From: Squalus acanthias
Taxonomy: Eukaryota
Assembly: GCA_030390025.1 (NCBI GenBank)
Contig: CM059431.1
Coordinates: 119,228,001 to 119,292,000 of the forward strand
Direction of reading: 5' to 3'
Length of the DNA stretch: 64,000 bases
Below are positions 1-64,000 of the stretch, one piece after another; the first letter of the stretch is position 1, and every line of letters starts with the position of its first letter. The translations under genes were made by a program, and so were the position numbers. The notes under the pieces are model-generated. The model was not told the origin of the DNA and searched no databases. It worked only from the letters and a program-made list of their open reading frames with translations.

Positions 1-1058
1 CCTGGGGGTTGCTGTTAACCAGAAACTTAACTGGAGCAGCCACATAAATACTGTGGCAACAAGAGTAGGTCAGAGGCTGGGTATTTTCCGGCGGGTTCGA
101 ATCTGACCTCGGGTAACTGTCTGTGTGGAGTTTGCACATTCTCCCCGTGTCTGCGTGGGTTTCCTCCGGGTGCTCCGGTTTCCTCCCACAGTCCAAAAAT
201 GTGCGGGTTAGGTTGATTTGGTTATGATAAATTGACCCTTAGTGTTAGGGGGGGATTAAATATGTGGGGTTATGGGGATAGGATGGGATATGTTAGGGGG
301 AATTAAATACGTGGGGTTACGGGGATAGGGTGGGATCGGTGCAGGCTCGATGTGGGGATTCTGTGTGAGAGGGTAGGGACAGGGTACTGGATTTGGATGA
401 TCAGCCATGATCGTATTGAATGGTGGCGCAGGCTCGACGGGCCGAATGGCCTACTCCTGCTCCTAGTTTCTATGTTTCTATGTTTCTATCTCTTGACTCC
501 CCAAATTCTTTCCACCACCTACAAGGCACAAGTTAGGAGTGTGATGGAATATTCTCAACTTGCCTGGATGAGTGCAGTTCCAACAACACTCAAGAAACTC
601 AACACCATCCAGAACAAAGCAGCCCGCTTGATTGGCACCCCATCCAACACATTAAACATTCACTCTCTCCACCACTGGTGCACCATGGCTGCAGTGTGTA
701 CCATCTACAAGATGCACTGCAGCAACTTGCCAAGGCTTCATCGACAGCACCTCCTCAACCCGAATGACCTCTGCCACCTAGAAGGACAAGGGCAGCAGAC
801 GCATGGCAACACCATCACCTCCAAGTTCCCCTCCAAGTCACACACCATCCTGACTTGGAAATATATCGCTGTTTCTTCATCGTCACTGGGTCAAAATCCT
901 GGAACTCCCTACCTAACAACACTGTGGGAGTACCTTCACCACGCGGACTGCAGCGGTTCAAGAAGGTGGCTCACCACCACCTTAAAGGAGCAGTTAGGAA
1001 TGGGCAATAAATGCTGGCCTTGCCAGTGATGTCCATATCCCATAAATGAATAAAAAAA
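1..1058 (+). mobile_element. 3' fragment of a CR1/L2-group LINE (C-terminal ORF2 and tail), split by a SINE at ~93-489
   Basis: ORF 352-1029 contains YKAQVRSVMEYSQLAWMSAVPTTLKKLNTIQNKAARLIG. Near-identical sequence recurs at 47330-48700, 53045-54040 and 20160-20472. Ends ggcaataaatgctggccttgccagtgat...gaataaaaaaa. Confidence 0.85.
93..489 (+). mobile_element. 5'-truncated V-SINE (HE1-like) with CR1-derived 3' tail
   Basis: B-box remnant ggttcgaat, then V-domain tgtgtggagtttgcacattctccccgtgtctgcgtgggtttcctccgggtgctccggtttcctcccaca. The 3' end (gatcagccatgatc...ctcctgctcctag(tttctatg)n) matches the CR1 tail at 51135-51230. Confidence 0.8.
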
Positions 1059-1760
1059 GGACAACCAATGAAAAGGAAGAAGCATTCATCTTTTTGATCA
1101 GCGTTGAAGTATAATTAGAAGGCAGCGAAGCAAAGCCAGATATTTATTTTAAAAATGCTGTAGAATTGGGTAATCCAGAGTGAAGAAAGCGAGCTTTACA
1201 AGGGAGGAAATGTAAGACTTTCTGTAAGCACTCAGAGATTCATGGCCACAAGCACCCTCAGAAGCACTTGATGCATGAGGACTGAGAAGAGGTAGCTGAA
1301 AGGCAATATCTGTTAGCCTCCACATGTGTCTGACTCACTTGGTTGGCCTTTTCAAAGCACAGCCCAAGGAGCTCTAGCACCATGTGAATCTCAGCAGGCT
1401 GCCAGTGAAAGCTTGCAGCCAACCAGCATACATACTTCTTCCACTAAGAAATCAATTTGAAGAAGTTGTAGGCTAGGTTTTAGACATCACACACAATCTA
1501 CCAGCACAATGGGGAAGCACTGTGGGCAAAGCATTTTGACATCATTCACAAAGCACTCAAATTAATTAAATAAATTTGATGTACTTGATTTATACATTGT
1601 CTTTGTTACTGTACAGAATAATGCAGCACTATAACAAACAATGGGTAGTGATGACACTGTTGCTAAAGGTATTTTGAACCACTTTTATGGTACATGTGGG
1701 CAGCTCATGAATTTAGCTAAAAATATCTTGTAGAAGCATCTTGCACACCAGTCTTCCAGA

Positions 1761-2573
1761 TTACTCTGATATTTTAGGAACTACCACTTTATTTCCATTG
1801 TCTCCCTCCTGTGCTGGCTCGCTTTCTGGATTCTTTTCTTCCTCTTCGATGGTTTAGGACTCTTTGAACAGCAAAGTTATGGAGAATGCAACGCGCAGCA
1901 ATGGCCCAATGGCTTGTTAGACTCACCGTGGCAAAATCCTAGACTGATCGGAATCTCAGTAAAGTTCCTCAGCTTTGCAAATATTGCTGAAGCTTCTTGC
2001 TTTATCCCATCTTTGAAACTGGGGTGCTTGTTCTCACCAGATCTGCTCTGTGACCCCAACAACTTTTCTCCAGTCCCAGTTAGTGTGGTGATGATTCGAC
2101 TTCTCTCTCTCCACCTTCCTGAGATACTGCTCACACCAAGAATCTTTTAAAATAAAATTAATATTAATTCTAGAATCTGTAATTGGAATACAATAGGACT
2201 ATTTTTGTGATTATAATTAAATTAAATTTGAATATATTTGTAATTAATGACAGTTGGTTGTATTACTTACTTTATTAAATTGTTCTTTTCTTTCCTTTCC
2301 CCTATTTATATGGACTAAAGTCACTCACAGTGTCAGTTGCCAACTCCAGCTCCTCTCACAGTAACTCCACTGATAATGTGTAACCAGGGGCGTGAACCTG
2401 TCTCCAGGTGACATCACAAAGGAGCCAGGAGCCAATCGCACAGCAGCCAGGAAGTATGCCACAAAGCAGGCCAAGCCCCTCCCACTCGAGGTATTACATA
2501 GTCACATGGCCAAGCTCTGCTCCTGGTGTGCAGTCTCACTGGGCATGAATCCAGGTTGTACAATCAGTCCTGT
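1761..2573 (-). pseudogene. Putative degraded multi-exon gene of unknown product (exons ~2573-2329, 2143-1927, 1861-1761)
   Basis: Minus-strand AG acceptors and GTGAGT donors are phase-compatible (1/0, 0/1, 1). The middle exon is open (ILGVSSISGRWRERSRII...LRNFTEIPISLGFCH) and the last reads ES*TIEEEEKNPESEPAQEGDNGNKVVVPKISE*. Exons 1 and 3 have in-frame stops. Confidence 0.35.
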
Positions 2574-2848
2574 CTGAAACCCTGCTCCCATGTATTAAGG
2601 CACCAGTACTGAGCACAGACTCCCAAAATTACCAATTCTAATTTCTTCCTCCCATCCTCCAAATCTAAGGTCCCACTATTCAATGGCCCCCATGTCTACC
2701 TCTTGCTTTATATAACCAAAAGTCTCCTCCCGCTCTTTATATCATGATGTGGAGATGCCGGTGTTGGACTGGGGTGGACAAATGTGAGAAGTCACACAAC
2801 ACCAGGTTATAGTCCAACAGTTTTATTTGAAATCACAAGCTTTCGGAC

Positions 2849-3622
2849 GAGGAGGAACGCGATGGACACCTACAGACGCTGAAAGACGCCCTCGTAAGAA
2901 CGGGATATGACGCTCGACTTGTCGATCGACAGTTCCGATGGGCCACAACGAAAAATCGCATAGACCTCCTCAGAAGACGAACACGGGACACAACCAACAG
3001 AGTACTCTACGTCGTCCAGTACTTCCCCGGAGCGGAGAAACTACGCCATGTTCTTCGCAGCCTTCAACATGTCATCGATGATGATGAACACTTCGCTAAG
3101 GCCATCCCCACGCCTCCACTACTCGCCTTCAAACAGCCACCTAACCTCAAACAGACCATCGTTCGCAGCAAATTACCCAGCTTTCAGGAGAACAGCGACC
3201 ACGACACCACACAACCCTGCCACGGCAACCTCTGCAAGACATGCCAGATCATCAACACGGACACCACCATCACACGTGAGGATACCACCCACCAGGTACA
3301 TGGTACATACTCATGTGACTCGGCCAACGTTGTCTACCTCATACGTTGCAGGAAAGGATGCATCAGCGAGACCATGCAGACACTGCGACAACGTATGAAC
3401 GGACACCGCGCAGCAATCGCCAGGCAGGAGTGTTCCCTCCCAGTCGGGGAACACTTCAGCAGTCAAGGACATTCATCCTCCGATCTTCGGGTAAGCGTTC
3501 TCCAAGGCGGCCTTCGAGACACACGACAACGCAAAATTGTCGAGCAGAAACTGATAGCCAAGTTCCGCACCCATGAGGACGGCCTCAACTGGGATCTTGG
3601 GTTCATGTCACGCTACATGTAA
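2849..3622 (+). pseudogene. Penelope-like RT C-terminus/linker plus GIY-YIG endonuclease (5'-truncated, open frame)
   Basis: Stop-free frame EEERDGHLQTLKDALVRTGY...PCHGNLCKTC...CDSANVVYLIRCRKGCISETMQTLRQRMNGHR...PVGEHF...EQKLIAKF...GLN. The YIG half-motif appears deleted. Confidence 0.88.
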
Positions 3623-3929
3623 CCCCACCTGACGTAGAGTCATCCAGACTCGAGTCGTCGTTGGCTTGTTCTCTTTACACAGATGCGGCCGGACCTGCTG
3701 TGTTTTCCAGCAATAAAAGTTTTTTGTTTTCCATACAGACCCCAGCATCTGCCACATTGTCTTTGATGTAATGTTTTGCTGACTGACCTGTTTGGACACC
3801 ATCCACACCTTTGATTGCCGTGATTGTCTCTCTGCCGAGGTGTGATAAAGGGCAGTTGGAAAGATTAACTGTAATCATCTGGCTGTGTTCTCTGACTATA
3901 TATGCTGTGCCTATATGTATCTCTTCACT

Positions 3930-3966
3930 TCACCTGACGAAGGAGCAGCGCTCCGAAAGCTTGTGA
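3930..3966 (+). ncRNA. Minimal (dimeric-type) hammerhead ribozyme in Penelope pLTR
   Basis: tcac-CTGACGA-aGGAGcagcgCTCC-GAAA-gc-TT-gtga: stem I tcac/gtga, intact core, stem II hairpin, palindromic AGCT stem III. Confidence 0.8.
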
Positions 3967-6297
3967 TTTCAAATAAAACTGTTGGACTATAACCTGGTGT
4001 TGTGTGACTTCTCACTCTTTATATCAGGCAGCGTTTCTCCCTCCTGCTCTGGCAATGAGATGCAGCTGGAGGGAATCATGTATGGGATGAGGCAGGGATC
4101 TTAGAACCTTCTCTGTGCTCTGAAACTAGTATAATCCCTGTAACAGGAAGGGGCATCAATAGTGATAATCAGGGGTATCATCATGGGTAACAAGAGGTGG
4201 GACCATTGGAGCAATAAAAGGAGTTGGCATCATCGGCAATAATGCAGTTAAGCTCCTTCTAAACTGTCCCATCAAACAATTCCAGGCCAGGTACAGCACA
4301 ATTTGGATGCAATGTAAACAGCCAACTCAGATACAGCATGTGTTAAATGCAGCGTACAGCTCCTCTGACACTACACAATGAAGCACGCCAGCTCAGGTAC
4401 AGCATGGGATGAATACAGAATAATAATCCCTCTACATGCAAGTTTCAAGCACTCTCAGTTGTGGAATGGACTAGCTTTATACACAAGTTAAGCTCCATTC
4501 AACTTGTCACATCAAAGGCCGAGTCATATGGCATCTATCAAAGAAGCTCACCTCAGCAAAATCCTGGTCTGATGGGAATATCAGTAAAGTTCCTCACTTT
4601 TACAATCATTGCTGAAGCTTCTAGTTTTATCCTGTCTTTGAAACTGGGGGTTTTGGTCCCACCAGATCTGCTCTGTGAAACCAGAGACATTAGTCCAGTC
4701 CCAGTTCGTGTGGTGATGATTTGACTTCTCTCTCTCCACCTTCCTGAGATACTGCTCACTCCAAGAATCTTTTAATATAAATGTGATTAATATTAATTCT
4801 AGGATCTGTAACTTCAATACAGTGTGACTATTTTTGTGACTGATTATATTAAATTTGAATACATTTGTAATCAATGGCATTTAGTTGAATTACTTACCTT
4901 TATTATTGGGCGCTGTGAGCCCAGCAATCCTTCTCCAGTCCCAGTTAGTGTGGTGATGATTCGACTTCTCTCTCTCCACCTTCCTGAGATACTGCTCACA
5001 CCAAGAATCTTTTAAAATAAAATTAATATAAATTCTATAATCTGTAATTGGAATACAATAGGACTATTTTTGTGATTATGATTAAATTTAATTTCAATAT
5101 ATTTGTAATTAATGACAGTTGGTTGTATTACTTACTTTATTGAATTGTTCTTTTCTTTCCTTTCCCCTATTTATACGGACTAAACTCACTCACATTGTCA
5201 GCTGCCAACTCCAGCTCCTCCCACAGTAATTCCACTGATAATGTGTAACCAGGGGTGTGAATCTGTCTCCAAGTGACATCACAAAGGAACCAGGAGCCAA
5301 ACACACGGCAGCCAGGAAGTATGTCACAGAGCAGGCCAAGCCCCTCCCACTCGAGTTATTACATGGCCACATGACCAGGCTCTGCTCCTGGTGTGCAGTC
5401 TCACTGGGTATGAATGCAGGTTGTACAATCAGTCCTGTTGCGACCCCGCTCCCATGTACTGAGACACCAGTACTGAGCACAGACTCCCAAAATTACCACT
5501 TATAAATTCACCCTCCCATCCTCCAAAACTGAGATCCCACTATTCAATGTTATCTCATGTCTACCTCTTGCTTTACATACTTGAAATTCTCCCCTCTCTT
5601 TATATTAGGCAGTGTGTGTCCCTCCTGCGCTGGTAGTGAGAGGCAACTTAAGAATTGTATATGGGATAAGGCAGGGATATTACAATCTTCTCTGTGCTCT
5701 AAAACTAATATATTCCTGTAACAGGAAGTGGAGTCAATAGTGATAATCAGGGGTATCATCACGAGGTGGGACCATCGGAGCAATAAAAGACATCTGCATC
5801 ATAGGCAATGGGGTTAAGCTCCTTCTACACTGTCCTATCAAACACTCCCAAGGCCAGGTGCAGCACGTGTTAGATACAGGGTAAAGCTCCCTCTGAACCG
5901 TCCCATCAAACAACTCCAGATCAGGTACAGAACAAGTTGAATGCAGTGCAAACAACCAACTCAGATACAACATGTATTAAATGCAGCACACAGTTCCTCT
6001 GACACTACCCAAAAAAGCACATGAGCTCAGGTATAGCATGCGATGACTACAAAGTAAAAATGTCTCTACATGTAAGTTGCAAGCCCTTTCAGGTGAGATG
6101 TTGGCTAGCTTTACACACGAGTTAGGCTTCATTCAACTTGTCGCATCAAAGGCCGAGCCTAATGGCATCTATCAAAGAAGCTTGGAGTAGCTGGTTAGAC
6201 TCTCATCTCAGCAAAATTGTGGACTGATGGGAATCTCAGTAAAGTTCCTCAGCTTTACAAACTTTGCTGAAGCTTCTTCTTTTATCCAGTCTTTGAT

Positions 6298-6697
6298 GGG
6301 TACAGTAGCATAGTGGTTATGTTACTGGATTAGAGGCCTGGATTAATGATTCAGAGACGTGAGTTCAAATCCCACCACAGGCAGCTGGGGAATTTAAATT
6401 TAATTAATTAAATCTGGAATTAAAAACTAGTATCAGTAATGGTGACCATGAAACTGCGGATTTTCGTAAAAAACCATCTGGCTCACTAATGACCTTTAGG
6501 GAAAGAAATCAGCCGTCCTTACCCGGTCTGGCCTATATGTGACTCCAGACCCACAGCTATGTGGTTGACTCTTAACTGCCCTCTGCGGTTCATGAAGGCA
6601 GCTCACCACCACCTTCTCAAGGGCAATTGAGGATGGGCAATAAATGCTGGCCTTGCCAGCGATGCCCACATCCCATGAACGAATAAATAAAAAAAAA
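6298..6697 (+). mobile_element. tRNA-derived SINE sharing the 3' tail of the local CR1/L2-group LINE
   Basis: A-box-like tagcatagtggtta and B-box gagttcaaatcc. The tail matches 955-1058 and ends in poly(A). It interrupts gtctttga|aactgggg, which is intact in the paralogous copy at ~4635-4650. Relatives at 39429-39830 and 46990-47200. Confidence 0.8.
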
Positions 6698-8648
6698 CTG
6701 GGGGTCTTGGTCCGACCAGATCTGTTCTGTGAACCCAGCATCCTTTCTCAAGTTGCAATAAGTGTGGTGATGATTCAAGTTCTCTCCAAGAATCTTTTAA
6801 TATAAAAATGATTAATATTAATTCTAGAATCTGTAACTAGAATAAAGTGGGACTATTTTTGTGACTATAATTATAATTAATTTGAATATATTTGTAATTA
6901 TTGAAATTTTTTTGAATGACTTACCTTTAATATTAAATTGTTCTTTTCCTTCCTTTCCCCTATTTACATGGACTAAAGTCACTCACAGTGTCAGCTACCA
7001 ACTCCAGCCCCTCCCACAGTAACTCCACTGATGATGTGTAACCAGGGGCATGAACCTGTCGCCAGGTGACATCACAAAGGTGCCAGCAGCCAATCACACG
7101 GCAGCCAGGAACTATGTCACAAAGCAGCCCAACCCCCTCCCATTCAAGGGGTTACATGGCCACATGGCCAGGCTCTGCTCCTGGTGTGCAGTCTCATTGG
7201 GTATGAACGCAGGTTGTACAATCAGTCCTGTCTGTGACCCTCGCTTCATGGAATAAAATACCAGGCAGGCCATGTTAGCAGCTGAACATCATAACTGTGC
7301 TCCAGCTCCAAGACTACCCATGAGTAGCACCACAGGAGATCGCTTAAAATATATTATAAATATTCTGCTCCAGATGTAGTAGTTACTTTTGTTCAAATTA
7401 GTGTACACTCCAAAAATTACACCTTCCATCATTGCAAATTGCTTTTATCAGTCTTCTTTCAAGGTAATTAATTGTCTCAAAGCTTTTTAAATGGAGGTTT
7501 TATTTTGTAAAATTCTACTTCACTGAATCTTCCCCCATACTTCAAGCGTGAAGCAATTCGATTCATCTATAATTATTTGCTGTTAAGCCTCAAAACACTG
7601 AAAAAAGCTGAAGATAGCTGACTATCAGGATACTTCTTCTGCGTAAGTTGGGGACGTCACATGCTCTCATTGAAAAGCCTCACGGTATCTGCAGTATACC
7701 TTCATTTTTTGTTTTCACAATATTTTGTATGTTTTTATAGACTAACAATCTATACTTTCTGTTATTACATTAACTTAAGCATGGCAAAATACTGCAGATG
7801 CTGGAAATCTGAAATAAAAACAGAAAATGCTGGCAACACTCAGCAGGTCAGGCAGCATCTGTGGAGAGAGAAACAGGGGGGGAATTTTCTGGGGGGGGGG
7901 TCAGCGGGTGCGATTGGTGGTGGGTCGGGTGTGTAAATGGATTTTTTTGACACCAGATCGGGACCCTACTGTCAACCCACTGCCACACGCGTTCCCCAAA
8001 TGTCGAGTCTGTCAGCGTTGAGCAGACCTGACACAGCAGCGGGGGAGGGAATTAAGGTCATTATGACCTTGTTAACAAAGCATTAAGAACTATTTTCAGC
8101 TCACCTTCAGAGTCTACCAGGTCATCCATGGGATCCACGCTGCTCGGGGATCACGTCAGGTAAGCAGGGTGGGAGTTGAATGATCATGGAATGATCTCAT
8201 TACTTGACAGCTGTAAATGTGCTATAAAAGCTCCCATTTCACAGCTGTTCACTTTCCAAGCTCAGAAGCTGTTGCTTACTGCATTTGGAAGACAGATTGA
8301 GCTTTATGCAGGTTGCAAGTGTTTGGAGCAAACTCTCTATTAAGTGTCACCTCATTGGAACAACCTCTCTCACTATTGACAGATCACTTCTGTCATCTCA
8401 AGTTCACCTGCCGACTATTACATCAGAATGGGTACGGTTTATACTGTCTCACCATGGTCCTCAGAATCGGACTACGATCAGCCACAACACTAGCAGAACC
8501 AGGCACACCAGCAGCACCAACAACAACACCAACCTTCTCCGCAATCAACTGATGCTGCACAGGACACAGGGCATCAGCACCCGAGCACATTGTTGCCCGG
8601 GACGCCAGGGATGGTCTCACCATGGCCAGATTTACTTCATTTGACGCC

Positions 8649-10292
8649 TGTAAGGGGTTTCGGTTCGTAGGGTGCTTGTGCGGGGTTAGGCCTTCGTTGC
8701 CTAATACTATTGCTTGCTCTGGTCGCCAACCAGCCTTGTTGCAATAAGCACCTGTGAGTGGTTCGACCCACTCGCCCTTACGGTTCTAACACTGGACTTA
8801 GGTGCGAGAGCAGTAATGCAGAGAAAAACTCAAATAGACCCGGTTGAATAGTACGAAATGGAAATCTTTATTGCATAACGTCCAAAATCATGAAGTACAT
8901 GTCATAGGCACAAATTAATGACAGTACAAGTATACATACATTCATAAAACTTGGTCTAGGGTAATGAGGAACGCACGGCACATCGTAAAAAGGGGAACAC
9001 ATTATATTTATCCTTAATAAAATCTACCCTCCCCTATCAATACCTACACTAATCTAGATTTGTAGGATCGAGGAAACATGCTCACCACTCGTGATACTTC
9101 GGAGAATTTTAAACGAGGCACTCGGCTTGTTTCGCTGCAACACCTGACTGTCACGTGTTGGAAGGGGTCTCTGTACCCCACTTGTTTATCTTCTCTGCTC
9201 CGGCTAGCAGGCTGGGCTCCCCGTTGTCATGAAGAACTCGACAGTGCTCGGGGCCCGGTTCGAAGAAGAGTCTTCCTGTGTCCGACACCGGTTGTCGGTA
9301 GAATTCAAAGAAGAGTCTTTGACCAGTTGATGCAGTAACCTATAGAGTTCAAAAATGGTCTATATATTTTTGGGCGCGGTCGGGGTTTACTGACCGCGGC
9401 GGCACGTGGATTCTTCTTCTTCTCTTCTCATCTCGTCTCTTCGGGCCTTCGGGTCCGGACACCGTTTACCGACCCTCGGGATGGTGCACCCGGTCACTGG
9501 CCTCCGTTGAGGCGGCTCGTTCCAAATTGAGCTCCACCCAACATAGGAGAATAAAAGTTCAGCCCGCGTCCAGAGTCAGTTCAAACGAATCAGCCCCGGA
9601 AGGATCAGAGGAATAAGAGAGTTCAGCAGCCAGCAGCGAGATAAGAGAGTCAAGAGACCGATGGACATTTGTTCACTATAGTTATAGTGCTGTGTTCCCT
9701 TATCTCCCGCCCAAATCTTAATGTTCATCCTTTGTAAAATCTTGGCGCTCAAAATTCCCAGTATGGGGTGATTCTTGTTTGTAATGGGTTTCGGTAGCAC
9801 CTTAAACTGGCCAACTACCCGTTAATGTTTTTCCCATTGTCGAACCGGCTAGGAGCCTCCCTGGCGGTGTTTTGGGGGCCTCCGAATACTTGTGTAAGTA
9901 CCCGAGAATGGCTCTCTCATTGTAGAGCCGTGGGGAATTTGCGTATTGATGTGTCTGGATGGGCCTTCGATTGCCCATTACAATGGTCCTTACTTGTGCA
10001 TGGAAAATGATTCCAGCACTTATATCTTTGCTATTGTGTCAAATGCAGACAGGTTGCATCCTGTCTTTATCAGTGTTTGCTGCGTATTAACCAATCTTAT
10101 CCTGAAATGTTTATTCGAACGCCATCTTGTCTGCCCACTGAAAATTCTGGAAGCTTCTGCCACGAGGCACGGCGCCCATTTTACAGGCTTCTGTGTCCTG
10201 TTTAATCATGACAGCATTTCGTTGAAATAAAACTGATGAAACAAATCTGCTTTATTTCGTTATTTCGAATCGCGATAATTGCGAATTTTACA
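8649..10292 (-). mobile_element. Solo LTR, 1644 bp (copy 1), 4-bp TSD cgcc
   Basis: Termini TGTAA...TTACA; cgcc at 8645-8648 and 10293-10296. Colinear in reverse complement with 24151-25816. Minus-strand TATATA at 9361-9366 and AATAAA at 8867-8872. Confidence 0.9.
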
Positions 10293-10767
10293 CGCCGTAC
10301 ACCCTGGCTGCCACATGATGTGCCAGGTTGGCACCACCCCACAGCAACACCATAAAGCACCCCTACAATGTCCAAGCCATTCCTTTCACACTCATCACCA
10401 TTGCGGAAGGTACCATTATGTCTCACCATTCACTGCATCTCACTAAGCCACTTCCAAAGGTGCACACAAATCTGTCCAAGAATGGAAAGTGTTGAAAATA
10501 AAGGTTTCAATGTTTGACAGCACATTAACAGAAACTTTACATGAACATTGCATAAAACACTCAAGCGCCTACCCTTGTGTGTTGTTAGTTTGTATGCTTG
10601 CACTAGGATGAGGGTGAGTGTGACGGGTGGCTAGTGAGATGGTGGAAGTGATAATGTAGATAGAGAGGGATGGGTGGAGGTGCAAGATAAGTTGGTGTGA
10701 GTAAGGATGTGCAGGAGTAGGGGATGTGATGAGAGGCACAGCAGGATGAGATTCAGCATGCTAATGT

Positions 10768-10985
10768 TTTGTGATCTACTGAGATCATTGAAAGGTTTGA
10801 GTCACTGCAGCCTGGTCCTCCTGATGACATCCCTGCTTGTGCCCTCCTGTGCAATGTGTAACCAGGCTGTGTTGGTCTCCCGGGGAGGTCTCTTCCACCC
10901 ATTGGAAGGGAAGAGAACCTTCCTGCGTGCTGTGACTCCCATCCTAAGCATATGGAGGGAGTCATTGGAGAGCCTGGGTGCAGTG
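10768..10985 (-). pseudogene. Harbinger Myb/SANT-domain exon remnant
   Basis: APRLSNDSLHMLRMGVTARRKVLFPSNGWKRPPRETNTAWLHIAQEGTSRDVIRRTRLQ*LKPFNDL aligns by eye with the Myb/SANT exon 1 at 27607-27843. Confidence 0.75.
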
Positions 10986-13900
10986 CTTGTCAGTGTTTGC
11001 AGCACCTCAATGCTGTAGAACACTGACAGCACAAATGTCCAAATCAATTTGTGCATGGTCCCTTTAAGGAAAGCAGCTGATGACGTGTCATCAAATGGCG
11101 TCATCAGACCTGCTTCCTTCAATTGGCCGGCAAATGCGCTGGACGGGCTTAACAAGCCCAAGCAGGGGAAAATCATTTTGGACAGCAGGTTGGAGCCAGC
11201 AGCGAGGCCGGGACCCACCACTTACGTCGCCCACCACAGACCCTCCGAGCTTGGTAAAATCCAGCCCAACATTTCAGGTCGATGACCATTCCTCAGAACT
11301 AGAAGATATTAGAGATGTACATTATTTCAGCAAATATGGAGCTAGGGAAAATTGAGGGAAGCAAAAGGACAAAGGGGAATGTCTGTGATAGGGTGGAGGG
11401 CAGGAGTGATTAAATGGCAAAAGTTATAATGGTGCAAGGCAAAAGAGAGTGATAATGGGAGAGGTAAAGAAACAAAAGATGGGTCCCGAGAAGGTGTACA
11501 TGGTTACAGAAGAATAGCAGAGTGGTAGGGAAGCAGTAAAAATCTGGCAAAGAGGAGAAAGCTCCCATTGGCCTGAGAAGCTCATATCATGTTTGGCAAT
11601 AAAACGTTAAGCCAATAAGGAGGAGATATTTAAATGTCGAAATTGCATGATGTGTATCTTGAAAATCTGGGAATGGAGAGATGTACTAATGGGGCTGTAC
11701 CTGGAACTGCTGAGTTTCCGCCTCTTTTGAACTGGACAGGAAATCTCAAGCCGATGGAGGGGAGGCAGATGCTTCCACTGCTCGCTCCCTTACATCTCAG
11801 CACTAGATGACCGCGTGAAAGTTTTCATGGGCTACAATGGTTGTCCCAGTGGATACACCCCGAATGCAAGTGGGCCCAAGCACTGAGAAATTAAACGTTC
11901 ATCGATTTTCAGAGCGATCGATTATTTTTCAATTTGAGACCTGCATTGAAGCATACTAAAACTTTTAAACTGTCTCTACAATTTGGCCTGATATGCCTTT
12001 TGTGCTGATCTTCAGAGCTCCAATATTCCGATGAACCAATAGCGAGGATGTCCTGTTGTGCTATGACAGGCATGGGCACTCATCCCCATTATTTAAATTA
12101 TCCTATCCCCGGGATTTGGGTCAGGGTCACAGCCAGATCAGAGTGGCTAGTAGAAGTTCCACCCGACTAAACCTCTGGTGGCCCCACACACGTTTTATGC
12201 TTCATTCTTGAATTCTGGTGATAAAATTTAAAGCCTTAAGGTTTAATTCTAATCACCTAATAGAAATGTAGGGTTATTTAATGTCCTTCAATGACTAGTC
12301 TTGAATTGATGAATACCCTACAGGGCACCAGCAAGGAAAATTAATAAGCACCTGCCATTTCTATGCAGTAATTTTTTTTTAATTCAAGTTTTATGATCCA
12401 CCGATGCCAGGGATGTCACTGAACGGCTGCAGGACATTCTGAGGGGTGTAGGGAGAACAGCCAGAGGTCATGATCCATATCGGTATCAATGACATAGGTA
12501 GAAAGAGGGATGAGGCCCTACAGGCAGATTTCAGGGAGCTAGGAAAGAAATTAGAAAGCAGGACTGCAATGGTAGTAATCTCCAGATTACTCCCGGTGCC
12601 ACGAGCTAGCGAGTATAGAAATAGAAGGATAGAGCAGATAAATGCGTGGCTGGAGAGATGGTGCAAGAGGGAGGGCTTTAGATTCCTGGGACATTGGGAC
12701 CAGTTCTGGGCGATGTAGGACCTGTACAGGCCGAACGGGTTGCACCTCCACAGAGCCAGGGCCAATATGCTCGTGTCGGGGTGTGGTGGGGGGCGGGGGG
12801 GGGGAGCTTTGCTAGTGCTGTTGAGGAGGGTTTAAATTTATTTGGCAGAGGGTTGGGCACCAGGATGTAGCATTAGAAAGGCAAAACAAGGTGCACAAAG
12901 GATTGGGAGAGACAGATGGCAATAAAATAAGAAATACTACGGTGTTAGGTGGGGTCAGACTAAGAGAGAATACAAGAAAGTCTAAGATATGTTTGCAGTG
13001 CATGTGTGTAAATGCACGAAGCGTGGTAAATAAGGTTGGTGAGCTGCAGGCACAAATAGTCACATGGGAATATGGTGTTGTGGCAATAACAGAGACCTGG
13101 CTCAAAAAAGGGCAGGATTGGGTATTAAATATTCCTGGATATAAGGTGTTCAGGAAAGATAGGGAAGGAAGAAAGAAGGTGGGGTAGCAGTATTGGTTAA
13201 GGAAAATATTACAGTGCTGGAGAGAGAGGATGTCCTGGAGGGGTCGAGGACAGAATCTATTTGGTTAGAGTAAAGAAACAATAGAGGTGCCATTACACTT
13301 CTAGGTATATTCTATAGGCCAACAAGTACTGGGAAGGATATAGAGGAGCAAATTTGCAGGGAAATTACAGAGAGGTGCAGGAGTAATTATCCTAATATAG
13401 ACTGGGATAGTAATAGTGTAAAGAGCAGAGAGGGGGAAGAGTTTCTGAAGTGTGTTCAGGAGAACTTTCTTGATCAATATGTTTCCGGCCCAACGAGGAA
13501 GTAGGCATTGCTGGATCTGGTTCTGGGGAATGGTGTGGGTGAAGTGGAGCAAGTGTCAGTAGGGGAACATTTAGGGAACAGTGATCATAGTATCATAAGG
13601 TTTAGATTAGCTCTGGAAAAGTACAGGGAGCAATCTGGAGTAAAAATACTTAATTGGAGGAAGGCCAATTTCAGTGAGTTGAGAATGGATCTGACCCGGG
13701 TAAATTAGAATCAAATTTGGCAGGCAAAACTGTAATTGCATTTAAAGAGGAGATGATTCGGGTACAGTCAAGATACATTCCCACGAGGGGAAAAGGTAGG
13801 GCAAGCAAAGTCAGAGCTCCCTGGATGTCGAAAGAGAGTAAAATGAAGCAGAAAAAAGGGGTGTATGACAGATGTCAGGTTTAGAATACAAGTGAGAACC

Positions 13901-15106
13901 AGGCTGAATATAGAAAGTTCAGAGGGGAAGTGAGAAAGGAAATAAGATGGGTAAAGAGAGTATGAGAATAGATTGGCAGCTAAAATAAAAGGTAATCCAA
14001 AAGTCTTCTATATGCATATAAATAGTAAACGGGTAGTAAGAGGAGGGGTGGGACCAAGTAGGGACCAAAAAGGAGAACTACGCATGGACACAGAGGGCAT
14101 GGCTGAGGTACTAAATGGATACTTTGCATCTGTCTTTAACAAGGAAGAAGATGCTGCCAAACTCATAGTGAAAGAGGAGGTAGTTGAAATAACGCATGGG
14201 ATAAAAATTGATAAAGAGGAAGTACTAGAAAGGTTGGCTGTACTTAAAGTAGATAAGTCACCAGGACCAGATAGGATGCATCCTAAGATGCTAAGGGAAA
14301 TAAAGGTGGAAATTGCGGAGGTACTGGCCATAATTTTCCAATCCTCCTTAGATACAGGGGTGGTGCCAGAGGACTGGAGAATTGCAAGTGTTCAAAAAAG
14401 GGTGTAAGGATTAAACCCAGCAACTACAGGCCAGTCTGTTTAACCTCAGTAGTGGGGAAGCTTTTAAAAATGATAAACCGGGCCAAAATTAACAGTCACT
14501 TGGGCAAGTGTGGATTAATTAAGGAAAGCCAGCACGGATTTGTTAACGGCAAATCGTGTTTAACTTACTTGATTGAGTTTTTTGAGGTAACAGAGAGGGA
14601 TGATGAGAGCAATACGGTTGATGTGGTGTACATGGACTTCCAAAAGGCCAGATAATATGTTTGTCAGCAAAGTTGAAACCCATGGAATAAAAGGGACAGT
14701 GGCAGCATGGATACGAAATTGGCTAAGTGACAGGAAACAGAGAGTAGTGGTGAATGGTTGTTTTTCGGACTGGAGGAAGATACACAGTGGTGTTCCCCAG
14801 GGGTCGCGACAAGGACCATTACTTTTCTTGATATATATCAATGACTTGGACTTGGGAGTACAGGGCACAATTTCAAAATTTGCAGATGACACAAAACTTG
14901 GAAGTATAGTGAAAAGTGAGGAGGACAGTGATAGATTTCAAGAGGACATAGACAGGCTGGTGGAATGGGCGGACACGTGGCAGATGAAATTTAACGCAGA
15001 AAAGTGTGAAGTGATACATTTTGGTAGGAAGAACAAGGAGAGGCAATATAAACTAAAGGATACAATTCTGAAGGGAGTGCAGGAACAGAGAGACCTGGGG
15101 GTATAT

Positions 15107-16794
15107 GTGCAAGAAATTCAAAGACCTCAGTCGGGTGGTCAAGGTAAGTACATGCTTCAATAGCTCCTACATTCCAGCATCTGAACCTCAGTCTGCGCAC
15201 ACTGCGCAAACAACCACAGCCCCACCACTCACCCACCAAACATCTTCACCTACTCAAACTCACATCCACATCTCACACCTTGCCTACAATCCCAGCTATT
15301 CAACGACAGCAGCAATATCTCCCAAACTCATAGCTGGACTCTGACTCAAATACATTTGTTTCTCTTGCAGGCCCACAATAGGAGGGAGCAGCAGAGAACA
15401 GGCGGGGGTGATGCGCAGCTCCAGCAGCTCTCAGACCTTGAGGAGCGAGTGCTGTGACTCATTGGGCAGCAGGTGGTGGGCGCCGTGGCCGCTGGCGATG
15501 TCGAACCCGTTGAGGGCAAACACGGTATCTTCAGCCCCTCTCCTTCTCTCATCCCACTTCCCCCTCACACCACAAACCTTTCTCACTTTCCACCTCCTGA
15601 GAATGTCTGCATTCCTTGCTCCATTCCTGCCCCACTGCCCTCACTTCAACGCAAGTGTTGTGCATTTATGCTTTCAGATAATCGGCAACCAGATGACCAG
15701 CCTAACCCTGAGCCCCCCACTGAGAGTGAGGAACGAGAAGAGGAGGAGGAGCAAAGCACCGCATCACTGCATCTCTCACTCACAGGTCCACCTCAGATAC
15801 TGGCACTACGCGATCTTTAGAGGCAAGTTTTGTAGAGGGCTCTGCACTGGGTGATGCACTGGGGACGAGTGGGCTGCAGCAAGGCCAGGGGGAAAGGGTA
15901 GCTTGGGAGCCAGAATCCCTGGAGGGCGAGTTCGCACGCGAGTTCTGCTGCACAGGACTCAGATGAGGACCTCGATGGGGAGGCATTCACAAGAAGGGTG
16001 ATGGCCATGCACACCGAGATGTTAGATGCAATGGCAAGGGTGCCCGAGAGCCTCTCAGCAATGGTAAGGAGCGTGGAGGAGTCCGCCTCCAATATTGCAC
16101 AGAGCTCTGCGTACACCATGGAGCGCATCATTTCCACTGTGCAGAGGATAGTGGACTCCCAGAGAGACCATGCAGATCCAGACCTCATGACGCGTGTCAT
16201 GGGCAATGTGGCAGCTTCCATTGCAGCACAGGCGGAAGCCACGCAACATCTTTGTGCTGTAATGCAGTCAGTGGTTGCTGCCATTGAGTCTCAGACTGCT
16301 CTCATGCAGTCTCAGCTTGATGCCACGCAAGCTCTGACTGCTGCTATCGTCGCTGGGTCCACACAGTCCACCAGGGATCTCACAGTTTTGCAGCAGGTCA
16401 GCAAGCTGTGCCCCAGCAGATTAGTAGTGATGCTGAAGTGCTGCCCTGGGGGAGTGGGAGTGGGTCAGTGGAGCAGGAACCTGCTGTCCTCTCTCAGGAT
16501 GACAGCATTCCTGATCTCACCACTGCCACACTGCCATTGCACTTGTTGCTGCCTGTCATCCAGCCAGCCCAGACTGCCGCTGCCCAGCCTGAAGTGGTGC
16601 AGTCTACAGCCGGGCCTTCCAGGCACAGAGCTGGTCGAGGGCGTCCTGCAAATCCATCTGTAGTCTCCCACACGGACACTCAGCAGCCTTCCACCAGCCC
16701 TGCTGCAGCCACTGGGGAGACACTACATAGGAGCACTAGATTAGTAAAAGGCACTGTAAAGAGGGGAGGCAAGGGTTTGCACAAGGGTGATTAG
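15107..16794 (+). pseudogene. Harbinger Myb/SANT partner gene (exon 1 end to 15143, exon 2 15371-15524, exon 3 15678-16794)
   Basis: KKFKDLSRVVK|gtaagt; ttgcag|AHNRREQQRTGGG; ctttcag|exon 3 with helical MHTEMLDAMARVPESL. Contains frameshifts and stops. Confidence 0.8.
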
Positions 16795-16959
16795 TCAATA
16801 TTGTTGTTGTATATATGTGGTTAATGGTTTTTGATAAATTTATTACTGGAATGTTGCACATTTGGTGCTGTGTCTCATTTCAGTTCCGGGGTGTGGTATG
16901 GAATCACAAAGTGATGGAATGATGGCGACGTGCTCAGCAAACAGAACGAAGACTCGAAG

Positions 16960-18161
16960 TCACTGGAAACGAAGTCTGATGAGACGGTCACGGACCGACC
17001 TTGCAGAACACTGACTGAGTGGCTGCCTCCTCCGTCACTAATATTCGTCCTCCTGTTCCTTCTGCTCCTCTTCTTCCTCCTCCTCCTCGTCCTCGTCCTC
17101 ATCCTTGTCCTCATTCTCCTCCTCCTCCTGAGGTGGTGGAGTTATGCCTGGTAGCAATGGCTGCGCCCTCATAATGGCCAAGTCGAGCAGCATGCAGCAG
17201 ATGACGACGAAAAGTGACATCTGCTCAACCGAGTACTGGGGGGCTCCTTCCGAGTGACCAAGGCAGCGGAACCATTGCTTGAGCACTCTGATAGTCTGCT
17301 CAATGATGTTCCTGATGGCAGCTTGGCTCTCATTATATGATTGCTGGCCAGGAGTGTTGGGGTTGCAGAAGGGGGTCATGAGCCAGGTGGAGAGCAGACA
17401 GCCCTTGTCTCCCAGCAGCCAGCCACGAGCTTGATCTGGTGGCTGGAATAGATCTGGCACACCAATCTGGCACAGGATGATGGCATCGTGGCTGCTGCCA
17501 GGATAGTGGGCATTGACGGTCAGGATTCGCCGTGTGTGGTCGCACACAACTGCACATTAAGTGAGTGGTAGCCTTTGTGGCTACAGAATACCTCAGGATT
17601 GTTATGAAGTGCCCGCAAAACGACGTGGGTGCAGTCAATGGCGCCCTGCACCATGGGGAAGCCCGCTATCCTGGCAAAGCCACATTCACGCTTGCACTGC
17701 TTCTCTCTGGTCATGGGGGTGTTAATGTAGTCCCTTCTCCTTCTGTACAGAGCATCTGTGACCTGGAGGATGGAACAATGGACGGCAAACTGGGAGATGT
17801 TGGAGATGTTGCCTGTCACACACTGGAATGATCCGCTGGCATAGAAATTGAGGGCGACGGTGACCTTGACTGCCACTGAGAGAGCCGTGGTGGTCCTGAT
17901 CTCAGGCTCGAGGTCTGGCTGCAGGAGGTGGCAGAGCTGTGTGGCCACGTCCTTGCTGAAGCGGAGCCTTCTAACACACTGGTCCTCAGTAAAATTCATG
18001 TAGGAGAACTGCTGCTGGAATACCCTGGGTGGGTAAGGCCTCCTGTTGAGCGCCCTGTTGGCCCTCCCACCTCTGGCCACATTTTGCACTCATTCTCTGT
18101 GCCTCAGTTGCCTCTGACGTTGACGTTGGAGAGCGAGGTCCAGTGCCAGTACAGCCTCCAT
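16960..18161 (-). pseudogene. Harbinger/PIF DDE transposase (HARBI1-like), frameshifted
   Basis: [77 protein letters not shown], acidic tail, then ARSVRDRLIRLRFQ*. Confidence 0.93.
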
Positions 18162-19274
18162 GAAAGGATACAAATATTGCACTTTCAAATCTCCCCTCAA
18201 TGAAACTGAAGAATCTTTATGTACCAGAACACTCGTTAAAATGCAGAACGCTCAAATCGGTCAAAAGGCCCCTTTGCCTGTGTGAAATTAACAACGCAGC
18301 ATTATTGGCCGACAAAAACTAAACCGGATGTGGACGCCTTTAAATGGCGCTCCTCCAGCGGACATCGACTGAAAGCCGCCTCCTCTACCTGTCGTTGTTA
18401 ACGGCAGGCGCAAAAGCAGGGGGGCTAGAGGGAATTTTTCATCCGGGGCGCAACTGGGGCGCTGCGCATGGCAATGACATCATGAGAACCGGGTGCAGGG
18501 GATCGGGGCGCAACGTCTTATCGCTGCCACAAAACTCCCGCCGAATTCACCGGGAGGCGTTGATATTGCCGTGCACGGTCGCAAACCCATTTGCGCCCCG
18601 TTAGCACCCCCAGAGGCGTTAACGGGATTATGCAAAGGAGCCCAATTTCTATCCCATTGAGTACAAAGCATGGAAGTTATGATGAACCTTTATAAAACAC
18701 TGGTTCGGCCTCAACTGGACTATTGTGTCCAATTCTGTGCATCACGCTTTAAGAAGGATGTGAAGGCCTCAGAGAGGGTGCAGTAAAGATTCACAAGAAT
18801 GGTTCCAGGGATGAGGGACTTCAGGTACGTGGATAGACTGGAGAAGCTGGGGTTGTTCTCCTAAGAGCAGAGAAGGTTGAGAGGAGATTTGATAGAGGTG
18901 TTCAAAATCATGAGGGGTCTAGACAGAGTAGATAGAGAGAAACTGTTCCTATTGTTGGAAGGGTCGAGAACCAGAGGACACAGATTTAAGGTGATTGGCT
19001 GCAGAACCAAAGGGAACATGAGGGGAAACTTTTTTACACAGCGAATGGTTAGGATCTGGAATGCAATGCCAGAGAGGGTGGTGGAGGTAGATTCAATCGT
19101 GGCTTTCAAAAGTGAATTGGATAAGTACCTGAAGGAAAAATAATTGCTACGGGGAAAGGGTGGGGGAGTGGGACTAGCTGAAGTGCTCTTGCAGGGAGCT
19201 GGCACGGGCTCGACGGGCTGAATGGCCTCCTTCTGTGCTGTAAGCATTCTATGATGCTCTGATTTTAATACTGC

Positions 19275-19495
19275 TGCACTTTTTCGAATAATGTCATAGG
19301 ATCTTTTACATCCACCTCAGAGAGTAGACTTGGTTTAGCATCGTATCCAAAAAATGGCATGGCTGACATTGCAGCACTCCCTCAGTACTGCACTGGAGTG
19401 CTGGCCTAGATTATGTGTTCAAGCCTGTGGACTAGGGCTTGAACACATGATCTTCTGAGTCAGTGGTAAGAGTGCTACCACTGAGTCAAGTCTGA
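19275..19495 (-). mobile_element. Deu-domain tRNA-derived SINE fragment (SacSINE1-like)
   Basis: The reverse strand reads ...tctaggccagcactccagtgcagtactgagggagtgctgca...ggtggatgtaaaagatcc. A related piece lies at 38280-38445. Confidence 0.6.
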
Positions 19496-19789
19496 CAGCT
19501 AAAGTGAATGCCTAAAGCTAATACTTGCTTTAGTGAAAATCTGAGGACTAAACTTTAATTGTCTTGTCCATAATAACATGTATGCTGTCTACACTCTGAT
19601 CAAATCTCTGATTTCCAATGTTTAAATCTGTTTATTGCAGTTCAGCTGTAGAAAGCATTCAGTTCCTGGACTCCAATTCAGTACCATTAGAGGCAATTAT
19701 CAATTATGTTTCTGCTTCCCATAGCACTATTTGAAAAAGAGCAGCAGTGTTCTCCTGGTATCCTATTTAATATTTATCTCTTAACCAAC

Positions 19790-20820
19790 ACCCTGGCCAC
19801 AGTCCGAGGCTGAACCAGACTGTTTGCAACCTCGGTGTCCTATTAACCCTGAGCTGAGCTTCTGATCCCATACCCTCTCCATCACCAAGACTACCTACTT
19901 CCACCTAGTAATATCGCCTGTCTCCGCCCCTGCCTCAGCCTATCTGCTGCTGGAACCCTCATTCATGCTTTTGTTACCTCCAGACTCAACTATTCCAATG
20001 TTCTACTAGCCGGCCTCCCACCTACCACTCTCCATTAACTTCAGCTCATGCAAAACTCTGCATGCCGGTATCCTAACTCGCTCTTATCAACCCTGTGTCG
20101 CTGACCTTCACTGACCCCTGGTCCCACAACATCTCAAATCTAAAATTCTCATCCTTGTTTATTTTTAATTCATTCATGGGATGTGGGCATCGCTGGCAAA
20201 GCCAGCATTGATTGCACATCCCCCTAATTTCCCTTGAGAAGCTGGTGGTGAGCCACCAGGATGGTGTGTGACTTGGACGGGAACATGCAGGCGATGGTGT
20301 TCCCATGCGCCTGCTGCCCATGTCCTTCTAGGTGGTAGAGGTCGCGGGTTTGAGAGGTGCTGTCGAAGAAGCCTTGGCTGCAGTGCATCGTGTAGATGGT
20401 ACACACTTCAGCCAAGGTGCGCCGGTGGTGGAGGGAGTGAATGTTAAAGGTGGTGGATGGGGTGCCAATCAATTGTGTTAAAATCCCTGCCCCTCCATAT
20501 CTCTGTAACCTCCTCCAGCCCTATAACCGCTCCCTCCCCCCACCCCCGAGATCTCTGCACTCCTCCAATTCTGTGCATCCCTGATTTCCTTTGCCCAACC
20601 ATTAGTGACCGTGCTTTCAGCTCCCTAGGCCCTAAGTTGTGGAATTGCCCCCCTAAACCTCTCCACCTCACTCCGTTCCTTTAAGGCACTCGCTTGACCT
20701 ACCTCTTTGACCAAGCTCTCTTTATGTGGCACCGTGTCAAATTTTGCTCCTGTGAAGCGCCTTGGGATGTTTTACTATGTTAAAGATGCTACAGAAATGC
20801 AAGATGTTGTTATTGTAAGT
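19790..20820 (+). mobile_element. L2 LINE 3' fragment with nested reverse CR1/L2-group LINE piece (20160-20472)
   Basis: L2-type LIHAFVTSRLNYSN coding sequence at ~19955-20000 and tail ctcctgtgaagcgccttgggatgttttactatgttaaag. The nested piece translates IGTPSTTFNIHSLHHRR. Confidence 0.75.
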
Positions 20821-20920
20821 AATGTTTTTATTCTGACTAATTTTTAGGGATGTGTGTTTAGACCGAGGGCCCACTGACAAGCATAGTGATGTATGTTCAG
20901 ATCCAATGGCCCGTTTTTTT

Positions 20921-21097
20921 GTCATTCTGCAGAGGCTTCAATTTTCCTTTATTGTAGAGCATTTCTTTCTTTTTGTCTCCTGTGTCAACAAAGAACCGGC
21001 TGTCATCTGTCTTTTCAGACACAAGACGACCCACCGTCCTTTCCTGCCGCCGCACATCTTCCGGAAGCTCTTCCACTTTGGTAACATTGCTGTGTGT
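20921..21097 (-). pseudogene. NOP53: Intronless fragment of NOP53/GLTSCR2 (ribosome biogenesis protein), N-terminal region
   Basis: The minus frame reads THSNVTKVEELPEDVRRQERTVGRLVSEKTDDSRFFVDTGDKKKEMLYNKGKLKPLQND. This matches the conserved NOP53 motif FLEDVRLQER..GG..SE....LFFVDTG...KPL. An A7 run follows. Confidence 0.75.
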
Positions 21098-21500
21098 TTT
21101 TTTTTAAAACAATGAATTCCAAACTATCTTTTTTAATTAGAATTTTGTTCCTCTTATATACGATGCCATCAGTCCCTCTGGTGCCCACCGGTCGCAGAAA
21201 TCCTTAAGCGTACCGGAGGACACCCCGTTGTGCTCCCTCTCCAGGGACCCCCCAGACATGGACATAGAATCGTAGAATGGCTACAGCACAGAAGGAGGCC
21301 ATTCGGCCCGTCGAGCCCGTGCCGGGCTCGTTGGCATAGCCGTGGAAGAGAGGCAGGCAGCTCCATCGATCGTGTTCCACCTGGATCTGTTAATGGCCAC
21401 CTTGGCTACGCCCAGACCTACAAGGAGGTCCTCTGACCTGCCTGCTCCCCTCCGCCATGGGTGGCCAAAGATCGGGAGCGTGGGACTGAAGTGCAGCCAG
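21098..21500 (-). mobile_element. 3' end of an L1-Tx1 LINE with poly(A), containing a small CR1 tail insert (~21264-21328)
   Basis: LHFSPTLPIFGHPWRRGAGRSEDLLVGL.VAKVAINRSR, then ...SGTLKDFCDRWAPEGL, typical of a Tx1-clade ORF2 C-terminus. A-run at 21097-21105. Confidence 0.65.
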
Positions 21501-22956
21501 TAAGTAATGGTTTCACCTCGACTCCACGAACACACTGTTCAACTTTGCTCCCTGGCAGAATAGATCTTTTGCCCATTGTAGAATCCGCTTGATTTCTGTT
21601 CCATTGAAAATCGGTCAGGTTCTATAAAGAGCAGGCCACTCAATCTGACCGGTAACTGCCCAGGTGATGAAACTGAAAACTATCCTTAATGACGCTAAAG
21701 ATTATGGTAATGGCTTTTATAGTACCTGACTCACTAGAAATTGCTTTTATTCTGAGATAGCTCAGAGCTTTTGATCAGTTTGACTCATGGATCATTTTAT
21801 TTTTCAATTGTCTGTGTCATAATCAGGTCAGACAATAATAAGTATTGCCAAAGACTTTATGAACTTTCATGCTTTGTAGAAGACGAGAATATAGACATTG
21901 ATCTTTATTTTACTCATACAGCAACAGCCACCTGCTTTATGACTTCATATTTAAGTAAAATTACTGATAACTAAATGAAAGCTAGCTAATTGAATTCATG
22001 CTCAGTCAAAAATGCTTCAAAAATTGCATAATAATTATAACTAATAGTAGGAATACTTAACATTGCCATGATATTCTTTTATTTCCAGCTTATTTGATTT
22101 AGTCAGATGTTAATCAACATCATGTCAGTGCAGACTCACTTCATTAAATTTCAAACAAACAGCCCTGAAGATATTTTTAAGTCAGTTTTATGTCTGAACT
22201 ATAACCTGCCTATCTTTTTTCTTCTTTTTTTAATCATAGTGTCACCACTGTCATAGAAACCAGTCACTTCCTGATCTGCAATTGATATTTTTATAGTCCT
22301 CTGATATTAACTTTAATTTGAAAGAACATGTTTGCTGTGGTTTTAGAGCTACAGTAATATGATAAGGTATGATGAAAGCAGTTCACCATGACAGACCTGA
22401 CAGGTCTGAACATCAGAACTCATTTATTGGGAAGAAAAGGCAATGGGGGGAAAATTTGGTTGCTTTGCGCCTCCCGTTAGCACCCTAAGAGGGCACTAAT
22501 GGGGCGCAAAGCAACTAGCGCCCGGGCGCGGCGATGTTTGCGCCGTTCGTGAAATTGACCAGAGTTTTTGCGGCAGCGCTAAACTCTACCACCATGATCT
22601 CCTGCGCCTGCAGATCGTGACGTCAGTCGAGCGTGCAACGCACTGGTGGCGCCCCGGACCGGTTATTGAGTGGCGCACCCTTCCTTTCCGCCTGCCACAA
22701 GCAACGACAGGGCGAGTGGAACATTTTGCAGTCGGAAAGGAACTGGGGGAGCGCTATTTAAAGGCACCCTCTTCCTGCCTTTTTTTGTGGGAGACATTTT
22801 TGCACCACACATTCTGATAGAGAGAGAGAGATTCTGAGAGAGAGCGAGAGAGACTTCTGCAGAGATTCAACGCTGTGTGAAGTAGTTTTGGCTACTGAGC
22901 AGCACTTTGCAGGTTCTTTTGGATTTGACCTTCATTACTTCGATTGTCAAGAGACT

Positions 22957-24086
22957 GTGGGGGTTGCACTGATTCGGGGCATCGTCCTGCGCCTGCAGAA
23001 TCAGAGGCATCAGAGACGCAGAGAGAGAGTGGCAATCATGGCCTGAGAAAGGAGGGCCAACAGGCCTGTGCACAGGAGACCTTACCATCCCAGGGTATTC
23101 CGGGAACAATTCTCCTACATTAAATTGTCTGAGGAGCAGTGTTTGCGCAGGCTGCGCTTCAGCAAGGAGGTGGTCACTGAGCTCTGCCACCTGCTGCAAC
23201 CAGATCTGCAGCCTCAACTGAGGACCAGGACGTCTCTGTCGGTGGCAGTGAAGGTTACAGTGGCTCTGAATTTTTATGCCACCGGCTCCTTTCAAGCAGC
23301 TACTGGGGACATCGCCAATATTTCCCAGAGGTGACAAATGCCCTCTATAAAAGGAGATGCCAGTACACCTCTTTCCCGATGACCCGGGTCAAACAGTATA
23401 AACGCGCATTGGGCTTTGCGAGGATAGCGGGCTTCCCCATGGTGCAGGGCGCCATTGACTGCACGCATGTGGCATTGCGGGCACCGCAGAGAATGCAGAG
23501 GTTTTCCAAAACCGCAAGGGGTTCCACTCCTTAAATGTGCAGTTGGTCTGTAACCACAGACAACTGATACTCGTCGTCAATGCCTGCTATCCTGGCAGCA
23601 GCCACGATGCTTTCATCCTGTGCCAGACTGGTGTGCCAGACCTTTCCAGGCACCGCATCAGCCAAGTGGTTGGCTCCTCGGTGACAAGGGTTATCCACTC
23701 TGCACCTGGCTGATGACTCCACTCCGTAACCCCAACACCCCTGCCGAACTGCGTTACAATGAGACCATATTGCTACCAGGAACATAATTGAGCAAACGAT
23801 CGGCGTGCTCAAGCAACGGTTCCGGTGTCTGGACCACTCAGGAGGAGCACTGCAGTACTCTCCTGAGCGAGTCTCCCTCTTCATAGTTGTTTGCTGCATT
23901 CTTCATAACCTTGCAATCCTCAGGACCCAGCCAATGCCACCAGGGATTGGTGCACCACCAGAGGAGGAGGAGGAAGATGAGGAGGAAGAGGAGGATGATC
24001 AGCAACAGCACCAAGGCGGGAGGGAGGCCCACAATGTTGAAACTGCAAGGGCCGTCCGTCAACGGCTGTTAACAAGCCGCTTCTAG
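22957..24086 (+). pseudogene. Harbinger DDE transposase, frameshifted
   Basis: [63 protein letters not shown], acidic tract, ARAVRQRLLTSRF*. Small deletion near 23329. Confidence 0.93.
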
Positions 24087-24150
24087 GCCCCTCCTCAGAA
24101 GATGGCTTCTGGCATGGGGAACATGGAGAACAACATGATGGAAAGCAACC

Positions 24151-25816
24151 TGTAAAGTTTCGCAATTATCGCGATTCGAAATAACGAGATAGAAGCAGAT
24201 TCGTTTGATCAGTTTATTTAAACGAAATGCTGCCATGATTAAACAGGACACAGAAGCCTGTAAAATGGCTGCCGCGCATCGTGGCAGAAGTTTCCAGAAG
24301 CGCAGTGGGCAGACAAGATGGCGTTCGAATAAACATTTTCGATAAGCACTGATAAAGACAGGATGCAACCTGTTTGCATTTGTGACAATAGCAAAAGATA
24401 TGAGTGCTGGAATCGTTTTCCATGCACAAGTAAGGACCATTGTACTGGGCAATCGAAGGCCCATCCAGACATATCAATACGCAAATACCCCCACGGCTCT
24501 ACAATGAGAGAGCCATTCTCGGGTGATTAAACAAGTATTCGGGGGCCCCAAAAAACCCAGCCAGGGAGGCTCCTAGCCGGTTCGACAATGGGGAAAACAT
24601 TAACGGGTAGTTGGCCAGTCTCAGGTGCTACCGAAACCCGTTAAAGACAAGAATCACCCCATGCTGGGAGTTTTGAGCGCCAATATTTCACAAAGGACAA
24701 ACATTAAGATTTGGGCGGGAGATAAGAAAACACAGCACTATAACTATAGTGAACAAATGTCCATCGCTCTCTTATCTCTCCTATCCTTATCCTCGGGTAT
24801 CGCTCTGCTGGACGAGCAGCCTTCTGTGTTTCTCTGGACTCTGTCGACTAATGTTGGGTGGAGCTCAATCGGGACGAGCCGCCTCGACGGAGGGCGCGAA
24901 ACTGGGTGCACCAACCCAAGTCTCGGTAAACGGTGTTCTGGACCCGAAGGCCCGAAAAGACAAGACAAGTTCAGAAGAGAAGAAGAAGAGTCCACGTGCC
25001 GCCGCGGTCAGTAAACCCTGACCGCGCCCGAAAATATATAGACCATTTTTGAACTCTATAGGTTGCTGCACGAACCAGTGAAAGACTCTTCTTTGAATTC
25101 TATCGACAACCGGTGTCGATACAAGGAGACTCTTCTGTGAATTCTACCGGTAACTGGTGTCGGTCCAGGAAGACTTTTCTTTGAGTTCTACAGCCAGGCC
25201 CGAGCACTGTCGAGTTCTTCATGACAACGGGGAGCCCAGCCTGCATGCCGGAGCAGCGAAGATAAACAAGTGGGGTACAGAGACCCCTTCAAACATGTGA
25301 CAGTCGTGCGCTGCAGCGAAACGAGCCGAGTGCCTCATTTTAAAATTCTCCGAAGTATCACGAGTGGTGAGCATGTTTCCCGATCCTACAAATCTAGATG
25401 TAGTGTAGGTATTAATAGGGGAGAGTGGTTTTATTAAGGATAAAGTATAATGTGTTCCCCTTTTTACGATGTGCCGTGCATTCTTCATTACCATAGACCA
25501 AGCTTTATGAATGTATGTATACTTGTACTGTCGTTAATTTGTGCCTATGACATGTACTTCATGATTTTGGACGCTATGCAATAAAGATTTCCATTTCGTA
25601 CTATTCAACCGGGTCTATTTGAGTTTTTCTCTGCATTACTGCTCTCGCACCTAAGTCCAGTGTTAGAACCGTAAGGGCGAGTGGGTCGAACCACTCACAG
25701 GTGCTTATTGCAACAAGGCTGGCCGGAGACCAGAGCAAGCAATAGCATTAGGCAACGAAGGCCTAACCCCAGCACCAGCACCGTCTGCGATAAAGCACGA
25801 CACAGAACCCCTTACA
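24151..25816 (+). mobile_element. Solo LTR, 1666 bp (copy 2), 4-bp TSD aacc
   Basis: TGTAA...TTACA; aacc at 24147-24150 and 25817-25820. TATATA at 25035-25040 and AATAAA at 25580-25585 give a U3-R-U5 layout. YY1-like motifs aaaatggctgcc and aagatggcg in U3. Confidence 0.92.
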
Positions 25817-26077
25817 AACCTGCAACCCCTATAGCCGGCCAAGGCAGCAGTGATTCCAATGGCCAAACATGTACATTTTGAAAACAACAACTTTTTTATT
25901 TTACAAACTCTGTGTGTGTCATTTATTCATGACAAAGTAATAGAAGAAAACACAACCAATCATTAATTAACATAACTGGTTTTCACAACCTGGAGATAAA
26001 TGCCAAAACACGAAGCAAAAGTTATCAGACGAATCTCGCACTTTAATAAAGACATTCCCAACATTTTTTGAGACCTC

Positions 26078-27843
26078 CTACTTTTTGCCCTTTGAGGGTG
26101 ATCTCCATCCCCTGCGCACTTCCCCCCTTCCCACCCTTCTGCTCCTCCGTAATGGGGCCCCAGTGGCTGCAGCAAGACTGGTGGAAGGCTGCTGAATTTC
26201 AGATCCTGAGACTACAGATGCCCTTGAAGGACACCCTCGACCAGCTCTGAGCATGGAGGTCCCGGCTGCAGACTGCAGCAATTCTGCTTGGGCAGCAGCA
26301 GTCTGGGCTACAGGCGGTGGCAAGTGCAATGGGGAAGTGACAGTGGTTGGAGCAGGAATGCTGTCATCCTGAGAGAGGACAGCACCTCCCTGCTCGACCG
26401 ACACACTGGTAGTCCCACGGGGCAGCACCTCACCATCTGGAGCAATCTGCTGGAGCACAGATTGCTGGCCTGCTGCGGCGCCGTGAGAGCCCCGGGGCAA
26501 TGTGGTCGAACCAGCGAGAATGGCAGCAGTCAGTGCTTGCGTTGCCTCAATCTGAGACTGCATGAGAGCAGTCTGAGTTTGGATCACAGCAGCCAGTGAA
26601 GGAATTGCAGCACTAAGCAGTTGCCTTGCATCCGTCTGTGCTGCAGCGGAGTGCTCCACACTTCTTACCAGTCCATCAATGCTTTCGGGCACTCTTCCCA
26701 CTGCACCCATGAGCTGAGTGTGCATGTGCACCGCCTGGGTGTTCATTTCAGCGATGAGTCGCTCCTCCTCTGCGTCCAGTGCAGCAGGACTCACTGGCCT
26801 GCTCTCCCTCCGGGGAGAAGGCCCCCGAGCTTCCCTACCCCCATGGCATTGCTACAGCCCGCTGGATCCTGAAGCTTCACCCTCATCAGACCCTTCCCCC
26901 CTGCTTCCCTCCAGGGAAGACTTGGTCCCAGTGTGGGCATGGGCTCCCTCGGGAGACGTTGGCGCTGAGGCTCCGGCTTCCTCTTCTTCCTCGCCTGCAG
27001 CGTCGCTCCGACTGGCTGCTTGAGGGCCCGTCTCCTCAGCTGGTGAATCACCATCTGAAAGCAGGGAGGTACAAGAGTGGCTTTAGCGTCAGGACAGGGG
27101 GGCAGTAAGGGAGCAAGGACTGCAGCGATTTAGTAAGTTGGATTGAAAGTGTAAAAGGCTGGTGTTGTGAGGGAGAAGTGGAATGAGAGAGGAGAGAAAG
27201 CTGATGAACTTACCATTGCTGTCCCGAACGGGGTCGACCTCTCTAGCGGCGACGGGACCGATCACCTGGCTTACGACAATCCTGTGGACACGCGCCTCAA
27301 GACCACTGAGGGTTTGCAGCTCAGCTGTCCCTCCACCCATCCGTTGCTGCTGACGCCTATTATGAGATAGCTTGGCCTGCAAGAAAAAGGACACTGTCTG
27401 AGTAAATATGCAGCCATGTGCTTGCCTGATGTGCCTCCCATAGTTGAACAGCCCTTAATGTATGCAAGGTGTGGAATGTGAGTGTGTGTTTCATGAGATG
27501 GCCATAGGTCTTGGATGAGTGTTGGGCTTTGGGGTTTTTACACCCCCTGGCCATAGAGTGAGGTTGAGATGGAGGGATGGAGAGGTATTGAAAAGCAGCC
27601 ACTCACCCTGACCACCCGAGTGAGGTTGTTGAACTTTTTCCAACATTGTGTATGGGTCCTTGGCACCATTCTCTTGGAGGAGATGTGATGAGCCACCTCC
27701 CTCCACACTCTTCTGTAGTCGCGTGGCAATGGCCTCCTACCACTCTCTGGGTACAGTATTGCTCTTCGGCGCTCCACTGCACCAACCAGAGCCACCAAGG
27801 CCCGGTCGCTGAAGCGCTGAGCTCGCTCCCTGGCCCTCTCCAT
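26078..27843 (-). pseudogene. Three-exon Harbinger Myb/SANT protein gene (~458 codons; exons 27843-27607, 27376-27214, 27054-26078) with one premature TAG
   Basis: MERARERAQRFSDRALVALVGAVERRRAILYP...WREVAHHI...QCWKKFNNLTRVVR. GT-AG introns; exons of 237+163+977 nt stay in frame. The single stop is at 26852-26854, where paralogues have CAG. Confidence 0.88.
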
Positions 27844-28745
27844 AGTCTTTTGCTGCAGATTTGATGCACAGGTCTCTCCAGGCCGAGATTCAAGGCTGCA
27901 ATGAGCAGGGTGTGGCTGGAGAGCAAGTTCGACCCTTCCCTTTAAGAACTGGCCTGCGCCAGTGTGTCTGTGTTCCATTGCTAACTGACATCACCTGAGC
28001 TTCGCCCGCGCTCTGAGTTAGCGCCTCGCTCCTCGGCCTTTGCGCCTTAAGACAGGTGTGTAGTGCCTGATTTAGTGCTCCAATCACCTCCAGGGGCGAT
28101 AGAAGTCAAGTTTGCAGTCGGAGGCGATAATTTGCACCAGGCACTAAACTTTTCACCCGGCCGATAATTGCGCCCCAAACGGGGCGATACTGAATTTCTC
28201 CCCCAATGCATTTTAACGAGGTAGATTTGACTACTTTTCCCCATTCAAGGAACCAGTGAAATCTAGTTTGGTGAAAACAAGCAGTAATACATTAATAAAC
28301 AACACCTTCACACTCCTAACTTAACAGGTAGAATCCGTTATTGGTTTTATTGGAAAAGTGACTGGTTTATGACATTGCACCCGTTATTTATTTGAAAAGG
28401 AGAAGGTAGGGGAACAAAATATTGAGATCTAACCATATAGCCTATAGAGAAACAATACATGACCACTGCGGACATCCTGTAACTATCTTGAGGTACCTTT
28501 ACACTATAGAAGGGCAGCTGATGGGGAAGATGCTGCACATATATTCATTGGGTGCATTCCACTGTGCGGATAAATCCAGTTCACTTCTACCGACTACATG
28601 TTGACCCCTGAAAGTCTGGGTCTTTGATTCTGCTCTTGGGATATGGGAGCTGATATGATCAATGTGAATGTGGGGAGCTGGCGCAAGGACATTAATATCC
28701 CAACATTGGAGCTACAGAAACCCAAATATAAGATAATGTTGACAC

Positions 28746-28902
28746 CAATGTTCCCGTTCATTTTTTTCTGGGGTGCGTGGCCCATTAAAGGGACTGTGCG
28801 GCCCATTCAAAATACAGCGCATGCGCGATTTTTCTCATTCAAAAGCCGGCTGAGCGGGAGGTCCAGAGAGTTGCGCGGCCATGCAGCTTAAAGGGAACAT
28901 TG
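28746..28902. mobile_element. hAT-type MITE, 157 bp
   Basis: 10-bp TIR caatgttccc/gggaacattg. The 8-bp flanks gttgacac and gttgatgc both derive from gttgacgc by CpG decay. Confidence 0.75.
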
Positions 28903-29036
28903 GTTGATGCACCCTAACTTTTCTGAAGCTGAAGATTTTAAAATGATCAGTTAAAAAAATAACCATCTGTTGTGACTTTCGATTACTGAAAAACACTAAA
29001 TTAAAAATACAATTTTATTTTTATATCAATGGGATA

Positions 29037-29130
29037 CTATCCATCTATCTATCTATCCAGCTATTTACCTACCTACCTATCTGCCTATCTGCCTATCTAC
29101 CTAACTACCTACCTACCTATCTATCTATCT
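29037..29130. repeat. Compound (CTAT)n/(CTAC)n microsatellite
   Basis: ctatccatctatctatctatcc...ctacctacctatctatctatct. Confidence 0.9.
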
Positions 29131-29445
29131 TTAATTAACAATCTTGCAGCTATTCACACTGGAGTCCCAAGTTTAATCTAACACATTCAGTGGGATCAGG
29201 ACATGTTTGGGTCGGATGCCCGTTTTAAACCCCAACTCAATTTACACTCCATTGGTTGAATGAAAATGGAGGCTTTCCTGACTATAAAACCTTACCTCCT
29301 TTTTTAAGGTTTTTTTCATATTTTTGTGTTAACTTTTTCATTATAAATTGCTTTGTCTACATTTAAAATGAGAACAGCCTGGGTCAACTTGCCATGCTGT
29401 AATTGCACAATCTGCTAACAAGGTAGCTCTAAGAATGGTAAACTA

Positions 29446-30911
29446 GAAATTGGGCTACTTACCGCCACCCGTTTGCGCTGCTGTCTTGGCGACAAATGTC
29501 AGCTGCCACTCTAGCGGCCCCTCTCTGGCGTGGGACTCTCTGGCTGCCAATTTGGTGAGGGCCTCAGCACTGCCGATAGCAGCGCTGGCACTGGAGATGT
29601 AAATGGAGAGATCATGATGTCAGTCGGCGTGCAACGCTGACTTGATGCCACATCTACGAACTTCAACCTTAGCGCTGAAATGCGAGCGTTCAGCAGACTG
29701 ACAGAGATGCTGTCAGCACTTCTTAAAGGGACTCACACATCTTTCAGGTAAGTTTGCATTTAGGCTTTTGGACTGATAGTTATTTATTTTATTGAAGTAG
29801 TGGCTTGGTGCAATAAATGTTAAAAGTTTTTTAAGTGTGCAGGGAGTGGTGTTGGAGGCTTGCAAGGCCTCAGATGGTAAAGGAAAGCCTTTGAGAAGAC
29901 AGAAAATGCTGGAAATACTCAGCAGGTCAGGCAGCATCTATGGAGACAGAAACTGAGTTCATGTCTCAGGTCGAGATACTTCCTGACCTGCAAAGTATTT
30001 CCAGAATTTTATGCTTTTATTTCAGTATACAGCATCCGCTTGCAGAGGGAAGAGGAAGATGCAGAAGAGGAAGACTCAGAAGAAGAAGAAGAGGAGGAAG
30101 CAGAAGAGGAGGAAGCAGAAGGAAGGGTGCAACCCGGACAGCCCCTTTTTGACTGGGATTAGCGAGACGAATCATCCGCCTGCGGTACCAGTGACCACAA
30201 CCCCAATTCCCCTTTCAACATTTGTCCCACACCTTACCTTCCCTCTGTTACTGACCACTGGTCTGTGGCCATGAACCTTCTTTGGCCACTGGAGCCTGGT
30301 CGTGGGGGTGACACTGCTGGCATTAACGGCCTCGGTGATTTGGTCCCACATCCTTCCTTCTGGAGGGCCTCCTGCGGGTAGAGGACCTCTCTTGCAGTGT
30401 TGACCCCCTGCACAAAGCTGGAGTGCTGTGTGCGAGATCCTAGGTGCCCCTTCCCTTTCTTGCTGTGCCATTTGTGTTAGTGCTGAAGCACTTTTCCCAT
30501 TTTTTTAGGTGCAGAAGGCAATTCAGCTTTAAGAGCTGAAGACTCCCATTTGGGAATTATTTTTAACGTTAATTTTTCTTTTAAGAAGGAAGTTGAGCTG
30601 TAAGGGCTAAAAACTGCCTATTTTAAAATTATTTTAATTTTTTTTAATTTCAGAAGGCTGAATGAATGACTGACTTGATTTAACAAAAGGCTGTTCTTGC
30701 TGTAATGATGCTATGGCCACACGACATTGGTGCCTCCTGCCGGGATGAATGCCACCAGGACGGCGTTGCACAGTGAGTTTAGCGCTAGGATAATGTTAAT
30801 TAGTCCCCAGCGCCAATTTTTTGGTCCTGTCAGTGCCACCTTTTTCGGCAGCCATTAACGCCAGCCCACAGTTGCACCAGCCGGTTTTTAGCATTGTCGA
30901 ATTTTTAGCCC
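29446..30911. mobile_element. Degraded non-autonomous Harbinger F with Myb/SANT remnant (30172-30471, -) and a Penelope-derived fold-back insert (~29900-30025)
   Basis: Ends ctagaaattggg...aatttttagccc. Translation MAQQEREGAPRIS...MWDQITEAVNASSVTPTTRLQWPKK. Inverted arms aaaatgctggaaatact...agtatttccagaatttt. Confidence 0.6.
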
Positions 30912-31389
30912 AAACTTTCTGAACTCTCTTCTAGCTTGGACACCATCTGGGTTCTTCTCAAAAGTGTTGTCTCCTAGAAACTTTTACATTGAACAATTAG
31001 TTCCACATTATTTAATTTCTTCCCTCTAGCTTTCAAAATAAGATTTCAGGCTGCCCTACCCTGCATGGTCCTGGCACCCCACTGTACCAGCATACCTTGC
31101 CTGCTGCTCTCACCACAATCAGTTAGTGACGGGGCTGCTCTCAGCCACCACCAGCCTTCGGGCCAGTCATGGCTGTTTTTGCTAATGGTGCTTCACGCTC
31201 CCACTCCCTGCCCATCAGCAGCCTTACATCCATTGACTACTTACATTGCTCCCCAACTGTTGCCTTTTTTTCCACTGCTGCTTCGCCCCAATCAGTCGAC
31301 TGGTCGACAACCTGCTCTGTTAAATCCAGATCTATGTAAGATCCACTGTATATGTATGTAGGCCTGGAAATAACTGGGATTATGCTCCA

Positions 31390-33050
31390 CCAGCATAGGT
31401 GCGGCAAAGCAGTACCTATGCCCACCAGCAGTAAAGGAGGCTGACTTCATCAGAAATTTAGCAGCATGGGCCATGTGGAAGGAAGTGGCAGTGGTTGTGA
31501 GTGGGAACGCCATAATCCCAAAGACTCTCTTGCAGTTTCAGAAGACATTTAGGAACGACAGGTAGAGGAGAACGTTTTCAAGTCGGGAAGGCGCTGGGGG
31601 AGCGCTATTTAAAGGTGGGCGCTTCCTGCCTTTTGTTGTCAGCAAAATTTTTGGCACACGCATGTTAAGAGGGAGAGAGACATCTGGAGAGATTTAACAC
31701 TGTCCTAAGGAGTTTTGGCCCTCAGCACCACTTTTGAGGTTCCTAAGCACTGAGCTCTTTCCCTGGGCCTATCCATTAGTGCTTCCAACACAATTGCTTT
31801 AGAGGTCTCTCCAGGCCGAGATTCAAGGCTGCAATGAGTAGGGTGTGGCTGGCCAGCAAGATGGCCCCTCCCCTTTAAGAACTGGACGGCGCCAGTCTAT
31901 TTGGTTTCCATGGTAACTGATATCGCCTGTGCTTCATTAGCTTCTGAGGTACGCCTCGCTCCCCGACATTTGCGCCTTAAGTGAGGTGTGTAGCACCTGA
32001 TTTAGTGCTCAAATCACCTCCAGGGGCGATAGAGGTGAATTTTGCAGTCGGAGGCGATAATTAGCGCCGGGCGCTAAACTTTGCGCCCAGCCGATATTAG
32101 CGCCCCAAAATGGGCATGACCCAATTTTTCCCCCTTAATGAGCACGCTAGGTTATCAAAAGTGTTTTCAGATAAATAACAAGGCAAATAATTGAATCACC
32201 TAGAAGCACATGGTCTTCCCTAGAACAATAGTCAAGCATTACCCTTTAGGTTATCACATGTCACCATGTCCCTTGTCCCAGAAGCAACCTCTGTTTGCAG
32301 CATTAATTCAGTGTTTCATAACCTGTAATCCATGCTAGCATACTGAAGTCTCATGACCAAGGTCCTTGCTCCCTGACACTTACCTTGACTACTATCCATT
32401 CCATGAATCCTGACTGCTTGTGACTGCATGATCTGAAGACAATGCAGAATGCTAGGGAATGGCTGGCTACTGGAGGAGGCGATGCCAACATCAAATGTTT
32501 GACACCAGATGAAGAGGAAACAATGGCCATAATTGACTTCCACTCTGGCCTGGCAGTTGGGGATGTAGATATGGGTCTCTGGCTTCAGTGGGTTTATGAG
32601 AATGTACAGCTTTTGTGTTTAACATTTCTATTCTATTATTCAATTGCTTCACCAATTGCCAGTTTCCTTAAAGTGATCTACAAAGTAGCTGATTACAATC
32701 AAACTCTGCTCAATAACACCAACGTTAACAGTACTATGTTTTTTCCTCCAGATGCTTCAATCGAGGATACAGCGGCGATTTCCGAGGTGCAAGACATTGC
32801 AATCTCCTCTTCTTCTCTTAACCAGTCACCTACTCCATCATTAACTCTCTTCCTTGCACTCAGTTACCCAGAGACACCACTCCAAGAAGATAATGATAGC
32901 ATAGAGGAGGAAGTGACACGTGGTGGGACACAGAACACAAGCAAGTCAGAGGATGCAGATGTGCATGTAGATCCTGATGTAGTTGAGTGCAGACATAATG
33001 GCTGATGATCGCGCTATGAAGAAAAGGAAGCTAGCAGTGCATTAGGCACA
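31390..33050 (+). pseudogene. Older, divergent Myb/SANT gene remnant interrupted by Harbinger E
   Basis: AMWKEVAVVVSGNAIIPKTLLQFQKTF near 31470-31550 and NAREWLATGGGDANIKCLTPDEEETMAII at 32448-32535 parallel exons 1 and 2 of the other copies. Confidence 0.5.
31550..32134 (+). mobile_element. Non-autonomous deletion derivative (E) of the Harbinger C/D family
   Basis: 31552-31750 matches 33319-33500 and 31803-32134 matches 27870-28204. Ends aatttttccccc|tta. Confidence 0.8.
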
Positions 33051-33053
33051 TAT

Positions 33054-34870
33054 GGGGGGAAATATTCAGTTGGTTAGCACCTCCTGTTAGTGCCTCTGGG
33101 GGGGTGGGGGGGCACTAAAGGGGCGCTAACGACTTACCGCCCGAGTGCGGCAATTTTCACGCTGCCCGCAAAATTGACCTGGCGGTTTGCGGTTCGCGCT
33201 AAACACTACCACCACGATCTCCTGTGCCCGGAGATTGTGATGTCAATCAAGCGCTCAATGCCCCAGTAGTGCCCCGGACCGGAAATTGATTCACGCCCCT
33301 GCCTCAGCACCTGCCGCTAGGAACGACAGGTAGAGGGAGATGTTTTGTAGTCGGCTGGGAGCTGGGGGAGCGCTATTTAAAGGCGTGAGCTTCTGCTTTT
33401 TCCTGTCGGCAAAATATTCTGGAGACGCAGGTTGAGAGAGGGAGGAGACATTTAACGCTGTCCTACAAGGAGTTTTGTTCCTCAACAAGACTTTTCAGGT
33501 TCCCATTTCTCTCAGCTTTATTACTACCGTATTTAGAAGATTTAATGGGGGCTGTACCAGCACGGGACCTCGTCCTCCAGCTTCACCGTCAGAGGCAGCA
33601 GAGGCGGAGAGAGAGAGTGGAAAACGTGGTGAGAGGGAGGAGGGCCATCAGGGCTCTGCACAGGAGACCTTACCCTCCCAGGGTATTCCGGGAGCGATTC
33701 TCGTGCTATCCATCTGTCCAAGGAGCAGTGTTTTAGAAGGCTCCGCTTCAGCAAGGAGGTGGTCACAGAGCTCTGCCACCTCCTGCAACCAGAGCTACAG
33801 CCTCAGCTCTGGACCAGGACACCTCTGTCGGTGGCAGTGAAGGTGACGGTGGCTCTCAATTTCTACGCCAGCGGCTCCTTCCAGGCTTCAACTGGGGATA
33901 TTGCGAACATCTCCCAGTTCGCCGTCCATTGTTGCATTCGGGAGGTCACAAATGCTCTCTACAAAAGGAGAAGGGAGTACATCTCATTCCCCATGACCCG
34001 AGACCTGCAGTATCCCCTGCTCCCCTCCAGTGAACGCGTGGCCCCAGTATCAGATGTCTCGCCCTCGGGAGACGCAGGCGGTGAGGCGCCGGCTTCGTGT
34101 TCCTCCTCCTCTCACGCGTCGCTGCCACTGGGAGGCTGAGGGACAGGCTGGTCAGATGGTGGCTCACTATCTGAAAGCAGGAAGGTACAAGAGTGGCTTT
34201 AACGTGAGGGCAGGGGGGCAGGAAGGGAGCAAGGAATGGAGACAGTATAGTTAGCTGGAAAGTGGGAATGGCTCATGTTGTGAGGGGGAAGTGGTATGAG
34301 AGAGGAGAGCGAGATGATGAACATACCGTTGCTGTCCCCAATGGGGTCGACCTCTCCAACTACCACAGCGCCCACGACATGACTGGTGATGAGTCTGTGA
34401 ACGCGCTCCTCCAGCTGTGTGAGGGGGTGCAGCTCCGACTGTCTTCCTGTGCATTGTTGCTCCCTCCAGTATGTGAAAGCTTGGCCTGCAAGAAAAAGGA
34501 TAGCATGTGAGTGAGTGTGCAGCCATGTGTTTGGCAGATGTGCCTACCATAGTTGAATATCCGTCAATGTCTGCAAGGTGTGGGATGTGGATGTGACTTT
34601 TATTAGATGGGCATAGTTGTTGGGTGAGTGTTGGGGATTTGGGACTTTACACCATCTGTGCACAGAGTGAGGTTGAGATGGTGGGATGTAAAGGTTTCTC
34701 AAGCATGTACTCACCCTGACCACTCGAGTGAGGTCATTGAACTTCTTGCGGCACTGCGTATGAGTCCTTTGGACCAGGCTCCTGGATGAAACGTACTGGG
34801 CAACCTCCCTCCACACCCTTGTAAACTCCCGGCGCAATGGCCTCCTGTCAGTGTCTGGAAACGGCACTGC
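33054..34870 (+). mobile_element. Internally deleted Harbinger D: 5' transposase (33545-~34010, +) joined to Myb/SANT exons (~34010-34870, -)
   Basis: Left TIR ggggggaaatatt. MGAVPARDL...RRPYPPRVF...ALNFYASGSFQ...YISFPMTR, then sequence homologous to 26905-27760. Confidence 0.85.
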
Positions 34871-35354
34871 ACCTGCTCCCTGTTCTTCATAAGCCAGTAC
34901 TACAGCATTAGGAGCATCAAACCAAGTTCTCTGGTATCCTCTAGGAGGTCCACCCTCAGTATTTTCCTAATTGTCCTTAAAGGGACTGCTGCTGTCTGCT
35001 CAGGTGCAAACAAATTTTTAGCCCTATGTGTGAATGTACAGGCCATGAACTTCTACTGGATTGTCCTGATCTCCTGTTGTAATGTTGGCAGGAGATCGCC
35101 AGAACCCATGTAACATAAATGGATGTTTGTAGAAGTTCTGGGAATTGACCCAATCTCTCAGCAGATGATGGTGACTTCATAATATAATATACATGTGAAT
35201 ATACACTTAAATGTACAATGCTTCTATAAAATATATCTGTGAATGTTCATCCACATATACAATGGCTTCTATATAAATTATATTATGTGATTATACTGTC
35301 TTGAGAGTCCAATAAAATAATTTTAAGAAATATACTATTTTTAATGGGTTTAAT

Positions 35355-36083
35355 GGCCCGTATTTTCCGATCGCAGGCCTCCCGCGGGCGGAGGACTGCA
35401 ATCAGGAAAAATCTGCGCCCTTACCTGAGGGCTCCCGGGACGCGCACACTTCCAATGCTGGGCCTCACCAAACTCCGCGCAGGGCCCACGTATCCCAGGG
35501 GCGCATTTAGTTCACAGCGTCCCTGGGATCACCTGGGCCATGGGGAGCCAATCACAGAAGGGAATCTCCCTTCGTCAAATATGTGAATGGAGATCAATGA
35601 AAAAACAGTAAAACTTTAAATAAATTTTTAAAAATCACATTTTTAAAATGACTTGAAATTACAATAAATTAAGTATTTTAAACAAAAATTTAATTTTTTG
35701 AAAAAAATAATTAAAGTGTTTTACGGGGCTAAAAATAAACTTACCTTTTTTTAAGTATTTTTAAATGATAAATCAGTGAATTTTTTTTTTTTTTAACTTT
35801 TTTTCTACTCTTATCCTGGTAAAAGTAGGCCTTCCGCCTGCTTTTACCAGGCGTAAGAATTATAAGGCTTTTCTGCGGGCAGAGGGTCTCCAAAAAGCGG
35901 AACTATCCGCCCGCAGAGGCCCTTCTCCAGGGCAGCCGGAGGATCTGTCAAGATGATTCTTGACAGATCGGAAATGCCGGTTTTCAGCGCATGTGCTGTG
36001 CATGCCTGAAATCGGCATTTCCGATGTCCCTACGGGTGGGTACACAGCACGTACACACCTGTAGGGATCGGAATATCTGGCCC
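35355..36083. mobile_element. Harbinger-type MITE with TSD aat
   Basis: TIR ggcccgtattttccgatc / gatcggaatatctggccc (14/18 match), flanked by aat on both sides. GC-rich arms around an AT-rich core. Same family as 44247-45007. Confidence 0.75.
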
Positions 36084-37069
36084 AATATCTCCAGTAATAT
36101 AACAGACAAAGAATTTTCTCATGGTGCATTTAGTGTTCGTCTGTTGATATTGTTGGTGATTAATTTCTAGGCTTATGCATTCTTGACATTGTAAATGTAA
36201 TACAACTGCTTCCTTTGGTTGCTTTTTTCTAGCAAAATCAAAAACTTGCGCTTTTAGAATGTTTTTTACAATTTCTCTGGAAGTAGAAAACCCAGGAGGT
36301 CTTCATCCAATATTTACGATGACACTAGCACGTAGTTACCAGCAGAAATCTTCCCCCACAGAGCATAGCCATTAAACCTAGTAAACACTCAACTGAGACT
36401 AACAAAAAATGGGAAACGTTCAACCTAAAATTCATCAATCCTGTTGACACAATCACAAGAAAGTGGATGTGCTGATGAAATTCCCTTTTGGCTGGAGTCA
36501 CTTTCAACTTCTCTGCTCCACTGAACCACAGAAATAAGGAGGAAAAAGAAAGACCTGTATTTATATAGTGCCTTAACACATCTCTGAGAAACATCTCAAA
36601 ACACTTCACACAAATTACTTTTGAAATGTAGTCATTGTTGTTATATAGACAAACATGGCAGCCCTTTGCAAGTTTCGTTGATGATGGAAGGAAGGAGATA
36701 TAATTCAAACTTAAGTAATGCTGGGCGATTGCTCCAGTTCGTATATGACTGGCAACTCCTTTTTAAATTTGAATAGTTAGATACCCAAAATCCCACAAGT
36801 CCTGGTAACTCTTTTTTGGAATATAAAAGAGGGTTCTGTTTAAAATCAAGAGTCAACATAGAGATTCTTTGAAAGTAACCAGTCAGTTTGAAACTCAGAA
36901 AGAGAAAAAGTAGTTTGAAATTTCCCAGGTTATAGGTGAGATTAATTAGACTCCCATAGTGATAAGAAATTTAAAAAAGAAATAAGAGAGACCACAAAAT
37001 ATTCCAAACTCTATTAATAAATTTATGCATAAACATATCACACATATCACATGCATTCTGATAACTAAT

Positions 37070-37843
37070 GACACTTGTGCCTGCCATAGTTGAATAGCTG
37101 TCATTGTGTGCATGATTTGAGATGTGGGTATGAATGTTGCTAGGTAGAGATTGTTGGTGGGTTAGTGCTTGGGGTGTGCTGCATTGAGCAGTGTGTGAAG
37201 CTTGTGGTACAGATGGTGGTATGTAACATTTGTTGAAGCCTTCACTCATCCTGGTCACCCATGTGAGCTTGTTAAACTTCCTCTTGCACTGTGTTTGGTC
37301 CTGGGGACCACAGTGCTGCCTGTGATGTGGTGTGCCACCTCCCTCCATATAGTCTGGCAGACTTGTGGCGAGGGCCTCCTGCAAGTTGGTACAGGACTGC
37401 CTGCCTTCTCTCCACCGCTAAAACCAATGCCTCCAAAGCTTCCTCGGATAACCCCCGGGCTCTCTCCATGGGGCGGCAATCTGCCATCAGCATTTGTAAA
37501 TAAGTGCTCCTTCTCTTTGTCTTTCTTCTTATGGTTGTTGTGGCAGCTGTACACCCAACTATGCTGAGAATGAGGTGCTGCAGCATCAATTGACCTCCCC
37601 TTTAGGCAGTGAAAAAAGCCTGTGGCAATCATTACTTGCGTTTACACTACACCCGATATCGGTCCATCTTTTCAGTGTAACGCCAATGAGCTTGGGTTTT
37701 TAGATCAGATTTAAGGCTCCAATCATTTTAATGAGGAGTGAGGACGAATTTTGCGTGCAGTCTAGATGATTTTCACTTTGCGCTAATTCACCATTTTTAG
37801 TCTAAACACTGCCCATTCCTTGGCTATAACAAATTTCTAGCCC
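37070..37843 (-). mobile_element. Harbinger fragment G (TIR plus Myb/SANT exon 1)
   Basis: MADCRPMERARGLSEEALEALVLAVERRQAVLY...IWREVAHHITGSTVVPRT. The end aatttctagccc mirrors the start of the element at 62380. Confidence 0.8.
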
Positions 37844-39428
37844 ATACACTATTATTTAAAAGTTGGTTACAAATGTTAGCTCTTTTCATTATTTTGTCGA
37901 CTCAAAGAGTTAGGTGGAAGGATGTATATTGCACACATAACTGCTCCTTATTTTCTTGAATCTTTTGTTAAATAAATTCACTTAATTAATGGTTTAAAAT
38001 TTAAAACAAGATCTGCTGGTGAGATGCTCTATTCACTCATTGAAGATGAGATAGATTCTATGAAGGCAGAGGATAACTGCAGTAGGTAAAAGTAATTAAC
38101 ACACAGGTTTTGTATTTCATTATCATGGGCGTGTTTCTGAAAGCTTATGGAGACCTTGAGGTGAATAGAGACACTCCTGAGTGTATGGGGAGATGGAACT
38201 TGCCCATGACAGTAATCTAAGCTATGAGAGTTGAAATAATCTAGAGTAAGAAAGCTATGAAACACCCACAAACATAACTGGGATCATTAACATTCCCTGG
38301 AACAGGAGATCGGGACCTTGGTTTAACATTTCACCTGAAAGACAGCACTTCCAGCAATGCTGTACTGCACTAAAGTATCAGCATAAAATATCCACTTCAG
38401 TCCAGGAGTGGGATTTGAACCCATAACTGTCTGGCTCAGAGCCAATTTAGGAGGAGCCCTATGGCTGTGAATATTACAAAACAAATGAATGGCTGAGATA
38501 TATTTAATGGTAAATACTTATTATTCTTAGTACTTCTCCTTGGATGATCATTCTCATTTAATTACATTCTTGAGGATTTTAATGTAATTAATCACAAGCT
38601 TTGAAACCAAGGAGAAATGCTTGCTTGAAGGGACTTAATGTGAATAAACAAATGGAAGAATCTGTACCAGTTGTTATTTCCCTGTTGTTCAGAATTTATG
38701 GATTGCCTGAATAGTGGCTTGCGGTAATAAGGATTAATTAAATCTATATGGGCAATATAGACAAACATGGCAGCCCTTCTCAGTGAAATTAGGGAAGGGC
38801 AATAAATTCTGGCCTTGCCAGTGATGCCCACATCCCGTGAATGAATAAATAAAATTTAAAAATGAGGAAAAGAGACTTGATAACACACCCATGCAATAAA
38901 CTGTCACATGGACATGTATCTGGTGCAGAATAAAGTTTGAAGTGGGAAATAGATAACCATTTCAATTAATTCAGTTGGAAGTATATTGAGTAGTAGGATT
39001 TAAAATTGAGACAATTTGAAGCTAAAGTTTGGTATGGCACTCTCACATAGGTGGCCTTGTGTCCCCTATTATCTGGAGTGCACCTTTTTCAGAGCAATAT
39101 TCAGGTAAGCAATAAGGAGACCCAGGAATTATAATAGAGAATCCTCACTCCTTAGCAAAGGAATATGTCATATTCTTCTCTCTTCAAAAGTGGAATAAAT
39201 ATTCATTCCATCTAAACTGAGACTCAGGCTTCAAACCAACAAGTGGTTTCGTTTAGATAAGGCAGATGAATGAAAAGTAAACAGTGCAATTCAGCAAAAT
39301 AAACAATTCTCTACCTTCCTTAACACATAAAATAATAGACATTGCTTGCTTCATCTCTAAACAGAGACTTTAAACAGAGGTTTACTAACTGTAAAGAGGC
39401 CTAGCTCCTGTGCTAGGCTTATCAGTAA

Positions 39429-39830
39429 GGTAGCAGAGTGGTTATGTTATGTCTAGAGTCCTAGACTTAATGATCCATTTAAACGTGAGTTCAAATCCCA
39501 CCATGGCGACTGGGGAATTTAAATTCAGTTAATTAATTAAATAAATCTGGAATAAAAAGTGTCGCTAATGGTGACCATGAAACTACTGGATTGTTGTAAA
39601 AACCCATCTGGTTCACTAATGTCCTTTAGGGAAGGAAATCTGCCATCCTTACCTGGTCTGGCCTATATGTGACTCCAGACCCACAGCAATGTTATCGATT
39701 CTTAACTGGCCTAGCAAGCCACTCAGTTGTATAAGACGGCTCACCACCACCTTCTCAAAGAAAATTAGGGATGGGCAATAAATGCTGGCCTTGCCAGTGA
39801 TGCCCACATTCCATGAATGAATAAAAAATA
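39429..39830 (+). mobile_element. tRNA-derived SINE (same family as 6298-6697)
   Basis: Colinear similarity including the B-box gagttcaaatcc and the LINE-derived tail. Confidence 0.8.
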
Positions 39831-40919
39831 AATTTTGGCTGCATGACTCAAACAGTCATTGTAGACTGATTGTTGAACTGCACATGAAGCCCAATATAAT
39901 CCAGAATTGGAGAACTTTGGCCACCAACTGTGTGTCAGTAAGACAATCAATGATCCTGTCCTCTTTCAAAGGTTTCAAGCACAGCTATCAATCAAATTTA
40001 TTACCCGAGGCTGTTTCCTACTCCTTTGTTCTATATCAAAAAACGGTGAATGTCTGCATCTCTTATAATTACATTCGATGAAAAATCCATTCATCAATAT
40101 TGAATGGTTAGCCAGTTTTGACAATGGCATAGACACTTGAAATGAATGGGATGGTCCTGTATGAATTAAACAGTTAACACTGTAGTCAAGCCACTGGCCC
40201 CGATTTTAACTCTGAGCCAGTTTTTGGTGGGTGAGAGTGGTGTGAGTTAGAAATCACCCATTGTTCCAGAAATGAGGTCTGAGCTGTTTTAACTTTAGGG
40301 TCTCATTTAAATCCTGTTGGCCAACTTCCTTACAATTTAGTATTTTCATAATTCTGATGAGAAATGTTATTCTACTGTGTTTCACAATTCTTTTCGTTAG
40401 TGCTCTGATGAATCAAACAGAAGCTATGCTCTTTACTTCTTCCATTATATTTAATTTTCTAATCTCCATAATTGCTGCTTTGTGAACATGATTTTTCCAA
40501 CCTTATTGTTTAAATAATGTACTGGCAAACTCTTGGAAACAGGCGAAACTTTAATGACTATCGATCACTTTACTTTTGATTGGGAGGAGGTTGATCGGGC
40601 ATTAATTAGCTGGGTTAGATTTATCCTGTTTTCCACTGGGATAAATTAAAAATAAACAGGTAGGAATTAGTTCACCAGCTGAGCTGGAGTTCATTCAATT
40701 ATGAAGTAGCCAACTTCTTTGGCACAGTATCTGATCAATACAGATCTTGCTGCAATCGTTACAATAACTAGAGGGATGCTTGGTAGACTTGACTTCCTTG
40801 GAGATAAAGAAGTCACCCCACCAGCTACTATCAGAGGTTAAAAATAGTCTGCTGCACTTGGCACTTTAAGCAGCTGAACAAGGCTTGGCTCAGGGGCACT
40901 TTCAACAGATAAACAACAT

Positions 40920-41578
40920 GGGGGGAAATTCCCTTAGTGGGCCGTTTGGGGCGCGAAGTGAAAAATGTTTGGAAAGTTAGTGCCAGGCGCTAACCTATTC
41001 AAGCATTTGTTAAATTCCCTCTTTTTGCTCCAAGAGGGAAGTGGAGCGCTAAATCAAGCGCTCCACTTGCCTCTTGGAGCGCAAGAGGTGGGGACTGTCC
41101 CGATCCGGGACGATGTGCTCAACAGCGCCACGTGTGGCCATGTGTGGCGCAGCCGTATTGCAGAGGCTCTCCCCTACATTAAAGGGAAGGGCCCCACGCG
41201 GTGAGCTCTGCAGGTTTCATTGTAGATTTCTGGGCCACCGGGGAGTGGGAGTGCCAGGCTGAGCGATCGCGGCACGGACGGCGTGGCCGAAAATAATTTT
41301 TTTGGGAAATCGGCTTTTTTTTTGGGCAGGCCACCCACCGCACCTTTAAGTTGCGCCCCGCGAGCAGCCGGCCTCAGCGTTCGCGACCCCTGCAGCAGTC
41401 GGTAACATCGCCCGGCGCTGCTGCGGGGAGCAAGTGCGAATTTTACTCCCGAGGCGCTACCGGGGCGCTGAGCCCGGAGATGATGTCATGATCTCCGGGT
41501 GCAGAAGATCGGGGCGATACCCGGCAGCGCCGCCGCTAACCTCCTGCGTAATTTTGTAAACAAGGGGAATTTCGCCCC
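40920..41578. mobile_element. Harbinger-derived MITE, probable TSD cat
   Basis: cat|ggggggaaattccc ... ggggaatttcgcccc|cat. CpG-rich, with subterminal motifs shared with elements B and H. Confidence 0.8.
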
Positions 41579-44246
41579 CATAGTTTTTAAAAGCTCTGAA
41601 ACACACTTCAGATTGCATGGGAAATCAAAAATCTCAGTTTGATTGTTAAAATAAATCATTACAAGGACAGACAAGGCCAAATTAACCAAGAAATTAAAGA
41701 CAATTTCTCACACAAACTACACAAGCAATCCAAACTACGCATATTTTAAGAAAACTTTGAATTGTCATTTAATCACTGTTCCTGATGTCAAATTTCAGAG
41801 GATGATTACACACATGAGAGCAAATACTTTGGCTCCAGTCCCACAGATCTATAAATCAGTCTTTCAAAATCTGGAAACGGCCACGACAGTGAATCGGACC
41901 GTACACATTCACTGCTCTCCTTTATTCTCTACTGTTTCCCTCTCTTGAGAACTGGATTCATGTTCTTGGCTATCACTTCATTCCTTAACTAGGGGTTGTT
42001 AAGCTACTTAAGAGGTGCAATATTAACATATGTTACCGAATCCTGATTGATCAGTTTCTACTAAAATCTTCTTGAACAAACAAACCCAATGGTAACCTGA
42101 AGTAATTAATAATTCCATTCACTGTTACCAAATAAAAAATGGTGATACTAGCACCCTGGCTTCTAAAAATGGAAAGCAACATGTGTATCCTATCCTGCAC
42201 AATGCCCCCCAATTTTCTTCCCCATTCCTTTGCTCCACCAGGGCACAGGTCAGTCTGACATGACCTGAAACCACTTGGATTTCTGGGTTCAAGTCATTTC
42301 TATAGGCCTGGCATTTCCGGCGTGTATTGCCCACCCCAAAAACATCAGCTAGAAGGCCACCAGCCTTAAGGATCGTTGGGAGCTTGCGAGGAAAAATATG
42401 TTCAACTAGCTTTTGAAGCCTCCCTGAAGTGGGCACCCACTCAATGTACTGAGAGAAAAATGAGGCTGGAGGCCCCATTGGGCACTCCCCTCACCTCATT
42501 TCCATGGCTACCCAACAGTATTCTGTCCCCTTTCCTCAGGGAAACATGAAGGGGGCGGAGCCCTACCATGCCAGGTCTCTGTCCATTTTTCCTCTGCTGT
42601 GCGCCTCCAAAATGGTGAGCACAGGAGAGAAAATCAGCCCCTATTAGACTTGTTTGTTTATATCTTCTCATTAACTGGTTATTTTCAGTGTATGACCAAC
42701 AAACACACACAAGTTCTTGCCCCTTTCCACTTTTCCTGATGGACAGCTCTTCATCATGTCGATACCTTTGCTGTTTCCTCTTCCAATGTTAATTATCTTA
42801 TGTTTGCATCAAAATCCATCTGCCATTCCTTAGCCTTATTAATTGGCCCTGATTTATATTCACCTTATAGCACATGAAAGGTTATATTGAAGAGAGATGC
42901 AACAGAGGCAGCAAAAGAGCAGAAGGGTTGCAAATAGATTTCAAACTGAAATTCTGATGTGTCAGAGGCACTGAAGTCAGATGTTTGTCACTACTAATCA
43001 TTTCGACCTCAGAATTATGCTGTTATTCGATATTAGCCTAGCAAAACTGAGCACATTTAAAATGAAATTTCTCGGTCGCATTACGAGAGACGTCAATGTC
43101 TCTGTTAAAACAGTGGCTGGAGGAAATTTACACAAATGCAATAAATGTTCAAAGGCTAATATCACACAGTCTAATTTCAAGACCTTTACCGTTATATTTT
43201 CAGACGACTATGAAAGTTTAATTAAATTCAAGGTTGTGGTACAGGAAAACTAACCTCAAAAGTCTTACTTCACAGATTTACTAATATTTGGGCCAAATAA
43301 ATCTGGAGTGCTAGTCTGAGTAATCCAGGGTCTGACTTACAATCGTTATATTAAGACTGGCCCCCTTGGTGTTTCTTGCCTTTTTGTGGGTAAGCTCCAA
43401 AAAGTTTTGACCTTTTCCTCAGCAATGATCCATTCGTCTCCTATGCATGCGCCTTAGAAACAACATTGGTGCCTCAAATATAGCAAGTTATCCATAACTC
43501 CCAGACAATAATTATTTTTCATGGAGGTACATATCGGACAACTGGGATGCGCGAGATTTTTTTTAGATTTAGCAAAATATTGCAGTCAAAAATTCACCAT
43601 GGATAAATGACTAACCATTGTTCCAAATGCCAATCTACTTCCCTGTCCATGCACCAGATGGTGCTGTGCTATGTACTTAAAAAAAGGTTTTTCTTGGTGG
43701 TTTCAGCATCATTTGGAGCACTGGAATAAGGAAACAACACAGCATAGTTCAATGTGTGAGGTATCATTTGTTCTGCTGACAATTTGTTAGCATTCTACAA
43801 AAATGGTGCAGTGGTTAGTTAATATACTGAGAATTATTTTTATAGTTACATTATGAACAGGATCTGTTCATATCACTGTTATAAATCAACTTTCATCTGT
43901 GGAATGAATGCATCATTTGGGCATACCTTTGGTGCATTTGCAAAAAGAAATATTAGTGAAGATTGGTCCAGAATTAGCTGAGAAAATAACGGCGAGTTTA
44001 ATGTGCTCGCCAGTATCAGTGCATTAAAAAACACAGCAATTTGTGCTGAGGAAGAAATATGCCATGAGCTGCGAATGGCCACAAGTTGCTGGATGATATG
44101 GGCCGCTCCACCGTGAGCCTTGCAAAAACAGAAGCTCAGTGTCAACCTCCCCATGAGCATCAAGAAATTGCTGGATTTGCATTGTAAATATGAATGAATC
44201 TTGCTGCAGACATTTAAGGCTGATGTTTCATGTTGTAAGGACTGTC

Positions 44247-45007
44247 GGGCCAGAAATTCGGATCGGAGGCTTCCCACGGGTGCAAGCATAGCGGGTGCAC
44301 TTACATAGCGCGCCTGCCGTTGTGCTGTGGGCCCGCGTGGAATTCGGATCCTGGGCCTCCTCCAGCTGCCGGTGTGCAGTGCTCGCAGATCCCAGCGGCG
44401 CAGTTAGTTTGAAGCGTCCCCTGGGATCACGTGGGCCATGGGGAGCCAATCGGAGCAGGGAATCTCCATTCATAGATTTGGCAGGAAGACCTGTCAAATC
44501 TATAAATAGAGATCAGCCCCAAAACCTAACTAAAACTTCAAATAATTTTTTTTTTAAATCACATTTTTAAAATAACTATAAATTACATAAAATAACTATT
44601 TAAACAATAATTTACATTTTTGAAAACATTAATTACAGTTTTTAACAGGTTTAAAAATAAACTTACCTTTCTTTAAAGTATTTAAAAATAATAAACCTGT
44701 GGAAAAAATGTTTTAATTTTACTTAATTCACCACTTACCTTGTTAAAAGCAGGCCTTGCGCCTGCTTTTTCCCCGCGCAGCTGCTAGGAACTTACCTGCA
44801 AGGAGAAACCTGTAAAAAAAGCCGAAGTTCGCTGCGTGCGCGCTGCCTCTCCTGTGCACGCGGTTGACCCGCGAACCCCTTCCTTCACGAGACCGGAAGT
44901 TCCAGTTTCCCATGAATGCGCAGTATTGCGCAAAACCGGCACTTCCGGTGGCCCTACGGGTGAGTACACAGCGCGTACTCACCCGTGGGGAACCGAATTT
45001 CTGCCCC
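44247..45007. mobile_element. Harbinger-type MITE (family of 35355-36083)
   Basis: TIR gggccagaaattcgg / ccgaatttctgcccc. Shares cgtccctgggatcac.tgggccatggggagccaatc and aaaaataaacttacctt with the other copy. No TSD evident. Confidence 0.75.
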
Positions 45008-45059
45008 AAAGTGATTTAAGGTCCTGACATGCTACTCAACCTTGGAGGCCCAGAAAGGA

Positions 45060-46055
45060 AATAAATCATTAAAAGTAGCAACGCAGGTTAGCTGGAGTTC
45101 ATTTCTAGAGGAATAGACTTGAAAAGCAGTGAAGTTATGTTAAACTTGTATAGAAACTTGGTTAGACAAGACAGAGAACTGTGCACAGTTCTGGTCTCTA
45201 TGGGGGGGATTTAGCCAGCCCTGGGGAGGCGGGACTGCCGGGAAAATGGCAGAAACTGGGAGCGGGTACCGAGTCCTTCTCAAAGCTGTCAAATGCTGAC
45301 AATTCATTTGTCAAAAAATGTTTGATAGATGAAACGTCATACGCTGATGTCCTCTGTCACCGGCTTTCCCTTAAGTGGCCTGCTAAGCCCGCAGGGCGGG
45401 CTTAACAAGGTCAATCAAGGAAAAATAGCGTGGTTTGGCCGGACATCATTGGGGGCAGGACTGAAACCCGACAACCAGCAGTCCCACCCCCAACGTGCCC
45501 CCATTGACAAAATCCAGCGCATTATTACAAAAAGGATATGGAGGCACCAGAGAAAGTGCAAAAAAGATTTACAAGGATGATACCAGAACTGAGAGGTTAT
45601 AACTACCAGGAAAGACTGAACCGACTGGGACTCTTTTCTCTAGAAAAGAGAAGGCTGCAGGGTGACCTAGTAGAGGTCTATAAAATTATGATGGGGTTTG
45701 ATAGGGTAGATGTAGTGAAAATGTTTCCATTTGTGGGGGAATCCAAAACTGGGGTCATAAATATAAGATAGTCACTAATAAATCCAATAAAGAATTCAGG
45801 AGGAACTCCTTTACCTACAGAGTGGTTAGAATATGGAAGTTGCTATCACATGGAGTAGTTGAGGCGAATAGCATAGATGCATTTAAGGGGTATCTAGATA
45901 AGTACATGAGGGAGGCAGGACGAGAAGGATATGCTGATAGGGTTAAATGAAGTAGGATGGGAGGAGGCTCGTATGGAGCATAAACATAGTTGGACATAGA
46001 CCAGTTGGGCTGAATGACCTGCTTCTGTGCTGAAAATTCTATCTAATTCTATATC
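45060..46055 (+). mobile_element. CR1 LINE 3' fragment with nested Harbinger-type MITE (~45202-45520)
   Basis: EKVQKRFTRMIPELRGYNYQERLNRLGLFSLEKRRLQGDL. The insert gggggggattt...aaaatccagcgc resembles the right end of element A. Confidence 0.8.
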
Positions 46056-47212
46056 ATTGAAATTGTGGAGTCTCACTCCTGCAGGTAGTAAATTGTTCGG
46101 AGAGGTTTTTTGAATTAAAAAAAAATTCTTACTTTTCCTTTCTGTCTCTTTTTTCTCTCTCTCTCTCAATCCAATCTTTCTTTCCCACTCTTTATTTCTC
46201 TTTCGGTATCTAATTTGACTCTAATTCACCCAATTCCCTTCTCCGTCATTCGCTCTGTTTCTTTCTCTATCCTTAAATGTCTTTGGTTAAGGAGATAGAC
46301 AATTGAACCTGATGTTCACTAGCTTCCAGATGCCCTGTTGACGTCGCTATGCCATTAGCAAGTCGCATTTCCAGCATTTTGGGCTAAACAAATATGCGCT
46401 GAAGGGTGAGGAAAAAAATCGAATTCACGCCACTCCAGCAATTTATGGGCCATTATCTTTAATATTCAGTCCCAGTGGGGATTCACTGTTGGTTGGTGCA
46501 CTCAAAGCAATGCATTATGGGGAAAATTCTACTGACTGAGAACTATGACTTCCACAATATCTTTTTGATTATATATTTGTTTTAATCAATTTGAACGATG
46601 TCATTGTAAGAAAATGAAGCACTGTCCTACATTGACCACCAAATGTCAACATCAAGCATTCTTAAATCAAATGTAACATGGTTAGATGCAGAATAAAATT
46701 CCCTTTGCTCTTTCCCAACATTGTGGTTTAACCCAACTTTACATTAGTATATCCATTAATTCACCAGTTTGAAATTTCCCTTTTTCCACATCAACCATCT
46801 TTATGGTCACCCTAAGTGAATTTGCAATTTAATGTAAATTTGTACTGAATTCTGGCCAGTATAGTACGATGGTGCCATATTCATTAGTAAATGGTCTGAG
46901 GTTGTTATGCTTTTGAGTCTTTTCTATCTTTCCTACTCTAGACCTTCAGCTCTTGTATATTAGATCACTTTGTGTTACATTTTAGATCGGGACCGGTAGC
47001 ATAGTGGTTATGTTACTGGATTGGTAATCCAGAGACCGGGACGAAAGATCTCAAAAGACAGGAATTCAATACCACCACTAGCAGCTGGCAAATTTAAATT
47101 CAGGTAATTATGTCAATTGGGAATAAAAAAACTAGTATCAGTAATGGTGACCATGTGACTACCAGATTGTCATAAAAACCCATCTGGTTCGCTAATGCCA
47201 AGTGGGTGATTC

Positions 47213-47249
47213 AGTTCTGATGAAAGGTTATTGACCTGAAACCTTAACT
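47213..47249 (+). ncRNA. Degenerate minimal hammerhead ribozyme in a second Penelope pLTR family
   Basis: agtt-CTGATGA-aAGGTtattGACCT-GAAA-cc-TT-aact. The stem III palindrome is broken (ACCT instead of ACGT). Confidence 0.6.
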
Positions 47250-47329
47250 CTGTTTCACGCTACACAGATGCTGTCTGCCCAGCTGAGTATTTCTAGCATT
47301 TTCTGTTTATATTCCAGTAGAGCTACAAC

Positions 47330-48700
47330 ACTGGCATCTACCCGACAAAGTGCCCAGGTATGTCCAGTCCACAAACAGCAGGATATTTCCAATCCGACCA
47401 ATTACTGCCCTCATCTGCTTACTCTTAATCATCAACAAAGTGATAGAAGGTGTCGATGACAGTGCTATCAAGCGGCACTTATTCACCAATACTCTGTTCA
47501 TCAATGCTCAGTTTGGATTCTGCCAGGACCACTCGTCTCCAGACTTCATTACAGACATGGTCCAAACAAAGACAAAAGAGCTGAATTCCAGAGGTGAGGT
47601 GAGACTGACTGCCCTTGACATGAGGCAGCATTTGACCGAGTGTAGAATCAAAGAGCCCTAGTAAAATTGATGTCAATGGGAATCAGGGGGGAAACACTCC
47701 ACTGGCTGGAGTCATACCTAGCACAAAGGAAGATGGTTGAAGGCCACTCATCTGATCCCCAGGGCATTGGTGCATGAGTTCCTCAGGGATCAATCATCTT
47801 CAGCTGCTTCAGAAGTGGGGATGTTTGCTGATGATTGCACAGTGTTCAGTTCCATTTGCAACTCCTCAGATAATGAAGCAGTCCATGCCTGCATGCACCA
47901 AGACCTGGTTGATAAGTGGCAAGTAACATTTGCGCCACACAAGTGCCAGGCAATCACTATCTCCAACAAGAGAGTCTAACCACCTCCCTTGACATTCAAT
48001 GGCATTACAATCATTGAAACTCCACCATCAACATCCTGGGGGTGACCATTGACCAGAAACCTAACTGGACCAGCCACAAAAATAATGTGGCTACAAGAGC
48101 AGGCCAGAAGCTGGGTATTCTGTGGTGACTGACTCACCTTCTGACTCCCCAAAGCCTTTCCACCATCTACAAGGCACAAGTCAAGAGTGTGATGGAATAC
48201 TCTCCACTTGCCTGGATGAGTGCAGCTCCAACAACACTCAAGAAACTCAACAGCATCCAGGACAAAACAGCCCGTTTGATTGGCACCCCATCCACCACCT
48301 TAAACATTCACTCCCTCCACCACCTGCGCACTGTGGCTACAGTGTGTACCATCTACAAGATATATTGCAGCAACTCAGCAAGGCTTCTTCAACAACTCCT
48401 CCCAAACCCGCGACCTCTTCCACCTAGAAGGACAAGGGCAGCAGGTGCATGGGAACACCACCACCTCCAAGTTTGCCTCCAAGTCACAAACCATCCTTAC
48501 TTGGAAATATATCTCTGTTCCTTCATCGTCGCTGGGTCAAAATCCTTGAACTCCCTCCCGAACAGCACTATGGGAGTACCTTCACCACACAGACTTCAGC
48601 GGTTCAAAAGGCACCTCACCACCACGTTCTCAAGGGCAATTAGGGATGGGCAATATGCTGGCCTTGCCAGTGACGCCCACATCCTGTGAATGAATAAAAA
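47330..48700 (+). mobile_element. CR1/L2-group LINE 3' portion, degraded
   Basis: AQFGFCQDHS, GMFADDCTVF, WQVTFAPHKCQ, MEYSPLAWMSAAPTTLKKL; tail as at 1000-1058. Confidence 0.88.
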
Positions 48701-49544
48701 ACATGCTTGTAGGTGAGTCCTAACTCCCTCTGTCTTCACTTGAAAACTAGGTAAGATTTCAGTAATGCACCAAAGAACAATCTTTCTGTTAATTTCTTTT
48801 AACTACTGGTATTATACTATATCTCCATAGTTTCTCTCTCCAGTCTACAGTGAATGATAGGACCTCGCTGCTGCAGATCTCAATTCAAGTTTAGATATTA
48901 AGCAAAATTATTTTACAGAAGTTGAACAAATGACTAACAGTGATATTAACAGTAGAAATCCTTCTATCTCCTCAAAATGAAAACATTATAATTTGTATTA
49001 TAATGTCAATTGTCATGTTATTCTGTAGTAGGATACTTTTATGTAACATATGAATGAAAATATAAAAAGAACAGGAAAGACTAACTACTCCATCAAGACT
49101 GTCCCATCCAGATGCGGTGAAGCCTACATCCACCATCAACCACTCCCTCCCCCCACAGTCATCCAATCTTCTGGGAGAGGCAGAAAAATAGGCAAAAACT
49201 TTTTGCCAGTTTTGGAAAATACACTGGGAAATACCACTTCAACACTTCCCCCACCCCACAGCAAATCAAGCAAGCTCCAGGAGACATCAGTAACTTATAG
49301 CAATAATTACAGCCACTCTTCACCTACCCTTTATAACTGAGATTTCCTCAATTCTCAAGAACTTGACTCACTCCCTTTTTAAAGGTTGCAGTGAATCCAT
49401 ATTTAGCACTCATTTAGATAATCTATTCCAGATTCTATGAACAGAAATACTTCTTGGCATCTAACCTAACTTTGGTTTTGTTTTTTACATTGATGTCCCC
49501 TAATTCTCTCACAAGTTACTTACAGATGAGGAAGACCATTCATT

Positions 49545-50400
49545 CCATATTATTTCATACATTCAGAAGCACCTTGCAGTATCCCATTTCAACATCTAAT
49601 TGTTTCTTGAACGCATCCAAGGTTTTCATCTCCACTGCTCTACGAGGAAGGTCATTCCAAGTGCTGATCACTCTTTGTGTGAAGAAGAACTTTCTGATAT
49701 CAGTCTTAAAGTTACCTTTTACTGATTTGGACGTGTCCTACTCTTACAATATGATGTAATATTCCGAATTTACATTTTCCATGCTAATTACTAACTTACC
49801 TCTATAAAGTCATCTCTCAGTTGCCTCCTTTCCAGGCTGGAAATCCCAAGTCTCTCCAATCTTTCCTCATAACTCAGATGCTCTGATATTAGGGATCAGC
49901 CTCATGGCTCTTTTCTGCACTGCCTCCAGTGATTGAATTCTGCCCTGTTTCTCAGCGACCAGAACTGGATGCAACATTCAAGATGTAGTCTGACCAGGGA
50001 ACTGTAGAGTTTAATCCCAACTTCCTCTGACATATATTCAAATGTTATGGCTATGAAGTTTAATATTCCATTTGGCATTCTTAATTGCTGCCTTGCATTG
50101 GGTGGACATGTTTAGAGTCAAGCCTATTAAGATTGCTAAGTCTCTTTCCACTGTTTTGTCAACCCCAGCTCCCTCTCCTGCTTTGCAACCTTAAACAGGT
50201 AACCCTGGATGGTACCTACATGCCTGGAATTAGGCAAATCCAAATGCATAACACTTCATCTATCGACAGTGAAGAACATTTGCCGCACATGGACCCATTC
50301 CCCCAGTATATCTAGATCAGCCGATACCATATTTATTTCACCTATATTTCCATCTCCTGCACACATCATTGTGTCATCAGAAAACTTTACATATATGCAC
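49545..50400 (-). mobile_element. Old CR1 LINE fragment
   Basis: The reverse strand has degraded CR1 C-terminal sequence (gttcttcttcacacaaagagtg..., tgcatccagttctggtc...). Confidence 0.55.
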
Positions 50401-51134
50401 TATTTCTTTTGTTATATTTTTAGCACTGTTGGGACAGTTTGTACTATTTTCTAAAGAATACCAAGTCAATTCTCCCAACTTCACTCAGCCCAACTCAACT
50501 TAATAAACAGACCCAGCCATGTATATACCCTCTCACCAGTTATCGTGGCTTCTTTGGATTGTTTATAACTGACATCTGGCTTCAAAAATAATTGTCTGTC
50601 ATGCCCGTAACTGAACAAATCACAAAGTCTGTGTTTGCTCAAAATTGCTTGTTGCTCCCCTCCAGCCTACGATTCAAAAACCAGTTCAAACCAATGTCTC
50701 AACACTTTTATTGAATTCAGCTGGGACTTGTTTGTAGTTTAACTGGAACTGGCTTTAGACTCTGCAGTTTGTGTTTTCTGCTTCTGCACTTACCAGCTGA
50801 GATTTTCCTCTCCACTGAAATGAATTGGGGGAGAGAATTACAGGCTCGCAAGGGCGCAAGTTACAAAAACTCCTGTCCTCATGTATTATAACTGGATTTA
50901 AACGGGACAGCCAACAAACCAAACCTAGAAAAACAAAAATACTCCATTTTCGTTGCAGAGGCACAAACACTCACAGATTAGTTCTAACATCATTAGCAAT
51001 CTACATTGCTGACAAATCTACACAAATACTTGTCATTTGTTTATTTTTATTCATGTTATAAATCACGTAATAATGAATGGAAGTGGAAATTGTTTTGTAA
51101 AAATAATTGCTTTTTTCACGTGCCACTGTGAGGA

Positions 51135-51655
51135 ATAGAAACATAGAAACATAGAAAACTAGGAGCAGGAGTAGGCCATTCGGCCCTTCGAGCCTGCTCC
51201 GCCATTCAATATGATCATGGCTGATCCTCTTTCTCAATACCATATTCCCGCTCTCTCCCCATACCCCTTGATGCCTTTTGTGTCTAGAAACCTATCTATC
51301 TCCTTCTTAAATATATTCAGTGACTTGGCCTCCACAGCCTTCTGTGGTAGAGAATTCCACAGGTTCACCACCCTCTGAGTGAAGAAATTTCTCCTCATCT
51401 CAGTCCTAAATGTCCTACCCCGTATCCTGAGACTGTGACCCCTCGTTCTAGACCCCCCAGCCAGGGGAAACATCCTCCCTGCATCCAGTCTGTCTAGCCC
51501 TGTCAGAATTTTATACGTTTCAATGAGATCCCCTCTCATTCTTCTAAACTCTAGTGAATACAGGCCTAGTCGACCCAATCTCTCCTCATACGACAGTCCT
51601 GCCATCCCAGGAATCAGTCTGATGAACCTTCGCTGCACTCCCTCTATGGCAAGTA
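51135..51655 (-). mobile_element. Young CR1 LINE 3' end
   Basis: Open frame IEGVQRRFIRLIPGMAGLSYEERLGRLGLYSLEFRRMRGDLIETYKIL...FFTQRVVNLWNSLP; (tttctatg)n tail. Confidence 0.92.
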
Positions 51656-53044
51656 TATTAGCACTAGAAATTAACCATTCCTCTGCTGTATAATCAGCAT
51701 CAAACACTTCCAGGTCAGACACAATTCCTGGTTACATGAACATTAAATCATCCTTGTCTCTTTTCCAACAAAATGGTTCAATCTCAACCTAGGATGAGCA
51801 CTCTCAACTGTAATCCTCCATACGGATACAATGGACTTTACACCAATAGTGTTGGATTTTTTTTCAAAAGTACTTTCTGTGTCACTCATATTGTATAGTT
51901 GATACTGATCTTTCCTGTGCAAGCTATGCCTCACTAACTGTTAATTTTTAAATCAACAATATCCTGTTGAGGGATTGTATTGAAGGATATTTTATATGTG
52001 TAGAGCATCATCCTTCTAACAACAGGAATTACTGCAGTAACAAAATCCTTTTATTCTTCACATTAGTTGCACTCCATATATAGTCTCCAAACTTCCTGGG
52101 ATTGGGAAGTGCGTAAGTCCCATTTACACGCAGGAGACACGGAATATTGGCCAGGGCTCTGTCGGGCTTTCGCAGCCATGGACCAGACTTTTAAATTACA
52201 GTTATGATGGCCTTGGGCGGATCTTCTGTTTACCCACTTACGTGCATCAAGGGGGTGTTTTAAGGGGAGTTCCCATGGGTTTTGACCTGGTGTGAGTCAG
52301 TTTGAGGCCATCTGAACATCCCAACCTTAACTAAAATAATGTAGTCAATCCCAGAGGGGATGGATTATCTTCTCTAGTTGGACTGGCTCCAGTGTGAGCT
52401 AAAAAGAACTTTAAAAAACATGAATTGGCCCATTTAGGCCTTGTGAGGACTCAGCTCTGCCTTAGCAGGGTAGATCAGTTCACACCACTGCCGAAGCACC
52501 TTTGCAGGTGTCGGTGGTCCACCCTATCTATGCAAATTACCCTGTCCCTGGGATTTGGGATGGGATGTCTGGCCTTGGGATACGTTGCCTGGGGGCTCCA
52601 CTTCTCTGCACTTAAGCTGACTGGGGGTGCAGAAAAATGTTCAGGCCATACAGTTTGGTTGACTATCAAAGCGGCACTTACTAAGTGGAGGGTCAACAAG
52701 TAAACTGTGTAAGCAATCCTATTAAATAAGTAAATATGGCCAGCAACAAAATGAATGAAATCAAGACCCAATAGAAAAAATGGAAGATAAAACTCTACCA
52801 CACAGTGCTGTCTGATTGACTAGATTTAGGCTATGTTATCTGGCGAACATGAATGGATGACTCTGGCAGTTCTACAGATTTCCTTAATTGACAATGTCAG
52901 CAACAATGAATGAGCCTATTCCTCTAGCGAATGACTTTTTGAGACAGTTTGTAAAGGCGTGATTTAACCATCCACTTAGAAAGACAATTCTTTGAAAAAG
53001 GATGGCTAAGCATTCCATTCTTAAAAGAAGTATAAAGAGGACTT

Positions 53045-54040
53045 TATTTTTATTTGTTTATGGGATCAGGGCGTCGCTGGCAATGCCAGCATTTATTGCC
53101 CATCCCTAGTTGCCCTTGAGAAGGTGATGGTTAGGAAGGGAGTTCCAGGATTTTGACCCAGCGACGATGAAGGATCGGTGAAATACTTCTAAGTCAGGAT
53201 GGTGTGTGACTTGGAGGGGAACTTGGAGGTGGTGGTGTTCCCATATGCCTGCTGCCCTTGTCCTTCTAGGTGGAAGAGGTCGCGGGTTTGGGAGGTGCTG
53301 CCGAAGAAGCCTTGGCGAGTTGCTGCAGTGCATCTTGTAGATGGTACACACTGCAGCCACAGTACGCTGGTGGTGGAGGGAGTGAATGTTTAAGGTGGTG
53401 GATGGGGTGCCAATCAAGTGGGCTGCTTTGTCCTGGATGGTGTCGAGCTTCTTGAGTGTTGTTGGAGCTGCACTCATCCAGGCAAGTGGAGAGTATTCCA
53501 TCACACACCTTACTTGTGCCTTGTAGATGGTGGAAAGGCTTTGGGGAGTCAGGAGGTGAGGCACTCGCCGCAGAATACCTAGCCTCTGACCTAATCTTGT
53601 TGCCACAGTATTTATGTGGCTGGTCCAGTTAAGTTTCTGGTTAATGGTGATGCCCAGGATGTTGATAGTGGGGGATTCGGCGATGGTAATGCCATTGAAT
53701 GTCAAGGGGAGGTGGTTAGACTCTCGCTTGTTGGAGATGGTCATTGCCTGGCACTTCTGTGGCGCGAATGTTACCTGTCACTTATCAGCCCAAGCCTGAA
53801 CGTCGTCCAGGTCTTGTTGCATGCGAGCATGGACTGCTTCATTATCTGTGGAGTTGCGAATGGCGCTGAACACTGTGCAGTCATCAGCGAACATCCCCAT
53901 GTCTGACCTTATGTTGGAGGGAAGGTCATTGATGTAGCAGCTGAAGATGGTTGGGTCTAGGACACTACCCTGAGGAACTCCTGCAGTGATGTCTTGGGGC
54001 TGTGATGATTGACCTTCAACCACCACAACCATATTCCTTT
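53045..54040 (-). mobile_element. CR1/L2-group LINE 3' portion
   Basis: GVPQGSVLDPTIFSCYINDL...MFADDCTVF; YKAQVRCVMEYSPLAW. Confidence 0.9.
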
Positions 54041-55459
54041 GTGGACTAGTTGATATGAACAGATTAGATGTATCTGTAGACCTCAAGATGGTTTGTTTGC
54101 AGAGAAAAACAATGGAAATTGGGTAGAATAATTGAATGATGTGAAATTAAAGAGAATGAAAAGAGTATAGCCATTTGCTTCATTATTGGTGGTTGTGGAT
54201 GGAAGGACACTGATAGCTTAGGATATCAGTGCTATGGCGATCCACCAAAATAGCAAACAGGAGTCTATCTTTAATATCTGGTAATAAGAAAGGGATATGG
54301 ACATTCATAAACCCTCAATTCAGGGTTAATCAAAACATTTGGGACATAAATGGTCAGGCAAGCATATAGTTAATTGTTTTTGACAAAAATAATTGGATAT
54401 TAAATTACTGCTTAAAACATAGTTTAATAAATGTAACTACTTTTCAGCATTGAACTAAATCGTGTTGGAGGCCAACTACCTTGATACAGCTTGAGTTGAA
54501 AATGATGAGAATGTGCTCTTTCTAACTAATGACCTGAACTTAGTTCAGGAGAAAAAAGAACTGTCTAATGGTCTGTAGGCATGGTTCATATTGGTTGATA
54601 TCTACAATGCAGCCACGCTTGCAAGAATCGCTTGAAGTATTTTTCAAAATGTTCCAATTGCAAGTATACTGATAGGTTAAAACCAATTATATATAAATGA
54701 ATACCCAGTTTGAAGAATAAAGAAAGGCAGCCGCAGTGCAGGCACCAAAAAGGCAGCTATTCAATGCCGTTATCCAGGTCATTTATCCCAAATGACTTCA
54801 ATGATGAATAGGTGGATCCAGACATGCTCTTTCTTGGTGAGATTGTTTAAATTCTACCCATTTTTAATTGTTATCAAAGACATATTGCCAACAGAATGGT
54901 TTAAAGTTTTAGTGTACTGCTGGTGGAAGGAACATCATTCCTGGTTGTAATAATTAAATCTCTTCACACACAACTGAGTCTTTTGCTATAAGGGTACACT
55001 TGTTTTTAATTATTTTCATTCATGTGTATCATTCTTAGGCTTGGAGTTTCAACAGGCAGATGAGACACAGCAAACCACTTTGTTTTAATGACATTTTATA
55101 GATTTTATTTAAATTAATAGATATTTCACTTTTTATTCTAGCTCATCAGCTTATATTATGAATTAAACAATAATTAACAAAATAAAGCATGTGCCTTATT
55201 TACCTATTGAAATCCCTCTTATACTAACAATCACTCAGTACATTGGCAGTCGGAGTTAAGAATACAAGCTCTTCAATGTGTTTATGCTACATATTTTTTA
55301 CAAGTGAGTATGTAGATTACTCCAAAGTGCAAGGGATAGTTTGACTGTTTGGTGCATCAGTGTTTTTTCCTGTAATGGTGCATGTAGATTCCTTAGGGCC
55401 AATTTTCACCTTTGGTAGGGTGATTGAACTGGAGGGCGATTGTGCCACAATTTCCTCCT

Positions 55460-57560
55460 GTTAAACATTGAAAAGACTGAAGTAATTGTCTTCGGCCGCC
55501 ACCACAAACTCCGTTCCCTTGTCACTGATTCCACCCCTGTCCCCAGCCATTGTCTCAGGTTGAACAAGACTGTTCACAGCTTTGGCGGCCAATTTAACCC
55601 CAAGCTGCATTTCTGACTCCATAGCCTCTCCAGTGGGGGCGATTTTAACCCTACTCGCTCAACAGAAACCTTGCGGGTGGGCAGTTAAAATCGTCCTGTA
55701 CGAAAGCTGCCATGATCGCAACATCTGCAATTTTAGCCTGCTCTCCTGAGCAGGCAGCAAGGACACACGCCTGGAGCCAACAGGGTCCTTCTTTACATAT
55801 GCATGTTGTGGCCCAATGACATCATTGAGACCCGACCGAAATTTTAACTCAGGCCTGAGTGGGGAAGCCACCTGGAGTTAAAATTGGGGCTAACTGCCTA
55901 TTTCCACCTCTGCATCCTTGCCCAGCTCCACCTCTGCCTCTGCCTCAGCAAATCTGCTGCTGAAACTCTCATCCATGCCTTTGTCTCCTGTAGACTCAAC
56001 AATTCTAATGTTGTCCTGGCCAGCCTTTTATTATGCATGCTCTGTCAAATTCCACTCATCAAAAACTCTGCTGCTCATATCCTGTCCCATACCTAGTCCT
56101 TCTGTGCTCGCTGACTTACATTGGCTCCCGGTCCTTCCACGCCTGTAATTTAAATATCATCCTCATATTTATATCACTTCATGGGTTTGCTCCTCCCTAT
56201 CTCTCTAATCTCCTCCAACCTGAAAAGCACCTAGATCTTTCTGTTTCTCTCACTTTGCCTTCATGTGCATCCCCCTCCCTTTGCCCCACTATTGACAGCT
56301 GTTCCTCCATCCGTCTAAGCCTATGTTCAGGATATACCTCCTTATGCCACATTACCTCCCCCTCATCTTTAAAAACCCTCCTTAAAACCTACCCCTTTAA
56401 CCAAGCTTAGAGCCTAGATGGCTGAAGGCATGTCCACCAGTGTTGGGGTGAAGAAAGTAGGGGCTGTAAAAGAGGCCGGAGTTAGTGGAACACAGAGTTC
56501 TCAAAGGGTTGGTTGTTGGGCTGGAGGAGGTTCAAGATAGGGAGTTGCGAGGCCATAAAGTGATTTGAACTCAAGGATGGCAATTTTAAATTGGAGGCGT
56601 TGTGGGGCCAGGAGCCAACGTAGGTTAGTGAGCACAGGGGTGAAGGGAGAGCAGGTTAAGGTATGGGGAGCAAAGTTTTGCAGGAGCTGAAGTCATAGAG
56701 GATGTCATTTGTGACTTTGATTAGGGCCATCTCGGTGCTGTGGCAGGAGTTTCAAAAGATCCAACATGGAGTTGTGGGAAAGATTGGCACGGATTTGGGA
56801 GGAGGCAATGCATTCAAGGGCTTTAGAGAGGAAAGTGAGCTGGAGATTTGGTGGTAGTTTACAAGGACAGGGGGTGGGGGGAGGGGGGGATTGGTCAAGG
56901 TACAGTTTTTGGAGGAGTGGGTGATGATGGTGGTTTTGAAAGGGAAGGGGACAATACCTCCTGAGAAGAAAGCATTCACAATATCAGCCAGCATGGGAGC
57001 CAAGAAGGGATGTTGGATGGTCAGCAGTTAGTGGGAATTAGTTTGAGAGCGCACGAGGTGTGCCTCAAGGACAAGATGAGTTCAGAGAGCGGATAGGAGA
57101 GAAACCAGTGAAAGTTTCAGGGAGAGAGAAAGAGGAAACCTTCAGGATGGTTTGGCCTGGTGGGTAAGGGGAATGGCTAGATGCCATAGAGGCAGCTGAA
57201 CAGATGGTCTCAATCCTAGTGACAAAGAGGTTCATGAGCTCCTCACACTTGTTGTTGGAGACAAGGGTGGAGAGGCCAGGGAAAAGGAGTTTAAGGAAAT
57301 GGTTGGTAGTGAAGAAAAGAAGCTGGGGATGATCATTGCACTTTGTGATGATCCTAGAGCAGTGAACGCTTTGGCAGAGAATAGCAAAGTCTGATAATAC
57401 TTGATGCTGGACACCAGATACATTCAAGTATGTGCCCTTGGAATAAAGTGAAGATGGAGGCCATACCAGAAGGAATTACCAGGGTGGGAGAGAGTTTAGG
57501 TTTTATTGGGGACAAGGGTATGAAAGGTGAGGGAGTGATTGATCAGATTGACAGCTGCAG
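55460..57560. mobile_element. L2 LINE fragments (+ 55460-56410 with a small MITE at ~55635-55890; - 56410-57560)
   Basis: AAETLIHAFVSCRL, ADLHWLPV; on the reverse strand MLADIVNAFFSGGIVPFPFK. Confidence 0.7.
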
Positions 57561-57778
57561 AAATCTCTTCCTTTGGTTCAGCATTCATTTTTTGTCTGAT
57601 TACTCCTCTGTGAAGAACCTTGGAACATTTTTCTATGCCAAAGGTGCTATATAAATACAAGTTATACATCTCATTGTCTTGGCTGTGCTCTTAGTGTGTC
57701 TTTGATGTAGGGAAAGATTTGAATAGATTTTGTCTGTGTTTAAATTGTGAATTCTGGGAGATTCTCTCACTGCTAACC

Positions 57779-57815
57779 TACCTGAGGAAGGAGCGAACAG
57801 CTCCGAAAGCTTGTA
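57779..57815 (+). ncRNA. Minimal hammerhead ribozyme in a solitary Penelope pLTR fragment (~57700-57905)
   Basis: tac-CTGAGGA-aGGAGCgaacaGCTCC-GAAA-gc-TT-gta. Downstream sequence matches 3970-4014 and the reverse complement of 2744-2790. Confidence 0.75.
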
Positions 57816-59094
57816 AAATTAAATAAATCTGTTGGACTATAACCTGGTGTTGTGCGACTTCTCATTTTTGTCCACCCCAGTCCAACGCCGGCATCTCCAC
57901 ATCATAAAATAAGTTTGACACAGTACCCTTGTCATTACCTCAAGGACAGGGAGGCTCATACACTATATTCAAATTGTCAAACTCATTCTTTGCATAGAAA
58001 TATAAAATAATGTTTTACTCAACGGAAATTGAAATGTCATGGAAGTAGATCATTAGGATGAAAAATAAATTTAAAAGTACATTTTTTCATCTGTTTTCCT
58101 CCTGTCAGCTGAGCAAAGATGAATATTAACATGAGAAATCCCCAAAGAGTCCAGGACTTGGTACATGTAAGCGAGAAACCCTGTCGAACAGAGAGAAAAA
58201 ATGATGTGGCAGACATTCAGAAAGGCTATAAAATGGGCTTGGTGCAGTTGTCAAATCTCACTTGTGTTCAAAAACCTTTATATCTGGATGTTTAAGGCGG
58301 TTTACAACATTCATTGACTGAAGAGGTTGCAGTAAAGTTCAGTCCCATGTGTAAATGAAGCTGTGAATGGAGCTGAGAGTTGTGATTGGTTATGCCAGCT
58401 TATTTACAGTGATTTAATAGCCTGGTTTGGGGCACTGATGGGTTTGACATCAATTTCATGCATTTAAAGCATGACTTTGAAGAGAATTATACACCAGTGA
58501 ATTTTTGCTTGTGCTCTTTAAGAGCTGTCAATTAGATTTTGCCTTTCTTAACTGCTGTGGGTCAGATCTTAACTTGGTCTTAAAAAGCAAAAAGCAGTGA
58601 CCTGAACTGAAATAGCTTGCCCATCAAATAACGAGTCACATTAAATAACCAGCTTTGGGGATTAGCTCAAGTCTGTTATAAATCTTAAAATAATTGTAAA
58701 AAATGTTTATTCAACCATTGCTGTTATCATTCAACTGAAATATGCTGCTGCTGGATTTATTCTTATTATACACAAATACTATTCTCATATGTGCTTGACA
58801 GTGATGGTTTGTGGCTTTTGCGCTGATGCATGTCTGGCACTTCATTGGGTCAACACACAAAATGTTACTGATATCAGGATTATTGTAAATTTAATCCTAA
58901 CAAGAAAAGTTGAGGGATTTTAAAGAAGCAGATGGGTTGGTGTTTAACTTATTAAAAGAAAATCAGCGTCCGACAAAAATTGGCATAGAATGGCCGAATA
59001 ATGACGTTTTGGATTGGATTGTACTCTACAAACTGTTGGTGTTGAACCAGGAACCGGGGACCATCTGTGCAAGCAAAATCTATTAAGAACATCA

Positions 59095-60110
59095 ACAACA
59101 ACTTTTATTTATATATTTATTTAACGTAACAAAACGTCCCAAGGTGCTTCACAAAATAAAATTGATACCGAGCCATATAAGGAGATATTAGGGCAGATGA
59201 CCAAAAGCTTGGTCGAAGAGGTAGGTTTAAAGGAGCGTCTTAAAGGAGGAGAGAGAAGTGGAAATGCAGAGAGATTTAGGGAGCGAATTCCAGAGCTTAG
59301 GACCTAGGCAGCTGAAGGCACGACCGCCAATGGTGGAGCATTTAAAATCGGGGATGTTCAAAAGGCCATAATAGGTGGAGCACAGAGGTCTAGGGGGAGG
59401 AGATTACAGAGATAGGGAGGGGCGAGGCCATGGAGGGATTTGAAAACAAGGATAAGAATTTCAAAATCGTGGCGTTGCTTAACTGGGAGCCAATGTAGGT
59501 CAGCAAGCACAGGGGAGATGGGTGAGCGGGACTTGCTGCGAGTTAGCACACGGGCGGCAGAGTTTTGGATGACCTCAAGTTTATGGAGGTTGGAACTAGG
59601 GAGGCCGACCAGAAGTGTGTTGGAATAGTCAAGTCTAGAGGTAACAAAGGCATGGATGAGGGTTTCAGCAGCAGATAAGTTGTGGTAAGGGTGGAGACGG
59701 GCGATATTACGAAGTTGGAAATGGGCAGTCTCAGTGATAGAACGGATATGAGGTAGGAACCTCAATTCATGATCAAATATGACACCAAGGTTGCGAACAG
59801 ACTTGGTCAGCCTTAGACAGTTGCCGAGGAGAGAGATCGAATCAGTGGAAAGGGAATGGAGTTTGTGGCGTGAACCGAAGACAATGGCTTCAGTCTTCTC
59901 GATATTAAATTAGAGGAAATTTCTACTCATCCAATGCTGGATGTTAGACAAGCAGGCTGACAGTGTAGAGAGGGTAGAGGGTTCGAGAGAGGTGAAGGCG
60001 AGGTTGAGCTGAGTATCATCAGCATACATGTGAAAACTCACATTGTGTTGCCGGATTATGTCACTGAGGGGGAGTATGTAGATCAGAAATAGGAGGGGGC
60101 CTAGGATATC
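59095..60110 (-). mobile_element. L2 LINE 3' fragment
   Basis: LGPLLFLIYILPL...HMYADDTQL; TLIHAFVTSRLDYSN...LADLHWLPV. Confidence 0.88.
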
Positions 60111-62167
60111 AACATTAATAGTTGGCCAACTGAAAGTCAGGAACATGCTATCTTTTCTGCATAATATTCTTAACATGTGAGCCACAATTGATGTTGGATG
60201 AATGTGATGTGCATATGTTTTAAATTGACTGATCTGTTCATTATGGCTGTGCAACAAAGTGCATTTGATTGATTCTAGTTTGTCAACCAAGCCTTCAAAG
60301 TTTAGCTGCTTTGTCATCTTAAGATGAAGCAAATCACTCATTAAATTGCAAGTTGATTATTCTCCTCAGAGCTTTACAGGATAGAGTATTTTGGTGTTTA
60401 TATCAACAATTCTAATTCTTTGTACTTTAACAAAATGAAATTTTTAAATGTCCACATGTTCTTGCTACAATTGTGCATTCATGCTGTCTGCTGATAGGCA
60501 AGACCACAAAGATTTAATTTGTTTCTACTGCTTGAGAAATTCAGCATTTAACTTGCTTTGAACTTTCTTCAAATATTTATTGGTTAATTTAGGATTTTTT
60601 TAACATTGTTGTGCGTGGAATGTCAATGTGGGAGAGGAACATAACTATTTTCACTTTCATCTAGCATGGCACTGTTGCTGTTTATCTGCTCTCTGGTTTG
60701 TTACATCAAACCTGCATCAGTTTGCTTTGGTCTGAATCGACATAAACAAAGAAAACCCAAACCTCACACCAAGGTAAATACTTACAAAAGAATTACATTT
60801 ACAATATCAGAAACTTTTCTGTTTCATGCACAGCAGGTTGGCGTTACTATGTTTTCATACTTCACACTCCACTGGCATTATTACCACATTTGGACCTGTT
60901 GTGTTTTTTCAGCTTTGTTAACTACATAATAGGTGGAAATGTCAAGACTTCACCCACGCCCAAAGCAAGCATCAGCAAGCAGAGACTCTCAATGTTTTCC
61001 TGGATGGAATTCAAACAAGTGTCTGGTTTTGAAACACAGTGATTGATGCAAGTGCTTTAGCCAGCTATACCTCCTGTGTATTCTTTACATTTTAAAGCTA
61101 GGTCTTCTGAAGAAAAAACTGCATTGTACTGATTCGATTTTTGGTCATTCTTAACATTATAGTCCACAAATAAAACAGTGAACACCTACATTCAGAATTT
61201 AAATTAAAGTATACATAATATGATTACAGTATTAATTTCTGGCATTGTTGATTGAGGCCCCATAGACCTACAATGATTACCCTCAATCTTCAATTCTTCA
61301 ATGGGAATTCCATCATGCATTAGCTACAAGGAGTTTCTTGGCCATCAATATCTTTATATCACCCACTGTGGACAAAACAAGACCACCAAAAATAGATTAA
61401 AACCATTCTAAAATAACAACTTCATGAGGGAATTTCAAGCCTTTATATTCATTTTAGAGCTAAGGTTTATGACATCTTCTGAACCTATCAATGAAATGAT
61501 TGCCCTATAATCATTCTCAGATCTATGTTAATGTTTAGAAGTATAACCAATGAATCAACGGAACTGCAAATGATTTGGTTATGCAATTATGTTATATCGC
61601 TGCACCATAACTTACCGACGTTAGCCAATGAAATTCAAAGTGAATCACTCACCTAGAATATTTCATGATGAAAGCACTGTGCAACAGCACCGATATCATC
61701 ACTCAATGCAACTAAAGCAAAAAGCAAATCATTGCCACTGGAATTCACCCCAGCTCTGGAGGATAGCAAAGTGAAATAACTTAAAATGTTGTTATCTGTA
61801 TGGGTTTTTAAAGATCACAGTTTAAATTTATAAATATTGTAGTGTATGAGAGGGAGAGGGGTAATACAAATGTTAAAAGGCGAAATTAAAAAAAAATATG
61901 CTGGGTATTGGTAGACCAAACCTTTAAATCATCTTAACTATTTGAAGCAACTCTTAAGACAGAGGGGTAAGGTTATATAAGATAAAGTATTGAATATAAA
62001 TCTAAGAAAATTATAGTAATGCAGTGTAATCAGAGATTTAAATATTTTTAATAAGATCTCTCCACTGCAGTTCTCAGAAAGTCATGTAGTCCTCAAGGCA
62101 CTGAAGAATGTGCCTTAGCAATAAAGTCTTGGCCAAGGTGTAATAATCCATTCTATTGGAATTATCA

Positions 62168-62352
62168 GGGCCAATCTTAACTTAAGCCGTCTGTCGGGAA
62201 ACTGATGGGATCGTGTGCAACGCTGGTTTGACACCCTCACCGATTTTACTCTCTATTGGAGTCAGTGGAGACTGCTATTTGGTGGGGTGCAAAACCGGCA
62301 TTCCATCCGATACCGTGGGTTCCCCGGCCAGCGAGTTAGGTTAAAATTGCCC
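62168..62352. mobile_element. Fold-back MITE with 3-bp TSD tca
   Basis: tca|gggccaatcttaac ... gttaaaattgccc|tca, with internal imperfect palindromy. Confidence 0.65.
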
Positions 62353-62379
62353 TCATGTTGGGCAAGTTTTGGATTGTTA

Positions 62380-64000
62380 GGGGGCGAAATTCATTATAGC
62401 CCAGGAATGGGCGCTAACTTCTGAAAAGTTTGAGATTTAGCGCCAGGCGCTAATGAATCTCGCTGCACACAAAATTCAGTGTCATCGCTCAAAGAAAGGA
62501 TGGGAGCGCTGAATCAAGCGCTAATGACCTAGCTCAGTGGCGTTAGACTCGAAGCACTAAACAATTTCAGGTGCAACCTAATCGCTAGTCATCATTGCCA
62601 CAGGCTCTTTCCAGTTCTTAAAGGGGAGGTTCAATCATGCTGCAGAACCTCATTCTCAGCATTGCTGCTTCTGCAGCTGTCTCAGCAAGAAGCAGAAGGC
62701 CCAGGAGAAGGAACCGGACCACTGAAGGAGGTGTCATTATGGCAGATCAACGGCCCAGGGAGAGAGCTCGCAGATTCTGCGACCAAGCATTGGAGGTGTG
62801 GTCTTCGCTGTGGAGAGACGGAGGACGGTGCTGTACCCGGCAAGTGGCAGGTGGCCCTCGCCACAAGTCTTCCGCGCCATGTGGAGGGAGGTAGCCCAGC
62901 AGGTCTCGGGCAGCACTGTGGTCCCCAGGACCCACACACAGTGCAGGAAGAAATTAAACAACCTCACTCGGGTGGTCAGGGTGAGTCAATGCTTCAACAA
63001 ATGCTACATACCACCATCTGTACCACAGTCTGCACACACTGCCCAAAGCACCACACCCCCAGCACTGACCCACCAACAATCTCTACCTACCAACACTCAC
63101 ACCGACATCTCACACCTTGCACACAATAACATCTATTCAACTATGGCAGGCACATCTCCCAAACACATTGCTCCACACTCACTTTCCTCTCTCTTGCAGG
63201 CCAAGCTCGCTAACAACAGGAGGGAGCAGGAGCGCACAGGTGGGGGACAAACCGACACCCAACCACTGTCTGATCTGGAGAATAGAGTGTTGCAAATCAT
63301 TGGGCGACAGGTGGCGGGTGCCGTGGCCACCGGCGACATTGACCCCTTTGGGGACAACAACGGTACATTCATCCCTGCTCCTTCTTCTCACAGCCCACTT
63401 CTCTCTCAGCCCACAAGCCTTTCCCACTTTCCAGCTAATCTTGCTGTATTCATGCCTTTCCCACTTTCCAGCTAATCTTGCTGTATTCATGCCTTTCTCC
63501 CTTCCTGCCCCCTCCCCTCCCCTTAACCTGACTCTTGTGCCTTTATCCTTTCAGATAATCAGCAAGCACCTGAGCAGTCTGTCCCTGAGGGCACCGTAGA
63601 GAGCGAGGTGGGAGAAGAGGAGGAGGAAGAACACATCGTGTCACTGCATGTCTCACCTGCAGGCACCAGCTCAGGTACTGGCACTACGCATTCTTTAGAG
63701 GCTAGTATAGTAGTGGGATCTGCACAGGGTGATGTACCGGGGATGAGCGGGCTGCAGCAAGGCCAGGGAGAAAGGGTAGCTCGGGAGTCAGCTCCCCGGA
63801 GGGCGAGTTTGCGTGCTCGTTCTGCTGCATAGGACTCAGATGAGGACCTCGATGAGGAGGTCTTTAGAAGAAGGGTGATGGGCATGTTCACGGAGATGAT
63901 AGGTACAATGGAAAGGGTGCATGGGAGCTTCTTGGCAATGGTAAGGAACGTGGAGGAGTCCACCTCCAACATTGCACAGAGCTCTGCACACACCATGGAG
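62380..64000 (+). mobile_element. Harbinger element H (runs off the window) with Myb/SANT pseudogene: exons 62739-62980, 63200-63362, 63555-end
   Basis: tta|gggggcgaaattc TIR. MADQRPRERARRFCDQALE, a frameshift, then MWREVAQQV...QCRKKLNNLTRVVR|gtgagt. Exon 2 is 163 nt as in element C. In-frame TAG at 63830-63832. Confidence 0.88.

Follow-up and report, generated by a model that had tools for sequence, protein, structure and literature searches.

We consider it probable that the two long inserts in the window (the whole 64,000-nucleotide stretch of Squalus acanthias DNA analysed here) are ordinary solo LTRs of a single high-copy LTR-element family nested in old, dead Harbinger elements, and that their shared position just after a transposase tail is coincidental. 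We favour this reading because the two target sites have no common sequence and the inserts lie in opposite orientations at different offsets from the tail, because the hosts come from separate subfamilies, one of them without a catalytic core, because Harbinger-like DNA is abundant in the window while the family is high-copy and younger than its hosts, and because a further Harbinger in the window has an empty zone at the corresponding place. So read, the inserts are of little import, nested solo LTRs being common.

The LTR family, which is probably an endogenous retrovirus (ERV), would have spread to high copy in this cartilaginous-fish lineage. Each insert would have integrated on its own, through an integrase whose cuts are staggered by 4 bp, as their target-site duplications (TSDs) suggest, and recombination between its two LTRs would then have removed the internal part, as ERV biology leads one to expect. 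The landing sites would have been Harbinger copies already old and dead, presumably because such relics fill about one third of the locus and insertions into them are likely to be neutral. The common position after the tail would be a coincidence singled out post hoc.

Two inserts and their hosts

Copy 1 is a solo LTR of 1644 bp at 8649..10292, its minus-strand sense deduced from internal motifs, and copy 2 is one of 1666 bp at 24151..25816 on the plus strand. Both start with TGTAA and end with TTACA; TG..CA termini such as these and a TSD in the 4-6 bp range characterize solo LTRs. The TSDs differ, being CGCC for copy 1 (8645..8648 on the left, plus strand, and 10293-10296 on the right) and AACC for copy 2 (24147..24150, plus strand, and 25817-25820). 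The proposal in the initial annotation that the copies are two separate insertions in opposite orientation is borne out. Aligned on opposite strands, the copies are 84.9% identical over 1688 columns (blastn), with an ungapped difference of 7.8%.

Copy 2 lies in element C (22445..28204, plus strand), a full-structure but broken Harbinger with AAT flanking it on both sides. C has the features of a PIF/Harbinger element, namely a DDE_Tnp_4 transposase and a Myb/SANT gene, terminal inverted repeats (TIRs) and a 3-bp TSD, with the ends and the AAT identified by eye. Its transposase (23018..24086, start approximate, plus strand) is split into several broken frames (DDE_Tnp_4, E 1e-9 and 3e-9) and ends in a TAG stop at 24084-24086. 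The Myb/SANT gene (26078..27990, minus strand; Myb_DNA-bind_5, E 1e-5) is convergent with it, and its ORF stops 261 bp past the LTR.

Copy 1 lies in element A (7876..11267, plus strand), a non-autonomous, internally deleted Harbinger of about 1.74 kb without the LTR, for which no TSD was found. A has Harbinger-derived ends and gene remnants, but no DDE core; ten full-length transposase queries gave no tblastn match to such a core in A below E 2. A degenerate Myb-like remnant (10760..11008, minus strand) was recovered by tblastn with the Myb ORF of C (30% identity, E 8e-9), and Pfam returned no match on it. A represents a different subfamily from C and is nearest to the sawshark proteins P0055 and P0062.

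The claim that copy 1 sits approximately 15 bp past a transposase-like C-terminus in A concerns a block at 8592..8633 (plus strand) that ends in RF and is not directly followed by a stop codon. A first tail profile, built from seven of ten shark and ray transposases (the three without the block being left out), did not support the block (score 7.8, with 23 equal-or-better sites expected per window). A second profile took in those 45 of 156 homologues in which the block is present, as picked by a loose C-terminal pattern that had been defined on the proteins used in the tblastn search of A; it ranked the block of A fifth of approximately 128,000 positions, with 0.52 sites expected per window and 0.005 on the plus strand of A. 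P0055 also aligns across the place where copy 1 inserted, at 65% over 49 aa and, with element A alone as the subject, an E of 1.5e-15. The claim thus stands on the larger profile and the P0055 alignment and fails on the smaller profile, and judged from such sequence comparisons we take the predicted tail of A to be real.

Both hosts look long dead. The observed/expected CpG ratio is 0.89 and 0.90 in the two LTRs versus 0.28-0.57 in the hosts. A third Harbinger, element B (15108..18657, minus strand), serves as a negative case within the window, its between-gene zone of 166 bp being uninterrupted.

Position relative to the transposase tail

Copy 1 begins 15 bp past the F codon that closes the tail block of A. 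Copy 2 begins 64 bp past the transposase stop of C, exactly as the initial annotation had it, and 67 bp past the terminal F codon. The strict TIR-pair scan yielded one element only and did not include C, and Harbinger coverage is therefore that of the hand annotation, by which Harbinger-like DNA makes up 18.7 of 60.7 kb (~31% of the window) and the zones ~2% of the DNA. On this annotation and under uniform insertion, the probability of both inserts falling inside any Harbinger-like DNA is 0.095, that of both falling in the between-gene zone is 3e-4 (the zone being defined post hoc) and that of both falling within 100 bp after a tail is 4e-5 at face value (the landmark likewise being post hoc). 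If both inserts are taken as lying in gene-bearing Harbingers, the probability that both fall in the zone is still 0.005. For a family of 3,000-30,000 copies and a genome size taken as 4 Gb, two copies in a 64-kb window have a probability of 0.001-0.08. Against a reading by coincidence stand these low face-value chance figures, the uncommon count of two copies per window and the description of a retroelement, albeit a non-LTR one, with a preference for Harbingers (PMC4494074). GC content changes from 0.55-0.58 ahead of each insertion site to 0.30-0.35 within 300 bp beyond it.

An alternative is that a vertebrate LTR or ERV family with a high copy number in one shark lineage directs integration to the stretch behind the transposase gene in diverse Harbingers, its integration complex being drawn there by chromatin or a host factor acting as a tether and not by sequence. 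Such a preference would be loose, operating in either orientation and over tens to hundreds of bases where the GC-rich tail meets an AT-richer termination region, with dead transposons offering a safe harbour. We regard it as possible but unlikely. Either orientation and a scatter of offsets are typical of tethered targeting by Ty1 and Ty3, which the inserts resemble in both respects. Ty1 and Ty3 are LTR elements that target sites near tRNA genes (PMC6719617, in the part available). Also in favour are the location of both sites within 70 bp after a homologous landmark in two hosts that cannot be aligned, the fall in GC content at each site and the nominal chance of 4e-5 to 3e-4. Nevertheless, there are only two insertions, the landmark was picked after the fact, and the long-dead look of the hosts makes tethering linked to transcription doubtful. 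The sole Harbinger protein shown to bind DNA, according to the available part of PMC9710019, recognizes subterminal motifs and not the centre of the element, and our literature search found no LTR or ERV precedent. None of the best 15 of 548 joints listed connects an end of the LTR with a different part of C, which counts weakly against a preference since single-copy joints would not rank among them.

Nature of the inserts

Copy 2 contains a TATA-like box, a putative promoter (TATAAT, 25446..25451, plus strand), followed by a candidate poly(A) signal (AATAAA, 25580..25585, plus strand) inside the part common to two relatives. Both motifs are matched, in the same order and placement, in copy 1. 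At this motif level the inserts carry both signals in the sequence typical of a U3-R-U5 structure and have no long terminal inverted repeat, and copy 2 may be divided into a U3 of ~1.3 kb, an R of ~130 bp and a U5 of ~215 bp. The long predicted U3 is reminiscent of foamy LTRs.

Searches of the insert content were negative: Pfam found nothing meaningful on five ORFs within the insert (best E 0.09), the 136-aa U3 frame had zero Atlas matches and no homologue among longer proteins, Rfam gave 0 matches, the U5-end fold was no more stable than those of shuffled sequences (z -0.48) and exact-pattern scans with LTR motifs matched neither viral contigs nor, in two further scans, metagenomes.

It might be argued that the inserts are non-autonomous DNA transposons like Ginger1 and not LTRs, given that Ginger1 also has TG..CA termini and a 4-bp TSD (PMC6839031, in the part available) and that the inserts have no primer-binding site or internal region that would prove LTR status. 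This is very improbable. The terminal inverted repeats of a Ginger1 element are not seen in the inserts, which have just 5 bp (8 matches in the first 30 positions for copy 1), and the TATA box and AATAAA lie close to one end, arranged as in an LTR. It is this end alone that relatives share, as expected of a conserved R/U5 and a fast-evolving U3.

Target sites

No sequence similarity between the two target sites was found in either register. In TSD register, 8/24, 13/44 and 25-26/84 positions match (P 0.15-0.31), and local alignment of the zones of the two hosts gave P 0.20 and 0.77. The tail offsets differ by 52 bp (15 vs 67) and the LTR orientations are opposite. The two sites thus have neither the conserved target sequence nor the fixed position of Tx1-9_AMi. 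That an integrase recognizes a conserved Harbinger sequence in the manner of Tx1-9_AMi is suggested solely by proximity to the tail, together with the existence of such targeting in Tx1 LINEs (PMC4494074, in the part available), and we give it hardly any credence: besides the dissimilar sites, offsets and orientations, retroviral target motifs are described as weak palindromes in the accessible part of PMC4422553. The strongest form of steering, a fixed sequence target, is accordingly disfavoured, the more so as A is a non-autonomous relic.

Copy number and order of events

Contig mapping drew on four of 24 listed sequencing runs. Summed contig depth in seven bins wholly inside the LTR was 58,600-503,000, versus 13.8 and 6.84 on the unique flanking sequence. 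Although such depth does not equal copy number, it points to a family of at least hundreds and up to ~10^4 copies. No flank of another LTR copy was present among the best 15 of 548 joints, 24 of 8712 loose ends and 32 of 350,091 pieces listed, and none of those 24 loose ends lay at an LTR terminus.

At the copy 2 site, contigs from three of the four runs contain a joint, 24146>25817, that omits exactly the LTR and one TSD. In organisms B and D, contigs link the two sides of this site, although the joining contigs may be paralogues, and one contig of organism D runs from the unique flank into C, covering its first 134 bp. Depth over 24320-25329, on the U3 side of copy 2, is 0-2 in both organisms, a low cover that we counted only alongside the site-joining contigs. 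Because C is at the same locus in organism D, contigs join across the LTR site and U3 depth is 0-2, copy 2 most likely arrived after C had landed. The suggestion that the LTR rode an active Harbinger, its junction being copied to many loci, for which we found no positive evidence, is disfavoured for copy 2 by this order of events and, with the junctions of copies 1 and 2 being unlike each other, has next to no chance of being correct.

Comparison with known systems

Were a preference real, a retroviral-type integrase of a vertebrate would be directed at another mobile element, a case that our literature search did not turn up, and the family would be the integrase-using equivalent of those Tx1 LINEs whose targets are DNA transposons. 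The hundreds to thousands of copies would then offer natural material for identifying the tether.

Among host elements, C is like the Harbinger3_DR type of PIF/Harbinger (PMC9710019, as available) in its DDE_Tnp_4 transposase, Myb/SANT gene and 3-bp flanking duplication but differs in being broken, and A differs as a deletion derivative of another subfamily. With the foamy-like ERVs of fishes and sharks (PMC5210030 and PMC5512871, in part), the inserts share a 4-bp TSD, a TG start, occurrence as solo LTRs and a shark host. The 4-bp TSD is not exclusive to that group, gammaretroviruses also making one, and the inserts differ in being known here from the LTR alone, with no internal sequence in the window (primer site, polypurine tract or pol). 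Retroviral sites tend to avoid purine-pyrimidine steps at the TSD centre according to the accessible part of PMC4422553, whereas both inserts have such steps (GC and AC).

The closest parallel in position is Tx1-9_AMi of crocodilians (Kojima 2015, PMC4494074, in the part available), a non-LTR retroelement that prefers Harbingers through a target set by its endonuclease and whose insertions lie in three Harbinger families, ~300 bp from the 5' end, at targets that are ~90% identical. The inserts are likewise retroelements at a recurring position in Harbinger DNA transposons, but they are of LTR type, are central, lack a common site sequence and number two. Tx1L in Tx1D of Xenopus and Tx1-Mar and SINEU in Mariner-N4_AMi (PMC6719617 and PMC4494074, likewise in part) are alike in that one transposon is a safe harbour for another, but these are non-LTR systems documented by large numbers of copies (all but 2 of 88 truncated SINEU-3), compared with two here. 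Tethered LTR targeting, as by Ty1 and Ty3 near tRNA genes (PMC6719617, in the part available), is the sole class of mechanism that would fit sites without a common sequence; it is directed at active host genes to which factors are bound, whereas the hosts of the present inserts are decayed transposon copies.

Two independent solo LTRs inside Harbinger elements

Self-comparison of the window yielded a single long inverted pair, 8671-10292 versus 24151-25782, with 84.9% identity. The underlying LTR-like inserts are copy 1 at 8649-10292 (1644 bp, TSD CGCC) and copy 2 at 24151-25816 (1666 bp, TSD AACC), both of which start with TGTAA and end with TTACA, the terminal inverted repeat being only 5 bp long as measured on copy 1. 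Because their TSDs and their host elements both differ, the two copies are independent insertions, as the initial annotation had proposed. They differ by 7.8% in ungapped comparison (68 transitions, 54 transversions), and since only 11-12 changes per side are of CpG type, the bulk of this difference probably predates insertion. The TSD centres at 8645-8648 and 24147-24150 are purine-pyrimidine steps (GC and AC, n=2), which retroviral integration tends to avoid according to parts of PMC4422553.

Read on the + strand of copy 2, both copies carry TATAAT ~370 bp and AATAAA ~235 bp from the end, and the putative LTR layout has ~1.3 kb of U3 and ~215 bp of U5, with a short R between them. In two related organisms coverage exists only from 25330 on, reaching depths of 15,000-67,000 in two bins up to 25733, with depth 0-2 across 24320-25329; this pattern fits a conserved R/U5 joined to a lineage-specific U3. 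Protein-family and RNA-family searches of the insert returned no match. Solo LTRs are the best reading of both inserts, and it is very improbable that they are anything other than LTRs. Their family is unclassified, there being no internal sequence by which to name the parent group. A 4-bp TSD is compatible with gamma-type as well as foamy-like viruses (section 3.4 of PMC5210030), and parts of PMC5512871 describe foamy-like ERVs in sharks; the portions of PMC7947760 available to us held no TSD data for lokiretroviruses.

Within the inferred U3 of copy 2, a 136-aa open frame lies at 24604-25011 (+), and its counterpart in copy 1 consists of 81 and 62 open codons flanking one stop. The frame, which matched nothing in Pfam, the Atlas or among longer proteins, may be an accessory-gene tail extending into U3. 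In the inferred U5, a 6-bp hairpin at 25679-25696 resembles a tRNA T-arm on the reverse strand; it occurs in both copies, inside the part common to the relatives, and the fold stability of the whole U5 is not significant (z -0.48).

We examined abundance in two sequencing runs whose unique flanks are letter-identical to the window. Summed depth in seven bins within the LTR was 58,600-503,000 and that of unique flank was 13.8 and 6.84, a raw ratio of 4,000-20,000; depth is not copy number, and after division by the largest plausible overcount 137-650 LTR copies remain. The family is thus high-copy. LTR pattern scans in viral and metagenome contigs were empty, and no flank of further copies was found among the best 15 of 548 joints or 24 of 8712 loose ends.

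The host elements

Copy 1 lies in element A (7876-11267), a Harbinger with a degenerate Myb remnant and without a transposase core, in which a transposase-like C-terminus had been proposed just before the insert. This tail, a block ending in RF, was unsupported by a first profile of 7 sequences and is supported by a 45-sequence profile, in which it ranks 5th of ~128,000 positions (0.005 sites this good expected on the + strand of element A). The alignment of P0055, a sawshark Harbinger transposase, spans the copy 1 insertion point (65% over 49 aa), which supports homology and not the stop position, and a second sawshark protein, P0062, has weak matches to the start (E 0.08) and the tail (E 0.09) of the short remnant in element A. 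Together these matches establish the landmark as real and element A as an internal-deletion derivative from another Harbinger subfamily. As a gene model, the database 'HARBI1' entry P0055 is probably a mosaic: the non-autonomous Harbinger segment matched by its C-terminus is also matched, on the reverse strand, by the first 63 residues.

Element C (22445-28204) holds a DDE_Tnp_4 transposase, now broken, and a Myb gene that converges on it. The closest named homologues of the transposases are from sharks and rays, which makes a cartilaginous fish the probable host. As initially described, copy 2 starts 64 bp past the transposase stop, and it ends 261 bp short of the Myb ORF stop.

Other elements were also present. 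A further deleted Harbinger-like element at 29438-30911 has an acidic tail along with a Myb remnant in antisense, and directly ahead of its tail a short repeat at ~29895-30015 resembles 7780-7876. In element D, a Harbinger at 33054-35021, an internal deletion fuses the first half of the transposase straight to the Myb gene. A LINE with RVT_1, which we take to be CR1-type, is split by element B into 12390-15107 and 18658-19240, and at 15108 the left part of element B and some LINE sequence are gone. Two 64-bp arms at 2784-4015 are 100% complementary and spaced 1104 bp apart.

Order of events

The copy 2 site occurs empty in public contigs: the joint 24146>25817, from runs X1, X2 and X6, leaves out 1670 bases, the precise length of the LTR together with a single TSD, and a neighbouring joint is present in X1, X6 and X9. 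A contig from the related organism D links 145 bp of unique flank to 134 bp of element C, with 6 gaps and 23 differing letters. Two contigs of that run pass straight from one side of the LTR site to the other, and U3-side depth there is 0-2 versus 9.86 in unique flank. The simplest order is element C first and copy 2 later, in the lineage of organism A, although the two bridging contigs are possibly paralogues and contigs give presence, not absence. CpG observed/expected ratios (0.89-0.90 in the LTRs, 0.28-0.57 in elements A and C) would agree with young inserts in old hosts, provided the starting CpG values were comparable. That order disfavours co-mobilisation of the LTR on a Harbinger for copy 2, and such riding is judged very unlikely as a whole.

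Position within the host elements

Copies 1 and 2 are real, independent solo LTRs inside dead Harbingers. By hand annotation, Harbinger-like DNA makes up 31% of the window once the LTRs are removed, and four zones between transposase and Myb genes account for 1.8%. The chance that both insertions fall in a Harbinger is P 0.095, in a between-gene zone P 3e-4, and ≤100 bp after a tail P 4e-5, for a landmark that was picked post hoc as one of many possible, with at least 185 windows of this genome read. We consider ordinary nesting in dead Harbingers plus coincidence the probable explanation. A loose positional preference of the LTR family for this site is unlikely but deserves some weight, a judgement rather than a computation, in which the likelihood ratio is large and the prior that it has to overcome very low; GC content falls near both sites, and yeast has tethered LTR targeting (parts of PMC6719617). 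Sequence-specific targeting is highly implausible, since the two sites have no common target sequence in either register (P 0.15-0.31), the between-gene zones of the two hosts are unalignable, the inserts lie 15 versus 67 bp from the terminal F codon, and the copies are, as first noted, oppositely oriented. The Harbinger Myb protein would be ill suited to tethering an element near the centre because its binding sites are subterminal motifs (parts of PMC9710019).

No report of an LTR or ERV family targeting Harbingers was found in the literature surveyed, chiefly papers outside subscription. A known Harbinger-targeting retroelement, Tx1-9_AMi, is described in parts of PMC4494074, but it is a non-LTR element, and it inserts at one position in ~90% identical target sequence, whereas the two sites in the window have no sequence in common.
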